A stretch of 64,000 nucleotides of DNA, taken from the NCBI GenBank assembly GCA_027046265.1, contig JALTZF010000040.1, forward strand, positions 2,339 to 66,338, written 5' to 3'. This document shows, piece after piece, positions 1 through 64,000 of the stretch. The DNA comes from Pyrodictiaceae archaeon (lineage in GTDB: Archaea; Thermoproteota; Thermoprotei_A; Sulfolobales; Pyrodictiaceae). The notes beneath the pieces are model-generated. The model ran no database searches and was not told the origin of the DNA. It saw only the letters and a program-made list of their open reading frames with translations. Every line of letters starts with the position of its first letter. Position 1 is the stretch's first letter. The position numbers were made by a program, and so were the translations under genes.

Positions 1-49
1 CCTCTGGCTCTCTTATGCTGGTAACCATGCATGTGAGCTTGTAGATAGA

Positions 50-286
50 ATGGCGGGGAAGATTGCATCATATGAGTCAAAGCTTCCTTTTACAAGGCCA
101 ATACCCCACAACCTTGGCGGTTACAATGTCTATTTATCAAGAGGTCTCCATGACGGAAAACTACATGCTTTCTGGTGCCAAGAAGGTATAGTAGTATGGG
201 TTGAGATAAGTAGAGAAGCTTTGTCAACGATAGATCCAGGAGTACTACTACAAGCTCTCATAGAGGGTATACGCTATAAACGCTAA
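50..286 (+). CDS. hypothetical protein (78 aa)
   Basis: Intact ORF only, with no motif recognised. It ends just before a GC-rich RNA-like region. Confidence 0.3.
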   Translation: MAGKIASYESKLPFTRPIPHNLGGYNVYLSRGLHDGKLHAFWCQEGIVVWVEISREALSTIDPGVLLQALIEGIRYKR

Positions 287-300
287 CCCAGTAACAATCT

Positions 301-505
301 AGTGTAGGTGATGAACGCGCCGGAAGCGAACCCCGGACCGAGGCGCTAATGGCGCTGATGGCGTAAGCCGGGTTGGCTGAAATACGTTTATGTGGCTAGA
401 AAGTAAGAGGGGAATGCGCTGGCTTAGCGGTCAGTTATCCGGCGTTCCACATACACTGCATGACTTAGGAAGGATTCGGAGACCCTCTTACTCATCATAC
501 CTCAA
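301..505. ncRNA. GC-rich structured RNA candidate(s), family unassigned
   Basis: The intergenic stretch 287-662 is clearly more GC-rich than its flanks. Long-range complementarity: GGUGAUGA (307-314) pairs with CAUCA(UA)CC (493-501), and AGUAAGAGGG (402-411) pairs with CCCUCUUACU (483-492, 10 bp). Local hairpins: GCGCC/GGCGC (317-346) and AGCC-GGGUU-GGCU (366-378). TATA-like elements sit on both sides (CTATAAA 274-280 for the + strand; revcomp of 511-520, TCTTAATAGA, for the - strand). RUGAUGA and CUGA boxes occur on both strands but with non-canonical spacing. Strand and family are unresolved. Confidence 0.4.
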
Positions 506-662
506 GTTAGTCTATTAAGACTAGATCAAAGTAAAATCCGTTTCCTGACTCTTTCTTGTAAGAGCCTGCTCTCGTATTAACCGCGTAGAGACCCCTATTG
601 AGTAAGTGGAGGCCCCACACTATTATAGAGTGGATTTGTATATGGTAAGGGGTGGTAAGAGT

Positions 663-1529
663 ATGTGTAGAGGCAAACGCTTACACTTTGGACCTGCAGG
701 GAAACCTGTTGGGCTTAAGAGTGGTGACTATGTTAAAGCTATTGAGTTCATTGCTAGCATGGGTCTTGACGCTATAGAGTACGAGGCTGTAAGGGGTGTT
801 CGGATAAGTGAAGCTAGGGCACGGGCTATCCGCGAGGCAGCTGAGAAGTATAATGTCATAGTCTCACTACATGCACCATACTACATAAACTTTGCTTCAC
901 CAGATACTAGCACACGCAAGAGAAGCCTCGAGAGACTGATCGACTCTATAAAAGCAGCCCATTGGATGGGCGCTTACGTCGTAGTCTTCCACCCCGGATA
1001 CTACAAGGGTCATAGTGATACTCGTAACGCCTTAAGAACGGTCATAGAGTCTCTACGCTACACTGTGGAGTTTATGGAATTAAACAGCATAAGGAAGGTA
1101 TGGTTGTCTCCTGAGACCACAGGGAAGACATCGCAAGTTGGGTCCGTGGAAGAGGTAATTGAGATCTGTATTGAGCTAGGCAAGTTCTGTAAACCAACCA
1201 TAGATTGGGCTCACCTTCACGCACGAAGCGAGGGTAGCTACATTACTAATGAGGATCACGTTATTAGTATTGTAGAAAAACTGGAGAAAGAACTGGGTAA
1301 GGATGCCGTGGATCCATTGCACACGCATTTCAGCCGCATAGAATTCGGACGTGGCGGGGAAAGAGAGCATCGAACATTAGACGAGACAGAGTACGGCCCC
1401 GAATGGCGCATTGTGTGTAGAGCATACCGTGACATTGGAATTCACGCAGTAGTCATATCCGAAAGCCCATTACTAGAGAAGGACGCCATAGTAATGAAGA
1501 GGATTTGCGAAGAGGAAGGTTATCTATAG
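663..1529 (+). CDS. nfo: endonuclease IV-type AP endonuclease (xylose isomerase-like TIM barrel)
   Basis: Motifs HFGPAG, SLHAPYYINF, VVFHPGYY and DWAHLHAR are typical of the AP endonuclease 2 family. The ORF opens at GTG 606. ATG 663 (MCRGKRLHFGPAG) is preferred because a TATA-like TATTATAG lies at 621-628. Confidence 0.7.
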   Translation: MCRGKRLHFGPAGKPVGLKSGDYVKAIEFIASMGLDAIEYEAVRGVRISEARARAIREAAEKYNVIVSLHAPYYINFASPDTSTRKRSLERLIDSIKAAHWMGAYVVVFHPGYYKGHSDTRNALRTVIESLRYTVEFMELNSIRKVWLSPETTGKTSQVGSVEEVIEICIELGKFCKPTIDWAHLHARSEGSYITNEDHVISIVEKLEKELGKDAVDPLHTHFSRIEFGRGGEREHRTLDETEYGPEWRIVCRAYRDIGIHAVVISESPLLEKDAIVMKRICEEEGYL

Positions 1530-1558
1530 TTTTCGATGTATTAAAAGGGATATAAACA

Positions 1559-2068
1559 TCATCTAGACCTCATTCTCTCAAGAAGCCTAGATATCACATT
1601 GCTAGCAAGCTTTTTGTGTTTCTCCTCTTCTTCAACAAGCATTTCGAGCATCTTATAGAGTGACGTGTTAGGTTCAGCATATTCAATTAAGCCCTGGTAA
1701 CTTGACTTAGCGAATTCCTCTATGGTCATATGAGCTTTAACCATTTCAAAGACTTGTCTAAGCTCAAACGGAGATTTTGTACTTAGATGCATTATGAGTT
1801 CCTTTGCCAACACCTGCATTTCACTTATGGATCTTAGTATAGCCCATGCAATCTCTCTATGTAATATACTATCGGAGGCAACGAGAAAGAGCATCCACGC
1901 AGATTCTGGGTCCTCGCTGGCTATTATCTTACTGGTCTCGGCGTATGCATGAGCTTCGCTCATCTCATCTAATGCCACGTCTTCAAGCTGTTTTTTCATT
2001 TCATCAAGCATACTAATCATTCTCCTAAGCCTTTCTTCAAGCTGCTTTCCTTTATTACTACCGTTCAT
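1559..2068 (-). CDS. ferritin/rubrerythrin-like helical protein (hypothetical)
   Basis: All-helical protein with paired acidic motifs and a C-terminal EEEEKHKK. It resembles the C-terminal half of the ORF at 43737-44603. The ORF runs to 2233, but M56 (2068) follows an A/T-rich TATA-like tract (about 2100-2115) and avoids overlap with the divergent gene. Confidence 0.4.
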   Translation of the reverse strand: MNGSNKGKQLEERLRRMISMLDEMKKQLEDVALDEMSEAHAYAETSKIIASEDPESAWMLFLVASDSILHREIAWAILRSISEMQVLAKELIMHLSTKSPFELRQVFEMVKAHMTIEEFAKSSYQGLIEYAEPNTSLYKMLEMLVEEEEKHKKLASNVISRLLERMRSR

Positions 2069-2223
2069 TCCGACTGCACCATTAGAGATTATACACGTAT
2101 TAAGGTTTAAATTAATAAAACCCCATACGTAGTCCGTTTTCGGTGTAAGCTTGAGGCTGCCTAGATAAGATGTGACAATAGCGTAGTAGTTACGACACTG
2201 AAACCAGCGAGGCTTGATGAATT

Positions 2224-3072
2224 TTGACGACACACAATCTTACTGTATTTACGCTGGGGTCTTCGGTATTTGCACTGATCGTAGCACTAGTTCTTTACCT
2301 TAGGCTCTTTACCTTAAAGAATGTTAATGAAGTGGAGAGGATGTGTAAAGCAATATTTGTGGTTGTGTATGTTTCTTTGTTTTTTACAGCTCTTTCGGTA
2401 TTGAGTAGCGATATCTTGGATGCGGCTATCTATGTACCAATACTCTTCGTTACTACACAGTCATTGATAGGATTCTTCCTTGATAAAAAGACTGAAGGAT
2501 TCGTTAGATTCGAGATAGGAGAGAACATCTACACTTTACGTTTGCTAGACAAGAAGAAGATCACAGCATTTACACTCGTATGGAATAGGAAGATGTATGC
2601 TTCTTCGTACTTAGTTAAGGTGCTTACACCACGAGAAATTTCAGCTATAATGGCTCACGAGGTTGGCCACATAAATGCATTTAAACCTATACCGGTAAGT
2701 CTCGCAGTGATAGTATACGTATCCCTACTAGCATTATCAATAAGTGGGGCAATCAGTATGGCGCTAGATGGTTTTATACATTATTCTGCTATAGCATTTT
2801 TAGTAGCACTCTATGCGTGGGTTATATTCAGCTGGACTTGGGAGCATACAGCTGACATTTATGCGTACAAGTACATAGGGCTAGATACCATATTAGTCTT
2901 ACAAAAAATAACTCATACTGTTCCAACAAAACCTAATATGATAGACATTATTATAGGAATCCTTAGAAGCTTAAAGCCTACAAGGGCGGGAGCCCTTCTT
3001 GTGAACCCACACCCACCTCCCAGTGTAAGACTTTGGCTTCTTTTCAACATAGCAGAAAATGCACCACACTAA
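2224..3072 (+). CDS. membrane Zn-metalloprotease, M48/HtpX-like
   Basis: HEXXH motif (AIMAHEVGHINAF) flanked by several hydrophobic helices. The start is uncertain (TTG 2224 or ATG 2341). Confidence 0.55.
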   Translation: MTTHNLTVFTLGSSVFALIVALVLYLRLFTLKNVNEVERMCKAIFVVVYVSLFFTALSVLSSDILDAAIYVPILFVTTQSLIGFFLDKKTEGFVRFEIGENIYTLRLLDKKKITAFTLVWNRKMYASSYLVKVLTPREISAIMAHEVGHINAFKPIPVSLAVIVYVSLLALSISGAISMALDGFIHYSAIAFLVALYAWVIFSWTWEHTADIYAYKYIGLDTILVLQKITHTVPTKPNMIDIIIGILRSLKPTRAGALLVNPHPPPSVRLWLLFNIAENAPH

Positions 3073-3161
3073 GCTGGACAGAGAGTATTACACAGGACTT
3101 ACTACCCCTACACGCACACAACCCCTAGCCTAGAACCTAGTTAAGTTTTGGGGAAAATAAG

Positions 3162-3527
3162 GTGAGCACAACAATACTGCAACATACTACTGGGCACAAT
3201 AACTCATTCTCAAGTCTGCCCCTCGACTATATAGCTGATAAGATAAAGTGTCCACAAACGACAAATATGATGAAAGTTGAGACATACGAGTTCGAAGAAA
3301 AAGTCGTTACAAGCCGCTTCACTGGCATAGCATGCATAGAAGTTGAAGATGGTAGCACAGCAATCTTTATCGTTGGTGACGGAGTTCTACTGGGAGGCTA
3401 TTACTATAGCATTAACGGAATAGAAAAGAGAGGCTATACAGCTCTTGATGCCATACTACAATACAGCAAAATCAAGTTAGCATTATACACCATTAGTATT
3501 AGTGAAGTCTTAGAAGAAACTAGCTAG
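3162..3527 (+). CDS. hypothetical protein (121 aa)
   Basis: ORF only, GTG start, no motif recognised. Confidence 0.3.
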   Translation: MSTTILQHTTGHNNSFSSLPLDYIADKIKCPQTTNMMKVETYEFEEKVVTSRFTGIACIEVEDGSTAIFIVGDGVLLGGYYYSINGIEKRGYTALDAILQYSKIKLALYTISISEVLEETS

Positions 3528-3550
3528 CCCACATTATAGGAGGGAGAACC

Positions 3551-3694
3551 ATGAAGAGGAGAAGAGGTAAGGTCAGAACAGGAGATTCTAGTAATAGTGA
3601 CAATTATAATAGCAAAAAAGATGAGGCAAGTGTAGTTGAGATAGCTAGTCTGCTTTTGTCAGCCATTTATGATGGCGTGGCTGTTGCTGCATAG
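3551..3694 (+). CDS. possible small protein (47 aa, basic N-terminus, hydrophobic C-terminus)
   Basis: ATG 3551 is preceded by GGAGGG. I translated it by hand as MKRRRGKVRTGDSSNSDNYNSKKDEASVVEIASLLLSAIYDGVAVAA. It is not in the ORF track because it is under 60 aa. Confidence 0.2.
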   Translation: MKRRRGKVRTGDSSNSDNYNSKKDEASVVEIASLLLSAIYDGVAVAA

Positions 3695-3719
3695 GCCTTC
3701 TGCCTTCACTGCAAAATTA

Positions 3720-4565
3720 TTACTGTGATACTAGCCTTCTAGCAAGATAATACATTACTGGTACAAGTAAGAGAGCTGCAGCTATAGCAATACTCCAGGC
3801 AAGTTTTTCAATTACAGTAATAGCACCAGGTACAAAGCCAAAGATGCCCGATATGCCCACTATAAGGAATACTAGTAATACCAGGAATTTGGCGAAGCCC
3901 GCTATAGGCCTAAACTCTTCATGTTCCTCGGCAATTGACTTTATGAGTTTCTCTGAGACTGCTATACCTAGCGCTATGGCTACAACACCGAGTATGAGTG
4001 GGTATATGACCTCACCAGGTAATAGTAAGATGTTGAAAACCATGCCCAACAAGAATGCTAGAAGGCCAACAAAGAGAATATCTTTGAGAAGATCTACAAG
4101 CTCAGGCTTTTGCTCAGGTATCGCAACACTTAATTGACGTGCGACAAATGTTGCAAGTAACTCAAAGAGAGCAGCGCCAAAGACTAGAATTATTACTGCA
4201 CCAACTACACGGACGAGGTAGATGGCAATATTAATTATTGCTGAACCGGCTAGCCCACCTAAGCCGATAAACTGTAGTGCTATAACCAACGAGACCAAAG
4301 TCACAAAAGCCCAAACAAGATTGCCGACAAGCTCAGAAAAGTCAATGCCAGCTTTTCTGTAGGACTTTCCAAGCTCTGTTGAGTCAACAATTCTCTCTAT
4401 ACCAACACGTTCTATAAGCCTATTAACCCCTTGACCAATGCTTCTGCCAATGTAATATCCTGCCAGCACAATAATTATAGCAGCTATTATTTTTGGTAGC
4501 ATAAGTATAGTATACGATACAGCCGTCTCAACAGATTGTGTTATTGCCTCAACAATACCTGCCAT
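3720..4565 (-). CDS. multi-pass membrane protein, conserved TM-helix repeat type (MscS-associated family)
   Basis: Repeated units of a hydrophobic helix followed by a short charged linker. The N-terminus LPKIIAAIIIVLAGYYIGR...VNRLIERVGIER is typical of TM_helix repeat proteins. Confidence 0.45.
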   Translation of the reverse strand: MAGIVEAITQSVETAVSYTILMLPKIIAAIIIVLAGYYIGRSIGQGVNRLIERVGIERIVDSTELGKSYRKAGIDFSELVGNLVWAFVTLVSLVIALQFIGLGGLAGSAIINIAIYLVRVVGAVIILVFGAALFELLATFVARQLSVAIPEQKPELVDLLKDILFVGLLAFLLGMVFNILLLPGEVIYPLILGVVAIALGIAVSEKLIKSIAEEHEEFRPIAGFAKFLVLLVFLIVGISGIFGFVPGAITVIEKLAWSIAIAAALLLVPVMYYLARRLVSQ

Positions 4566-4819
4566 GGGCTTACACCTTTACGTCATCAACCTACTACTCT
4601 GTTAACTATTATTGTAGGCCCTCTATTTAATAGTTTTGCGTAAGAGAGTAATGAGTTAAACGGTAAGTTTACCTCTTCTCGATAAAAAATAACAAAACAT
4701 GCTTAAATAGTTTGAGTTATTTCAAAAACATCTATCAAAGCGCAATTATCCAGAAAGTGGGGAGGCTCGGTGGGTCCACTCTCTTCATCTCCTCTGGGGG
4801 ATCGAGCCCGCCACAATCC

Positions 4820-6406
4820 TCATAGCCCAAGAACAAGTTTAGAGACAAGGGTCATGTATATGACTGCAACGCTTACATCAACGACTGTGGTCACGAAAGG
4901 TGCAGAGAGTGTTGCAGGGTCGAAACCTAAGCGTCTTGCTATTATTGGTAGGCTAGCGCCTACAAGATCAGAGAACACTATAACTATGAAGAGTGTTAAT
5001 GATATAGAGATGGCTAGTTCTATACTATTGCTCATAATATATGCAAATCCTAGCCCTATTAATGCAAACATAACACCTATAATGGTTGCTGTAATTAGTT
5101 CTTTGAGCACTGTGTAAACTATATCGCTCCTACTGCGCTCACTTATTTCTCCTAATGCGAGAGCCCTAATGATAGTGCTGGATGCCTGGCTGCCAACATT
5201 TCCTCCTGTATCCATTATAAGTGGTATGAACGCAGCAGCAACAGCTATACGTTCTATAGTCTCCTCATATTGTTTAAGTATGCTTGCAGTCACACTTTCA
5301 ATTATGTATATCAGGAAGAGCCAGGGAATCCTTAGCTTTACAAGCTCGCGTATGCTTGCTTGTAAGTAACGCTCCTTGGGCTTCTCGGCTAGGCCTCCAA
5401 GCTTTGCTACGTCCTCTGCTGCTTCTTCTGTTAGCACATAGGTTATATCCTCTATCGGTATAACCCCAAGGAAGATTCCTCCGTCGTCGACTACGGGTAA
5501 TCGCCGTATCTCGTAGCGTAGCATTATCTTAGCAACCTCCTCCTGATCCTCGTAAGGACTAACAGTTACTGGCGGTTTCCTTGCAAGCTTCGCGAGTTTC
5601 TCTGTAGGTTTAGCCCGCAGGAGCTCGTCTATCGGCACTATACCATAGAACCTCTTCGGGCCATCAACGACAACTACTATGTCTTTGACATAATAATCAC
5701 TTTTAAGGAGTTTTTGTAATGCCTCTTGTACCGTGGACTCTTTCTGGAGTACTAGAACACTAGTTGTCATTATGCCGCCTGCGCTTTCCGGCGGATACTT
5801 TAACAGTTTGGCTACCTCGCTCCTCTTCTCAGAGGGCAAGCTTTGGAGTATAGCCCTTTGCATATGTTCTGGTAGTAAAGGGAGAATATCAGCTATCTCG
5901 TTAGCATCAAGTTCCTCTAGGGCCCTGGCAAGTTCTTTAGGGTTTACTGACTCAACTATTTCCTTTACGAGATCCTCCTCAGCCTCGGCTAGGAACAGCG
6001 CTAATGTGTGTGGGCTAAGCATTGGGTATATCTTAATCCTAATATCATTAGGCAAACGCATAATAGCGTCTAACAAGTCTGGAGGATCAAGGTAATGTTC
6101 TAAAACTGTCACAATCCCTGGTCTTTCCTTAATGAATTCTGCTACTAGAGAAGCTGCCGCAGGGCCTATTTCTGCGACATACACGTCTGCATCCTCAAGG
6201 TTCTCCTCTAGGGTTTCTGCGAGCTTTGTCTCTTCGACATTACTGTCTATAAGTAATAGTAGACGTGAATAGCCATTAAGGCGGTAACCTACACTAGTAA
6301 CAATGTTCCCTCCCATTCTATGTATTGTGTTTGTTACCACACTAAGTATGCCAGGCTTGTCTAGAGCCTCAATGAATACCACTTGTCTTGCCATCATAGC
6401 ACCCAA
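4820..6406 (-). CDS. mgtE: magnesium transporter MgtE with N-terminal ACT-like domain
   Basis: MgtE N-domain, a CBS pair, and a TM domain with DTGGNVGSQASS. The first ~75 aa (VVFIEALDKPGILSVVTNTIHRMGGNIVTSVGY) look like an ACT fold. Confidence 0.85.
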   Translation of the reverse strand: MGAMMARQVVFIEALDKPGILSVVTNTIHRMGGNIVTSVGYRLNGYSRLLLLIDSNVEETKLAETLEENLEDADVYVAEIGPAAASLVAEFIKERPGIVTVLEHYLDPPDLLDAIMRLPNDIRIKIYPMLSPHTLALFLAEAEEDLVKEIVESVNPKELARALEELDANEIADILPLLPEHMQRAILQSLPSEKRSEVAKLLKYPPESAGGIMTTSVLVLQKESTVQEALQKLLKSDYYVKDIVVVVDGPKRFYGIVPIDELLRAKPTEKLAKLARKPPVTVSPYEDQEEVAKIMLRYEIRRLPVVDDGGIFLGVIPIEDITYVLTEEAAEDVAKLGGLAEKPKERYLQASIRELVKLRIPWLFLIYIIESVTASILKQYEETIERIAVAAAFIPLIMDTGGNVGSQASSTIIRALALGEISERSRSDIVYTVLKELITATIIGVMFALIGLGFAYIMSNSIELAISISLTLFIVIVFSDLVGASLPIIARRLGFDPATLSAPFVTTVVDVSVAVIYMTLVSKLVLGL

Positions 6407-6573
6407 GCTTGTCCCGAAGTATTCTACTCATGCTTGGCCCTTTAGCATGTATTTAGCACAAACTGTACATAGCTACTGGGTAAAATCGTTAATGCTAGGT
6501 GTACTGTCTCCTCCTAATAAAAGTCTTATTTTACCTGGTAAAAGAGGGTATGTTGTGTGGTGAAGACGCAGAG

Positions 6574-7890
6574 ATGCCATTAACAATAGTCGTGCTTGCT
6601 GGAGGGCGTGGAGAGAGACTCTGGCCACTAACAAGTACAAGGCCTAAACCTTTACTGCCACTCCCTGGGGGCGAAACACTTCTAACTAGGCTTATAATGC
6701 AAACCAGAAAGTTTGCCAAAAGCTACGTTATTGTTATACCTAAGGGCTCTGCTGGAGTTAAGATAAAGGAGAATCTTCGTGATGCAGGTGTACAAGTAAG
6801 GTTTGCTGAACAGGACAATCCTCTTGGTACTGGTCATGCTGTCCAAAAGGCGTTCAGCGAACTGCCTCCGGCTAGTGATGAGATTTTATTGTTATATGGT
6901 GATTTGTTTGTAGCAGATGCAATCATAAAGACTTTGACTAATTTAGAGCCTCCGGCTATTATTGGGGTTAAGAGTAGTGAGCCTTGGAACTATGGCGTTC
7001 TCGAAGTTGATGATAGAGGTTGTTTGCGCAAAATAATAGAGAAGCCCTCTGACGCCAAGCCTGGGGCTCTAATTAATGCAGGCATATACTTGCTCGAGGT
7101 ACAAGCACTAGAGGAGGCATTGAGGAAGATTGATGTAAGTCCACGAGGAGAGCTTGAACTCACTGATGCAGTACAAGAACTGGCTAAGAGGACTTGTGTC
7201 AAGGTAGTAGAAGCCAAGGGGACATGGATAGATGTCGGCAGGCCATGGGATCTATTCGCTGTGTACAGGGCAGTATTCAGTGAGAGTGTCGGTGATAAGT
7301 CTATAATTAAAGGAGAGGTATCCCCTCTTGCCTCTATTAAGGGTCCAGTGTACATAGGTCCTAATGCAGTTATTCGGGAGTATACAGTCATAGAGGGTCC
7401 TGCCTGGATTGAAGGTGAAGTAGGGCCTCTTTCGAGGATTAGGCCATGGAGCTTTATCCTTGAGGAAGCTAGAGTAGGTGCACACACGGAAATCAAGAAT
7501 AGTATACTGCTACATGGCGCAAAAGCACCTCACTTTAACTATGTTGGTGATAGTATTATTGGAGAGGAAGTCAATCTTGGTGCTGGAACGATAACAGCCA
7601 ATTTAAGATTTGATCATGCTACAATAAAAATTAAGCTCAAGGGTAAACTGGTTGATACTGGGCTAAACAAGCTTGGGAGCATCATGGGTGACTATGCGCA
7701 GACAGGGATTAATGTGTCATTGCTTCCAGGCACAAGAGTAGGTGCATTTAGTTGGATATATCCTGGTTTAACTGTTGGTGGCGACATTCCGGATTGTGTA
7801 CTTGCAAAGCCTAGCAGTGGGGGTGTCATATTAGTTGATATTAGTGATAGGGTAGAGTGTAACATACTTAGCCAGGATAAAAGCATGTAA
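6574..7890 (+). CDS. bifunctional sugar-1-phosphate nucleotidylyltransferase/acetyltransferase (GlmU-like)
   Basis: N-terminal VVLAGGRGERLWPLTSTRPKPLLPL signature plus C-terminal hexapeptide (left-handed beta-helix) repeats. ATG 6574 is preferred over the ORF-track start at 6499. Confidence 0.8.
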   Translation: MPLTIVVLAGGRGERLWPLTSTRPKPLLPLPGGETLLTRLIMQTRKFAKSYVIVIPKGSAGVKIKENLRDAGVQVRFAEQDNPLGTGHAVQKAFSELPPASDEILLLYGDLFVADAIIKTLTNLEPPAIIGVKSSEPWNYGVLEVDDRGCLRKIIEKPSDAKPGALINAGIYLLEVQALEEALRKIDVSPRGELELTDAVQELAKRTCVKVVEAKGTWIDVGRPWDLFAVYRAVFSESVGDKSIIKGEVSPLASIKGPVYIGPNAVIREYTVIEGPAWIEGEVGPLSRIRPWSFILEEARVGAHTEIKNSILLHGAKAPHFNYVGDSIIGEEVNLGAGTITANLRFDHATIKIKLKGKLVDTGLNKLGSIMGDYAQTGINVSLLPGTRVGAFSWIYPGLTVGGDIPDCVLAKPSSGGVILVDISDRVECNILSQDKSM

Positions 7891-7982
7891 GTATTATTGT
7901 TTTCGCTTATATTTCTTTATATCTGACTAAAGTCTTTGAACTTAATAGTCGAGCCCTTAATATCCTTCTCAATAATTAAACA

Positions 7983-8741
7983 ATGATTACGGGAACTTGC
8001 ATCATGCTCGTAGATTTTGAGCTATTTATTTTCCTCGTACGTAACCTACGCGGCATGTATGCTCCAGTAGTAGAAGACAACCATGATAGGTATATTTCAT
8101 GGATAGTGAAAAGGTATAAGTATAGAGATATAGGTGTTGCAGACTGTATTGTTAAATTGAAAAGTGGAGTCTTTAAGGGAAGACTTGAAGGTAGACCGTT
8201 CCACGTACTTAGACCGCCTACTAAATCTCTAGCTGAAGCGGCAAAGGTTTTCTCAAATGCCCTCTCCGTAAATACTGAAGAAAAATGTTTATTTGGGTCT
8301 ATGGCTCTTTCACTCATATATGCTGTACCTTTATTTCTCACAAAGAATTCACTCGATATCCTCCAAGAGAACGGTATGGTTGTACACTTTGTTAAAGGGT
8401 TTATAGAAGATGTAAATCAAGCTAAGTTACACATGAGGATAGCAGGGTATAGTGTCCTAGACTACTTAGTTGACTCTGTGAGGTTAGCCATAGAATGTAT
8501 CCGAGATAGAAAGTGCAGCCCTGATGACATTATTAACTTGAGGAGAGAGTTTGCGAAGAGGGATGAGAAGAGATACTGGAGGATAATAAATAAAGGCGAC
8601 GATATTGTTGTAGTATATATTGACCACGCTCATAAGCTCTTACGTTCTGGTATTGCAAAGAACTTCGTATCGAGTGAAGCGCGCATTCTTCTTGGCATGC
8701 CCATAGGCATTCTTTTAGACTCTATGCCAGGCATCCACTAG
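7983..8741 (+). CDS. hypothetical protein (252 aa)
   Basis: ORF only; the start is uncertain. Confidence 0.35.
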   Translation: MITGTCIMLVDFELFIFLVRNLRGMYAPVVEDNHDRYISWIVKRYKYRDIGVADCIVKLKSGVFKGRLEGRPFHVLRPPTKSLAEAAKVFSNALSVNTEEKCLFGSMALSLIYAVPLFLTKNSLDILQENGMVVHFVKGFIEDVNQAKLHMRIAGYSVLDYLVDSVRLAIECIRDRKCSPDDIINLRREFAKRDEKRYWRIINKGDDIVVVYIDHAHKLLRSGIAKNFVSSEARILLGMPIGILLDSMPGIH

Positions 8742-8768
8742 GATAGACTAACCTAGTTTCTTTACGAG

Positions 8769-9914
8769 TTAGCTAGGTATGAGCATATGAGCTGTGAGTT
8801 CTAACAGTACGAAGTAGACTATGAGAATTACTAAACCCAATGGAACTCCAACCCTTACCCACTCTTTAGAGCTTATTCTAAGCCTAGCTGCTACAACAAT
8901 GTTAGGTACATTGCCTGGTATATGCATTCCACCAGATATGAGAAGTGCCATAAGCATGAATTTCAATCGTACAGGATCTATGCCTGGAACAACCTCAGCG
9001 GCTGTTAGTGTGGCATTATCCACTACAGCTGATATAGTGTTCATCCAGTAGAGAAGTTCGGCAGGCATCTTGACAAAGTACCACTCTGCAATCGGCGTAA
9101 AACTCGTACCTAGCAGTTCTAATGCTGCGACAAATATGTAGACACGTATAGCCCTCATTAATACTGAGTGCAAGCTCTCACTGTAAGACTCCTCGGCAAC
9201 CTCTTCTCTGCCTTCAATTTCGTTCATGGTATAGCCTCGTATTGCCCGCTCAGATGCATATAATGCTAATACTATAACTCCAGGAATAATGTATACTCCA
9301 AGAAGTTCTAATAGATACAATGGATGCTCGCCAAGTTTTGATATAGCTATGGTTGATAATGGCTCGCCTACCGGAGTTAGGGCTGCACCCATGCCTAAAG
9401 CGAACGACGCAATAACAGCCACTTCGACTTTCCTGCGCCGAGGCAATGGAAGAGAGACCATGATCTCAGCTAAAATAACAGCCGCTACTATAACTGATAT
9501 AACGCTACTAGTTAAGCCTAATACCACCGTTATTATAAAGATGAATTTCTTCAAGCCATACTTCTTAAGTGCATTATTAAGAGCAGACGTTATCCTGTCA
9601 TGCCACTTGTAGAAAACATAACCTGCAATAAAGACAACCTGGGTTATACCTATAGGCACGCCATGTATAACTAATGGCGTTGTAAGCGCCTTAACTATAA
9701 CCTCCATAAGACCCTTGTCTGTTAGAAAGCCTGCATGTACTATGGCAATGATCCCTATAATACCCATTACTAAGAAGAAGGGTTCAAGGTGTTCTTCTAT
9801 TTTACGTGAAGTAAGGGGTAAGATTAGAACTGCAACAAGAATACTCATAAGAGCTATAACAACACTGTAGACAGGCTCCTCGGGTATGACTAACCCAGTT
9901 ATGGCTGCCAACAT
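8769..9914 (-). CDS. multi-pass membrane permease (ArsB/NhaD-superfamily, DUF1646-like)
   Basis: About 10-11 predicted helices. The family assignment is from memory of DUF1646-type archaeal proteins. Confidence 0.4.
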   Translation of the reverse strand: MLAAITGLVIPEEPVYSVVIALMSILVAVLILPLTSRKIEEHLEPFFLVMGIIGIIAIVHAGFLTDKGLMEVIVKALTTPLVIHGVPIGITQVVFIAGYVFYKWHDRITSALNNALKKYGLKKFIFIITVVLGLTSSVISVIVAAVILAEIMVSLPLPRRRKVEVAVIASFALGMGAALTPVGEPLSTIAISKLGEHPLYLLELLGVYIIPGVIVLALYASERAIRGYTMNEIEGREEVAEESYSESLHSVLMRAIRVYIFVAALELLGTSFTPIAEWYFVKMPAELLYWMNTISAVVDNATLTAAEVVPGIDPVRLKFMLMALLISGGMHIPGNVPNIVVAARLRISSKEWVRVGVPLGLVILIVYFVLLELTAHMLIPS

Positions 9915-10114
9915 GGCACCCCCAACAGCTCTTCAGCGATAATAGCTTCTCCCATGCCCGGGATAAAAAGTAGTAACTTATAGGAAAGGACTGGGTTAGT
10001 AAGTCGAGTTCTTTACCTATAAGCGTAACTTAAACCACACGAACATTAGCAAAGCACAACAAGTAAGGAGGATACGTTGTTAGAAAGAAAAGAAAGAATG
10101 TATGTTACCTCATT

Positions 10115-11971
10115 TTATGCGGCATGTTTCTTTGCAAGCTCTACGGCGTCGTGAAGGCCGAGTTTTTCTAGGGTTTCAGGTTTTGGCACGCCGTTTTCTG
10201 CCCAGCCCCTCTCACGGTAGTACATTTTTAGCATTTCTATGAACTTTTCTTTGTCAAGTTTTGCACCCTTTAGTGGGCCTTTTGTTAGTGGCTCCTTGAA
10301 CCATCTATCTGGCGGTAGGTCCATCTCAATACTCCATCCACCGTGCTCTCTAACCCATATCATTCTTATGAGTGCATAGATTCTATCAGCTACAGTGTAA
10401 TGATCCTCTAGGCTGTAGCTTAGCCCGGTTGCTTTCTGGAACATTCTAACGTAGAAGTCCAGGCTTATGCCAGTCTCGACTACTGGAAATCTACACCCTA
10501 CTGTTGTCTCGAATAGTCCTCCACGGAATCTTTGCAGCTCTATTAGCTTTCTCACTTTCTCAATTCCGTAGTCGAAGCGTCCATGCTGGACTTCCCATGC
10601 TATCAGCCATGCGTCCTTGTGGTGAGCCCCTATAGGACTTGTGGCGTAGGCGAGGGCCATGCCCGGTGCTGCATGACAATCATATGCGCTTATCTCTAGG
10701 CCTTTAACGTGCATTGCATACCATGTCTCGCCTACGTGTTCAGAAACTCTCTTCACACCCTCTGCAAGTAGGTCTCCAACCCCCTCTCTCTTTGCTATCA
10801 TGACTGCTATCTCTGCAAGCTTCCTGGCCTCACCCCAAGACGCGCCGAGTTCTAGTTTACCACGCTCAGCTGCTTCAAGAGCATAGGCTAGTACTCCTCC
10901 TAGGCTTATAGTGTCTAATCCCATTGCATCAGCAACTCTATTTAGTATAGCCGCGTCCTCTAGTTTTCCTATGCCAAGATTGCTTCCAAGCATTGCAACG
11001 TTCTCGTAGTCTAACTCAACAAGCATGCCCTCACTATCCCTAATAGTATGGCCGCACGCCATGACGCAGAGAGGGCAACTATGGAGTTCCACCCTTATCT
11101 TCTCCATGTAATTACCGCCAATCTTCTCATAGTCCTCGAATACTCCTTCACGGAAGTTGTATGAAGGCAGTACGCTGGCCTGTTGTGCCCACTCAACTGT
11201 CATCATTGTGCCTTGTCTCATCCAGAAATCGTAGTTAGGGCTCTTCTTTACGGCTCGAATGGCCTCAGTCGCAGCCTTCATGTACTCATCTGGATCGTAA
11301 AGTTCAGGCTTCTTTGAGCCCTTGAAGACCATTGCTTTTAGCTTCTTGCTACCCATCACTGCACCTATGCCAGGCCTACCTCCACTGCGGCCTTTCTGAG
11401 ATACTATAGTAGCAAACCTTACCTTGTTTTCGCCAGCAGGCCCGATCAGTATTATTCCTGCATTCTTACCATACTTCTCCACAAGCTTATCATATGCTGT
11501 AAACGCGTCCAAGCCCCATAGGTCGTCTGCTGGATCAAGCCACGCTTTATCATCCTCGACAACTAGAACTGATGGCTTCTTGGCTACGCCGCTAACAACC
11601 AAGGCATCCCATCCAGCGGCGCGAAGACCAACAGCAGCCCATGTGCCTATGTTCCCGTCACCATAACCATTTGTTAGAGGGCTCTTAGCCGCTACAACTA
11701 GTTTGCCGAGGTTCGGTCCTGGTAATGCTGTTAAGGGGCCAGCAGCAATTATTAAGAGGTTATCAGGGCCGAAGGGATCCGTGCCTGCTGGCATGTGATC
11801 CCATATTATCTTTGCCGCAAAGCCTCTTCCACCAATGAACATTCTTGCCATTTCGCCTGGATAACGCCACTCCTTCTTTTCCTCGCGGCTTAAGTCGTAC
11901 CATAAAATCCTCTTGTACCAACCAAAGAGCTTGTTAGAAGTCAACTTGGTCACCACAGAACACTTATCCAT
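10115..11971 (-). CDS. aor: tungsten-containing aldehyde:ferredoxin oxidoreductase family protein
   Basis: AOR N-terminal domain (GGRGFAAKIIWDHMPAGTDPFGPDNLLIIAAGPLT) and a conserved C-terminal domain. The ORF-track N-terminal 50 aa are hydrophobic junk overlapping the upstream gene, so ATG 11971 (MDKCSVV) is used. Confidence 0.9.
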   Translation of the reverse strand: MDKCSVVTKLTSNKLFGWYKRILWYDLSREEKKEWRYPGEMARMFIGGRGFAAKIIWDHMPAGTDPFGPDNLLIIAAGPLTALPGPNLGKLVVAAKSPLTNGYGDGNIGTWAAVGLRAAGWDALVVSGVAKKPSVLVVEDDKAWLDPADDLWGLDAFTAYDKLVEKYGKNAGIILIGPAGENKVRFATIVSQKGRSGGRPGIGAVMGSKKLKAMVFKGSKKPELYDPDEYMKAATEAIRAVKKSPNYDFWMRQGTMMTVEWAQQASVLPSYNFREGVFEDYEKIGGNYMEKIRVELHSCPLCVMACGHTIRDSEGMLVELDYENVAMLGSNLGIGKLEDAAILNRVADAMGLDTISLGGVLAYALEAAERGKLELGASWGEARKLAEIAVMIAKREGVGDLLAEGVKRVSEHVGETWYAMHVKGLEISAYDCHAAPGMALAYATSPIGAHHKDAWLIAWEVQHGRFDYGIEKVRKLIELQRFRGGLFETTVGCRFPVVETGISLDFYVRMFQKATGLSYSLEDHYTVADRIYALIRMIWVREHGGWSIEMDLPPDRWFKEPLTKGPLKGAKLDKEKFIEMLKMYYRERGWAENGVPKPETLEKLGLHDAVELAKKHAA

Positions 11972-12041
11972 AATACTACTCAGAATAGTTATGAAGAATA
12001 AAAATGATACTATGTATAGGCCGAAATATGGTAGGAACAGG

Positions 12042-12938
12042 CTATGATGACTCAACAGCTTTAAGAATGTACTCAGCCACGTCTTCAATGTCATGTCCAG
12101 GAGCATAGTCTGTATCAACATAGTCTAACTCGAAGACCTTTAATGGTTTAACTAATGACAGCACTTCACTGCTTCTAACACTTGTGGGTCTTAATGAAGA
12201 AACTACTTCAACAGCCTTAGCTACGTCAGATCCATCATATACTATAACTCTGCCAGGTGATACAGCAAGGAAAAGCCTTGATCTTAAGGTAAGAGGTATA
12301 GGTACGACAGCATCATTAAATGACTCTATTAGAAATATCTCTCTTCTTTTAGCCATTATCCTAGCACAATAGTCTGCTTCAGAAACAAGTTGTGGACTTG
12401 TAAGTACTTCATCAAAGACTTTCGACTCGACATCAACTATTTCATTGCCTCTGGATTTTATATTATTATAGAGCTCTCTTACAACCCTAGCTAGTGCTGG
12501 CGGTGTATCATATAGCTTTTCTAGGCTGAAAACATGCACATACGTCATTGAGCCACTTTCTGAACACCTTGTATACCTAAGTGCAACAGCTTGGTTCAGC
12601 AAGCTTTCATGGCGTGTAACGAATTCACGTATTCTACTAGTGTACTTTGCCGAGTCACGCGGAACTAGAAGTGTATCCATAAATTGTAGTGCTTCTGGTT
12701 TAGCCTCATTGAGCGCCTCGGCAATGCGTATAGCATCGCCACCAACAAGTACACCATTTTCAATAGAGTAACGTAGACTGAATTCTTGCCCCCAAATGTT
12801 ATGTGAGCCTATAGGTTTTGAAGCATAAATGTTAACACCTATTTCTCGTAAATAGCGTAGAAGACGTACTGTAAGACGAGTCTTCCCACTATCAAATGGT
12901 AGTAGGCCAATAATAGTTATAATGTGCGCCGCTAGCAT
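12042..12938 (-). CDS. P-loop NTPase, dethiobiotin-synthase-like fold (hypothetical)
   Basis: N-terminal IIGLLPFDSGKT P-loop and a later ESFNDA acidic motif. No closer assignment is possible. Confidence 0.4.
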   Translation of the reverse strand: MLAAHIITIIGLLPFDSGKTRLTVRLLRYLREIGVNIYASKPIGSHNIWGQEFSLRYSIENGVLVGGDAIRIAEALNEAKPEALQFMDTLLVPRDSAKYTSRIREFVTRHESLLNQAVALRYTRCSESGSMTYVHVFSLEKLYDTPPALARVVRELYNNIKSRGNEIVDVESKVFDEVLTSPQLVSEADYCARIMAKRREIFLIESFNDAVVPIPLTLRSRLFLAVSPGRVIVYDGSDVAKAVEVVSSLRPTSVRSSEVLSLVKPLKVFELDYVDTDYAPGHDIEDVAEYILKAVESS

Positions 12939-13069
12939 AGGACAGCCCTATTACTAGTACTATCACTTATATAGGGTTGCCTGTTTAGTTCTTTTTAGTT
13001 CTTTAACGCCAGTCTCCAAATTGGCTAGTAATTCAACATAGAGTCAAAGCTGGTCTTCAGTAGATTTAT

Positions 13070-13990
13070 CTATGTTCTCTGGGCAATACCCACAGCTTCT
13101 TCAAGGCTTCTAAAGCCATGGCTTTTTAACCATTCTACTAGACCATCAAGCACATCCCTAACAAGGGACCGCCCCTTAACTGCCAGCATACTGCCAGCTT
13201 GTAAAGCTCTTGCCCCTGCCGCAACAAATTCAGCTGCTGTCTTCCAGTCTTGAATCCCGCCAACACCGATAATACAAGGTCTCAACTCTCTGTAGACCTC
13301 ATAGACAACCCTAACAGCTACTGGGTGGATTGGCGGCCCAGATAAGCCACCAACAACATTTGAGAGTACAGGCTTTAGTGTATGTACATCAATGTATGTA
13401 GCCCTAATAGTGTTTATCAATGTTAGACACCTAGCACCAGCCTCGAGGGCCTTCTCAGAGGACTTTACCACATAGTCGCTCAAACCAAGCTTTGCATATA
13501 CCGGCACCTTTACACTGCTAGTAACCGTTCTTACAACATTATATACCATTCTAGGATCAGAACCTATTTCTAGGCCATAACCTTTTGTATGGGGGCAACT
13601 TAAGTTGAGTTCAATCGCTGAAGCTCCATGCTCGTCAGCTACTATGGCTACCTCTCTGAACTCCTCCGGTGTTGTACCACCAGCACTAACTATTACTGGG
13701 AGCCCTAGCGCTTTACCCGCATCAATGAGTTCTGGGAGTGCGTCCTTCCCAGGGTTTGCCAGGCCTACAGCATTGAGAAAGCCTCCTGTGGGGAGTTCTA
13801 TTATGATTGGTGTCTCGTAACCCCTTCTTGGCTGAGGAGTAAAGGTCTTGGTTACAACAGCAGCTAGTCCCCACTCCTTGTATCGCCTCATATGATCCTT
13901 GTCATTGCCTAGTATACCACTTGCATTCATAAGTGGGTGTGAAAGATTAATACCGGGTATCCTCACACTCAAGACGCCTTGTTTAGTCAA
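13070..13990 (-). CDS. pyrD: dihydroorotate dehydrogenase, catalytic subunit (class 1B)
   Basis: LMNASGILG, ELNLSCPHT and GVGGI motifs. There is a 4-nt overlap with pyrC. Confidence 0.85.
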   Translation of the reverse strand: MTKQGVLSVRIPGINLSHPLMNASGILGNDKDHMRRYKEWGLAAVVTKTFTPQPRRGYETPIIIELPTGGFLNAVGLANPGKDALPELIDAGKALGLPVIVSAGGTTPEEFREVAIVADEHGASAIELNLSCPHTKGYGLEIGSDPRMVYNVVRTVTSSVKVPVYAKLGLSDYVVKSSEKALEAGARCLTLINTIRATYIDVHTLKPVLSNVVGGLSGPPIHPVAVRVVYEVYRELRPCIIGVGGIQDWKTAAEFVAAGARALQAGSMLAVKGRSLVRDVLDGLVEWLKSHGFRSLEEAVGIAQRT

Positions 13991-15270
13991 TCTATGCCAT
14001 CACCCGTGAGCCTAGGTTTCATGGGCGCATAACCGTCTGCATACACGAAAAACCCTCTAACAATAGTTGCTATAGGCTCACCCCTGTACTTGAAACCATC
14101 AAACGGTGAATACTTGGCTTTCGAAAAGAATTTGGATGAGTCGATTACACCCTCTCTCTTTAAGTCTACTACTGTGAAGCTTGCTATGCAGCCAGGCTCA
14201 AGGCAACCATACCTAGAGAGGCCAAGTATTCTTCTAGGATTATAGTTTGTTAGCATAACGGCATCCCACAGACTAAGCAAGCCTCTATTGACAAGAGTGT
14301 AGAGGAGCCTTAGTGATACTTCAAGCCCAGGAAACCCTGGTGGGCACTCTTGAAAGCTCTGCTGTTTCTCGGTAATACTGTGTGGAGCATGGTCCGTAGC
14401 CCACGCATCCACCATGCCGGATGCTAGGTGCTTAAGTAGTTTATCTCTCACATTTGGAGGTCTCAGTGGTGGATTGACTTTAGCTATACACCCAAGCCTC
14501 CTCTCGTAGCTGCTGTCAAGTAAGACATAGTGAGGGCATGTGTCAACAGTAAACCCGTGAGCTTTCGCTTTTAGGAGAAGCCTAGAGCTTGTGACGTGTG
14601 TTATGTGAGTCTTTACACTCTTGAAAACATCTAGGAACTCATTAACACACTTCACCTCAGAGAGTACTGGTCTGCAACGACTTCTCTCACCCCGTTGGCA
14701 ATTCTCGCTTATGTATTGTGGATGCTCACAATGTACTATTAATACCTTCTTGTGGTTACGAAGTATACTTACCGCCCTTTCATCAATAAGCTGGAGGTCC
14801 TCTGGGTAGAGCTTTAAGCCTAGGACACGCTTCTCTCTTAGCATACCATCTAGTCCCATAAGATTCCTTGTATACCCTATGTACACGCCATAGTCCACGT
14901 ATGCTTTCTGTCTTAGAGATGCAAGCTTCTCACTCAGGGCCTGCATGTTGTTTATGCGTGGAGAAGTGTTGGGCATATCAACAACAAATGTTATCCCGCC
15001 AGTTGCAGCCGCGAGCGTTCCTGTTTCTTCGTCTTCTTTATAGCTTAGTTTAAGGCCTCTGAGGTGTACATGTATGTCTATTGCTCCCGGTAAGATAACG
15101 CGGTTGCCCTCGATCCTGGCCACTTTGCCTTCCTTGCAAGTATAACCCATGCACGCTTTAGTAATCATGCCGTCACGAATCACTAGAGAAGCCTCAATAA
15201 TAGTTGACCCTATTAGTACTCGTCCCTGAAGAGTGTAGTTTTCAGGGTCAACATCAAATCTTATGCTCAA
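13987..15270 (-). CDS. pyrC: dihydroorotase
   Basis: Amidohydrolase signature AIDIHVHLRG and ATDHAPH. The ORF-track start (15336) overlaps pyrK by 83 nt, so TTG 15270 (LSIRFDVDPE) is the more likely start. Confidence 0.75.
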   Translation of the reverse strand: MSIRFDVDPENYTLQGRVLIGSTIIEASLVIRDGMITKACMGYTCKEGKVARIEGNRVILPGAIDIHVHLRGLKLSYKEDEETGTLAAATGGITFVVDMPNTSPRINNMQALSEKLASLRQKAYVDYGVYIGYTRNLMGLDGMLREKRVLGLKLYPEDLQLIDERAVSILRNHKKVLIVHCEHPQYISENCQRGERSRCRPVLSEVKCVNEFLDVFKSVKTHITHVTSSRLLLKAKAHGFTVDTCPHYVLLDSSYERRLGCIAKVNPPLRPPNVRDKLLKHLASGMVDAWATDHAPHSITEKQQSFQECPPGFPGLEVSLRLLYTLVNRGLLSLWDAVMLTNYNPRRILGLSRYGCLEPGCIASFTVVDLKREGVIDSSKFFSKAKYSPFDGFKYRGEPIATIVRGFFVYADGYAPMKPRLTGDGID

Positions 15271-16036
15271 AGTACGACACCACACTACTATAGCGGAATG
15301 CTGGCCCATCAACACAAAGTAGGAAAGGTGTTCCACGCACTATACATGATCCACACATTCCTATTCCACATCTCACCTCCTCCTCGAGAAGCACTATAGG
15401 GTCTATATTGAGGCCCCGCATTCTCTGAACTAGACTTGTAAGCATTGGTCTAGGGCCAGCAGAAACAACGTCTGATGGTTTGTCTCTTCTTGCCAGCTCA
15501 TAAGCGAGGTCCACTGCTGTTCCACAGAACCCGTATCCACAATCATCTGTTGCGACATACACCTCCACAGCCCTAGGCATTACCCTCTTGAGAAAGCTAT
15601 GAACTTTCTCTGCATCCTGAGAACTAGGTGTACCCCATACAAGCATCACTTGCTTGCCAGACTCGATAAGCTTTTGCGAGGCGAATATCATTGGTGCAAG
15701 CCCTGTGCCTCCGGCTACTAGCATGATTTTATCGCCGCTAACCATGCCAGTAAAACTTCTGCCAAGAGGTGCCTTGACGCCTAACCTGCTGCCCGGGCTT
15801 AACTTGGCGAGTCTCTGTGTACCCTTACCAACTACTTTAAAGAAAATTGAAACAGTATCATTGTTAAGTGTTGCTATGCTCATTGGTATTTCTTTAAGAC
15901 GAGGAAGCCAAATAATCAAGAACTGGCCCGGGCCTGCCTCAATAACATCCTCTATTATCCTCATTTCAAGCCAGTAGTATGTCTGTGAGATTCTCTCAAT
16001 ATGCTCAACAACCGCGGGTCTTGGTACTCCTTTCAA
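15254..16036 (-). CDS. pyrK: dihydroorotate dehydrogenase electron-transfer subunit
   Basis: FAD/NAD-binding fold plus the C-terminal 2Fe-2S motif CGIGMCGSC. Confidence 0.8.
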   Translation of the reverse strand: MKGVPRPAVVEHIERISQTYYWLEMRIIEDVIEAGPGQFLIIWLPRLKEIPMSIATLNNDTVSIFFKVVGKGTQRLAKLSPGSRLGVKAPLGRSFTGMVSGDKIMLVAGGTGLAPMIFASQKLIESGKQVMLVWGTPSSQDAEKVHSFLKRVMPRAVEVYVATDDCGYGFCGTAVDLAYELARRDKPSDVVSAGPRPMLTSLVQRMRGLNIDPIVLLEEEVRCGIGMCGSCIVRGTPFLLCVDGPAFRYSSVVSYFEHKI

Positions 16037-16068
16037 CTTCTACACGCCCATGACAAGGGCTCTTCGCG

Positions 16069-16548
16069 CTATGCCATGAGTAATTTCTCTACCTCATCTT
16101 CTCTGATTATTGTGCCACAATATACGCATTGCAGAACCAGTGGCGACCTTGAAGCTACTTTAAATCTTGAAACCACATGTTCTCTAGGCTTATTCGTTAT
16201 ACATGTTGGATTCGGGCACTTTAGAATACCCACAATATCATCTGGAACTTCTACACGAAGCTTCTTGTGGACAACGTAGTTCCGTATAATGTTTATAGTC
16301 GCTGTAGGGGCTACAAGAGCTATAGCATTAACCTCCTTACTTGAAAGTTCCCGATTCTCAATCTTTATTATATCCTTACGTCCAAGCTTCCTACTCTCCA
16401 CATTCATTAAGACAGCCGTTCTCAGCCCCTCCTTACCAGTTATGCTGAGTATCCTCAACACCGCTAATGCCTTACCTGCAGGTATATGGTCTATTACAGT
16501 GCCATCCCTAATCTTAGAGACAGTTAGGGACGCCTTTTCTGGGCTCAA
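16069..16548 (-). CDS. pyrI: aspartate carbamoyltransferase regulatory subunit
   Basis: [15 protein letters not shown]-domain and a C-terminal Zn motif (CPNPTC...CVYC). It overlaps pyrB by 4 nt. Confidence 0.85.
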
Positions 16549-17468
16549 GGCTTAACACCTACTATGAGAGAGAGTAAGGCCATACGTACAGGGACACCAA
16601 AACGTGCTTGTGTGAAGTATGCAGCATGCCTTGTCGAGTCGACCTCTGGATCTATCTCGTCAACGCGCGGAAGAGGATGGAGGATCTTCATGTGGTCTTT
16701 AGCTTTTTCAAGCAGCTTCAACGTTATACGGTATGACCCTTTTACTCTCTCGTACTCTAGGGGATCTGGAAACCTTTCCTTCTGGACTCGCGTCACATAC
16801 ATCACGTCAATCTCACCTATGACTTCTTCAACGCTTCTCTTCTCCTCGTATTTCACACCCTTCTCCTTGAGAACCCTTACAACTTCAGGGCGTGCTCGTA
16901 GTAGTGGAGGTGATACAAGGTAGACTTTCTCTGGCTCAAACAGTGTTAAACCGTATATGAACGATGAAGCTGCACGCCCATAGCGTAGGTCTCCGACAAC
17001 TGCGTACACCAGTCCGTCCACTTTATTGAATAGTTTCCAGATAGTGAACAAATCCAGCATAGCTTGTGTTGGATGATGCTGTTTCCCGTCACCCGCATTT
17101 ATGACTGGATGCTCTGCTATCTCAGCAGCGTAAAGAGCCGCACCCTCATTCTTGTGTCTCACAACTATCATGTCTGCATAGCCGTCAAGCATTCTTATTG
17201 TGTCAGCAAAAGTCTCACCTTTTGCTAGGCTTGTACCCTCCTCTGACGTGAACCCTATGACTTTTGCTCCTAGAAGCTTTGCTGCTGTCTCAAAGCTTAG
17301 CCTTGTCCTCGTCGAGGGCTCGAAGAATGCTAGAGCCACAACATAGTCTTCTAATAACTTGTAGCTACGCCTATTTGAGGAGAAATAGTCTGCCAGCCCA
17401 AAAAGCTCCTCAAGATCCCCGCGCGTGAAGTCAAGAATCGAGATTACATCTCTACCCCTAAAACCCAC
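16545..17468 (-). CDS. pyrB: aspartate carbamoyltransferase catalytic subunit
   Basis: STRTR and HPTQ motifs plus HPLPR. Confidence 0.9.
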
Positions 17469-17516
17469 GCGCTACCCTGGCATGGTGTAAATGTTGCGAC
17501 AAGGGGTATTTATTAT

Positions 17517-18116
17517 CTACGCAGACGTAGAGCGTATGTACTCTAGTATCCTCCTGGCATCATCAACACTGAGGAATCCCATCCTGGTAGCAACATCTAC
17601 CAGAACACTTACATTCATTAGAGCGTAGAACTTGACCCCCAAGCCTTCAATACGCCTCCTAGCCCCCTGCTCGCGATCAACAACAACAACAGCCGCCACA
17701 GGTTTGGCACCATGTCTTTTCAATGCTTCGATAGCTAATGAGAGACTAGCACCCGTTGTCGCTACATCATCAACAACAACTACAGTCTTACCCTCTAATC
17801 CGCCTTCCACAAGAGACTCTGTGCCATGCTGTTTTCTTGCCAGCCTCACATAGCCCAAAGGCTTACCAGAAAGACAAGCCATGTATGTGGCTAAGGGAAT
17901 CCCAGCTGTTGCAACACCAGCCAGCGCATCATACTCTGTGTCAACTAGCTGTAGGAGCAGGCTAGCCACCATACGCGCTGTTTGTGGGTAAGAATAGAGT
18001 CGTCTAAGATCTATGTAGAAAGGACTTTCAAGGCCAGAAGTTAGCTTGAATGAACCGACCTTAAACATGCCCTCTCTCACTATTACCTCAACAATCTCTG
18101 CTAACTCTAACTGCAT
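17517..18116 (-). CDS. pyrE: orotate phosphoribosyltransferase
   Basis: PRPP-binding motif VVVVDDVATTGAS. It sits in the pyr cluster and overlaps pyrF by 10 nt. Confidence 0.85.
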   Translation of the reverse strand: MQLELAEIVEVIVREGMFKVGSFKLTSGLESPFYIDLRRLYSYPQTARMVASLLLQLVDTEYDALAGVATAGIPLATYMACLSGKPLGYVRLARKQHGTESLVEGGLEGKTVVVVDDVATTGASLSLAIEALKRHGAKPVAAVVVVDREQGARRRIEGLGVKFYALMNVSVLVDVATRMGFLSVDDARRILEYIRSTSA

Positions 18117-18787
18117 AGCCTCATCATCTCCTTCTGCATCTCAAGCACTTCAATAGCTTTCTGGTAAGGGTTCCTTGAGAGCGTTATGAGTCTCCCAACT
18201 ATTTCATAGTCTGCTCCCGCACATAGAGCTTCTCCAGGTGTTGCCCCTTGCACTCCGATGCCTGGAGAAAGTATCCTCATATTTTCTCTAAGGCGCTTAC
18301 GCGCCATTCTTATAAGATCAGTATTTGTTGCTGGAAGTACTATACCCCAAGGCGCTACCTTCAAGGCTATTTCTAATAGATCACCATAAGCCTTCCACAT
18401 GACTTCACTTGCACCCCTATGACTCATCGCGACGACCAATACGAGCTTTACGCCGAGATCATCACACATCTTCTTCAAATCCTCTAGAGCATCCTTATAC
18501 CCCACAAACGCATGAGCTATCACAGCATCAACTCCTGCATCCGCCAAAAGCTTAGCTGAAATAGACATTACATACCCTATATCAGCCAGTTTAAGGTCAG
18601 CAATAAGCATAGCACCTCCCAATCTCTCTGACAGCCTCTCAACACCCTTAATGCCCGCAGAGAGTATGAAGGGTAACCCTATCTTGAAGCCTCTTACAAC
18701 ACCATGAAGAGAGTCAACTATTCCGAGAGCCCATGTTAAGGGGTCACCTAGCCCGACAGGCGGATCAAGCGCCACAATCAGAGTCAA
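18107..18787 (-). CDS. pyrF: orotidine 5'-phosphate decarboxylase
   Basis: LIVALD, ADLKLADIG and VVAMSH motifs of the OMPdecase family. Confidence 0.8.
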   Translation of the reverse strand: MTLIVALDPPVGLGDPLTWALGIVDSLHGVVRGFKIGLPFILSAGIKGVERLSERLGGAMLIADLKLADIGYVMSISAKLLADAGVDAVIAHAFVGYKDALEDLKKMCDDLGVKLVLVVAMSHRGASEVMWKAYGDLLEIALKVAPWGIVLPATNTDLIRMARKRLRENMRILSPGIGVQGATPGEALCAGADYEIVGRLITLSRNPYQKAIEVLEMQKEMMRLCS

Positions 18788-18955
18788 CGCTAACCCTCCA
18801 CTACTTGTTGTTTCTGGCTCTCCTAGTCTAAATAAGAAGCTGAGAGTCTAAGGGCTCGCCCTTAAGCCTGGCCAGCAATCAGGCTCAACACCTACTGCCG
18901 TCTAGCATGAAGCCAGGTACTTAATCCTCCCTGCATTACAAGGTTTTCTGGGTGC

Positions 18956-19906
18956 ATGATAGTGGAAACCACAGAGAAGCTCCTTGACAAGTTGGAGCAG
19001 CTACGGCGGCGACGAAGAGCTGTTATTCTCGCACACAACTACATAATTCCAGAAATCCAGGATATTGCCGACTTTGTTGGTGATAGTCTCGAGCTGGCCA
19101 TCAAGGCTGCTGAGGCTGAAGCCGACGTCATTGTTCTCGTTGGAGTAAACTTCATGGCTGAAGTAGCTAAGCTCCTCAACCCTGACAGGACAGTGTTACA
19201 TCCCGAGCCCCAAGCCGGGTGTCCTCTTGCGAGCTTTGTTACTCCACGAATGCTAAGGAGCGCTAAACAAGAGTACCGTGCACCCGTGCTACTCTACGTT
19301 AACTCTTACGCAGCCACAAAAGCAGAAGCAGACTATGTTGTCACAAGTGCGTCAGCCCTACAGGCAGCCAAGAAGCTTAGTAGAGAGTACGATAGAATAA
19401 TCTTCTCTCCCGATAGAAACCTAGCAGACTGGATACAAGAACAAGTGCCCCACCTCGAAGTCGTGCCCATACCGCGGCATGGCCACTGCCCCGTGCACGA
19501 GTTCCTAGTAAGCAAATACTATGTTATGAAGGCACGTGAGGAACACCCCAACGCCAAGATACTAGTACACCCCGAAGCACCACGCGACGCAAGAAGAATA
19601 GCTGACTACGTAGGCAGCACGAGCCAGATGGTACGCTATATAGGCAAAACAGACCCTAGAGGAGAGTACGTACTTGGCACAGAAGAGGGGCTCGCATATA
19701 GAGCCAAGAAACTGTATCCAGAAGCAAAAGTATACCCTGTTACTCCACGGGCTGTCTGCATAAACATGAAGAAGCTTACTCTAGATAAACTAGTCTGGAG
19801 CCTTGAAACCCTAAAGCCCCAAGTAAGAATACCCAGCGAGATAGCTAAGAAGGCTAGAGAAGCTGTTGAACGTGGCCTAGAGCTGGTAGGCAAGAAACCA
19901 AAGTAG
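18956..19906 (+). CDS. nadA: quinolinate synthase
   Basis: AHNY..PEIQDIADFVGDSL N-terminus, three-domain length, and operon context with nadC. Confidence 0.9.
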   Translation: MIVETTEKLLDKLEQLRRRRRAVILAHNYIIPEIQDIADFVGDSLELAIKAAEAEADVIVLVGVNFMAEVAKLLNPDRTVLHPEPQAGCPLASFVTPRMLRSAKQEYRAPVLLYVNSYAATKAEADYVVTSASALQAAKKLSREYDRIIFSPDRNLADWIQEQVPHLEVVPIPRHGHCPVHEFLVSKYYVMKAREEHPNAKILVHPEAPRDARRIADYVGSTSQMVRYIGKTDPRGEYVLGTEEGLAYRAKKLYPEAKVYPVTPRAVCINMKKLTLDKLVWSLETLKPQVRIPSEIAKKAREAVERGLELVGKKPK

Positions 19907-19946
19907 CGTAGTACTCAGCTCATACACACCCCGAACATATCATCCC

Positions 19947-29098: not shown

Positions 29099-30688
29099 TT
29101 ATACTATTAAAAAGCCTAGTTTGACTAGTTTATCTATTCCTAACCCTAGACATAGTGATGAGTGTCCGTGGACGCTATATATGTATGCTGGCATGGGCTG
29201 GATTATACTGAAATACCTTCCACCACCTTCCTCCATAGTTATTTGGAGAGGTTGTACCTCGAACTCTATGTATAGGTCAACAATGGACTGTAGTGTGCGC
29301 AACAGTTTTTCATCAGTTGGGTTGACCATGAAATACATTGAGAGGGCTTGTCTCCTTTTAGTGAACAACATGAATTCGTACAAGTTTTTCAAAACTCTCT
29401 GTTCTTCTAGTAGCTCAAAGAGCAGCTTCAAATCTTCAATTACGACTACAGACAACCGGTAATCTTCGACGAAGCGCTGCATTCTATACATGAGTTCTTC
29501 AAGTATGAAGGATGCTGGGTTTATGCTGAGTATTGATAGGCGGCTAAGATAGTCTGTTTCAATGCTTTCAGTCTTGATGTTAAGGCCCTTGTAGAGCCCC
29601 CTTATTTTTTGTTTAATTGCTGAAGGACTTGCACGGAATGATACAATGCCTACTTTCAAGTTTTTCTGTGCTAGTAATGCTGCAGCTGCAAATAACTGTG
29701 AAGCTATTTGTGAGTGTCCCCCCGTAGCGTTCTTGAAGACAATGAGTACTTGGTTGCCGCCAAGTATTTCGCCTATACTCTTTCGTAGTATGTACTCATT
29801 TATGTCTCGCTGGGCTGAGCTTATTTCAAACCTCTTGAGGGATGCGCCATCTAGGACGCTTCTACATCTTTCACTGGATAGTAGCTTTAGAATGCCAGCT
29901 TTTGCGAATAGTTGGAATGCTTGCCATAAGTTTATGGTCTTTATTTTTGATGGTTCGGGGAGTTCTGAGGGTTCTTCGGGTAGGTATATTGTGAGTACGG
30001 TCTTTGGCCTTATGTGGAATACTGCTTCTGCAACATTTATTGGGGCCCATCTGAGTTTTCGTACTTCAATAACTCTCCTCAGTTTCCCTTCTTCATGTGT
30101 GAAGCGTAGAATTAGTACTGCATCGACAATGAACTCTTCTACGCCATATCCTATTACTTGGGCGCCATATGGGTGCTCAGCTATTATTATAGATATTACG
30201 CCGAGAGGTTTGAGACCGCTGACAAAGAAGTTTTGCACTATTTCACGGACGCGTGCACGGTTATTTATTATTTGTAGCATTGCGCTGATGCTATCTAATA
30301 CTATCCTATTTATTCTTTTCTCTATGACATTGTCCATTATTTCTTCTAGTTGTTTTATTAATGCTTCCTCATCAACTATGGTTAATGCTTCAACGTAGTG
30401 AAATAATCCTTTTGCCTCTAATTCTCTAAAGTCCATACCTATAGAGGTCATTTGGCTTATAAAGTCTCTGTATGACTGGACAAAGCTTATATACATTGTT
30501 GGGTCGTTGTATCTCTTCATTGCCTCATAGAGTATTTTGGCTGCTATAGTTGTCTTACCTGTTCCAGGGTTTCCGGCTAGGAGAACTATTGCTCCCCGGG
30601 GTATGCCTCCGCCAAGCAGTTTATCTAGAGACTCTATGCCTGTGGGAATGTTTTCGATGCGTATGTTGTCGCTAATAATATCGGCCAT
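29099..30688 (-). CDS. two-domain KaiC/RecA-like ATPase (second domain with degenerate Walker A)
   Basis: Domain 1 has GNPGTGKTT and RIVLDSIS. Domain 2 has KNATGGHSQ in place of a P-loop but keeps VVVIEDL. Confidence 0.8.
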   Translation of the reverse strand: MADIISDNIRIENIPTGIESLDKLLGGGIPRGAIVLLAGNPGTGKTTIAAKILYEAMKRYNDPTMYISFVQSYRDFISQMTSIGMDFRELEAKGLFHYVEALTIVDEEALIKQLEEIMDNVIEKRINRIVLDSISAMLQIINNRARVREIVQNFFVSGLKPLGVISIIIAEHPYGAQVIGYGVEEFIVDAVLILRFTHEEGKLRRVIEVRKLRWAPINVAEAVFHIRPKTVLTIYLPEEPSELPEPSKIKTINLWQAFQLFAKAGILKLLSSERCRSVLDGASLKRFEISSAQRDINEYILRKSIGEILGGNQVLIVFKNATGGHSQIASQLFAAAALLAQKNLKVGIVSFRASPSAIKQKIRGLYKGLNIKTESIETDYLSRLSILSINPASFILEELMYRMQRFVEDYRLSVVVIEDLKLLFELLEEQRVLKNLYEFMLFTKRRQALSMYFMVNPTDEKLLRTLQSIVDLYIEFEVQPLQITMEEGGGRYFSIIQPMPAYIYSVHGHSSLCLGLGIDKLVKLGFLIV

Positions 30689-30813
30689 ACGTGCAAAGCC
30701 CCCAGGCTAGATTTAGGCACTCTGGTACTAGAATATTTATAGTCTCCTAACAGTTCACGTAGCGTTCTATCCAGGATATATTTTCCGGTTAATCTATGTC
30801 GCTTGGGCTCTTC

Positions 30814-31713
30814 TCATTGCCCCATTAGTGGTGCACCTGTAATCATGGGGGAGAGTATGAATGCTATGAGTGTTGTCAACATAAGTATGACAAAGTACTT
30901 AGGTGCAAGTATTGTGTGGCCATGTATTATTCTAGCTATGACGATGGAGGATGCAAAATTTATCATTATGAGAGAGTAGAAGTAGAGTCCTCTTACGAGT
31001 CCCAAGTCTACTCGTAGTCCCCCGACTCCGGGGAGTTTGAGTTCCAGCATGTAGTAGAGGAGTCCTAGCATTACGCCAGCTGATACTGCGAATGTTATCG
31101 ATGCAAGCATGACTATGAATACATACTCGCTAAGTCGATTACGTGTTATTCTTATTAGTCTTCTTATTTCGCGTGAGTGAGCAGTTGTAGCTGATAGTAC
31201 TAGGTGGGGGTTTCCTCCGCTACGGGCTGCTGTGACTATGCTTTTTAGGAATATTCTTACTCTTCTCGGCGTGTTTTTTGTTGCACGGTCAAACGCTTCT
31301 TGGAGGTTTCCTGTGCTCTTGTAGGCGTAGGCTAAGTGTTTTAGTCTACTTGCTAGTGGTTCTTCTATTAGTTCTGAAGCAACGGTTAAGGCTTCATATG
31401 TCGACCTGGTTGATGATATTATGCTGGCAAATGCTGCCAGGAAATCTGTTACTTGTTCTTCTAGGGACTCAACGAGTTTTACACGTTTCCTGGCATAGAT
31501 GGAGAGAGGTATCATGGATATTGTTATAGCTGTCGAGATGTTAATTATTGAGCCCAGGTCTGTTATTACTGGAATGAATATTGAGCGTTTTATCTCGTAT
31601 CTTGCCGTGAGCCCTGGGTCTATTATGCCGATAATAGTGTTATACACATAGAGAGACCATAGTAAGAATAGTAATAGTGCTATTATGCACGATGCTATAG
31701 CCCACTTGTCCAC
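30814..31713 (-). CDS. T2SSF/TadC-like pilus-assembly membrane protein
   Basis: An N-terminal helix, a cytoplasmic helical domain, then three C-terminal helices. It is adjacent to a second copy and to the ATPase. Confidence 0.6.
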   Translation of the reverse strand: MDKWAIASCIIALLLFLLWSLYVYNTIIGIIDPGLTARYEIKRSIFIPVITDLGSIINISTAITISMIPLSIYARKRVKLVESLEEQVTDFLAAFASIISSTRSTYEALTVASELIEEPLASRLKHLAYAYKSTGNLQEAFDRATKNTPRRVRIFLKSIVTAARSGGNPHLVLSATTAHSREIRRLIRITRNRLSEYVFIVMLASITFAVSAGVMLGLLYYMLELKLPGVGGLRVDLGLVRGLYFYSLIMINFASSIVIARIIHGHTILAPKYFVILMLTTLIAFILSPMITGAPLMGQ

Positions 31714-31744
31714 GGTGAAGCATCACCTTTGCATGAGCTTTCTC

Positions 31745-32635
31745 TCAGACTCTTACCTTTGAAATTATTGAGTCGGATAGGATTATGACGAGAGCTGAGA
31801 CTATGGGTGTGAGTATGAATGTTGCGAGGAACAGTATAGAGTTAAAGTTTAGCCAGCTCGGTAGTGGCCGGCCTAGGGGGAATAATAGTAGTAACCCTAC
31901 AACGCCAACGACTACAGGCAACATAACGCTTAGTGAAACGTAGAACTCGAGTAGTGCTGCTAGACTGGATGTTACACGATCTATCTCGGTTTCGACTGCA
32001 AATAAGAAGTCGCGGAGTAGTGTCTCAACTATTTCTGTCATACCGCTTCCTGCTCTAGAGGCGACAGCTAGTGATGAGAAGAGTCTTCTTAGTGTGGGGC
32101 TTGGCGTTATGTAGGCTACTCTTTCAAGTGCTTCATGTACGTCTACGCCAGACTTCACCATAGAGCTTAAGTATTCAATCTCTATTTTGAACCATGGGAG
32201 GTCATGTGCATCTCTTTCAGCCATGTCGAGGATAGCATATGCTAGTGTGGCTCCAGATAGTAGGCGTGAGAGTAGGGCGGAGGCAAATAATGGGAATCGT
32301 GGTTCTAGTGTTGACCCTCTGTTCTTGTAGAATGTGCCTGGTAATGATATTGCTAGTGCGAGTCCGAAAGTAAACATGGATATGCCAGCTAATATGCTGG
32401 AAACTACTGAGATGTGAATACCGTATTCCCTAAAGAAGAGTGCTATGAGAGAAGATGCGAGAGCTGTTATTATGATGAGTAGCGCGAGTACAGTTGAAGC
32501 ATACCGGTATATGCTCTTTGATAATCCTGAACCTAGTACTTGGTATTCGATGAGGGGGTTTAGCCGTGTTAGTAAGTTCACAAACTTCTCAACTATGCTT
32601 TCTATAGAGCTGCGGAGACCCATACAAAACTGCAC
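31745..32635 (-). CDS. T2SSF/TadB-like pilus-assembly membrane protein
   Basis: Same architecture as the neighbouring T2SSF gene. It abuts the ATPase gene with a 1-nt gap. Confidence 0.6.
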   Translation of the reverse strand: MQFCMGLRSSIESIVEKFVNLLTRLNPLIEYQVLGSGLSKSIYRYASTVLALLIIITALASSLIALFFREYGIHISVVSSILAGISMFTFGLALAISLPGTFYKNRGSTLEPRFPLFASALLSRLLSGATLAYAILDMAERDAHDLPWFKIEIEYLSSMVKSGVDVHEALERVAYITPSPTLRRLFSSLAVASRAGSGMTEIVETLLRDFLFAVETEIDRVTSSLAALLEFYVSLSVMLPVVVGVVGLLLLFPLGRPLPSWLNFNSILFLATFILTPIVSALVIILSDSIISKVRV

Positions 32636-32636
32636 C

Positions 32637-34220
32637 TCATTCTGTTGAGAACTTGTATGGTTCTACTCCCTCTGCGAGGGCTTCTTCGTAGACTGCTTCC
32701 GGGTCTCTGAGATACCTCCTCATAACCTCGTGGAGTTCGAGTGTATCCATGTTCTTCTCTGCAGCCCACTTGAGCACCGTAGCCCTCATCTCAAGGTCCT
32801 TCCAGACGTCAGAAGGCCTTACTGCAGCGAGTTCTGCAACAATTTTTACGAAGGCAGCCTCTCTTGTGCCTAGGAAGCTCCAGGAGTCACTGTCTCTTCT
32901 CCACCTGTACAATCTATTGAAGACTATGGTGTCACGCTCAAGATTATAGCCTATAACCTCATCTACTCTTGTGACACGTCGTAGAACCCTGCCCTTATGT
33001 TCTATGCGCAGAATATTGACGAAGAGTTTAGCTGAGGCTATTAGGCTCTTCGGGACATTCATTGGTGGTGATGCAAGCCTATTTATTAGCACTTCTGCGC
33101 TTTCAGCATGCACGGTAGTCACGCCGCCATGACCTGTTGCTATTGCCTGGAAGAAGGCAAAGGCTTCCCTGCTACGTATCTCTCCGACAATAATGACGTC
33201 AGGCCTCATACGTAGAGCACTCTCTACAAGTGCTTGTAGCGTGACATTTTGTACGCCAGGAGAGTCGCTGAGCCTCGTGTATAGGGCTGACCAGTTCTCG
33301 TGGAATGGAAGGTAGATCTCAGGAGTGTCCTCGACACTTACAACTTTGTATTCTGGTGGTAATAGCATTGTTATAGCGTTTAATAATGTCGTCTTGCCAC
33401 TACCTGTTGGGCCATATATGATTATACCCTGCTTATATTGAAGTGCAGCCCAGAGAAACGCGGCAATTCCAGGCTCTATAGTCCTATTACGTAGGAGTTC
33501 AACGACAGTAAATGGTTCGGCACGGAATTTCCTAATAGTAAAGCTGTGCCCACGGCGTGATACCACATCGAGGATCAAGTGTACACGGTAGCCCTCAGGC
33601 TTTAGCACTCCTTCGACAATAGGCCTAGCAAGGCTTGGCTCTTGACCAGAGCGTATGGCAAGCTTCATAACTATACTTTCAAGTTCGCTAGGGTCATCAA
33701 ATATTATCTCAGTGGTTAGCCACTCAAACTTTGAATGATAGACGAACAGTGGGTTATAGAGCCCGTTACAAGTTATATCTTCAATGTAGGGGTCGCGTAT
33801 TAATGGGTCAATACGCCCATAGCCAACCATGTCTCTAGCAACATGATAGGCTACGGCAAGTGCAACCTCCTCTGGAGATCTCCCTTCACGCTTTATAGGC
33901 CCAGCAAGTATTTTAGCCCAGAAAGAAGCAAGCTTGTAAGCCTCGGAAAGGCCTCTAGCAAAGTCTCCTAGTTCGGCGAAACGGTGAAGAGTATCCATAT
34001 CACGCATTATACGCGCTACAACACGCTTTCTGATAATCTCGCCAGTCTTCCCGAGCTCAGGCTCTACAACCCTGTAGAAGCGGCGCCCAAACTCGTCCTC
34101 AAAAATCTGTGCAACAACTCTAGGCTCCTCTAACAACGAATACTCATCAAGAACCTTAGCTGCACCACTCTCTACACTATTAGCCTCCGTCTCTCTGGAA
34201 TTACTCATTACTTTTAGCAC
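32637..34220 (-). CDS. type II/IV secretion-family ATPase (FlaI/PilB/VirB11-like)
   Basis: Walker A YGPTGSGKTT, VEDTPEI, IIVGEIR and GHGGVTTVHA motifs. Confidence 0.9.
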   Translation of the reverse strand: MLKVMSNSRETEANSVESGAAKVLDEYSLLEEPRVVAQIFEDEFGRRFYRVVEPELGKTGEIIRKRVVARIMRDMDTLHRFAELGDFARGLSEAYKLASFWAKILAGPIKREGRSPEEVALAVAYHVARDMVGYGRIDPLIRDPYIEDITCNGLYNPLFVYHSKFEWLTTEIIFDDPSELESIVMKLAIRSGQEPSLARPIVEGVLKPEGYRVHLILDVVSRRGHSFTIRKFRAEPFTVVELLRNRTIEPGIAAFLWAALQYKQGIIIYGPTGSGKTTLLNAITMLLPPEYKVVSVEDTPEIYLPFHENWSALYTRLSDSPGVQNVTLQALVESALRMRPDVIIVGEIRSREAFAFFQAIATGHGGVTTVHAESAEVLINRLASPPMNVPKSLIASAKLFVNILRIEHKGRVLRRVTRVDEVIGYNLERDTIVFNRLYRWRRDSDSWSFLGTREAAFVKIVAELAAVRPSDVWKDLEMRATVLKWAAEKNMDTLELHEVMRRYLRDPEAVYEEALAEGVEPYKFSTE

Positions 34221-34465
34221 CTACACCAGAGTAGAGGAGACCCCTTCACTTGTTATAACATTACTATGAGGTGAGTAGCCAATAATGTTTTCTTTGAGTG
34301 TAAACACTATAAATTATTGGAATTTAAACACCTTAACAATATTAGATGAGAGCACTATAATAAAGCATAGCTATATGAGGTTATTGGATTGTCCAGGCTT
34401 TGGCTATACAAAAACAAAATAGCATGGTTTTGGAGATACACCATGCCACTAAGCAATTAAAGAGG

Positions 34466-34921
34466 TTATTGTCGTACTATTAGTGTGTAGGTTGCCTCAA
34501 CACCATTGATTGTCGTCACTTTGACTGTGTAGATACCTGGGCTGAGAGGGCCAACGCCTAGCTTTGACAGATTTATCAATGCCTGCTTAACCTCGCCAAC
34601 TGGTATGTTGATGTTGCTTAGGGTAGTATTGGCAGCCACTACTGAGCCTGCAGCGTCTAAGAGGAAGGCACCGCTAATATTGACGGGTATTTCTCCTATG
34701 TTGCGTACGAATATTGTGACAGTGATATTGTTTGGATCTGTATTATTGTATCTTACTGCATCAATCTTTATTCTCTCGTACAATGCTTCTTGTCCTGTAG
34801 TCTGGCTTGATGCTGCTCCACTAACCCAGAGGTAGAGAATGGCTGCTGTAGCTATAGCTATGAGTACGAGTAAGGCGGTAGCCACAACCGGGGATATACC
34901 ACGGATGACGTGTCTAGCCAT
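34466..34921 (-). CDS. archaeal type IV pilin-like protein (class III signal peptide)
   Basis: N-terminus MARHVIRGISPVVATALLVLIAIATAAILYLWV is a prepilin-peptidase-type signal (RG/ISPV) followed by a hydrophobic helix. Confidence 0.75.
   Translation of the reverse strand: MARHVIRGISPVVATALLVLIAIATAAILYLWVSGAASSQTTGQEALYERIKIDAVRYNNTDPNNITVTIFVRNIGEIPVNISGAFLLDAAGSVVAANTTLSNINIPVGEVKQALINLSKLGVGPLSPGIYTVKVTTINGVEATYTLIVRQ
34802..34867. repeat. 66-bp segment identical to 35234-35299 (pilin N-terminal helix coding)
   Basis: ctggcttgatgctgctccactaacccagaggtagagaatggctgctgtagctatagctatgagtac is present in both pilin genes. Confidence 0.85.
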
Positions 34922-34933
34922 GCCACCTTCACC

Positions 34934-35344
34934 TCAGCGTACTACTAGTGTGTAGGTTGCCTCAACACCATTTTCAGTTACAACTTTTACTGTATAGATG
35001 CCTGGATCCAGTGTCGCACTCACTTGTACTTGTATTATATCGCCTGGGTTCAGGCTTTGACTTAATGTAGTGTCTTGTGCTACTGTTCCAGTTGCATTTA
35101 TTACGTATGCAGCAGATATGGTTACAGGTGTCTCGCCAATATTATGCACATATATAATCACGCGGTTATTTGTGTCATCATACTGTACGGCATCTATTTT
35201 TATTCTCTCGTAAAGTACTTCTTCGCCGCCTAGCTGGCTTGATGCTGCTCCACTAACCCAGAGGTAGAGAATGGCTGCTGTAGCTATAGCTATGAGTACT
35301 AGGAGTGCTGTTGCTACAACGGGTGAGATTCCGCGTATGTGCAT
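34934..35344 (-). CDS. archaeal type IV pilin-like protein, tandem paralog
   Basis: MHIRGISPVVATALLVLIAIATAAILYLWV. The N-terminal helix is identical to the neighbouring gene. Confidence 0.75.
   Translation of the reverse strand: MHIRGISPVVATALLVLIAIATAAILYLWVSGAASSQLGGEEVLYERIKIDAVQYDDTNNRVIIYVHNIGETPVTISAAYVINATGTVAQDTTLSQSLNPGDIIQVQVSATLDPGIYTVKVVTENGVEATYTLVVR
35234..35299. repeat. 66-bp segment identical to 34802-34867
   Basis: Second copy of the repeat at 34802-34867. Confidence 0.85.
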
Positions 35345-35503
35345 GCTATTCTCACCCGTGACGGAGAGGTTTTACGTACATTGTGGATTATGTTACTCAT
35401 GTTAATATTGTCTGGGATCATACTTATAAAATTTATCCCGATAAACTTCCTTTTAAAAAATTGTTCATGGGTTTAAAACGTCTTACTAGTGGGTTAAGCA
35501 GTG

Positions 35504-35776
35504 TCATATTTCTATTAGTACTAACTCAACTTCTTTACATGCTGTCATTATGCTTGTTTCTTTAATTATGTTAGCTATATCCACAGCGCGGGTCTTATGG
35601 TTGTGTATTTTTAGTATGCAAGTATCACGGTAAACGTGTAGTGTAATTATTATCTTATTGTTCTTCATTACTAGCATGCTTGTAGAGTGTCGTGCAACAT
35701 AGTATCCCATACGTGCTAGGTGTGCGTGCAGCTGTTCGGTTAAGCGTAGGGGGTCAGAATAGGTTTGTTTATGCAT
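35504..35776 (-). CDS. hypothetical protein (90 aa)
   Basis: ORF only. Confidence 0.3.
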   Translation of the reverse strand: MHKQTYSDPLRLTEQLHAHLARMGYYVARHSTSMLVMKNNKIIITLHVYRDTCILKIHNHKTRAVDIANIIKETSIMTACKEVELVLIEI

Positions 35777-35908
35777 TACTGTTGCGCCCTTGGCTAAGTG
35801 TTCTAGGATGATCTTTCTGCCTTTGATAGTTATTCTAAAAATGTTTCTCTAATATATTAGCTTTGGGTGATTATTCACACTCATAATTTAGTTTAGAGTT
35901 TGGATATG

Positions 35909-36631
35909 TTAATGAGCGTGTTCCTTGTTTGTTTTCTTTAGAATGAAGCGGGCGTCTACTATTAGGGCTTTGTCTGGGTAGCTCATGACTGGGTTTAAGT
36001 CCATTTCGCTTATCTCGGGGTTTTCTACAAGTATCTTTTGCGCTTTCATTATTATGTATATTAGGCTCTTTATGTCTCTTGGTGGCATGTTTCTATAGCC
36101 TTTAAGCATTTTGTATGCTTTTACTTCTCTTATCATGTCTTCTGCGTCTTGTTCTGTGAATGGTGCTACTCTGAAGCTTACATCCTTGAATAGCTCGACG
36201 AATATTCCTCCGAGACCGAACATTATTGTTGGGCCGAAGACGGGGTCGCGTATTCCTCCGATGACTACTTCTATAGCATCCTTTGGGGCCATGGCTTGTA
36301 CTAGTATGCCTTCAATTTGCGCATTTGGCATGTGTTTCTTTGTGTTCTCTATTATCTGGTTAAAGGCCTTCTTGACTTCCTCGGGGGTGTTTAGCCCCAC
36401 TACAACTCCTCCAACGTCGCTCTTGTGTATTATTTGTGGACTAACTATCTTTAACACTACTGGGTATCCTATTTTTTCAGCTATGCTGACTGCCTCCTCG
36501 GCGTCTCTTGCCAGTCCATAGCCTGGTATTGGGGCGCTATACGACTCTAGGAGCTGCATAGCTTCATGCTCTAATAGTTTGTTCCTGCCAGAAGCTAATG
36601 CCCGGTCTATGATTTCACGTGGTGAAACCAT
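35909..36631 (-). CDS. ADP-forming acetyl-CoA synthetase beta subunit (ATP-grasp)
   Basis: LLEHEAMQLLESY...GYPVVLKIVSPQIIHKSDVGGVVVGL is typical of the ACD beta/ATP-grasp_5 family. No alpha subunit is adjacent. Confidence 0.7.
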   Translation of the reverse strand: MVSPREIIDRALASGRNKLLEHEAMQLLESYSAPIPGYGLARDAEEAVSIAEKIGYPVVLKIVSPQIIHKSDVGGVVVGLNTPEEVKKAFNQIIENTKKHMPNAQIEGILVQAMAPKDAIEVVIGGIRDPVFGPTIMFGLGGIFVELFKDVSFRVAPFTEQDAEDMIREVKAYKMLKGYRNMPPRDIKSLIYIIMKAQKILVENPEISEMDLNPVMSYPDKALIVDARFILKKTNKEHAH

Positions 36632-36833
36632 ACTCGTACACCCTCATTCCCTTTGCGACTATTGTGTTCAACCATTTTAGAATTGGTATCTAGTCAAGAA
36701 TAATAAGTTCTCCCTGAATAAATAACTATACAATCGGGGAGTTTTGCTCTAAGGCTGTGGAGCTTGTCCTGGCCTTGTGTATCTTTGTAGTGTTGGCCTA
36801 TAGCTCGCCTAATTAGCACGATGCACAATATTA

Positions 36834-37604
36834 TTGGGTACTGGCAGGTGGCTGAGGGTGATTGTTTCCAGGACAGCTATAGTCTTGGCTGCGGGTGAAG
36901 GCAGAAGACTAGGTGGACGAAAGATCTTTGTTAAGGTGCGAGGTAGGCCGCTGATATGGTATCCCTTAACTGTTCTTCACTTAATTGGTGTTAGTGAGTT
37001 CTTTATAGTTACAAGGCGAGAGTATATTAGTGATTTATCGCGTGTAGTGTCTAGTATTGCTGGTTCTAATTCATTTGATATCATTGTAAATGAGGAGGTT
37101 TGGAGAGAGAATGGTCATAGCCTAGTACTAGGCTTGAAGAGGCTTGGGCCTCGTCATGCTATTGTGTCTATGAGTGACCATGTGTACTCACCAGTTATAC
37201 CATTGAGGGTTGCTGCGGGATATCGTGGCTGGGAGGTCTATAGTGTTGGTTGTGATGCTGCCCCAGGCTACGTAGACGTTGATGAGGCCACAAAGATTTC
37301 TGCTACGCCACCACTACTGCACAGTGTTGGAAAGGGGCTAGAGTCCTGGCTCTGTATAGACGTGGGAGTCCACGCTGTTCATGATGCACGGTACATGGCT
37401 AATGAAGCTCTTTTTGCGTATAAGAGAGGAGTGCTTAGGTTGAATACTCTTGTAAGGCATGTTGCCTCGAAGAAGGTTGTGCGCGTTGAAATCTTTAAGG
37501 GTATTCCTTGGACCGAGATCGATACTCCCCGGGACTTAGAGGAAGCAGAAAAGGGTGTTAGGAGGGGTGTTATAGACCATGTCATCAGCTGGACCAGAAG
37601 GTAG
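36834..37604 (+). CDS. nucleotidyltransferase, probable CTP:inositol-1-phosphate cytidylyltransferase (IPCT)
   Basis: AIVLAAGEGRRLGG signature. It overlaps the CDP-alcohol phosphatidyltransferase gene by 26 nt. Confidence 0.55.
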   Translation: MGTGRWLRVIVSRTAIVLAAGEGRRLGGRKIFVKVRGRPLIWYPLTVLHLIGVSEFFIVTRREYISDLSRVVSSIAGSNSFDIIVNEEVWRENGHSLVLGLKRLGPRHAIVSMSDHVYSPVIPLRVAAGYRGWEVYSVGCDAAPGYVDVDEATKISATPPLLHSVGKGLESWLCIDVGVHAVHDARYMANEALFAYKRGVLRLNTLVRHVASKKVVRVEIFKGIPWTEIDTPRDLEEAEKGVRRGVIDHVISWTRR

Positions 37605-38229
37605 AGCAGAGCTTGTAAAGCCTACTGATGGCGTTGTGTCGAGGCTAGTTAACCGGCGCATATCGACAAGGATAAGCTTATTTATAGTGAGGTATGCCTC
37701 TCCAAGTCCTGACCTTGTAAGCGTTATAGCTGCTTCTCTCGTCGCGCTAGGAGGGGCTTTGTTTGCATCTGGCAGGCTTCTATTAGGAGGTGTTGTCGCA
37801 CAGCTAGGCTCGATTATTGATGGTGTTGATGGGGAGATTGCAAGGTTGACCGGGAAACAAAGCAGAGCAGGCGGTTTCTTTGACACAATGCTTGACAGAT
37901 TGGCTGATGTAGCGTTAATACTTGGCGTAGGCATGGCTGCAATGTATTCTCTTCATCCTCAAACTGCGCTTGCCTTAGCAGTGCTTGCAGTGAGTGCTGA
38001 TCTACTTGTGTCGTACCTGCATGCAGTAGGAGAGAAGGTCTCTAGTAGACATCCAGCACTTGTAGGTAGGATACCGAATATTGCAGGTCGTGATACCAGA
38101 ATCTTCATTCTATTCCTGGCCGGAGTCACTGGAGCCGTTTGGCAAGGACTACTAGTAATGACCGCTTTATCGTACTTCTATGTTGTAGTTAAGAGCATAG
38201 AGATCCTAAGATACCTAGAGTCAAAGTAG
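37579..38229 (+). CDS. CDP-alcohol phosphatidyltransferase, probable di-myo-inositol-phosphate phosphate synthase (DIPPS)
   Basis: DGVDGEIARLTGKQSRAGGFFDTMLDRLAD matches D-G-x2-A-R-x8-G-x3-D-x3-D. It has about 6 helices and is coupled to the IPCT-like gene. Confidence 0.65.
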   Translation: MSSAGPEGRAELVKPTDGVVSRLVNRRISTRISLFIVRYASPSPDLVSVIAASLVALGGALFASGRLLLGGVVAQLGSIIDGVDGEIARLTGKQSRAGGFFDTMLDRLADVALILGVGMAAMYSLHPQTALALAVLAVSADLLVSYLHAVGEKVSSRHPALVGRIPNIAGRDTRIFILFLAGVTGAVWQGLLVMTALSYFYVVVKSIEILRYLESK

Positions 38230-38276
38230 AAACTTGTACCAGACACTGTAATATTGTCTAAACAAGAAGTGCTAAA

Positions 38277-38339
38277 GGGGTCGCCATCGCTGGGCGTCAA
38301 CACGGAAAAGATTCAGCGTCGGTGATCCCGCTCATCCCC
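38277..38339 (-). ncRNA. atypical C/D box sRNA candidate
   Basis: Minus-strand read: GGGG-AUGAGCG-(12 nt GGAUCACCGACG)-CUGA-(9 nt)-GUGUUGA-(12 nt CGCCCAGCGAUG)-GCGA-CCCC. The 12/12 guide spacing and the 4-bp terminal stem are exact. The internal D' and C' boxes are good, but the terminal C and D boxes are degenerate. Confidence 0.4.
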
Positions 38340-38484
38340 ACCTAACACACTCCCCTAGTACCATAGTAGTACTAAGACAAAACCCCAAGCCATTAGGCTA
38401 ATAAGTTAAGGGGCTCATCATTAACTGTTTTTGCGACTTAGGTGTGACCAGTATCAGTGATGATGTATGCCTCCTCTATTGTGC

Positions 38485-40392
38485 TTAAGCTTTTGCTTTA
38501 GGCTCTTCCTTTCTCTCCTTTTTCTGGATTACTAATGGCAGGCCACGCTCTATTCTTATACGGGCTGTTCTCGCTAGTTCTCTCACAATGTCAGTCTTAG
38601 TCACCACACCAACTACTTTGCCCTCCTCATCAACAACTGGTATACCGTCAACATTATGCTCTTTCATGAGCTCTATGGCTTTAACTACATCGTCAGAAGT
38701 CTTAACGTACACATTGCGTAGTGGTACCATAGCATCCATTACTAGCAGTGGTGTAACCTTTACATAACGCCCTTTCCTGGCTGCCCCCTTAACTAGTTTG
38801 CGTACCCAGATGAGCCTCCTGCTCCTTACTCCTGTTACTGCATCTTCATATGCTACAAAGGGTAGCCTGTTTGCTGACACTACACCTATTATTCTTGAAC
38901 CATCATAGACTGTTAATGCGTCAAGGTAAAATGTCTGCATCTTCTTTACGGCATGGTATAAGCTGTGGTGCGGGTGCACTATGCCTACTCTCCCTGGCGT
39001 CATTACGTTTTCTACTTTTGCCCTGCCAGCAAACTGCTTACTATAGACATCTACTATTATGTCTTTAGTTATGAAGCCTAGTGGTCTATTGTTCTCGTCT
39101 ACGACTATGGCTACTTCAGATTTGGCCTCAGCCATCTTTAGTGCTACTTGCTCTATGCTTTCATCAGCTTTTACTCTAGGTACCTCTGTATCCATAATAT
39201 AATCTATGAAGTATCTATCATGCATACGGCGCTTCCATATGGGCCCTTTTAGTCCAATCGCCTTCAACATACCCCACTTAGTGACAACACCTATCACTTC
39301 ACCTTTATCATTGACTACTAGGAGATAGTTAGTCTTATGTCTTAACATCATTCTACGCGCGTGCTCAACAGTATCATTAACTGTCACAGCAGGGAGTTCT
39401 GTTAGGGCTATATCTGCAGCTCTAAGACCAGCAAGAACTTCTACTTGTGGCTTAGCCACAAGTACTTGCTGTATGACTTGTTGCGTTGCAACATATGTCA
39501 CACGCTCCTCTGGTTTAACCTCAATTGGTAGTACAGCTCTCTTGACTGGCCTTACCCTGCCAGGCTTTGCTCCTTCTATATATGCTCTAGCTACATCATA
39601 GAGAGTGAGTATTCCAACAAGCTTGCCCGTCTCCTCATCTATGACAGGCAACAACGGATAATCGTTTTCTACCATTATCTTGGCAGCATATTCTATGGGA
39701 GTCTCCGGCGTCGCAGCCGGCACGCCACGCAACATGATCCTGCGTACTTTCGCGATACTCTTTAGGCCACGCTCGCTTTCACGGTGAAAGAACCACCGGC
39801 TCGTCTCAACGAACTCTTTAAGTGAAACAATGCCTACTGGTATAGTCTCGTCACGGCTTCTAACAACTATTTTTGCAAACTTTCCATGATAGACCAAGTC
39901 ACTCCATACTTTGTTTACACGCTCGTCCTGAGTTACAATGTATTCGTCAAGGTTGTCTGTAGTCATTACCTCGGCTACAGTCTCTGCTATTGGTGTGTAC
40001 CCTGCGGCACGAAGTGCTCGAACTATGTCGGCTACACTTACTACACCTACAACAGTAGGATTATCGGGTGAATCGAGTACTGGTAGAGCATAGACTTTTT
40101 CCTCGTACATCTTCCTAACAACTTCTTCAATGTCTTCATCCCTGTATGCTACCGGGTGATCTAATGCTATATCGATGGCCCTAAGATTAGAGTAATGACT
40201 TGTTATTTGTACGACTTCTCTCCATGTTAGATACCCTTTGAACTTCATGCTTTTCTCGTCCTCTACGATAACAGCTATGGGCTCTTCGTCGTCGCGCAAA
40301 CGAGACCTTACAAGTGTTGCTGGAACATCGCCAAGCACTATTACACGAGGCTTCCTAGCCACTTCCCATATCTTCACATCTAAACACCCCAA
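38485..40392 (-). CDS. multi-CBS-domain protein (about four CBS pairs, no other domain)
   Basis: Repeated CBS units along the full 635 aa (for example LPVLD...VVGVVSVADIVRAL and LPVIDEETGKLVGILTLYDVARAY), followed by a lysine/glutamate-rich tail. Confidence 0.8.
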   Translation of the reverse strand: MGCLDVKIWEVARKPRVIVLGDVPATLVRSRLRDDEEPIAVIVEDEKSMKFKGYLTWREVVQITSHYSNLRAIDIALDHPVAYRDEDIEEVVRKMYEEKVYALPVLDSPDNPTVVGVVSVADIVRALRAAGYTPIAETVAEVMTTDNLDEYIVTQDERVNKVWSDLVYHGKFAKIVVRSRDETIPVGIVSLKEFVETSRWFFHRESERGLKSIAKVRRIMLRGVPAATPETPIEYAAKIMVENDYPLLPVIDEETGKLVGILTLYDVARAYIEGAKPGRVRPVKRAVLPIEVKPEERVTYVATQQVIQQVLVAKPQVEVLAGLRAADIALTELPAVTVNDTVEHARRMMLRHKTNYLLVVNDKGEVIGVVTKWGMLKAIGLKGPIWKRRMHDRYFIDYIMDTEVPRVKADESIEQVALKMAEAKSEVAIVVDENNRPLGFITKDIIVDVYSKQFAGRAKVENVMTPGRVGIVHPHHSLYHAVKKMQTFYLDALTVYDGSRIIGVVSANRLPFVAYEDAVTGVRSRRLIWVRKLVKGAARKGRYVKVTPLLVMDAMVPLRNVYVKTSDDVVKAIELMKEHNVDGIPVVDEEGKVVGVVTKTDIVRELARTARIRIERGLPLVIQKKERKEEPKAKA

Positions 40393-40469
40393 AAGATGAA
40401 GAGAACACCCCTTATTAAAAACCCATTTCTCACAGTTGAAGAAATAGGAGGTTTACCCACGTATTGCAC

Positions 40470-41126
40470 ATGGGGGCAAATATACTAGTTTATGGCCACA
40501 AGGCCAATACACTTCACTGGGTAGAGAAGTATCTAAAAGAGGGAGCAGATGGAATTGAAATTGATGTATACCAACAAGGAGCGCATATCCTTGTTGAACA
40601 CAAACGTCAAGACACAAAGAGGCGTCTGCTTAGAGAGAAAATAGGCAACCTAATAGCAGAACTCCATGTCAGACCCGCTCTCCAGCTTAGCCATTTTCTA
40701 CACAAAATCCCAGCACGTGTCCCTCTAATCCTCGATCTCAAAAACCCTGTTAGCCCTCTCATGCTAAAGGAAGACGTCATCAAAAGTAACTACAGTATTG
40801 GCGATGTTCTTATAACAACTCGTTGGCACAATTTAGCAAATAGCTTTAGAGCAGAAGGATTCAGAGTGTTGCTAAGCATAGATCATCGTCCTATAAGTTT
40901 AAAAATGTACAAGGATGTTACCGACGGTCTTTCATTGAGCATCCCATATGTTGACAGGGAATTGCTAGTTGAAGCACGTAGACTAAGGCTTATTATAGCT
41001 CTATGGGTTGTTAATGAAATGAGAGACATATGCAACATCATAGAGTATGCTCCTGACGCGCTTATCATTATAACAGAGTATCCACGTAAGATTAAAGGTT
41101 CAATTAAAGCCTGCCTAACCAGCTAG
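40470..41126 (+). CDS. glycerophosphodiester phosphodiesterase/PLC-like TIM-barrel protein
   Basis: VYGHKANT...GADGIEIDV resembles the GDPD N-terminal catalytic motif. ATG 40470 is preferred to TTG 40464. Confidence 0.55.
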   Translation: MGANILVYGHKANTLHWVEKYLKEGADGIEIDVYQQGAHILVEHKRQDTKRRLLREKIGNLIAELHVRPALQLSHFLHKIPARVPLILDLKNPVSPLMLKEDVIKSNYSIGDVLITTRWHNLANSFRAEGFRVLLSIDHRPISLKMYKDVTDGLSLSIPYVDRELLVEARRLRLIIALWVVNEMRDICNIIEYAPDALIIITEYPRKIKGSIKACLTS

Positions 41127-41366
41127 GACAGATAGCTTAGCAACATTTCTTGATAATGCTTCACTAGTGATGAACTAAGTATAGACTAGTGTAGAGACTA
41201 AAATGATGGCTTAGCATGGGAACAAGTGATTCTGGCAACAAGCGTATCTCCACACTTTGCTCAGTAAACATGTGGCCTATAATCCAGTTTCATTACATAC
41301 TAGCGTAGTGTCCAGCTAAAACTAAATAATAAAACAATGGTTTATGCGTGTTAGATAGGGTGTAAT

Positions 41367-42437
41367 ATGGCAGTTGACCTGCTTGACAGCAAGCTACTTG
41401 AGAAGTATTCTAGACTAATACTCGTCAAGGACATTGGGGTTAATGGCCTCTTAAAGATAAAGAAGCTACGTGTTGCAGTTGTAGGCTGTGGCGCAACAGG
41501 AAGCCATGTGGTTGACATGCTAGCAAGAATAGGCGTGGGTTACATTAGGGTTATCGATAGTGATTTTGTCGATGTTTCAAATGTATATCGTATGAGCTTA
41601 GTTAACGAAGATGACGTCAAAAAGGCTCTTCCCAAGGCAGTTGCTTGTGCTGAGAGGGCCCAAGAAGTGAATAGCGATGTAAGAGTTGAACCTGTGATAG
41701 ACAGAGTAGAGCCAGAAAACGTTCTTGACTTATTAAGTGGAGTTGACTTAGTATTTGATGGTACAGACAACATTACAACAAGGCTGATCATTAATGAGGC
41801 GTCTGTGGAAAAGGGCTTCCCCTGGGTATTTATAGGAATAGAGGGATGGTACGCTAATGTAATGCTGATAGAGCCAGGTAAGAGTGCTTGCTTTAGTTGC
41901 CTAATACCAAGACCGCCCTTAAGAGAGCAAGTAAACGTTTGTGATATTCTTGGTGTATTCCCTTCAGTAGTTTCAATAGCTTCTAGCATAGCTGTTAACA
42001 TAGCTATCAGACACTTGTTAGGGTTAGGGGATTACGCAGGCAAACTCTACGTCGTAAACGGCACTGATGTAAGCATTGAGACTTTAGATATTGTACGCAG
42101 GAAAGATTGCCCTATATGTGTAAAACACCAATATAACTATATAATGAAGCCTCGTGAGAGAAAATGGCATGTAAGGGTGGTATGTGGCACAAATGCTGTG
42201 GAGATAGTTCCGCCAGAAGACATTAGCCTAGATCTAAGCCAAATAGCAAAAGTTCACAAAGATAAAGTAGAAGCCCAGAACCCTTATCTTGTAAAGCTAA
42301 AAGAAAGCAGTCTTAAGATTGTCCTATTACGGAATGGTAAGGCTATTGTAGACGGTACAACAGATACATCAACCGCATTTAAGGTATATAGAGAAGTACT
42401 AAGTAGAGCTGGTATAAGAATGCCGTACATTATGTGA
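41367..42437 (+). CDS. ThiF/MoeB/HesA-family E1-like adenylyltransferase with extra C-terminal domain
   Basis: VAVVGCGATGSHVV nucleotide loop and two CxxC pairs (CFSC, CPIC), followed by about 100 aa of unassigned sequence. Confidence 0.8.
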   Translation: MAVDLLDSKLLEKYSRLILVKDIGVNGLLKIKKLRVAVVGCGATGSHVVDMLARIGVGYIRVIDSDFVDVSNVYRMSLVNEDDVKKALPKAVACAERAQEVNSDVRVEPVIDRVEPENVLDLLSGVDLVFDGTDNITTRLIINEASVEKGFPWVFIGIEGWYANVMLIEPGKSACFSCLIPRPPLREQVNVCDILGVFPSVVSIASSIAVNIAIRHLLGLGDYAGKLYVVNGTDVSIETLDIVRRKDCPICVKHQYNYIMKPRERKWHVRVVCGTNAVEIVPPEDISLDLSQIAKVHKDKVEAQNPYLVKLKESSLKIVLLRNGKAIVDGTTDTSTAFKVYREVLSRAGIRMPYIM

Positions 42438-42525
42438 TCCAAAGAATGAGTTCTCAATAAGACATAAGTTTCTACAGGATGTATTGACATAAAACAGTTA
42501 TAGTTTTCATCATATAAAATATGGA

Positions 42526-42891
42526 GTGGGAAATAAACTAATGAACGCTTACACCCTAATTGGAGCCCTTATATTTACTTACATACTCAACATACCATTT
42601 GGGTACCGGAGAGAAGATGCTAAAAGACAACATAAAAAAGTTGAGTGGATAGCTGCTATTCATATACCAGTACCGTTTGTATTTATCATAAGAACGCTTT
42701 TAGGCGGATCACTTACACAAATACCATTCTTTATACTAGCATTCTTTCTAGGCCAACTAACAGGAGGCGTAGTTAAGAGGTACATGGCTAACACTCTTAG
42801 TGAAACAAGTAAATGTCTCATTTATGACGTAGGAGTATTACTCACGAAAAAGCAATCTATTGCCAGAAATCAATTTGACAGTAAAGAGTGA
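42526..42891 (+). CDS. small membrane protein (121 aa)
   Basis: Three predicted helices; no motif recognised. Confidence 0.35.
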   Translation: MGNKLMNAYTLIGALIFTYILNIPFGYRREDAKRQHKKVEWIAAIHIPVPFVFIIRTLLGGSLTQIPFFILAFFLGQLTGGVVKRYMANTLSETSKCLIYDVGVLLTKKQSIARNQFDSKE

Positions 42892-42941
42892 AAGTTGGTG
42901 ACATAGCTAATGAAGCATGGAGAGGATGTGAGGAGAATAGT

Positions 42942-43019
42942 TGGTGCCGCGGCCGGGATTTGAACCCGGGTCACGGGCTTGAAAGGCCCGCATACTTGGC
43001 CGGGCTATACTACCGCGGC
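42942..43019 (-). tRNA. tRNA-Glu (UUC), CCA encoded
   Basis: Hand-folded cloverleaf. Acceptor stem GCCGCGG/CCGCGGC, anticodon stem CGGGC/GCCCG with loop CUUUCAA, and T arm CCGGG-UUCAAAU-CCCGG. Confidence 0.9.
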
Positions 43020-43587
43020 AGCTTCTGCGAGGATCCCCGGCCGCGTGGTCTCCAAGTCCATGATTATTTCTGTGTCTAGTAGGTCTGAGGTTTATTAGTG
43101 TTTACGCTTGTATTTGAATGAGTCATGTCTCTAGGGTCTCACATGTTTCACAAATAGCACTATTACCATTTAAACTCAATAAGACTATGTTGGAGCTACT
43201 AATGAAAGCTATATGTAAAGCCTCTAATATAGAACCTTATTATTGTCATATGACATGGATAAATTCTATAGATTGCAAGCAAGGACTCACTATTGCTTAC
43301 ATTACTTGTTTCCAGCAATGTAGCATCTGGCTAATATGCTGTTTGAACAGACAGAAAAGGTTCTTCTGTCTCCATGAAAGGATGTAGCAGTATCTATTAG
43401 TGCTCCATGGCTTCATGTAAATGGCATATAAGCTTTTTATATGCATTCTTTATTTATTTTATTGTATTAGCTTAAAGAGGTTATCGTTCTGTGGGTCAAG
43501 CGCCTTTATAATGTCGCAGAAGAGCTTCATCTACGAAAAGTACTTAACCAGAGAGTATGAAGACTTCAATTTAATACATGGATGGAC

Positions 43588-43666
43588 GCGGCGGTCGTCT
43601 AGCCTGGACTAGGACGCCGGCCTGCCAAGCCGGAGGTCCCGGGTTCAAATCCCGGCCGCCGCACCA
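43588..43666 (+). tRNA. tRNA-Gly (GCC), CCA encoded
   Basis: Acceptor stem GCGGCGG/CCGCCGC, anticodon stem CCGGC/GCCGG with loop CUGCCAA, and T arm CCGGG-UUCAAAU-CCCGG. Confidence 0.9.
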
Positions 43667-43736
43667 TAGTTCTCTTGACCCTTATCCATGTTGTCTTTCT
43701 TTGTAATCCCTGTAAGTTAGGACTAGTGTTATAGTT

Positions 43737-44603
43737 CTACTGTTCTATCATTTTTCTTTCAAGTTTATTTACTATGTTAGAGACTATGCGTTTATGATCC
43801 TCTTCGTCTCTGACTATTGCCTCTAGCACTGAACCATATATGGTTTTGTAGGGTTCACGTAGTACTTTGTGAAGTACTGGTGATACAAGGATCATGAAGT
43901 ATTCGGCATCTACATCGTTCTCTAGTGTTGCCATGAATCTAAGTTTATTAATAATAGTCTTTATATCTGGTGCTGTGTTTTCTGGAGATAAGGTTATTAT
44001 ATTTTTTAATTCTTGGATAAAGGGTACTGTCTGTGCACGCTTACAGACTGGCTGCTCATCTCTGTAAAGTGTGCTAAATATTTTTGAGTATATTCTTGCA
44101 TGAATACTGCTTTCAGCCGATATATAATAGAGAGCTGTAGAATGGGGCTCATTGAGGTACCGTGCGAGCCTAGAGTATGCCTCTGCGGCAAGTTTTTCGA
44201 CTTCAATGGCGCAAGAGATAATCTCCTTAAACAGTTTCTCCTCTAGAGTAATACTTCTCATAGCAGTAATACTTGGCCGCTCTGCAGGCTGCAGCCCCAA
44301 AAGGCTTAACACGGTATCGTCATCGCCTTTCTTTACTAAGTCTAGTATTTGGTTAATAGGCTGTTGTTCATGTTCTTTTTGTATACGAATCAAAGGAAGT
44401 ATTAAGAGGAGCTTTGCTGCTGTATCAGCCCTCTTCCCATAAAGTTCTAATAGCAACTTGTAAGCACTTGATGGTGAGCTTATAACAAGCTTAGCATAGG
44501 GCATGCCGTAAAGCTTTTGTGAAACAGAATTTAATACAGCCATAAACCCTGGTGCATGCTTAACCAAATACTCCTCAATAGCTTCTTCAACACTACTAGA
44601 CAT
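43737..44603 (-). CDS. two-part helical protein: N-terminal domain shared with ORF 28554-28874, C-terminal ferritin-like domain
   Basis: The C-terminal half has paired E..H-type motifs (AIEVEKLAAEAY...; VRDEEDHKR) like ORF 1559-2068. The N-terminal half aligns with the 106-aa ORF. Confidence 0.45.
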   Translation of the reverse strand: MSSSVEEAIEEYLVKHAPGFMAVLNSVSQKLYGMPYAKLVISSPSSAYKLLLELYGKRADTAAKLLLILPLIRIQKEHEQQPINQILDLVKKGDDDTVLSLLGLQPAERPSITAMRSITLEEKLFKEIISCAIEVEKLAAEAYSRLARYLNEPHSTALYYISAESSIHARIYSKIFSTLYRDEQPVCKRAQTVPFIQELKNIITLSPENTAPDIKTIINKLRFMATLENDVDAEYFMILVSPVLHKVLREPYKTIYGSVLEAIVRDEEDHKRIVSNIVNKLERKMIEQ

Positions 44604-44754
44604 ACTACTGACACCTTCACATCCTTGTTAGATAAGATTTTGTGCTGTATATTTTTATTTTACACCCAGTACACTCTACGGCTTAGGGAATCACCACAAT
44701 GTATATTGCCGCAATAATAACTGATATAGTAGCCTAAATGACAGAAATAACCCA

Positions 44755-45837
44755 TTGGGCTTTAAGGCTTTGCCAGGCCCTATGCTGGCTAGAAATATTG
44801 CTAGGCTAATAGTATATGCTTCAATAATATACCTTGTAACCGCACTGTTCTATGTGGTTTCTGGAAACTTTCTTGTTCATGCTAGCCTTATGCTTTACTC
44901 GTCACTAATTCTTTTCCCTTATGGTATCGCCATAGCATACATTGCCAGTGGTACACCTAGAAGAGGTTTCGCTATTGTTCCTGCGGCAATTGGAGGAGTT
45001 ATACTCATAGCATTGCCTGCCCTAGTAGCCGCCGTGCCAGGCTTGGAGAAAATTGTAAATATTCTGGTCTCGACAGCTGGTCTTCTTGCCGCATTATCAA
45101 GTGGCTATATGGCATTACAGAAAAGGGGGTCAATAAGGCTTAGCTTATCTATGGCATGTATAGCAATGATAAACTTATCCGTGATTCCGCTCCTTAAAAC
45201 AACACTATTACCTGTCCCGCTCTTTGAATACGCTATAGCCTTAGTGATTGGTTTCCCTATTTCTCTTATATATGCTGTAACCGTTCATTCTCTTCCATCA
45301 ACATTTAATGATAAGCCTTTTTATGAAGCCTCTCTTCCTCTACCCTTTATAAGTCTTCTTGCTTCTGTACTCATACTAAATAAATGGATGACATATGGTG
45401 TGCTACTGCTGCTTCTCTCCATGGTTCTTTATATTATAGCCGCACGCATATATAGAGTGCCAGGATACATGAATTTAGCTAAGCAGAAGACTGGAGTTGC
45501 AAGGCGCGGCTTGTTCTACTTTTTATATGGTCATATTACAGTCATTATTTCAATTCTAATAATAACGATATACTTTTCCGCGTTTATAGCAAGCTTAGGC
45601 CCTTGCAATGTATTATGTTTACTTCACGAGCTTGCTTTAGGATTTACTAGTCTACATGTATACATCCATGCGCCAATGATGATACCAGTTATATTAGGTA
45701 TCAAACATAAGAGAAGATTTAACCTTATACCATATCTAGCTACTGTACTTGCAATGCTCTTCTTCCCCTTGAATACAGAACTTGCTCTCATATTCTATGT
45801 TATCGCATTCCTCTCCACAGTTTTTATAATAATATGA
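44755..45837 (+). CDS. polytopic membrane protein (about 11 helices), unknown function
   Basis: Hydrophobicity pattern only. Confidence 0.45.
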   Translation: MGFKALPGPMLARNIARLIVYASIIYLVTALFYVVSGNFLVHASLMLYSSLILFPYGIAIAYIASGTPRRGFAIVPAAIGGVILIALPALVAAVPGLEKIVNILVSTAGLLAALSSGYMALQKRGSIRLSLSMACIAMINLSVIPLLKTTLLPVPLFEYAIALVIGFPISLIYAVTVHSLPSTFNDKPFYEASLPLPFISLLASVLILNKWMTYGVLLLLLSMVLYIIAARIYRVPGYMNLAKQKTGVARRGLFYFLYGHITVIISILIITIYFSAFIASLGPCNVLCLLHELALGFTSLHVYIHAPMMIPVILGIKHKRRFNLIPYLATVLAMLFFPLNTELALIFYVIAFLSTVFIII

Positions 45838-45856
45838 TGTAAGCAACACTTATGGT

Positions 45857-46153
45857 CTACTTATGGTCTCTATACCCTCCAGCTGCAGGAGGAAAGAAGG
45901 CGACAATGTCCCCATCATTCACTTTTGTGTCCTCCTTGCCGAGCCACTCTATGTTCCTCCCATTAATCAAGACCTTTGTTTCCTCACGTATCTTGTCTCC
46001 TTCTATAAGGCGTCCTTTGAGTTTGGGAAACTTTTCCTCTAACAGTTTTGCAAGAGAGAGAACCGTAGTGTTGTCTGGGACTTCTACCTCAAACTCTCTT
46101 ACGCCAGCAAGGTCGCGGTACGTTGCGAAGAAGCGTATTTTCACTCTGGCCAT
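45857..46153 (-). CDS. MoaD/ThiS-family beta-grasp (ubiquitin-like) protein with GG followed by a 5-aa tail
   Basis: MARVKIRFFATYRDLAG...NGRNI...DGDIVAFFPPAAGG-YRDHK. I checked the C-terminus directly against the DNA. Confidence 0.75.
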   Translation of the reverse strand: MARVKIRFFATYRDLAGVREFEVEVPDNTTVLSLAKLLEEKFPKLKGRLIEGDKIREETKVLINGRNIEWLGKEDTKVNDGDIVAFFPPAAGGYRDHK

Positions 46154-46232
46154 GTTTGCCCCACTGTACTCTCTTCTTTATCCATCTAGCTAATATAGGT
46201 TCAGCAAAACATTGTAATGACTGAAGTAAGTC

Positions 46233-46784
46233 CTACATGTGCGTTGGTGGTTGTTCTTGTTCCTCGACATACTCGCATGTGCGTGGAATTAGGAGAAGGG
46301 CTGGCCCTACATCGGTTTCTTCTACTAAGATTCCTGCTATTGGTGCTTCTTCTTCATCTATGTTGAGCTTGAGCTTGTACAGCTTTACTTGGTGACCATA
46401 TTCTCTCGCGAATGCTAGAGCAGCTAGGCCCCAGTAATGGTCTATCTCTATGTCTCCTATCATTATTTTCCCATGCTTTATGCTAAGATTCTCTACCTCC
46501 ACTGCATCACCATGCTCAAGTACTAGTTTGACATTCTGTAGGCCAAATGTTATAAACAAGCAGCCTTCAGCTACAGCAAAAGGTACTGCACCCTTCGGCG
46601 TATCTATAGCAACCACACCAAGGCTATAGAAGTGACATATTATTTGGCCGGAGTCTGGGTCTATGGCTCCACGCATTTGCAGTAGTATATCAAATACACC
46701 GTATGGAATGTCAAAGTATCTTTTAACTAGTAGTCTTAGTTTACTCATCGTATTCTCACCTAGGCCTCCTCTGCGGCGCACCAT
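46233..46784 (-). CDS. hypothetical protein (about 170-183 aa)
   Basis: ORF only, with an acidic C-terminus. Confidence 0.4.
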   Translation of the reverse strand: MVRRRGGLGENTMSKLRLLVKRYFDIPYGVFDILLQMRGAIDPDSGQIICHFYSLGVVAIDTPKGAVPFAVAEGCLFITFGLQNVKLVLEHGDAVEVENLSIKHGKIMIGDIEIDHYWGLAALAFAREYGHQVKLYKLKLNIDEEEAPIAGILVEETDVGPALLLIPRTCEYVEEQEQPPTHM

Positions 46785-46841
46785 ACTGCCTAAAACTGTT
46801 TAGGTTAGAAAGGCCTATCTCTAGCAAGAATCGGGGGCAAG

Positions 46842-47549
46842 ATGGCGCGAAATGGATTAGATTCAAAGTTTGTATCCTTTGTTGAGTCTAATAAGCCCGT
46901 ACTCCAGGTAGCACTTGACTATGCAAGGCTAGAGGATGCCACCAGGCTGGTCTCACTCTTGCATGCCAAGCTGGGAGCAGTCTTCATAGCCGAGGTTGGA
47001 ACGCCGCTGATTAAGTCTGAGGGTATGCGTGCAGTATCCGTTATAAAAAGTGTTGTTGGGTCAGCGCCTGTTCTCGCTGACACAAAGACTGCCGATGTTG
47101 GGTGGCTTGAGGCCCGTCTAGCTGCAGAGTATGGTGCCTCTGCTGTCACAGTTCTAGGCTGTACGTATAATGAGACTATAGTGGGTATGCTAGAGGAGGC
47201 AGGCAGGCATGGTGTAACTGTTGTTGCAGACCTTATTGGTGTTAGCGATATAGCCGGAAGAGTTGAAGAATTATGGTCTTTAGGCGTAAAAGCTGTTGAG
47301 CTACATGTTGGAATAGATGTACAACAAAGATTAGGCATGACGGCAGCCAATCTTGCAGAAGTTGTACGGGTTGTGCGTAGAAGGTTTCCAGGCATACTAG
47401 CTGTTGCGGGAGGGCTAAACGCTAAAACTGCCCCTCGTGTCGTAGAGGCTGGTGCTGACATCGTAGTTGTTGGGAGTGCAATAACAAAAAGTAGCGATCC
47501 TATTAGCTCCGCTAAAGAGATACTACAGAGAATAGGAAAGTTGAAGTGA
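46842..47549 (+). CDS. 3-hexulose-6-phosphate synthase-like (OMP decarboxylase superfamily)
   Basis: VLQVALDY, VLADTKTADVG and VVVGSAIT motifs. Confidence 0.65.
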   Translation: MARNGLDSKFVSFVESNKPVLQVALDYARLEDATRLVSLLHAKLGAVFIAEVGTPLIKSEGMRAVSVIKSVVGSAPVLADTKTADVGWLEARLAAEYGASAVTVLGCTYNETIVGMLEEAGRHGVTVVADLIGVSDIAGRVEELWSLGVKAVELHVGIDVQQRLGMTAANLAEVVRVVRRRFPGILAVAGGLNAKTAPRVVEAGADIVVVGSAITKSSDPISSAKEILQRIGKLK

Positions 47550-47567
47550 ACAACGCTACGCTCTTCC

Positions 47568-48860
47568 CTACACTTCATAACCTTCAGGTTCCCGAAATAC
47601 ATGGACGGGAACCCATTCACCTGCTTCATACACTCTTGCTTCTCGTAACACGGCAATCCCGTCAGCCTCGACATTGCTCACTGTGACAGAACTAAGCTGA
47701 CGTTCTGGCGGCAATGGTATTGCTTCTAGTACGCCATTTACTATCCTTAGCTTAACCTTAATCGGCTGAGGTCTCTTGCTTCTAACCGGAGAAGCTAGTT
47801 TCGCCAACGCTGTTAGCGGCGGTTCAGTGGAGCGCTTAACGTTCCCTAAATGTTTTAGTACATGGTATACGAGCCTTACAAATCCATGAAAAGCCGATAT
47901 AGGATGGCCTGAAAGAGCTACTACAAGCGGGCCGTTATTTAGTATCATAGCACTAGTAGGCCTGCCTCCTTTCACGAATAGACCCCTAAACAGCACTTTT
48001 GCCTCAAGCACTTCTGCTAACTGATAGAAGGGATCTACATCGCTAGGACCAGTTCCCCCTGTAAGGATTATCACGTCGACGCTTGTACCTTGTCTTGTTA
48101 AATACCAAGAAATAGTGTCTACGTCATCTGGCAACATTACGCGCCAAACAACTGAAGCCCATGGAGTATAACGAGATATCGCGTATTCAACGAGTTTTGC
48201 CGTTGTCTCAGCTACTTCGCCGCGTAGTATGCGTTTTTCAGCCTCTTCAGGGTTGCTAGGCTCAAAAAGCTCTGTGCCAGTAGCTATCACACCCACCTTA
48301 ACCTTCCTATACACTTCAACTTTGGTTACAGCAACATCTAGAAGAGCCACTACATCAAACATGCTCAAAACATGGCCTTTAGGCAATAAAAGCTGCCCCT
48401 TACGAACATAGGACCCTATAGGGTCAATGTTCTTCCCAGCCTTAAACTCGCGATCGATAATAATGTACTCACCCTCCCTCCGCACAGCCTCCTCAGGAAC
48501 GACGGTATCAGCGCCATCAGGCAAATACGCCCCCGTGGATACATAAACTGCTGTACCGGGCTCTACACGTAGTCCATGTTCTATACGGCCTATGGTAGCC
48601 TCTCCCAGAACTTTAAGCCTGCCAGGCGTATCAGAGGACCTAACAGCATATCCGTCATAGGCTGAGCGAGGCTTGGGGGGAAAGTCGTGTTCTGCAACAA
48701 CATCCTTAGCTAGAACGTGGCCGACAGCATTCCAGACAGGCATGGACTCTATCTCTGATACAGGCTTTACAGTCTCCCTAATAATGCGGATAGCTTCACT
48801 AACAGGAGTGAGTTTCTCAAGATATCGTGGCACACGTCCAGGCATGAGCATACACCTCAA
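47568..48860 (-). CDS. moeA: molybdopterin molybdenumtransferase
   Basis: MoeA N-domain (SAYDGYAV) and MoCF-binding domain (IILTGGTGPSDVD). Confidence 0.85.
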   Translation of the reverse strand: MRCMLMPGRVPRYLEKLTPVSEAIRIIRETVKPVSEIESMPVWNAVGHVLAKDVVAEHDFPPKPRSAYDGYAVRSSDTPGRLKVLGEATIGRIEHGLRVEPGTAVYVSTGAYLPDGADTVVPEEAVRREGEYIIIDREFKAGKNIDPIGSYVRKGQLLLPKGHVLSMFDVVALLDVAVTKVEVYRKVKVGVIATGTELFEPSNPEEAEKRILRGEVAETTAKLVEYAISRYTPWASVVWRVMLPDDVDTISWYLTRQGTSVDVIILTGGTGPSDVDPFYQLAEVLEAKVLFRGLFVKGGRPTSAMILNNGPLVVALSGHPISAFHGFVRLVYHVLKHLGNVKRSTEPPLTALAKLASPVRSKRPQPIKVKLRIVNGVLEAIPLPPERQLSSVTVSNVEADGIAVLREARVYEAGEWVPVHVFREPEGYEV

Positions 48861-49158
48861 GCACTACCATATATAAACCAAGAGTAATATAGGTAGAGTG
48901 TCTGAGTAAGCATTACAGTTTATCGCAGAGAACACTATGTGACAGTAGGTCCCTGGTGTTACTGAGCCCTATCCTACTTCCTGTGCTGTCAATACAATAT
49001 TTTCGGTGGGGGGTCTCAGTGCGTAAAAAGTACTTATTCCCATCAGCAGCACCACGAATAGAGCCCTCCCTAACGGGCTTTATACCGTATTATACAACAC
49101 AGGTTAGCATAGAGGTAAGTATTTTAACTCATTTAAGGGATAGGCTCGACTAGAATCC

Positions 49159-50373
49159 CTACCTTAACCGCCCAATAACCATGCTAGCTTCAGGATGTAA
49201 CGTCACTTGCAAATGTTCTTCGACAAATTTCTCTCTGAGCTTTACCCAACCTAACATCACGTCTTGGGGCTTAATATCACCCACATCTTCGGGGACACGT
49301 AGAATAACCTTTTCTTCAGTAATGTTGATACGTTCTACAAGCCCCAAAATGTACTCTCCTCTCTTTATCATTAAGCCTGCTATTATCCCCCGCTCCCATC
49401 CGGGTCTCAACTTGTATCCTGTTATGCTCACGGGTATCCTGCCTCTTGAAACTATGAGGCGGCGGCGTGGACAGTCAAATACTATAACTCCTTCGGAAAT
49501 AATGCCATAGTCACACAAGCCGCTCACGACATCTAAACTTACTGTTATAGTTCGTGTTTTAGTAAAAAGTCGAGCCCACTGTTGTGAACGATAAATGCGG
49601 CGGTCTAGCCTATCACGCTCTCTTGGATGAGGAACAGCAGGCACAGTAAGTACGTCATAGCCCTTCCTACGTATAGCTTTAGATAACCCAGCATAATCTG
49701 GTCCAAGGTGGATGACCACATCAGGCTCAAGAGCTTTAATTAGTGCTACTTTATAGCTGAAGCCGCGGCCTTGAATGAAGCCATCAGTGTCAACAACATA
49801 GTTGGAGCCAAGTGCTTTACCAGCTATGACTATAGATGATATAACAAGATCGACTACTTTCTCGGCAGAGACATGGCCAACAAAGACGCATTTGGGGCTT
49901 GGGAAATCTTGCAGAGAGAAAGCCTTTCTGTCAGGATGAACAGCGTAGGAAACGCATGTTGGCAGACCAAACTCGTTTTGACCAACATCACCTTCTATGA
50001 CGCCTAACTTTAATCGATTAGCTATCCATAGAGATAATGTTGACTTTCCAGTCTCCGGAGCCCCTATAACTACAATACTTTTAGCGTTCATAGCCTCAAG
50101 GCGTTCTATCGCATTAATCCAGTCTAAGGCAACATCATAACCTTCATGGACTATTCTAACTGAAGCTCCGGAGCCTAAATGGACACATATTGAGACTCCA
50201 TCCTCTATAGCATAGAACGTTAGGCCGCGGGTACCACGCACAATTACTTCATCTCCAGCAGAAACATTGATGCCCGACACTAACGCCACACCGCTCTTAA
50301 CTTCAGCCCTAGAAGGACCACTAACCCAAAGACCTCTCCCGCGAGTAAGTGTGTAACAATTCAACCTCGACAC
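49159..50373 (-). CDS. Clp1/Grc3-like polynucleotide 5'-kinase
   Basis: N-terminal beta-domain, P-loop VVIGAPETGKST, and IEGDVGQNEFGLP (the Clp1 DxxQ-type motif). Confidence 0.6.
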   Translation of the reverse strand: MSRLNCYTLTRGRGLWVSGPSRAEVKSGVALVSGINVSAGDEVIVRGTRGLTFYAIEDGVSICVHLGSGASVRIVHEGYDVALDWINAIERLEAMNAKSIVVIGAPETGKSTLSLWIANRLKLGVIEGDVGQNEFGLPTCVSYAVHPDRKAFSLQDFPSPKCVFVGHVSAEKVVDLVISSIVIAGKALGSNYVVDTDGFIQGRGFSYKVALIKALEPDVVIHLGPDYAGLSKAIRRKGYDVLTVPAVPHPRERDRLDRRIYRSQQWARLFTKTRTITVSLDVVSGLCDYGIISEGVIVFDCPRRRLIVSRGRIPVSITGYKLRPGWERGIIAGLMIKRGEYILGLVERINITEEKVILRVPEDVGDIKPQDVMLGWVKLREKFVEEHLQVTLHPEASMVIGRLR

Positions 50374-50491
50374 CTTTGAGCCAGGCTACTTCCAGGAAAA
50401 CCTCTATAATCTGCGGATATCGCTAATAAACAAGACTGGGACACTATCTGCCCACCGAAAACTAAATAGTTTAAGCAACTGAGGTGCTATA

Positions 50492-50713
50492 GTGATGACA
50501 CTTATACAGGCTGCACAACGTAGAGAGCACGTTGTAGGCAAGTATCGGGTAGTAGTATTGTTTGACGATAGAGGGAGCCCCATAGGCGCCTTTGTAGAAG
50601 GGCCTAGGTTAAGAAAGCCTATATACATAGCTGCTACTGAGCGTGTTGTCCCACGTATACCGAAGAATGTAAAGAAGATATTGAAAAAGTATGGTTTCTT
50701 GATAGACAGCTAG
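50492..50713 (+). CDS. hypothetical small basic protein (73 aa)
   Basis: ORF only. Confidence 0.3.
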   Translation: MMTLIQAAQRREHVVGKYRVVVLFDDRGSPIGAFVEGPRLRKPIYIAATERVVPRIPKNVKKILKKYGFLIDS

Positions 50714-50978
50714 CCTGAAGCCCTTGTATACAGCGCATCAGAGACTTATATTCAAGGAAGAAGGCTCAGTTGTCGGGGCTTTAGTCATCCGTGAATGTCC
50801 TATAACGAAAAGACCTCCTCATCGCCTCCTGGAAAAGTAGTATATCCCTATTATATACATGTATCTGAAGTCTTGCCATTATCTTTTGGCTTGCTTAAAC
50901 ATGCTTTTCGTAAGCTTAGTCTATGAAAATCATCAAGTTTTATACGAGAAAACCGACTATAACTCATCAAGGCTCCAG

Positions 50979-51058
50979 GGCCACGGGACGCCCCCGCCCC
51001 GCCGCGATTGTATGGCCTTGCGGCCTTGTATGAGCGGCGGTTTCCCCCGTGGCCTACA
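50979..51058 (+). ncRNA. single-hairpin H/ACA box guide sRNA
   Basis: 9-bp lower stem GGCCACGGG/CCCGUGGCC (50979-87 with 51046-54). Pocket strands are ACGCCCCCGCC (5' side) and UUUCC (3' side). 7-bp upper stem CCGCCGC/GCGGCGG. Tandem sheared G.A pairs (GA at 51006-07, GA at 51032-33) form a K-turn-like L7Ae site, capped by GGCC-UUGC-GGCC. ACA lies at 51056-58, 15 nt below the upper stem. Confidence 0.65.
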
Positions 51059-51084
51059 AGGGCTTCAAGCACTTACGTCGTGTT

Positions 51085-51780
51085 TTAATACTTTATGTTA
51101 AGTAAGCGCTCTGCTTCTGATATGAGTGTGCATGCGAGCGTCCATGCCTTCAATGGTTTACCTCCAAGCAAACTGTATTTATAGGCTGCTTTACGTAGCG
51201 TACTTTTCTTGAAGTCACCTCTAGGAAACATGCCAATGCCTAGTGGTAATCTCGTAACAAGAGCTTTTCGCACCACATCCACTGCTCTGGCTGGCTCTCC
51301 TTTTTCCCATAAAAGTATCAGTTTGCCATGTTTTTTAACAAACTCTTTAAGACTCCTAGCTTCAAGTCCTATAAGAGGTGTTTCGGAGTCTGGGGGTACT
51401 TTGCCATATTTAAGGAGCTGAGCCATTAGTCCACGAAACCTCTCATAGTGTTTTGGTATTCTTGTTTCTGGACGGATCATGAATACACGGCCGTCATATA
51501 CGTGTATGTATACACGCAGAAAGCCTTTCTGGTTTAGTATAGAGTCTTGAAGTATTAGTAGTGTCGTATGTACTATATCTGGTCGCCCTCTTTTCCATTT
51601 CTGAGGTAGAGCCTCCATCGCCTTATAATGCAACGTCTTATCCAGTAGCATTTCATCAGGTGCTATGTTATACCTCTTGGCTGCTCTTAAGACTACAGGA
51701 TGAGTATGCAACTCTTTGGGTACTATTTCGAGGCCAGACTCTAGCAACACTATCTTGATTACTGCTTCTGCTATAGTCAA
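51085..51780 (-). CDS. nep1: ribosome biogenesis protein Nep1 (SPOUT pseudouridine-N1 methyltransferase)
   Basis: RPDIVHTTLLILQDSILNQKGFLRVYIHV and RFRGLMAQLL are typical of EMG1/Nep1. Confidence 0.8.
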   Translation of the reverse strand: MTIAEAVIKIVLLESGLEIVPKELHTHPVVLRAAKRYNIAPDEMLLDKTLHYKAMEALPQKWKRGRPDIVHTTLLILQDSILNQKGFLRVYIHVYDGRVFMIRPETRIPKHYERFRGLMAQLLKYGKVPPDSETPLIGLEARSLKEFVKKHGKLILLWEKGEPARAVDVVRKALVTRLPLGIGMFPRGDFKKSTLRKAAYKYSLLGGKPLKAWTLACTLISEAERLLNIKY

Positions 51781-51937
51781 TGAGCTTATACCACCGATAG
51801 GTTTTGTTCCAATCTGCAGGGAGTTACCCTTTTAGTATCTTTAGCTACTACATAGTATAGGATTCTACACTACAGTGCTTATGAACCTCATAATGGTTTG
51901 GTTTACAAGCTGAGAGGAGTTTAGAGCTTGGGGAATA

Positions 51938-52966
51938 GTGATGGCTTCATCTATACGTAAATTACAAATAACGGGCAGAGGATCATACATATTAACGTTG
52001 CCAAAGGAGTGGATTGAGAAAAATAAGCTTACTAAAGGTAGTGAAGTCCTTGTCGTCCACGAGCCTGATGGTTCTCTAAGAATATTGCCTACGCGCACTA
52101 TGTCTGACAGGGATAGAGGTTATATTGCAAAGATAGAATTTAAAGGAGGGAGAATAGACTCTTTATTACGGCTTATAATATCATACTACATAGCAGGTGC
52201 TGATATCATAGAAATAACTGTTAAAGGAATGAAGCGTGAAGATATAAAAAAGCTTCTAGGCATGGTAGAGCATAGAACCATGGGCCTTGAAGTTGTCGAA
52301 GAATCTTCTGAAAAGATAGTGTTACAAGTAATTATTGATCCCTCATCGATGCCTATAAATGAAAGTTTTAACAAGCTGGCTAGAACAGTAGAGCACATGC
52401 TCGAAGACCTTGAGAATGGTATTAGAGGAAGAGAAGCACATTTATTGCTTGAAGTAGCAGGTAGAGACGATGTTGCAGATAAGCTATTCTTGCATATTTG
52501 GAGACAAGTAATGCTTGCACTAAGCAACAGATACCTAGCAAGTGAACTTGGCGTTAAAAACTATGCTCTTATGGGGCTTTTAATGGTAGCAGCTAAGAAC
52601 ATTGAGAGAATAGGTGACCATGTTGCTAGAATAGCTGAGATAGTCTCCGAGACTCTTGATGTTGATGAGGACACACAGAGACTTGCTGATCTCATTAATC
52701 CAATAAGATTATTGTTTAGTGAAACTGTAAAAGTCTTCAAGAAGCCTACTGGAAATGATGCAGAGGCCCTCATAGAGAAAGCCCTCGTAATAAAGCAAAG
52801 TGCTATTGGTGAATTTAAGGAAAAGACAAGAGGGATAAAGAGCGCAAAATTACTAGGTCATCTATGGCTGGTAACAGAGAGTCTAAACAGAATAGTTGAT
52901 TACTGTGTTGATATATTAGAACTATCTTTGAATGAACTTAGCATATTGACGTTAACAGTGAGGTAA
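51938..52966 (+). CDS. AbrB/SpoVT-domain plus PhoU-domain regulator
   Basis: N-terminal ITGRGSYILTLPKEWIEKNKL (swapped-hairpin barrel) followed by two PhoU-like helical repeats. Confidence 0.7.
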   Translation: MMASSIRKLQITGRGSYILTLPKEWIEKNKLTKGSEVLVVHEPDGSLRILPTRTMSDRDRGYIAKIEFKGGRIDSLLRLIISYYIAGADIIEITVKGMKREDIKKLLGMVEHRTMGLEVVEESSEKIVLQVIIDPSSMPINESFNKLARTVEHMLEDLENGIRGREAHLLLEVAGRDDVADKLFLHIWRQVMLALSNRYLASELGVKNYALMGLLMVAAKNIERIGDHVARIAEIVSETLDVDEDTQRLADLINPIRLLFSETVKVFKKPTGNDAEALIEKALVIKQSAIGEFKEKTRGIKSAKLLGHLWLVTESLNRIVDYCVDILELSLNELSILTLTVR

Positions 52967-53093
52967 AACTATTGTCTCTTCTATACATATTCGGCCAGAG
53001 AGGGTAAAGCCTTAATTACCAAAACTACTTGTCTCGCTAGACTGGCAGAGAGATAGCATGCATGTTTTTGCGGGCTTGGAGGTGTAGGAAGGA

Positions 53094-53378
53094 GTGTCTC
53101 AACGTCAACAGCGTGCAAAGATGGTTAATCCGTTAAAGGTGCTTAGGGAGGCTACTGGAAGAATAATATTTGTAAAATTGAAAGATGGAAGCGAATATGT
53201 TGGAAAACTTGAGGTGACTGACTCTACAATGAACTTGGTACTTGACAATTGCATTGAATTAAAGCCAGGAACACACGAGCCTAGAGTTAAGTATGGAAGG
53301 GCACTGATTAGGGGAAGCCATGTAGTATACGTGAGCGTTGACTATGAGATTGTTGCAGGAGAGCAGCTACCACTTTAA
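53094..53378 (+). CDS. archaeal Sm-like (LSm) protein
   Basis: Sm1/Sm2 motifs: [29 protein letters not shown] and IRGSHVVYV. Confidence 0.8.
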
Positions 53379-53730
53379 CCACAATGTGGATGATATTGAA
53401 CAATGGCAATATACAAGGTCTATCCAAATAGTATGCTACACTTTTAAGCCTCTTGATGCTATCCAGCGATACGAAGCTTTTCATTGGCCCTCATTTTCAA
53501 GGATAAACAAAGATAAACATTACAACCTTAATCCAAGATTTAAGATTACTGGTTCTAACTTGCTTGAACAACAATTAGAAGAGTATCACTGTATTATATA
53601 GATAATTATGATATTATTTATAATAATTATAAAGTATACCATTTGGCATAATAGTCGCTAGTCATTGCACGGGAGTAAAGACATTAAATACACTGGAATA
53701 GTCCCGGTTATTAAGTGAGGTGAGCATGAA

Positions 53731-54960
53731 GTGGCCCGTAACATTGTTGTTGAAAGTGTGCGATGGCAGCCTATAGAGGATCAGGCTGTTGAGCTAGTAG
53801 AGAGAAAAGGCTTAGGGCATCCCGACACGATTAGTGATGCAGTAGCAGAGCAGGCTAGTAGGGAACTCTCAAGATATTACATAGAAAATTATGGAACAAT
53901 ATTACATCATAATCTTGACAAAGTCCTGCTTGTTGGAGGGCAAGCTGCTCCAAGGTATGGTGGCGGGAAAGTACTCCAACCTATATACATAATAGTCTCT
54001 GGCCGTGCAACAACTGAGGTTAAGCTTGAGGATGGCGGCGTAGAGAAAGTGCCTATCGGCCCTATAATTCTCAAAGCTGTAAAAACTTGGATAAGGAACA
54101 ACTTTCGTTTCCTTAACCCAGAAGAGCATGTAGTTGTTGACTATAAGATAGGGCATGGAAGCGTTGATCTTGTTGGAATATTTGAGCTAGGCAAAGAGAG
54201 AGTACCACTGGCTAATGATACAAGTGTTGGTGTGGGATTCGCGCCATTCTCTACACTTGAAAAACTAGTATATGAGACTGAGAGATTATTGAATAGCAAG
54301 GAGTTTAAACAGAAGAATCCCGAAGTAGGTGAGGACATTAAGGTTATGGGGTTGCGCAGAGAGAAGAGGATAGACCTCACAATAGCAGCAGCTACCATAT
54401 CTAGTCTAGTACAGGATGTAAACCACTATCTTACCGTGAAAGAGACAATAAAGGAAGCCGTGTTAGACCTTGCTAGCAAGATAGCGCCAGACTACGACGT
54501 CTACGTCCATGTCAACACTGCCGACGTACCTGAAAAGGGTATTGTGTACTTGACAGTGACTGGAACAAGCGCAGAACACGGAGATGATGGCGCTACTGGC
54601 CGTGGTAATAGGAGCTATGGACTCATAACACCACTCAGACCTATGAGTCTTGAAGCTGCAGCAGGCAAGAACCCTGTTAACCATGTTGGAAAGATTTACA
54701 ATGTAATGGCTATGAATATCGCCAAAAGAATATATAGAGAAATTAGTGGATTAAAGGAGGTGTATGTAGAACTCTTAAGTCAAATAGGAAGACCAATAAA
54801 TGAACCACTGACTGCAAACGTTAAAGTTCTTATGGAGAATCCTAATGAGCCTTTAAGGTCCAATATTGTAAGTGATATAGAATCAATAGTAGAGGAGGAA
54901 CTTAACAACTACAAGAATATAACTGAACTTATACTAAAGGGCAAAATAACTGTATACTAG
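53731..54960 (+). CDS. metK: archaeal-type S-adenosylmethionine synthetase
   Basis: [12 protein letters not shown], the [17 protein letters not shown] loop, and length about 400 aa. GTG start. Confidence 0.9.
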
Positions 54961-54998
54961 GAATGATAGCGTGAAGTTAGGCTTATATTATGCCTCTG

Positions 54999-57023
54999 TT
55001 ATTTTTTAAGTAGTAGACGGGCTCTTTTCATTCTATATTCTTCTATGAGCTTCCTAAACTCATTAATGCTGAGCCCCTTTTGTGAAATAGTGTCTTGACT
55101 ACGTTTCTTGTACTCCTCTAATATCGAATACGCATCAATAACTACTCTTCCATCAAGAAATGCCAGATTACCTATCTTTTCAACAACATATTTCTCCATG
55201 ACTAGTAGTGGTATGCGTAAGCTTTCAGCTGTACGGTAAAGCTTTTCATAGTGACGTGATGGTGTAAGAATTGCTAGGACACTTCTAGCTAGCTTATCTG
55301 CATACCTTTCTAAGCCTAGAGGGTTAGGTGACTCAATAATCACTATTTGCCTACCATAATGTCTCGACTTTTCTTCAATAATTCCCAAAGTTTTTGAAGA
55401 GAGATCATGTATCACTATTGCTGGAACAATATGTCCCTTGGCAATCTCAAACACGAAACTGGTCAATTTTTCAACATTTTCTTCAGCACTACGTAAACGG
55501 TTTCTAAGCCTTTCAAGCTCGTCTTGAAGTGATAGTGTTCGCTCACGAAGCATTGCTATTTCTCTATCTCTTTCTACTTCCTCCTTTAGTGACGTAGTCA
55601 TAATTTTTAAATCTATTTCAAGCGCTCTCACTGTATCCTCTAATTCAGCAAGTTTCTTCTTGAGCACTCTGTTCTCAGCTCTTAGCAGTTCAATTTCTGT
55701 TAGTAGCTGAGTATTCTGCTGAGAGACGCTATCAGTATCATTCCTAGATTTTCCATCGTCGATGTCCGGCAAAGTATAATTTTCGGCTAGTAACTCATTG
55801 ATGGCATTCTCTACGGCTTCTGCAATTGTTGCACCACGTATAACATCAGCCTTAACTTTTTCTATGTCTATGTCTAAACCTATTCTGCTAACATATGATT
55901 CGATCTGCCTCATCTTACCCTCATACATGTGAAGAGCCTTTACTGCTGCCGCCAATGCGTCTCTTACATGGGAATCGACTACCCTATGTAGGTCAGGGTA
56001 TTTTGACATGTACTCGTCGAGAATTATACGTTTTTCCTCTACACTTAATGAGGTAGGTGGCTCATAGATTGGCACCCTAAGAGAGGAAGCAAGTTTTCTT
56101 ACGAAATCAGGTGCTGGCGTAACATCTGTTGCTATAAGTATAGGTATGCCATATTGTCTTATTATTGCTATGACCTCACCTCTATCAAGACCTCGCCTTG
56201 AAACCGCAAATACTGGCTTACCATTTAAGTCAACAGCAGCTATACCTGTTGATACCCCTGGGTCTACGCCAACTATTATGAATGGCTTACTTCGCGTGCT
56301 TCCATAGTACTCTATTGTGTCAACGAACTCTATCTCACTTCTATAGACAGATTCGATCTCTATCCTTATATCTGTGTCTTCATGTGGCCTCACAACTTTA
56401 CTAACATGATTACGAGGAGCATATACTATGAATACAGCACTATCAAGGCCTCCTCCACTCTTACGAAACATTAAATCGTAGTCTAGTCCACTCCTATCGA
56501 GTGCTTTCTTGATGTCTTTTGCCGCACGCAATATAGCTGTACGGACTCTTCTCTGGTAACGTCGTGCGCTCATACCGCCATGCTTAAGCTTTCTTGACCT
56601 TGCAACTATTATTTTCGTTTTCTCCTCTACGTAACGTATGGGAGTGCCATACCCCATTTCTGCAAGCAAAGCAACAAGGTAAGCAGTACGAGAAGGGGAT
56701 AGCTTCCCACTGCCAGGATTTAACCCAGCTAAGTGTGCTAGTTTACGTAATTCTACAAAGCGGCCATCAGGAAGACGTGTTGCTTGTACGATAATGGTAT
56801 CAGAAGGCATTAGAGAAAGTATGTGGGCTAGCTCGCGCTTGTTACGGGCAAGCTCAAGTATGTTATCGACTGCAAGGATGCGTGGCCTATACTCCCAGAC
56901 AAGCCGTATGAGACGATAAAGGGGAACCCTTTCATACTTATTGACAAGCTTACCATTTTCTAGCAAGGCTACACTAAAGCATAATGGGCCATATTTACAG
57001 CCAGGCTCAACATCTATACCCAT
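54999..57023 (-). CDS. conserved archaeal protein with RNase H-fold modules (DUF460/COG2433-like) and a central coiled coil
   Basis: N-terminal MGIDVEPG...ILAVDN and a second VGVDPGVSTGIAAVD module, separated from the C-terminal part by a long heptad-rich segment. Confidence 0.55.
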   Translation of the reverse strand: MGIDVEPGCKYGPLCFSVALLENGKLVNKYERVPLYRLIRLVWEYRPRILAVDNILELARNKRELAHILSLMPSDTIIVQATRLPDGRFVELRKLAHLAGLNPGSGKLSPSRTAYLVALLAEMGYGTPIRYVEEKTKIIVARSRKLKHGGMSARRYQRRVRTAILRAAKDIKKALDRSGLDYDLMFRKSGGGLDSAVFIVYAPRNHVSKVVRPHEDTDIRIEIESVYRSEIEFVDTIEYYGSTRSKPFIIVGVDPGVSTGIAAVDLNGKPVFAVSRRGLDRGEVIAIIRQYGIPILIATDVTPAPDFVRKLASSLRVPIYEPPTSLSVEEKRIILDEYMSKYPDLHRVVDSHVRDALAAAVKALHMYEGKMRQIESYVSRIGLDIDIEKVKADVIRGATIAEAVENAINELLAENYTLPDIDDGKSRNDTDSVSQQNTQLLTEIELLRAENRVLKKKLAELEDTVRALEIDLKIMTTSLKEEVERDREIAMLRERTLSLQDELERLRNRLRSAEENVEKLTSFVFEIAKGHIVPAIVIHDLSSKTLGIIEEKSRHYGRQIVIIESPNPLGLERYADKLARSVLAILTPSRHYEKLYRTAESLRIPLLVMEKYVVEKIGNLAFLDGRVVIDAYSILEEYKKRSQDTISQKGLSINEFRKLIEEYRMKRARLLLKK

Positions 57024-57180
57024 TACCTTCAGACTGTGTCACCCCAACCAAGAAATGCTTAATGGGCTGTGACACTTTTTCACATGCTCTATATCATGCT
57101 TTTTAGAGAGCACACTGTACCGTGTTACTGGTCAGCAGATTAAGGCCTATAAGTCCAACTCTAATAATTAATACTACCTT

Positions 57181-57400
57181 GGCCCCGCTGGTCTCACACC
57201 CGCAGAGGCCCGGCTACGGGAACAATGAAGCGGGGCGGTCAAGCGGGGCACACCACTAGAATATTCTAGGCAAAGACTATGGCTACGGGATGAGCGAGCC
57301 CCCTCGCGCCCCTAGCCCTCTGAGGCTAGGGGTGCCTATGACGTGTGCCGGGCCGGTTGCGACCGCGCCTTAAGTGTGAGAGGACGCGATTACAAGGGTT
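57181..57400 (+). ncRNA. GC-rich structured RNA, family unassigned (SRP-RNA-like motifs; possible stable ncRNA or 5' leader)
   Basis: GC-rich island in A/T-rich flanks, with a TATA-like TAATAATTAATA at 57162-73. Long-range pairing: CUCACAC (57193-99) with GUGUGAG (57374-80), and GGCCCGGC (57207-14) with GCCGGGCC (57347-54). Hairpins at 57256-69, 57294-307 and 57309-32 (9 bp). CAGAGGCCCG-GCUA-CGGGAACAAUG (57203-27) and AUGACGUGUGCCGGG (57338-52) recall SRP helix 8/5 sequences from memory. The length (about 215 nt) and motif order do not fit a canonical archaeal 7S RNA. Confidence 0.5.
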
Positions 57401-57463
57401 TGTTGTGATGCACGGTAATTCTTAGAATCCCCCCTACACTATCTGTTTCTAGGTGAACCTCCC

Positions 57464-58141
57464 GTGCCACGGGTACCCGTGAAGCTGGTGTCATGGGAGG
57501 AAATTGTTGAGTGGAGTAGAGGCCTAGCAAGAAAGATAAAAGAGAGTGGTTACAAGCCAACCGTTATAATAGCCGTTGCAAGGGGAGGCTATGTTCCTGC
57601 TAGACTGCTTGCAGACTTTCTTAATGTCACAAACATGCTGAGCATACAAAGCCAACACTGGACAGAAGCTGCCAAAGCTGCTGAGAAGGCTATACTCAAA
57701 TTCCCCTACAAAGTTGACTTAAGCGAGCACGACGCCTTACTAGTCGATGATATCGTTGATACTGGTGATACATTGCTACTAGCAAGAGAATACATTTTAG
57801 AGAACTGGAAGCCTAGAACACTCAAAATAGCCACACTTCAATGGATAAGTCCTGTTGCAAAATTCAGGCCAGACTATTACTATATAGAAGTAAAGGAGTG
57901 GACTTGGTTCCAATATCCTTGGACAAGACTTGAAGACGTCACTCAGTTCATAGAAAGAATGTTAAGAGAAGAAGCTAAAGAGACTGGTAAAAAGATATGG
58001 AGTCTTAGTGAGATAAAAGAAAAGTTCTATGAATGGTATGGTATAAGAGTGGAAGAATACTATTATCATGATGCACTTGATCTCCTTGAAGAAAAAGGAG
58101 TCATAAAAAAGGAGAAGAACAACTATAAACTACTCGTATGA
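57464..58141 (+). CDS. purine phosphoribosyltransferase-fold protein with C-terminal ~70-aa extension
   Basis: PRPP motif ALLVDDIVDTGDTL. GTG start. The tail ...YYYHDALDLLEEKGVIKKEKNNYKLLV looks winged-helix-like. Confidence 0.65.
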   Translation: MPRVPVKLVSWEEIVEWSRGLARKIKESGYKPTVIIAVARGGYVPARLLADFLNVTNMLSIQSQHWTEAAKAAEKAILKFPYKVDLSEHDALLVDDIVDTGDTLLLAREYILENWKPRTLKIATLQWISPVAKFRPDYYYIEVKEWTWFQYPWTRLEDVTQFIERMLREEAKETGKKIWSLSEIKEKFYEWYGIRVEEYYYHDALDLLEEKGVIKKEKNNYKLLV

Positions 58142-58225
58142 CAATGTGAAACTATTCAAGTAACACACTCAATCTAATTACCATAGTTATGCAATATACG
58201 GAGCAACTGTTTAATCCTTAATTAT

Positions 58226-59281
58226 TTAACACTTGTCTTCATTCTTTAGTTCTAATCCAGCCATACGTACAGCTCTTACAAAGTCTTTGAATGATAAGGG
58301 CAGCCAAGAAGATAATAAATAGTATAGTCTACAAGGAACATATCGTCTTCTGCCTCGGCTCCATCTTGCTAATTCCACCATTGCACGCAATCGTGCATCA
58401 TGTGGACTCATAGTTGAAAGTATGGCTTTCTCTATGTCTCCACAGAAATCGTACCTGGCTTTCAGCAGTATCTCGATAATCATGTTTATCCTATTGGGTA
58501 CACCATGTATACTGCCGCGAAGCTCCAGTCTGCGCGGGACGTAGTACCCTCTAAGCTCGAGTTCGCGTGTCGCACCAGGCCGTGGTAATCTATCAACTAT
58601 AGCACCTATAATGAATGCATCTGCCTCAAGAACTTCTGATCGTGTGAGAGGCTTTTCTGCACTCGGATCTAGGAGTATGATCTTCGTGTATCCGCGCAAA
58701 CGAAGAGCCTCATCAGCGGGAAGCGATGAAACTTGTACGTGTGGCGTAGCCATGAAACTTTTAAGCCACGAATACACGCCTGGCTTTACAGATGACAAAA
58801 TCAAGTGTCTATCCCATAAATATCTCCTTATAACGCCAAGAGAGGCACCAACCTGTTTTCTAAGACTTCTGGCCTCACTAACGAGGTGTTCATCTATTAA
58901 CGAGAAGTCAAGGGCGAAAACGGGCTCAGGCTTGGAGGGAAGGCTGTCTATGAGCTTCCACTTAAGCTTATTCCCCCTCCTAGTATACACTACATCGGAG
59001 TGGTCAACGCCTTTACCCCAGATGAAGACGAAATTCTTCCCCTTATACTCTTCAACATACGACACTGTACCCTTAACACTTTTGAATAGTAACTCGCCAC
59101 CCCATACTAACGCATAGACTGTTACAAGCTGGAAAGGATCCCTCGTGTTACGCAACTTATCGGGTGGAATGTCTGTAGAGAGCCTATATGCACCACTTTC
59201 TTCAAGTAGATCAAGAAGTCTATACTTCGGTCTCTCACGGATATTTTTTATGTAGCAATCAGCTACCGTGAGGACAGTCAT
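58226..59281 (-). CDS. SPOUT-type methyltransferase, Trm10-like (tRNA m1G9/m1A9) candidate
   Basis: ILLDPSAEKPL...DAFIIGAIVDR...VPNRINMIIEIL resembles the Trm10 SPOUT core. The assignment is from memory. Confidence 0.45.
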   Translation of the reverse strand: MTVLTVADCYIKNIRERPKYRLLDLLEESGAYRLSTDIPPDKLRNTRDPFQLVTVYALVWGGELLFKSVKGTVSYVEEYKGKNFVFIWGKGVDHSDVVYTRRGNKLKWKLIDSLPSKPEPVFALDFSLIDEHLVSEARSLRKQVGASLGVIRRYLWDRHLILSSVKPGVYSWLKSFMATPHVQVSSLPADEALRLRGYTKIILLDPSAEKPLTRSEVLEADAFIIGAIVDRLPRPGATRELELRGYYVPRRLELRGSIHGVPNRINMIIEILLKARYDFCGDIEKAILSTMSPHDARLRAMVELARWSRGRRRYVPCRLYYLLSSWLPLSFKDFVRAVRMAGLELKNEDKC

Positions 59282-59444
59282 TGCCTATGCTCCTCTTAGG
59301 GGGGTGAGAGGAGGCTCATCACACCAGGAACTCCTTACTACACTACCTGCATAATCAATTTTTATTTCATTCTAAAGCATTTCACGTACCATATGGAGAG
59401 AAGCTGTAAGACACTAATCTTGTATTAATGTGTAATATCACTAT

Positions 59445-59503
59445 GGCTGTGAAGAGGGCTAGATATGCTGAATATTAGTGATGAAGGTTTCTGGTGCTGA
59501 GCC
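59445..59503 (+). ncRNA. C/D box sRNA (2'-O-methylation guide)
   Basis: GGCU-GUGAAGA(C)-GGGCUAGAUAUG(12 nt)-CUGA(D')-AUAUUA-GUGAUGA(C')-AGGUUUCUGGUG(12 nt)-CUGA(D)-GCC. The spacing is canonical, the termini GGC/GCC are complementary, and an A/T-rich TATA-like tract lies 10-25 nt upstream. Confidence 0.75.
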
Positions 59504-59540
59504 AACAAAAAGACAAGAGCAAGACATAGTGTAGCTATTG

Positions 59541-59906
59541 CTACTCTTCTAGGGCATCCTCTAACTCGCTGAGCACGTCCATGGTTGCAGAACGCGTGTC
59601 GAGGACTGCTTTGATGCCGCTACGTTTTAAGTGCTCAGCGATCTCATAGGCTACACTAGCCATATCATCTAGCAATTCTTCTATGACTCCTCGGGGGTCA
59701 TCCTCTACGTCTACTACTTCACGTATATAATCTTTGATGTCTTCATAGCCTAGCCTAACAATTATCCCAGTACTGCTCTCGCGGACTTCTATAAAGAAGG
59801 GCGCTTGCGGATGATCAAGTCTTATCGAATCAGCCACATGCCTTGGTTGAAGGCCGCGCCGCCGAGCTATCCCAATAACTATGTCCTTAACGTTCTCATG
59901 CACCAC
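59541..59906 (-). CDS. hypothetical acidic protein (121 aa)
   Basis: ORF only. Confidence 0.35.
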   Translation of the reverse strand: MVHENVKDIVIGIARRRGLQPRHVADSIRLDHPQAPFFIEVRESSTGIIVRLGYEDIKDYIREVVDVEDDPRGVIEELLDDMASVAYEIAEHLKRSGIKAVLDTRSATMDVLSELEDALEE

Positions 59907-60032
59907 AATACACCAAAAATGCTACTTCTAGAACCCCACTATTATACCTAATTACCACAACGAGTACAAGCTATACTATGTCCCACTAGGCTCGAGGGCT
60001 AAGGCTCTACTAGCAAGGATACCAAAGAGGAG

Positions 60033-60137
60033 TGGAGCCGGGGCCGGGATTCGAACCCGGGATCAACGGGTTTCCACGATGGGCGGATGAAAGACTCCAC
60101 TGCAGCCCGCCGCCTTTGACCGCTCGGCCACCCCGGC
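60033..60137 (-). tRNA. tRNA-Cys (GCA) with 28-nt intron at 37/38, CCA encoded
   Basis: Acceptor stem GCCGGGG/CCCCGGC with discriminator U. Anticodon stem GCGGG/CCCGU forms after removal of UGGAGUCUUUCAUCCGCCCAUCGUGGAA (60072-60099). Loop is CUGCAGA. T arm CCGGG-UUCGAAU-CCCGG. Confidence 0.8.
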
Positions 60138-60344
60138 ACTTGAGCTGGGAGTAAGGGGCACGTCCGTATGTACTCTGTTCTGTGTACTCCATTTATTAAC
60201 TCAGCGGCTGTTATACGATTATAACTAAGTGGCGGGGGCTGATATACTCAGGCGGAGCTGAAGCCTCTGCCATGATGAGTTTAGCCTTGGATGACCCCGC
60301 TATATTACGCTTCTACGGGTGACATCGTGACAAAAGGCAAACTG

Positions 60345-61193
60345 ATGAAGGAAATCATTAGGCGCGTATATGGCCCTGAGAGAGATAGAATGTTTTGGCA
60401 CCGTATAGACATTATAGGCGACATTGCTGTGATACGAAAACCCTTCGATATAGATTACTCTGTGTTGCAGCCTCTCGCAGAGGAAATTCTTAGGTCTATA
60501 CCTTATGTTAAGTCTGTGTGGGCAACAGCCTCTCCCGTCGATGGAGACTATAGGCTCCGCGAGTTTGTGCACTTGGCTGGCGAGAAACGTAGCGAAACAA
60601 TCTACAGAGAACATGGGTGTAGGTTTAAGGTTGACATACGTAAAGTTTACATCACCCCACGCCTCTCCTTTGAGCATGAAAGAATAGCGAAAACTGTAAA
60701 TGAAGGAGAAATAGTAATTAACATGTATGCAGGTGTGGGTCTTTTCTCTATTATAATGGCTAAGAAGAAAAAAGTTAAGGTCCATAGCATTGATATAAAC
60801 CCATACGCGTACAAGTACATGGTCATTAATATTAAGCTGAATAAGGTTGAGGAAAAGGTAGTCCCAATACAAGGTGATGCCTCAATAGTTGTTCCAGACC
60901 TTCTTCACAGTCTCGCTGACAGGATTCTCATGCCGCTACCCGAGAAGGCTTTGGAGCACTTGCCTTTTGCTTTACAAGGCTTGAAGAGAAATGGCGGGTA
61001 TCTACATGTCTACGTACACGTAGTTGAGCTTCCTGGAGAAGATCCTAGGAGAAAAGCTGAGACCATGGTTGCTAGGAGACTAAGAGAAATTGGTGTGGAG
61101 TTTTTCAAAATTACTGGATCAAGGGTTGTCCGAAGTGTCGGCCCACGCAAATGCCAGGTGGTAATTGACTTAATAGTTAAACCTTCCAGGTAA
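60345..61193 (+). CDS. trm5: Trm5/Tyw2-family (Met-10+) tRNA methyltransferase
   Basis: SAM motif VINMYAGVGLFSI followed by DINP. ATG 60345 is preferred over 60291. Confidence 0.75.
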   Translation: MKEIIRRVYGPERDRMFWHRIDIIGDIAVIRKPFDIDYSVLQPLAEEILRSIPYVKSVWATASPVDGDYRLREFVHLAGEKRSETIYREHGCRFKVDIRKVYITPRLSFEHERIAKTVNEGEIVINMYAGVGLFSIIMAKKKKVKVHSIDINPYAYKYMVINIKLNKVEEKVVPIQGDASIVVPDLLHSLADRILMPLPEKALEHLPFALQGLKRNGGYLHVYVHVVELPGEDPRRKAETMVARRLREIGVEFFKITGSRVVRSVGPRKCQVVIDLIVKPSR

Positions 61194-61209
61194 ATAATGC
61201 TCTTCGCGC

Positions 61210-61647
61210 CTACTTCCTCGAGGATATCTTCATTGCTGTGTATTCCAGTGTAGCAATTATGTCATCTATATAGTCTTTCGTAACGCCAAGGACCATTATT
61301 GCTTTAATCCTACCATCATCGTCTTTCTCAACACTATATTCGAGGCCCTCAGATTCATTAACTAGCCTTCCAAGAGTCCTCAGTGCGTATCTCATATAGG
61401 GGTCAGATTCTGAGACAGGTTTATAGAGTGTTAGAATTACGCGATCACGTGCGTGAGAGAGGACTGCTACAAGTCTTCCACTAGAGTCTCTAAATTCTTT
61501 GCCACGACCAAGCCTTTGAGTTCTGAGGCCCATTTGCTCGTTTAATAGTGCTAGTATAGCCTGGTAAAGTTGTAGCTTACGTTCGAGATCCTCTATCTCT
61601 TTCTCTAAAAACTCCTTAAGCGTTGCGAGATCTATTTCCCTACTCAA
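61210..61647 (-). CDS. hypothetical protein with N-terminal coiled coil (145 aa)
   Basis: ORF only. Confidence 0.35.
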   Translation of the reverse strand: MSREIDLATLKEFLEKEIEDLERKLQLYQAILALLNEQMGLRTQRLGRGKEFRDSSGRLVAVLSHARDRVILTLYKPVSESDPYMRYALRTLGRLVNESEGLEYSVEKDDDGRIKAIMVLGVTKDYIDDIIATLEYTAMKISSRK

Positions 61648-61799
61648 AACATTCTCTCCCTAGAGTTGAAAACATAGAGTGAAGCCTATAATTTTACTAG
61701 GGCCTATAGAACAACTACAGAATGGTACAGAACAGAGCAAGGATAATTTCACGCACTCCCTACTAGCAGATACGCTAGCCATGAGAGTGGTGGCCTGCT

Positions 61800-63593
61800 G
61801 TGAGTGTTAATAAGAAACTAATAGCGTTGGCGCTCTTATTACTCGCAACTTTCTCAGCATTCTCTAACGCACTACAGTACTATCCTATACAACTTGGACT
61901 ACTAGCTATAGATATTAATACTGGTAAAGGCTTAGTTATACCAGCCACGATTCATCTCGAACCCGGTAGTGGGGAAGTAGTAGCTGAGCCTATAGATAAA
62001 GTCGATGATAGCACTATTTACTCTATAAAGGTAGCACTTATTACCTCCTCTCTACTTGATGGCCGTGATCCGCGTACCCTTAATGCTGTTATTGAGTTTA
62101 AGATAAACACTAGTGTCAGTGGACCAAGCGCTAGCGGCTTTATAGCTAGCTCAATCTTGGGTTTATTGAAGGGAATAGCTCTTGACACCATAAACAATAC
62201 TATGACGGGAATGGTCTCACTAACTGGCTTGGTCCTCCCAGTAGCTGGTATTCTAGAAAAATCAAAAGCAGCCGCGCAAGCTGGATACAGACAAATACTA
62301 ATGCCTCAATCAGAGTATGAAGCACTAAACAATAGCACAAAAACCAAGATCACAAAGATAATTTCCGTAGTACCAGTATGCAGCATAATTGACGCAGCAT
62401 ACAGGCTATCAAGCATTACTTATAAGAATACAGCAAAGCAGACTATTCCAGCTCCACGAACCAGAGTTATACCCGCAGAAGCTCTTAGAGTCTTTGGGGC
62501 AGATGCCGAAAAATTCATAACATATACAATTGATCTCCTAAGTTATGTTGACAACCCAGAAGTGAGAAAAGCTGCAAGTACAGCGATTAACTATGCACGC
62601 AAAGCCCTTCAAAATGAAGATTATTATGCTGCAGCAAGTCTTGCGTTTGTAGGACTCTTGAGAGTTGCTGAGCACCTAGAAAAGAAGGGGCTCTTTGCAC
62701 GTGTCGAGGAAGAGCTTAACACAACTCTCGGCAACGCCATCCAAAGAGCAACTGTCCAGATAGAGAAGGAGCTTGAGTCTCTAAGTAAGAGGAACACATG
62801 CTACTATTGGAGGTATGTTGCTCTAGCAGAAGCAACTTACCGTCTTCATTTAGCAAAAAGAGTTCGTGAGAATACAAAGAGCGGCGAACAGGCCGGGAAA
62901 GCTTTAGCATTGTTGCGTGCGCTATCAGCTGAAACTTGGGCCAAGGCCGCTCATCATATGAGGGGGCCCTTAGTATACTGCAGACACTTAAGCAACATGA
63001 CACTATTCCTTGCCAACTATGCTAGGCTTTCCTATAACTATATAACTAGTATCTTGGAATATGAAAACATACCAGTTAGTATTGATAATAGCACGCTGTT
63101 AAGCTGGCTTAATGATATGGATAAAGCTATTAGGGATGGTAATTACGTGCTTGGAATGGGGCTTGCACTTTTCATAATCTCCTATATTGAAAGCTTGCTT
63201 GCGTCAACTTCATCGGCTAAATGTATTATACAACATTATAATAACGTAAGGTCGATTAGCGGCTTAGTTTCAGCCTTCCCAGGAGATCTATACTTTAGAT
63301 ATGCACTAAGCTATGGAGACGAACTTGCGAACATAACAGGGGTTAACAATAAAGAGTTGTTCATACTCGACCTTGGAACCGACGCATTAGTACGCGCGTT
63401 TTCCGCCCTCGCGATTGACGCTATAGAGGACTTGCATAGCAATATTACTCAAAGCGTATACTTGAAGGAAAGACAGGGTGTCAGTAATACTGCTATGGTG
63501 TATACTATTATCTTAGCTGAAGCAGTAATTGTCGCGTTACTTGTTACTGCTACTATTAGATCTGGATTCAGACATGAAGTCGAAAAGGCTTAG
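61800..63593 (+). CDS. secreted/membrane-anchored Lon-type S16 peptidase-domain protein without ATPase module
   Basis: Signal peptide KKLIALALLLLATFSAFSNA. S16 motifs VSGPSASG (Ser) and AGILEKSKAAAQAGYRQILMP (Lys). A long helical region is followed by a C-terminal TM helix (VYTIILAEAVIVALLVTATI). Confidence 0.55.
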   Translation: MSVNKKLIALALLLLATFSAFSNALQYYPIQLGLLAIDINTGKGLVIPATIHLEPGSGEVVAEPIDKVDDSTIYSIKVALITSSLLDGRDPRTLNAVIEFKINTSVSGPSASGFIASSILGLLKGIALDTINNTMTGMVSLTGLVLPVAGILEKSKAAAQAGYRQILMPQSEYEALNNSTKTKITKIISVVPVCSIIDAAYRLSSITYKNTAKQTIPAPRTRVIPAEALRVFGADAEKFITYTIDLLSYVDNPEVRKAASTAINYARKALQNEDYYAAASLAFVGLLRVAEHLEKKGLFARVEEELNTTLGNAIQRATVQIEKELESLSKRNTCYYWRYVALAEATYRLHLAKRVRENTKSGEQAGKALALLRALSAETWAKAAHHMRGPLVYCRHLSNMTLFLANYARLSYNYITSILEYENIPVSIDNSTLLSWLNDMDKAIRDGNYVLGMGLALFIISYIESLLASTSSAKCIIQHYNNVRSISGLVSAFPGDLYFRYALSYGDELANITGVNNKELFILDLGTDALVRAFSALAIDAIEDLHSNITQSVYLKERQGVSNTAMVYTIILAEAVIVALLVTATIRSGFRHEVEKA

Positions 63594-64000
63594 TTGTTTT
63601 CTCATGGGCCTTGAGCTACTGTGCTTAATACTCCTTATGGCTTCAGCGATAGGCCCTCGAAAATCCTTCTCTAGAATCTCACGTATAGGAGGCTTATAAA
63701 GAGCGGCGGCAGGGTGATATGTAGGTATAATCTTAACTTTTACACTTGCTATCATAGCTTCACGGACTTCGCCATGCTGCTTAGACATAGAGTACCACTT
63801 AAGGCTTGCAAGAGTATACAGTGTTCGCGCTGCATGACGTCCAACAGCTATTATTACCTTAGGCTTTATGAGTTCTATCTGCTTCAGTAGGTAAGGCAAA
63901 CAAGTCTCTATTTCATCTTCTCGAGGATCGCGGTTGCCAGGCGGCCTGCACTTCACCACATTAGTTATGTATACTTCACTCCTCTTCAGCCCAGCTAACT
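63537..64000 (-). CDS. udg: uracil-DNA glycosylase family 4 (partial; N-terminus beyond window end)
   Basis: VKCRPPGNRDP, GRHAARTL and IPTYHPAAALY motifs. The reading frame stays open to the window edge. Confidence 0.75.
   Translation of the reverse strand, partial: LAGLKRSEVYITNVVKCRPPGNRDPREDEIETCLPYLLKQIELIKPKVIIAVGRHAARTLYTLASLKWYSMSKQHGEVREAMIASVKVKIIPTYHPAAALYKPPIREILEKDFRGPIAEAIRSIKHSSSRPMRKQLSLFDFMSESRSNSSSNK

Follow-up and report, generated by a model that had tools for sequence, protein, structure and literature searches.

When neighbouring genes that face opposite ways prefer, at their synonymous sites, the same bases on one DNA strand, does the preference belong to the genes, to the history of the region or to a process acting on the strand? 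The question is raised by a locus of a hyperthermophilic Pyrodictiaceae archaeon (assembly GCA_027046265.1, contig JALTZF010000040.1, positions 2,339-66,338 of the forward strand; these 64,000 nt are the window). A preliminary description of this DNA had reported kilobase-scale strand asymmetry at synonymous sites, had read it as a mutational signature and had suggested as its source recombination tracts, repeated rearrangement in a strongly skewed genome, or a local process.

A two-armed domain of synonymous-site skew

Our main measure was the third-codon-position keto skew, (G+T)-(A+C), projected onto the + strand. It amounted to 0.00 ± 0.08 in ~54 kb of flanks, to -0.23 over 17.4-23.2 kb and to +0.37 to +0.55 in the skewed parts of 23.2-37.5 kb, confirming the reported asymmetry. 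The skewed domain thus extends over ~20 kb (17.4-37.5 kb), about 5.7 kb to the left and 14.4 kb to the right of the point at which the sign switches. Independent assemblies carry this sequence at 99.4-100% identity, indicating that it is real. The three 60-nt base counts given previously were exact on recount, and the earlier gene calls (formamidase, flavin reductase, hemA, KaiC-like, two T2SSF, ACD-beta, IPCT/DIPPS, the T2SSE ATPase, nadA/C, aspartate dehydrogenase and pyrE/F) were correct.

Formal segmentation divided the window into 608-17394 (skew +0.01), 17397-23655 (-0.23), 23658-27191 (+0.55), 27194-29480 (+0.06), 29483-32697 (+0.46), 32700-34592 (-0.01), 34595-37529 (+0.37) and 37532-63593 (-0.01). 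The pattern is therefore one two-armed domain with a sole sign switch at ~23.15 kb and three embedded low-skew patches, not the patchwork of alternating blocks first proposed; the supposed opposite-sign blocks at 28.15-28.9 and 33.4-34.3 kb are unskewed patches whose cores are weakly negative (-0.15 to -0.31), with no true reversal. Segmentation, codon classes and polarised substitutions all define a left arm (17397..23189) in which the + strand is A/C-rich at synonymous sites, with a mean skew of -0.23; it comprises pyrE(-) at -0.21, pyrF(-) at -0.24, nadA(+) at -0.20, nadC(+) at -0.19, aspartate dehydrogenase (aspDH, +) at -0.50, an aldo/keto reductase (AKR, +) at -0.05 and half of a spacer. 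In the right arm (23190..37530) the + strand is T/G-rich, and the formamidase(-) reaches +0.63, the flavin reductase(+) +0.44, hemA(-) +0.45, the KaiC-like gene(-) +0.38, the two T2SSF genes(-) +0.48 and +0.45, small pilin-like ORFs(-) +0.30 to +0.34, ACD-beta(-) +0.44 and IPCT(+) +0.30.

Outside 17.4-37.7 kb, none of the 30 genes that are 150 aa or longer leaves the range ±0.2 (sd 0.079). In a set of 84 loci, some unrelated and some related, an absolute value of 0.35 is reached by only 7 genes out of 584, vs 8 of 18 inside the domain. The amplitude (GC3 skew 0.3-0.5, AT3 skew 0.4-0.74) is at or above that of the strongest bacterial replichore skews. Along the right arm it declines weakly with distance, from about 0.63 to 0.30 across 14 kb, and the domain ends abruptly. 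Of the change-points that had been placed inside intact genes, those in the HTH_10 regulator (at 28067) and the secretion ATPase stood up to permutation (both p=0.004), the latter at 33810 and not at 33400, while that in nadA is weak (19246, p=0.07). Others lie in aspDH (21018) and hemA (26822, p=0.004).

A strand-specific bias that is still active

The bias follows the strand and not the gene, as had been claimed: every synonymous family shifts, and domain genes of opposite orientation share the sign of the + strand. At fourfold sites the A/C-ending genes had a skew of -0.50 and the T/G-ending genes one of +0.27, compared with -0.03 outside; the twofold Y and R families move in the same direction, and composition-controlled indices agree. 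Codon positions 1 and 2 have no pattern like that of the third across the genes of the window, although in the formamidase (third-position keto skew of its own strand -0.63, vs 0.00 ± 0.09 in 19-27 homologues elsewhere) both are displaced the same way, by 1.5 and 2.6 sd from the homologues, so that the bias leaks slightly into them.

The domain skew is absent from five syntenic relatives (L086, L088, L089, L093 and L096) and is lineage-specific. To assess whether the bias is ongoing, substitutions were polarised across three lineages. On the + strand of the left arm, 183 of 1552 sites changed toward A/C vs 182 of 2571 toward G/T (ratio 1.67, p=4e-7), and the implied equilibrium (-0.25) is close to the observed -0.23; for the control just outside the domain, pyrI+pyrB, the ratio was 1.07. 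Both pyrF(-) and AKR(+) are shifting toward A/C on the + strand, and formamidase sites at which the window is the more keto-rich outnumber those at which L083 is, by 34 to 7. The genes of the left arm are nonetheless heterogeneous in this asymmetry (p=0.02), aspDH is decaying from its -0.5, and the domain shows no elevation of third-position divergence. The bias is still ongoing. With unskewed homologues of the formamidase and substitutions asymmetric inside the domain and symmetric just outside, the evidence sides with a mutational signature rather than codon selection, as first suggested, and a local process is the best fit among the three sources proposed.

The low-skew patches differ in their likely origins. 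AKR (21669..22700, +), which adjoins the switch, is not found at this place in L086 and L085, two relatives that are more distant, and is gaining left-arm skew in all three lineages (rate ratio toward A/C 2.4, p=6e-4, implied equilibrium -0.41); it is best explained as a recent arrival now acquiring the skew. The patch at 27194..29480 holds the HTH_10 regulator(+), a 106-aa ORF(-) and the ends of two further genes, 5' for hemA and 3' for the KaiC-like gene. Synteny over it is kept in L088 and L093, which excludes an insertion; a recombination tract is possible. In the third (32700..34592, -), the T2SSE-type secretion/pilus ATPase differs from adjacent genes of its operon by ~+0.2 to +0.5, an offset shared by the window, L088, L093, L096 and P. 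occultum (L089), and a gene-specific bias that makes its coding strand keto-rich explains how the regional skew is cancelled over 32.7-34.6 kb. A coding-strand keto-rich, gene-specific bias is also seen in DUF445 and HepT of relatives. Transcription-associated mutational asymmetry, that is, cytosine deamination on the non-template strand, probably underlies the bias of the ATPase, DUF445 and HepT.

The outer boundaries fall within conserved gene clusters (pyrB|pyrE, and IPCT-DIPPS beside a CBS gene as in the relative L093) and carry no att-like repeats, so they are not junctions; repeated rearrangement in a strongly skewed genome was not borne out, given these boundaries and the unskewed flanks. 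The region does contain recombination tracts: the lineages differ from one another in a mosaic manner (d3, the divergence at third positions, spans 0.08 to 0.32), protein identity is 85% for pyrE-pyrF vs 98% for their neighbours, and identity jumps at ~25.1 kb from 92% to 77% with a 1.3-kb indel. Two ancestral syntenic blocks flank a lineage-specific stretch with AKR, the spacer, the formamidase and the flavin reductase. This Pyrodictiaceae lineage carries, in sum, a 20-kb domain under an in-situ, still-active, strand-specific transition bias, in which T and G accumulate on the + strand to the right of ~23.15 kb and on the - strand to its left, at synonymous sites of genes of both orientations, and which leaves the flanks unaffected.

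The spacer at the switch

The sole true sign switch, sharp to ~100 bp, lies at ~23100-23200 inside a 951-bp non-coding spacer (22701..23651) between the convergent 3' ends of AKR and the formamidase, for which it is unusually long. Its halves have mirror-image keto skews, -0.26 on the left (p=5e-8) and +0.22 on the right (p=2e-6), with no ongoing bias in the left half (ratio 0.8); pooled short intergenic spacers are far less skewed (+0.08). The spacer is found in lineages L083 and L099 at 91% identity, diverges more slowly than adjacent third positions and matches no Rfam family. Alignment revealed three degenerate direct repeats of ~110-146 bp (22815..23196, +; 73% mean column identity) that end at the skew switch. 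Their common blocks, AAACAGAAATA, TAGCTAGCYCA and TAACGTAATACTC, make them candidate protein-binding iterons; 4 substitutions vs 9 expected between lineages in these blocks are only suggestive. Directly right of the switch lies the most A+T-rich stretch of the spacer (23220..23369, GC 25-33%), and this and a second such stretch (22890-23009) are candidate unwinding elements.

Possible origin-like DNA synthesis and its rivals

Our best, though tentative, reading is that DNA synthesis starts outward from an origin-like site and that the strand left exposed is deaminated. The signature is as expected from hydrolytic deamination, in which C yields U and A yields hypoxanthine (read as T and G, respectively) and which would hit whichever strand stays single-stranded. 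On both sides the affected strand would be the one with its 5' end toward the switch; for synthesis running outward from there, this would be the lagging-strand template or displaced strand. The spacer, with its repeats and A+T-rich stretches, may for this reason be a site-specific bidirectional start of DNA synthesis. Experimentally mapped Sulfolobus origins sit at a local maximum of amino-keto (MK) disparity (PMC3000693), which is the polarity of the switch. Several points count against this reading. Third-position skew polarity is not universal at archaeal origins, Haloferax ori3 having the inverse (PMC12999951). Our search detected no canonical ORB motif, the two Aeropyrum origins depend on Orc1-1 and WhiP, and neither an Orc1/Cdc6 nor a WhiP gene is present in the window or in the 10 kb past its right end. 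As 15 of the 21 domain genes are oriented toward the switch, they would meet forks leaving it head-on. An ordinary origin would be expected to skew an entire replichore rather than 6 + 15 kb that end fairly abruptly, and the weak skew of neutral-looking spacers, the lack of ongoing bias in the left spacer half, the heterogeneity of left-arm substitutions, the decay of aspDH and the unelevated divergence are also unfavourable.

The domain resembles replication-associated asymmetry (chirochores, with a G+T-rich leading strand) in following the strand, in its concentration at synonymous sites, in GC and TA skews of the same keto sign and in a single sharp intergenic switch with the Sulfolobus polarity (PMC3000693). 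Unlike chirochores, it is confined to its two short arms in unskewed surroundings, has no initiator gene nearby and would have most genes head-on. The asymmetry between heavy and light strands of vertebrate mitochondria is attributed to strand-displacement replication, the displaced strand being deaminated in proportion to the time it is single-stranded; there too C>T and A>G fall on one strand, a keto-rich strand faces an amino-rich one with a very large fourfold-site amplitude, and the asymmetry is bound to a fixed start point, but our domain is on a cellular chromosome, two-armed (bidirectional), weakly graded and abruptly ended. At mammalian origins the skew jumps ('N-domains') follow local fork directionality and decay away from the origin. 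They share with the domain a sharp upward T/G jump, strongest near the initiation site, but extend over Mb rather than kb, have amplitudes tens of times smaller, and reverse toward the neighbouring origin where the domain drops to zero.

The same geometry, inseparable from an origin on sequence alone, would result if long-range transcription or R-loop formation started divergently in the spacer: non-coding or antisense transcripts would expose the + strand on the right and the - strand on the left as non-template, and deamination would give the polarity of an origin, while R-loops could also prime DNA synthesis. The A+T-rich stretches are TATA-like, a limited length is natural for transcripts, and the family has the gene-specific bias of the ATPase (in five genomes), DUF445 and HepT. 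We regard this as unlikely; it needs transcripts of 6 kb and 15 kb that run antisense to the majority of genes and outweigh the genes' own transcription, from a weakly skewed spacer that sits between convergent 3' ends and matches no RNA family. Moreover, highly expressed flank genes such as that for SAM synthetase lack coding-strand bias, and the skew of the domain is not tied to the coding strand, which is A/C-rich in most genes, four genes of opposite orientation mirroring the bias. Decidedly unlikely, in our view, is a fork-convergence (termination) point or fork barrier, with forks arriving from both sides and a mutational polarity inverted relative to bacteria. The orientation of the 15 genes would then be co-directional with the forks, and inverted polarity is known at Haloferax volcanii ori3 (PMC12999951), as are 'inversed' asymmetries in many archaea (PMC3269017). 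However, archaea have no known site-specific termination (PMC3269017), yet the switch is sharp; its polarity is the one seen at mapped crenarchaeal origins, a terminus should have the opposite sign if the lagging-strand template is deaminated, and the problem of locality persists.

Quite unlikely, too, is that the arms are relics, skewed elsewhere (in a formerly or otherwise skewed genome, or a donor) and joined by rearrangement, horizontal transfer or recombination, with the switch as junction and the patches as later imports. The mosaic divergence, the identity drop with its indel, the lineage-specific genes between ancestral blocks, the intragenic change-points and the present loss of skew in aspDH and the spacer are all in its favour. 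Against these stand the unskewed flanks, the outer boundaries within conserved clusters, a lineage-specific formamidase that is the most skewed gene while its homologues are unskewed, a whole left arm at equilibrium with an ongoing asymmetric process beside a symmetric control, the newcomer AKR gaining skew in all three lineages, and a switch within, not at the edge of, a spacer of mirror-image composition. Selection on synonymous codons for translation or mRNA properties in a co-regulated gene set is scarcely credible: it would suit the stronger skew of third positions than of short intergenic spacers and the resistance of Lys AAG to the shift, but the favoured codon ending reverses between gene orientations and between the two sides of the switch, the codon families all shift jointly, the non-coding spacer halves carry the sign of their arms, and orthologues in syntenic relatives lack the bias.

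For an origin-like start of DNA synthesis, the restriction to the domain would follow, speculatively, from prolonged single-strand exposure only close to the start site, for example where forks stall or idle within ~6-15 kb in non-growing cells at ~100 °C, or through strand-displacement synthesis of limited reach. The start site would be either a replication origin or something origin-like, and may have been gained with the lineage-specific AKR/formamidase/flavin-reductase insert. Origin-centred marker-frequency peaks stay enlarged in stationary-phase Aeropyrum pernix, in which the early-S population is elevated (PMC10769869); it is thus plausible that replication intermediates near origins are long-lived in this order.

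A two-armed domain of third-position skew

We measured keto skew as (G+T-A-C)/N at third codon positions, projected on the + strand. The per-gene values confirmed the strand asymmetry noticed in the preliminary description, whose three 60-nt base counts were exact on recount and whose gene names were upheld by Pfam. The skew was near zero in every gene of the two flanks (1-17.4 kb and 37.6-64 kb; sd 0.079), and likewise zero over a further 10 kb to the right of the window. Between the flanks lies a domain with an A/C-rich left arm (17.4-23.2 kb) and a T/G-rich right arm (23.2-37.5 kb). Left-arm values were -0.21 in pyrE (-), -0.24 in pyrF (-), -0.20 in nadA (+), -0.19 in nadC (+) and -0.50 in the aspartate dehydrogenase gene aspDH (+); those of the right arm were +0.63 in the formamidase gene (-), +0.44 in the flavin reductase gene (+), +0.45 in hemA (-), +0.38 in the KaiC-like gene (-), +0.48 and +0.45 in the two T2SSF genes (-), +0.30 to +0.34 in three small ORFs (-), +0.44 in ACD-beta (-) and +0.30 in IPCT (+). 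A skew of at least 0.35 in absolute value was found in 8 of 18 genes inside the domain, compared with 7 of 584 genes in 84 other loci.

GC3 and AT3 skews both contribute with the same keto sign, codon positions 1 and 2 are flat across the domain genes, and every synonymous codon family is shifted. Fourfold sites gave -0.50 in the genes with A/C-ending codons, +0.27 in those with T/G-ending codons and -0.03 outside the domain; the corresponding fractions were 0.27, 0.69 and 0.55 for T at twofold Y sites, and 0.39, 0.68 and 0.49 for G at twofold R sites. Amino-acid composition combined with GC3 bias accounts for most of the gene-to-gene scatter in the GC-rich relatives, but fails as a cause of the window's pattern, and an index that cancels both gave the same picture. 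An assembly artefact was ruled out, as independent assemblies (Logan SRR10312489, NCBI GCA_027058035.1 and ENA REYS20-1) contain the same sequence at 99.4-100% identity and the pattern is also present in two sister lineages.

Bernoulli change-point segmentation of third positions, which on shuffled data returned no segments past the minimum imposed by the search, divided the window into an unskewed left flank (608-17394, +0.01), the left arm (17397-23655, -0.23), a right arm made of three skewed segments (23658-27191, +0.55; 29483-32697, +0.46; 34595-37529, +0.37) separated by two low-skew patches (27194-29480, +0.06; 32700-34592, -0.01), and an unskewed right flank (37532-63593, -0.01). The alternating blocks originally proposed thus resolve into one domain with a single true sign switch and embedded unskewed patches, in which weakly negative skew is confined to small cores. 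Two of the switches suggested to fall inside genes were recovered at moderate significance, in the HTH_10 regulator (28067) and the secretion ATPase (33810), both with permutation p of 0.002-0.004, while the gradient in nadA was weak (p=0.07). Further intragenic change-points, in aspDH (21018) and hemA (26822), were moderately significant (permutation p 0.002-0.004).

The outer boundaries lie inside conserved gene clusters: the left one between pyrB and pyrE, within the pyr cluster, and the right one within IPCT-DIPPS, whose adjacency to a CBS-domain gene is kept in one of the more distant relatives (L093). Rearrangement, one of the causes suggested originally, was therefore not borne out at these edges. 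The domain carries no integrase or tRNA, and its ends share no 12-mers or att-like repeats; these absences, together with the position of the boundaries, rule out a horizontally acquired island or integrated element. Its genes are housekeeping genes, syntenic with relatives.

The region is a mosaic between lineages, with third-position divergence ranging from 0.08 to 0.32. The 27.2-29.5 kb patch contains the 5' end of hemA, the HTH_10 gene, the 106-aa ORF and the 3' end of the KaiC-like gene; it is syntenic in relatives without a conserved offset, and a plausible reading is that some 2.3 kb were exchanged as a recombination tract. DNA identity to the sister lineage is 92% left of about 25.1 kb and 77% right of it, a step that would mark either the boundary of a recombination tract or a deletion in the window's lineage. 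At this point (25051-25219, compared with 11627-13127 of L001, the locus of Pyrodictium sp. isolate DIMAG01) the sister lineage has an extra 1.3-1.5 kb, whose ORFs have the right-arm skew sign. We also observed that pyrE and pyrF (17517-18787) show 85% protein identity to the sister lineage, compared with 98% for their neighbours pyrB and nadA, and that the left edge of the skew domain is exactly where this divergent tract begins. The window holds two OMP-decarboxylase-family genes (18107-18787 and 46842-47549) and two phosphoribosyltransferase genes (17517-18116 and 57464-58141), the second copy of each being in the unskewed flank.

A mutational bias that follows the strand and is still operating

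The clearly skewed genes, which include pyrE and pyrF (-) on the left and the flavin reductase gene and IPCT (+) on the right, number 16, and all have the sign of the arm in which they lie. Their coding strands are A/C-rich in 12 cases and T/G-rich in 4, sorted by strand and arm. Transcription-associated asymmetry, which would enrich coding strands in T and G with a sign set by gene orientation, fails across the domain and fits only a gene-specific offset in the ATPase. Formamidase homologues of 57-80% identity have a keto3 skew of 0.00 +/- 0.09, compared with -0.63 on the coding strand of the window's gene, which rules out a gene-family artefact; in the latter, codon positions 1 and 2 are also shifted toward A/C, by 1.5 and 2.6 sd. 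A metagenome scan for the formamidase brought up no homologues other than distant ones, which lie in other contexts.

The window belongs to an uncultured member of the Pyrodictiaceae, among the hyperthermophilic Crenarchaeota, and its closest named record is the DIMAG01 isolate (92% DNA identity over window 17390-25051). In L001 (10001-10786) hemA lacks the part before residue 169 and gives way to unrelated DNA without skew; rather than a true rearrangement, this break may be an assembly join. Among more distant relatives, right-arm gene order is kept in L088, L093, L096 and Pyrodictium occultum (L089), and the nad cluster in L086; the regional skew is absent from all five. Judged by these comparisons, the skew of the domain is lineage-specific. 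In the locus of Pyrolobus fumarii (L085; CP002838.1, 237691-258476), + strand keto3 skew goes from about -0.03 to about +0.16 at about 9.5 kb, near the aspartate dehydrogenase gene, and genes of both strands share the shift; this cultured relative may have a weak boundary of strand-following skew here. The window's lineage has 44-50% GC (GC3 about 0.4), compared with 58-66% (GC3 0.7-0.9) in L088, L089, L093 and L096, and substitutions among the three close lineages favour transitions over transversions by about 10:1, which together indicate a strong GC-to-AT shift in the window's lineage.

The sister locus L099, with 88.7% identity to the window and 91.9% to a second sister locus, L083, enabled three-taxon polarisation of substitutions. 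This covered third positions of the left arm from pyrE to the aldo/keto reductase gene (AKR), with pyrI and pyrB as control; L001 ends inside hemA. On the + strand of the left arm, 183 of 1552 G/T sites had changed toward A/C and 182 of 2571 A/C sites toward G/T, a rate ratio of 1.67 (p=4e-7) whose implied equilibrium skew of -0.25 matches the observed -0.23. Just outside the domain, pyrI and pyrB gave a ratio of 1.07 (p=0.75). The ratio was 3.3 (p=2e-6) in pyrF (-) and 2.4 (p=6e-4) in AKR (+), both toward A/C on the + strand, so that the bias follows the strand and not the gene. AKR is unskewed at present, is not found at this position in more distant relatives and is acquiring skew in all three lineages; its low skew would fit a recent arrival. 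In the right arm, comparison of the formamidase gene with that of L083 showed the window to be the more keto-rich at 34 sites and the less so at 7. The left-arm genes are heterogeneous in asymmetry (p=0.02), aspDH decaying from -0.5. A raised mutation rate was not seen, third-position divergence being 0.09-0.32 inside the domain and 0.08-0.32 outside.

The shift in all codon families, the symmetric control and the agreement of pyrF and AKR on the + strand support the original proposal of a strand-following, mutational signature. That the bias is mutational, arises in situ and is ongoing we consider well supported and very probable. A relic or mosaic origin of the skew, which the divergence mosaic might suggest, is disfavoured by the left-arm equilibrium and by the newcomer AKR.

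A gene-following bias in the secretion ATPase

The second low-skew patch (32.7-34.6 kb) has a different explanation. The coding strand of the T2SSE-type pilus/secretion ATPase gene has more T and G at synonymous sites than its operon neighbours do, and this holds in five Pyrodictiaceae genomes with GC contents of 45-66% (window 32637-34220; L088 10001-11653; L093 10001-11641; L096 10001-11620; P. occultum L089 10001-11575). Composition-controlled indices put the offset at about +0.2 to +0.5, which excludes amino-acid composition and GC3 bias as its cause, and it is greatest at the 5' end. It looks like a gene-following, transcription-type bias, with the sign that deamination of the non-template strand during transcription would give, and the patch is unskewed because this bias cancels the regional one. 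The locus thus separates regional strand-following from gene-following bias, and advises caution in skew-based origin prediction and codon-usage analyses. DUF445 and HepT genes of the relatives show the same coding-strand enrichment. The ATPase belongs to a type IV pilus-like cluster (29099-35776), conserved and syntenic across the Pyrodictiaceae, with a KaiC-like ATPase, two TadC/T2SSF-like membrane proteins and small pilin-like ORFs; a Pilin_N match was found in the P. occultum locus.

The spacer at the switch and possible sources of the bias

The sign switch lies within 23100-23200, inside a 951-bp non-coding spacer (22701-23651) that separates two convergent 3' ends. In 100-nt steps the spacer's own skew runs -0.46, -0.24, -0.20, -0.30, +0.06, +0.20, +0.30, +0.20, +0.14 and +0.29, so that its left (-0.26, p=5e-8) and right (+0.22, p=2e-6) halves match the signs of their arms; the other right-arm spacers, which are short, have a weak pooled skew of +0.08. 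Polarised changes in the left half gave a ratio of 0.8, with no ongoing bias. Three degenerate direct repeats of about 110-146 bp each, sharing the blocks AAACAGAAATA, TAGCTAGCYCA and TAACGTAATACTC, end at the switch, and two stretches have 25-33% GC. At the very start of the spacer (22725-22775) CCAGTACA occurs three times at 20-24-nt spacing (TRF period 12, 3.2 copies), and the related motifs CAGTACAG and CTGTACAG lie further in. An Rfam search of the spacer returned no family match, excluding a known RNA, and a large palindrome behind its mirror-image halves was ruled out, the inverted matches being short and scattered. Between lineages the spacer diverges more slowly than neighbouring third positions, and is therefore under some constraint.

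In the substitution signature, one strand gains T at the cost of C, and G at the cost of A. Single-stranded DNA undergoes hydrolytic deamination of C to U and of A to hypoxanthine, and this reaction, acting on DNA left single-stranded at this locus, would produce such a gain. In either arm it is the strand whose 5' end lies at the switch that is affected, a polarity that rules out resection of a double-strand break, which leaves the 3' end at the break. The affected strand would then serve as lagging-strand template, or be displaced, as synthesis proceeds outward from the switch. A uracil-DNA glycosylase family gene (PF03167), relevant to how the organism handles cytosine deamination, lies just past the right end of the window (L097, 11738-12421, a locus that overlaps by about 140 bp the end of the Lon-like gene at window 61800-63593).

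Experimentally mapped Sulfolobus origins lie at a local maximum of amino-keto (MK) disparity (PMC3000693), and the switch, amino-rich on its left and keto-rich on its right, is such a maximum, although third-position polarity is not universal in archaea and is inverted in Haloferax (PMC12999951). A bidirectional, site-specific, origin-like start of DNA synthesis in the spacer is the cause we favour, plausible though unproven and in our view slightly more doubtful than convincing; such an element was perhaps gained with the lineage-specific insert of AKR, formamidase and flavin reductase genes. A normal origin is expected to skew the whole replichore, but here both flanks have zero skew (up to 17.4 kb and from 37.5 kb on), as do the 10 kb past the window. 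Pfam scans of the window's 50 largest ORFs found no orc1/cdc6 or whiP, none appears in the 10 kb to its right (74 kb in all), and the spacer has no match to TCCAGTGGAAAC, which we take to be the ORB consensus. An initiator gene next to an archaeal origin is common, not obligatory (PMC3000693). Forks leaving the switch would meet 15 of the 21 domain genes head-on. Two rival explanations share the geometry of an origin: long divergent transcription or R-loops out of the spacer, whose downstream genes would mostly be transcribed the other way, we consider improbable, and a fork-convergence site, which would need the polarity inverted, very improbable.

In Aeropyrum pernix, of the same order, origin-centred marker-frequency peaks are kept and even enlarged in stationary phase, with a higher share of early-S-phase cells in the stationary population (PMC10769869). 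If replication intermediates near the origin were long-lived at about 100 C, they could, speculatively, limit damage to a few kb. In a more specific version of the origin-like start, possible and on the unlikely side, DNA synthesis from a non-canonical element that has neither an ORB nor an initiator gene linked to it would create a site-anchored mutagenic regime of about 20 kb. Under it, a strand would stay single-stranded long enough at about 100 C only within a few kb, giving a C>T/A>G asymmetry like that of mitochondria. If true, this would be an origin captured recently, with forks of short range, or else a new kind of intermediate, local to the site, in replication or strand displacement.

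The domain resembles replication-associated strand asymmetry in how it works but differs in lacking the replichore-wide extent that defines it; its likeness to the heavy/light-strand asymmetry of mitochondria is chemical, and of the usual hallmarks of a canonical archaeal oriC, neither a linked initiator gene nor a match to the ORB consensus was found. Archaeal strand asymmetry is usually weak, messy and genome-scale. Our literature search found genome-scale archaeal skew analyses and no account of a kilobase-scale, very high-amplitude, site-anchored domain; this one is among the strongest asymmetries known to us, yet confined to 20 kb. Replication origins of uncultured hyperthermophiles are hard to find, and here a bias that continues in three natural lineages is centred on a defined 951-bp non-coding element. 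If that element is an initiation site, it offers a handle, from sequence only, on where and how DNA synthesis starts in the Pyrodictiaceae, and on the time that DNA spends in single-stranded form near 100 C. Should it be something other than a canonical origin, it would indicate a local source of single-stranded DNA not described so far.

Follow-up and report, generated by a model that had tools for sequence, protein, structure and literature searches.

Pab91 (Pab91/Pfu91; RF02795) and Pab21/snoR9 (RF00065) of Pyrococcus are among the closest described counterparts of the RNAs considered here. Pab91 guides Psi2685 in P. abyssi, as confirmed experimentally (PMC2377435). Pab21/snoR9 combines a 5' H/ACA guide and a 3' C/D guide in one transcript, which occurs in vivo both with its C/D motif and without it (PMC2377435, PMC4652768). 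sRNAs with non-canonical K-motifs are known to escape models (PMC6009581). For the Pyrodictiaceae, a search of the literature found neither a catalogue nor a description of sRNAs.

A GC-rich island near the end of the window (the whole 64,000-nt stretch of Pyrodictiaceae DNA that was analysed) very probably contains two adjacent rRNA-modification guide RNAs, a 23S pseudouridylation guide (M1) followed by an unusual methylation-type 16S guide (M2). As guide RNAs the two are of an ordinary kind, previously unannotated, with an atypical second half. The island had been described, in a reading from the sequence alone (the sequence-only reading), as a sharp rise in G+C content with a TATA-like box just upstream, and both observations hold: positions 57150-57400 are 58-66% G+C, against about 40-45% in the flanks, and TATAAG occupies 57148-57153, 28-33 nt 5' of G57181. 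This box is a plausible promoter for the sRNA transcript; an AT-rich segment, TAATAATTAATA, lies at 57162-57173. At the other end, homology to other genera stops at about 57364-57370, and past about 57370 there is no alignment with any genome outside the genus. The only genome that aligns through the 3' tail, the same-genus G003, has an altered GUGUGAGA motif there. The T-rich run that closes the tail may mark the end of the transcript, acting as a terminator. Coordinates of the features are given in Table 1.

Table 1. Features of the guide RNA locus (positions in the window; 16S positions as in genome G017).
Feature	Position	Strand	Remarks
TATA-like box TATAAGTC, candidate archaeal promoter	57148-57155	+	26-33 nt before the H/ACA hairpin starts
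M1, single-hairpin box H/ACA guide sRNA (Pab91-like)	57182-57252	+	ACA box 57250-57252; Rfam and covariation
M1 lower stem, GCCCCGCU with AGCGGGGC	57182-57189 with 57242-57249	+	helix 1, 92.3% paired
M1 pseudouridylation pocket, 5' strand GGUCUCACA	57190-57198	+	GUCUCAC antisense to 23S GUGAGAC
M1 upper stem, CCCGC 57199-57203 with GCGGG 57230-57234	57199-57234	+	bears K-turn and apical hairpin
M1 K-turn	G57205 A57206 opposite bulge A57224 A57225 U57226, then G57227 A57228		read from sequence, CCCGC-A-GA-GG... on one strand, ...C-AAU-GA-A-GCGGG on the other
M1 pocket, 3' strand GCGGUCA	57235-57241	+	CGGUC antisense to 23S GACCG
Variable M1-M2 spacer	57253-57282	+	small palindrome CUAGAAUAUUCUAG
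M2, non-canonical box C/D-type guide sRNA with two K-turns	about 57283-57369, core 57286-57365	+	covariation, covariance model
M2 terminal stem, CGG with CCG	57286-57288 with 57363-57365	+	
M2 C-box equivalent AUGAGCG	57290-57296	+	bulge G57289 A57290 U57291; sheared pair G57292 A57293
M2 extra conserved antisense element GCCCCCUCGC, 5' spacer	57298-57307	+	
M2 D' guide CCCCUAGCCC	57309-57318	+	antisense to 16S GGGCUAGGGG, 606-615; N+5 = G57315
M2 D' box CUGA	57320-57323	+	CNGA in 19/22 homologues
M2 apical hairpin capping the internal K-turn, GGC 57324-57326 with GCC 57334-57336	57324-57336	+	
M2 C' box AUGACGU	57338-57344	+	bulge U57337 A57338 U57339; sheared G57340 A57341
M2 D guide (3' spacer) UGCCGGGCCGG	57346-57356	+	antisense to 16S CCGGCCCGGCA, 543-553
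M2 D-box equivalent GCGA	57359-57362	+	GA core retained; GC instead of CU
Non-conserved 3' tail	57370-57405	+	closes with T-rich run GGGTTTGTTG (57397-57405)

Box H/ACA guides were defined by an internal pocket between a lower and an upper stem, of no fewer than 7 and 5 bp respectively, and by an ACA (ANA) box 14-16 nt 3' of the top of the pocket. M1 has an 8-bp lower stem, pocket strands of 9 and 7 nt, a 5-bp upper stem, and an ACA box, invariant in 26 homologues, 15 nt from the pocket top (the end of the upper stem). Among these 26 homologues 91.9% of cells are paired, with compensatory changes, a covariation score reached by none of 500 shuffles. The upper stem is 99.2% paired and four of its five pairs covary: CCCGC/GCGGG becomes CCACC/GGUGG in family f7, CCUGC/GCAGG in genome G012, and CUCGG/CCGGG in G018. 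The GA at 57205-57206 is invariant and that at 57227-57228 nearly so; the K-turn they form is a predicted L7Ae site. Also invariant are GUCUCAC in the 5' strand of the pocket and CGGUC in its 3' strand.

No rRNA was found assembled in the MAG that contains the window, and the 16S and 23S targets were therefore read from relatives. The 23S rRNAs of five of these (G003, G010, G013, G017, and G021) read UAGACCGUCGUGAGACAGG, to which the M1 pocket fits as GACCG (5 bp)-UC-GUGAGAC (7 bp) with U-N unpaired. Rfam, which the sequence-only reading had named as the place to look for a known family, yields only tRNAs at gathering thresholds for the window and five homologous loci; in the island no family reaches its gathering score, but at 57182-57252 there is a sub-threshold match to the full Pab91 H/ACA model (34.5 bits, E 1.1e-4, model positions 1-57 of 57; gathering score 71). 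This is the only meaningful match in the region under permissive settings; mir-9080, SNORD23, STnc320, GRIK4, and SOX2OT (E<=10) match at chance level. Because its score is below the gathering threshold, M1 is filed as a functional equivalent or distant homologue of Pab91 and not as a curated member of that family.

In the proposed mechanism L7Ae would bind the K-turn of M1 and Cbf5/Nop10/Gar1 the ACA box and lower stem, while the pocket pairs with 23S 5'-GACCG-UC-GUGAGAC-3' and exposes the unpaired U for conversion to pseudouridine. The predicted pseudouridine is the U in 23S GACCG-U-CGUGAGAC, which would be the site guided by Pab91 in Pyrococcus (Psi2685), in a segment that we take to adjoin the peptidyl-transferase centre. 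The genome encodes Nop10 on contig C10 and, in adjacent genes on contig C130, fibrillarin and Nop5.

M2 is a double K-turn RNA with the order of a C/D guide. In 22 homologues its architecture is 84.7% paired and 9 of 12 pairs show compensatory changes; none of 500 shuffles is as good, and slid controls reach at most 48%. A search with a covariance model (R1) gives a single copy for the genome of the window (94.1 bits); across the order, 33 of 151 genomes have copies. The internal boxes are those of a C/D RNA, D' CUGA and C' AUGACGU, with NRUGA invariant, the UGA of the C' box unchanged in all 22 homologues, and pair 44-80, which links the D' box C with the C' box G, 95% paired. The terminal boxes, AUGAGCG for C and GCGA for D, retain only the RUGA and GA cores of the standard RUGAUGA and CUGA; the GC of GCGA forms Watson-Crick pairs with the C-box strand. 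Helices flanking both K-turns covary. In the terminal stem, pair 8-100 changes from GC to AU and 6-102 from CG to GC, and in stem II pair 14-97 changes from GC to CG and AU and 15-96 from CG to UA. The apical hairpin varies in length and sequence while its pairs covary (49-72 is GC in 12 and CG in 7; 50-71 is CG in 13, GC in 2, and UA in 2); in the lineage of the window it includes GGCUAGGGG, which repeats the sequence that the D' guide targets in 16S. RNAalifold on M2 returns only the terminal stem and an invariant GCCC/GGGC pairing that carries no covariation information. A local hairpin in the 5' spacer, GCGAG/CUCGC, was tried in two registers and rejected, as it scores no better than shuffles.

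The spacers of M2 also depart from the C/D pattern, measuring 23 and 14 nt in the window instead of about 12 nt, and the 5' spacer ranges from 19 to 27 nt within family f1; by contrast, the C/D sRNA at 59445-59503 of the window is of textbook form, its spacers measuring 12 nt. In G055 (family f8), however, M2 has a 12-nt D' spacer and UUGA boxes, which suggests that M2 descends from an ordinary methylation guide.

C/D guides were further expected to carry, ahead of one or both of the D and D' boxes, at least 9-10 nt complementary to an rRNA or a tRNA, in a duplex that includes the fifth nucleotide. The D guide forms 11 bp at positions 3-13 upstream of GCGA and the D' guide 10 bp at positions 2-11 upstream of CUGA. 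In 16S the D guide is directed at the 5' strand of helix 21 (N+5 nucleotide C57354), and the duplex is an unbroken 10-12 bp in 13 of the 13 genomes that have both the sRNA and a 16S sequence. Guide and target change together in these 13 genomes from four families, as five variant pairs: UACC/GGUA in genera g3 and g10, UGCC/GGCA in g1, g6, and g7, GCCAGG/CCUGGC in family f10, GUCGAG/CUCGAC in f8, and GUCGGG/CCCGAC in f7. The D' guide matches perfectly in g1, g6, and g10 and with one U.U mismatch, adjoining the predicted target site, in g3 and g7; its distance to the D' box shifts in other families, and no 23S target was found for its CCCCUUGCCC variant. The extra element of the 5' spacer, of which GCCCCCU is nearly invariant among homologues, is a perfect complement of 16S 164-173, GCGAGGGGGC, and an A variant found in relatives is complementary to 16S 608-617, GCUAGGGGGC. 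It shows no clean guide-target covariation; 16S 164-173 was rejected as a covarying partner, the site being invariant while the guide varies (C/A/U).

M2 would act like a box C/D guide, its terminal (C/D-like) and internal (C'/D') K-turns binding L7Ae and then Nop5/fibrillarin, with the 3' spacer pairing with 16S CCGGCCCGGCA and the 5' spacer with 16S GGGCUAGGGG. The two 16S sites make up both strands of helix 21/22 at its base. Under the N+5 rule, the residue modified through the D guide would be the first G of the CCGG with which the first site begins, CC-G*-GCCCGGCA, and that modified through the D' guide the C of GGGC in the second site. M1 and M2 lie in tandem on the + strand and probably share a promoter, with its TATA at about 57148, and a dicistronic or composite transcript, which may then be processed. 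Circular molecules are common among archaeal C/D sRNAs. Binding of these proteins and modification of rRNA are predicted for both modules.

The strongest rival to methylation guidance by M2, though an improbable one, has M2 assist 16S folding as an antisense chaperone: a K-turn/L7Ae RNP would keep the strands of helix 21/22 apart. Two or three antisense elements would hold the rRNA transiently, and the non-canonical D box and over-long spacers would leave M2 catalytically silent. The GCGA box and the 23- and 14-nt spacers suit such a role, as do the location of the two best targets on the two strands of one 16S helix, a D' element whose distance from the D' box differs among families and which allows a mismatch next to the N+5 site, and a third antisense element of unclear register. 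However, in the genus of the window the N+5 nucleotide lies within an unbroken duplex for both guides, the C'/D' pair is near canonical, and the ordinary D' spacer and UUGA boxes of G055 suggest an origin from a methylation guide; nor are methylation and chaperoning mutually exclusive.

A broader version of the chaperone proposal, to which we give slightly less credence, would make M2 a member of an unrecognised class of C/D-derived RNPs, mainly a chaperone of assembly, clamping helix 21/22 at its base and delivered with the 23S pseudouridylation guide in a single bifunctional H/ACA-C/D particle. If so, the class would have a terminal K-turn with a Watson-Crick stem II and a duplicated antisense element in an expanded 5' spacer, M2 would engage up to three 16S segments (164-173, 543-553, and 606-617), and the particle would be an archaeal counterpart of eukaryotic composite scaRNAs or chaperone snoRNAs.

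The element is present in 21 of 24 Pyrodictiaceae genomes as two blocks and a variable spacer, and the modules are conserved across Pyrodictiaceae and several sister families, with M1 preceding M2 in families f1, f7, f8 (G157), and f12. The spacer, 0 to about 90 nt long, cannot be aligned among homologues; in G009 GGGAUGA directly follows the ACA box and the modules abut. M1 and M2 are nevertheless separable: G007 has them on opposite strands in divergent orientation, in G018 they lie on separate contigs, and in family f10 M2 occurs without M1. Covariation tests on the homologues identify one H/ACA hairpin and one double K-turn RNA as the conserved structure.

It is very unlikely, then, that 57181-57400 is a single stable RNA of about 215 nt with a function of its own, held together by the pairing of its ends and a 9-bp stem. 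Both helices, proposed in the sequence-only reading, are indeed recovered: in the minimum free energy fold UCUCACAC (57192-57199) pairs with GUGUGAGA (57374-57381), and CCCCUAGCC (57309-57317) forms the 9-bp stem with GGCUAGGGG (57324-57332). The 231-nt stretch folds at -104.3 kcal/mol (z = -2.89), with 0 of 200 shuffles equally good, and the opposite strand is nearly as stable (z = -2.57); the modules are adjacent in most genomes. However, the end pairing is not conserved, its motif being changed in G003, and the 9-bp stem is present only in the window and G003, this closest relative; both are lineage-specific and outside the conserved fold. The unconserved spacer and the separation of the modules in G007, G018, and f10 likewise speak against one RNA. 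The earlier suggestion of another stable ncRNA was right in spirit, but there are two guide sRNAs, and the helices that covariation supports are those of the H/ACA hairpin and the double K-turn, not the two proposed.

Less likely again is a cis-acting leader or riboswitch-like element for the downstream PRT-fold gene (57464-58141), also raised in the sequence-only reading. The RNAs are on the same strand as this gene and 95 nt upstream of it, and the order DUF460, sRNAs, PRT is retained in many Pyrodictiaceae. The adjacency is, however, limited to that family, where the RNAs and PRT are 45 to about 650 nt apart and, in G010, separated by a 150-aa ORF; families f7, f8, f10, and f12 have the RNAs but lack a PRT gene within ~1.5 kb on either side; in G018 PRT follows M1 alone, M2 being on another contig; and the conserved unpaired segments track rRNA, not mRNA. 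The least likely identity, a divergent or circularly permuted SRP RNA, can be dismissed, for it had only short similarities in its favour, which the H/ACA K-turn with its apex and the C' box with the D guide account for; 57181-57400 has no match to RF01857 or any other Rfam SRP family even at E<=10, whereas the search for a canonical SRP RNA elsewhere in the genome found a full-length one (Archaea_SRP, G000:C27:13769-14080, 166.5 bits, model positions 1-317).

Identification of the island as two guides removes a second or permuted SRP RNA and a PRT riboswitch as false leads, and adds two previously unannotated guide RNAs to the Pyrodictiaceae. M2 is a comparatively validated C/D-type guide that departs from the box and 12-nt spacer rules of automated finders and has nonetheless kept pace with its rRNA target over five compensatory variants. 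It can help to improve sRNA detection models and bears on the question of how much deviation is tolerated by the Nop5/fibrillarin ruler.

Compared with Pab91, M1 is a single hairpin of the same size with a lower stem, a pocket, a K-turned upper stem, and a 3' ACA. Its pocket core is the consensus of the Pab91 family (UCUCAC on the 5' side and CGGUC on the 3' side), and the predicted 23S target motif is therefore the same. M1 differs in that its stems and apex have diverged, its host belongs to the Thermoproteota (Pyrodictiaceae), and it is physically linked to a C/D-like RNA, of which there is no report for Pab91.

M2 shares with canonical archaeal C/D sRNAs (the one at 59445-59503; Pyrobaculum and Sulfolobus sR RNAs) the order C-guide-D'-loop-C'-guide-D, GA pairs that form K-turns, N+5-compatible rRNA antisense stretches of 10-11 nt immediately before D' and D, and two guides for neighbouring rRNA sites. 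It differs from them in its D and C boxes (GCGA and AUGAGCG), in a terminal stem II of Watson-Crick pairs (G-C, C-G) instead of U.U / G-C, in a full internal K-turn capped by a variable, covarying hairpin instead of a K-loop, in spacers of 23 and 14 nt instead of 12, and in a second, duplicated-looking antisense element in the 5' spacer; Rfam returns no C/D match for it.

The pair as a whole resembles Pab21/snoR9 in having an H/ACA guide 5' and a C/D-type guide 3', but there is no similarity of sequence or model, and guides and targets are different. Unlike that of Pab21/snoR9, the linkage is kept across at least four crenarchaeal families, yet is breakable (G007, G018, and f10). The H/ACA-then-C/D linkage in several crenarchaeal families extends what had been a single Pyrococcus precedent.

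The GC-rich island between the DUF460 gene and the phosphoribosyltransferase-fold (PRT) gene reads, on comparison with relatives, as two guide RNAs in tandem: module M1, an H/ACA guide resembling Pab91, and module M2, a non-canonical guide of C/D type directed at 16S rRNA. The sequence-only reading had marked 57181-57400 as a single structured RNA; the GC-rich structured island stands, while its global fold and its SRP and leader interpretations do not. G+C content is 58-66% in the island, against roughly 40-45% in its surroundings, and a TATAAG motif is located 28-33 nt upstream of G57181. A 231-nt stretch folds better than its dinucleotide shuffles (z = -2.89); because the opposite strand folds nearly as well (z = -2.57), little can be read from thermodynamics alone.

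Features of the sRNA locus and its neighborhood (window coordinates)
Feature	Position	Strand	Sequence or remark
DUF460 gene	54999-57023	minus	flanks island
GC-rich island	57150-57400		
M1, H/ACA module; Pab91 match	57182-57252	plus	single hairpin
Strand of M1 5' pocket pairing with GUGUGAGA	57192-57199		
M1 K-turn, first part	57205-57206		GA
M1 K-turn, second part	57224-57228		AAU-GA
M2, C/D-type module	~57283-57369	plus	
C box	57290-57296		AUGAGCG
Additional 5' spacer element	57298-57307		GCCCCCUCGC
D' guide	57309-57318		CCCCUAGCCC
D' guide bases able to pair in cis	57309-57317		
D' box	57320-57323		CUGA
Target mimic in apical hairpin	57324-57332		GGCUAGGGG
C' box	57338-57344		AUGACGU
D guide	57346-57356		UGCCGGGCCGG
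D box	57359-57362		GCGA
3' tail	57370-57400		
End-pairing motif	57374-57381		GUGUGAGA
PRT-fold gene	57464-58141	plus	flanks island on other side
Gene for protein with weak SFM1-like match	58226-59281	minus	351 aa
Canonical C/D sRNA	59445-59503		

When 41 related genomes were searched at the DNA level, the element turned up in both genomes of one sister family and in 21 of the 24 from its own. A pattern scan of named genomes identifies its own family as Pyrodictiaceae, represented by Pyrodictium, Hyperthermus and numerous MAGs. Similarity falls in two blocks, 57181-57252 (M1, up to 89% identity) and ~57282-57369 (M2), joined by a spacer of 0 to ~90 nt that is unalignable among relatives. These blocks are separable: M1 and M2 lie on opposite strands in one relative (G007) and on different contigs in another (G018), M1 is found without M2 in a third (G012), and family f10 has a solitary M2 with its own AT-rich region upstream. 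A covariance model of M2 (R1) finds a single copy in the window's own genome and, within the order, M2 in 17/19 genomes of family f1, 7/8 of f7, 3/3 of f12, 1/1 of f5, and 2/18 each of f8 and f10; it finds none in seven other families. An H/ACA hairpin lies immediately upstream of M2 in f1, f7, f8 (G157) and f12. In one f12 genome (G035; locus L067), the 5' pocket strand of this hairpin is UCCCCAC, not UCUCAC, and the hairpin may have been retargeted.

The island had been left unclassified, and Rfam at gathering thresholds reports nothing in the whole window beyond three tRNAs. With permissive settings the sole match above chance level at 56950-57650 is the H/ACA sRNA Pab91 (RF02795), which covers the entire model, with the lower and upper stems, the 3' ACA and both core pocket strands (UCUCAC, CGGUC) aligned, at 34.5 bits (E 1.1e-4), short of the curated gathering score of 71. 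Among 26 M1 homologues, drawn from three families, pairing is 91.9% in the H/ACA structure and 99.2% in the upper stem, where four of five pairs show compensatory changes (CCCGC/GCGGG becomes CCACC/GGUGG, CCUGC/GCAGG or CUCGG/CCGGG). Shuffles never score as high for covariation, and pairing drops to 35-55% in slid controls; covariation supports the H/ACA helices. The homologues keep the K-turn signature, and neither the ACA box, which lies 15 nt below the pocket, nor the pocket strands GUCUCAC and CGGUC vary. These strands are antisense to 23S rRNA 5'-GACCG-UC-GUGAGAC-3', leaving UC unpaired; this sequence, found in all five relatives examined, we take to be the segment immediately 5' of A2602, around U2593, in E. 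coli numbering. The core pocket strands agree with the Pab91 consensus, and Pab91 has been experimentally confirmed to guide Psi2685 of P. abyssi 23S rRNA (PMC2377435); M1 is therefore read as its predicted functional equivalent in Pyrodictiaceae.

In a motif-anchored alignment of 22 homologues, M2 consists of a short terminal stem, GAU-GA followed by GC, a long 5' spacer, CNGA, a variable hairpin, NRU-GA, a 14-nt 3' spacer, GC-GA and the second terminal-stem strand, an order that matches a double K-turn RNA of the form C - guide - D' - loop - C' - guide - D. Pairing amounts to 84.7% in the helices flanking the K-turns, and nine of 12 pairs show compensatory changes, values reached by no shuffle (slid controls, at most 48%); here, too, the helices are supported by covariation. 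M2 differs from canonical C/D sRNAs in several respects. Its D box retains GA alone, CU being replaced by a GC that forms covarying Watson-Crick pairs with the C-box strand; its internal motif is a full K-turn under a covarying hairpin cap; and its 5' spacer holds an additional element. The M2 spacers measure 23 and 14 nt; those of the canonical C/D sRNA elsewhere in the window, whose boxes read CUGA, measure 12 nt. In one f8 genome (G055) the D' spacer is 12 nt and the boxes are UUGA, which suggests that M2 descended from an ordinary C/D guide.

Neither 16S nor 23S rRNA is detectable in the window's own MAG (143 contigs; marker-gene completeness 98.65%), so targets of M2 were read from the 16S of 13 M2-bearing relatives. 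(In G003, a genome of the same genus, 23S is represented by 3' fragments only.) The D guide, which is the 3' spacer, is perfectly antisense to 16S CCGGCCCGGCA (543-553 in the relative G017). Across relatives, guide and target differ in compensating ways: 16S GGUA faces guide UACC in genera g3 and g10, GGCA faces UGCC in g1, g6 and g7, CCUGGC faces GCCAGG in family f10, CUCGAC faces GUCGAG in f8, and CCCGAC faces GUCGGG in f7. Of all the evidence for M2 as a putative rRNA antisense guide, this compensation is the strongest. For the D' guide, just upstream of the D' box, the antisense partner is 16S GGGCUAGGGG (606-615). Three genera, the window's own among them, match it perfectly; two genera show one U.U mismatch, and the register is shifted in other families. 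By alignment to E. coli 16S, the D and D' targets presumably correspond to its positions of about 585-595 and 646-655; we take them to be the opposing strands of the helix 21/22 base, partly paired together in mature 16S. Since the fifth nucleotides upstream of GCGA (C57354) and CUGA (G57315) both fall inside the duplex, M2 is predicted to direct Gm within the leading CCGG, at the earlier of its two Gs (CC-G*-GCCCGGCA), and Cm in GGG-C-UAGGGG. The additional 5' spacer element is nearly invariant and resembles a copy of the D' guide that has diverged. The window has its C form, which matches 16S 164-173, and six relatives have its A form, which matches 608-617, overlapping the D' target; no co-variation with either 16S segment was found, nor support above shuffles for a local hairpin.

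The global fold proposed earlier joined the ends of the island and included a 9-bp stem. Both are present in the MFE structure, in which GUGUGAGA of the 3' tail pairs with the 5' end, but the tail aligns to no genome outside the genus, G003 (88% identical) aligns with the motif changed, and the 9-bp stem is found only in the window and G003; this fold is thus not the conserved structure. The strand paired by GUGUGAGA is the H/ACA 5' pocket strand, and the motif has GUGAGA in common with the 23S target; G003 has a weaker version of the motif and the remaining relatives do not align there, so the pairing is probably chance. The 9-bp stem is formed by the D' guide with a mimic in the M2 apical hairpin, present in the window and G003 only and identical to nine bases of the D' guide's 16S target; the guide may be masking itself in this lineage, or the match may be chance.

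A cis-acting leader for the PRT gene had also been proposed, and the order DUF460 / sRNAs / PRT is common within Pyrodictiaceae. It was rejected because the distance from M2 to PRT varies from 45 to ~650 nt, PRT follows M1 without M2 in G018, and other sRNA-keeping families have no PRT gene within a flank of ~1.5 kb on either side; in G010 a 150-aa ORF separates the sRNA pair from PRT (locus L004, 1701-2153). The association is one of synteny. Gaps of about 500-650 nt, equivalent to that of G010, occur in many Pyrodictiaceae; in the window's lineage the gap is missing and PRT adjoins the sRNAs. A ~75-aa C-terminal extension of the PRT-fold protein lies beyond its Pfam match (Pribosyltran, 61.4 bits, residues 11-149), and the protein is 69-96% identical across Pyrodictiaceae. 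Between its gene and the canonical C/D sRNA, a protein with a weak Pfam match to SFM1-like (SPOUT methyltransferase; 34.5 bits) is encoded. A divergent or permuted SRP RNA is disposed of by the canonical full-length archaeal SRP RNA on a separate contig of the same genome (G000:C27:13769-14080, 166.5 bits, model 1-317), and SRP and RNase P models give no match at 56950-57650 with permissive Rfam settings.

Fibrillarin and Nop5 genes adjoin on contig C130 of the genome, and Nop10 is on C10. For M1 and M2 we infer transcription, co-transcription, transcript ends, processing and possible circularization. In Pyrobaculum, co-transcription of sRNA genes is fluid and C/D sRNAs with non-canonical K-motifs elude models (PMC6009581). 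A co-transcribed M1-M2 would resemble Pab21/snoR9 of Pyrococcus, in which a 5' H/ACA guide lies on a transcript that also bears a C/D guide, and for which forms that include the C/D motif and forms that lack it have both been observed (PMC2377435; PMC4652768).
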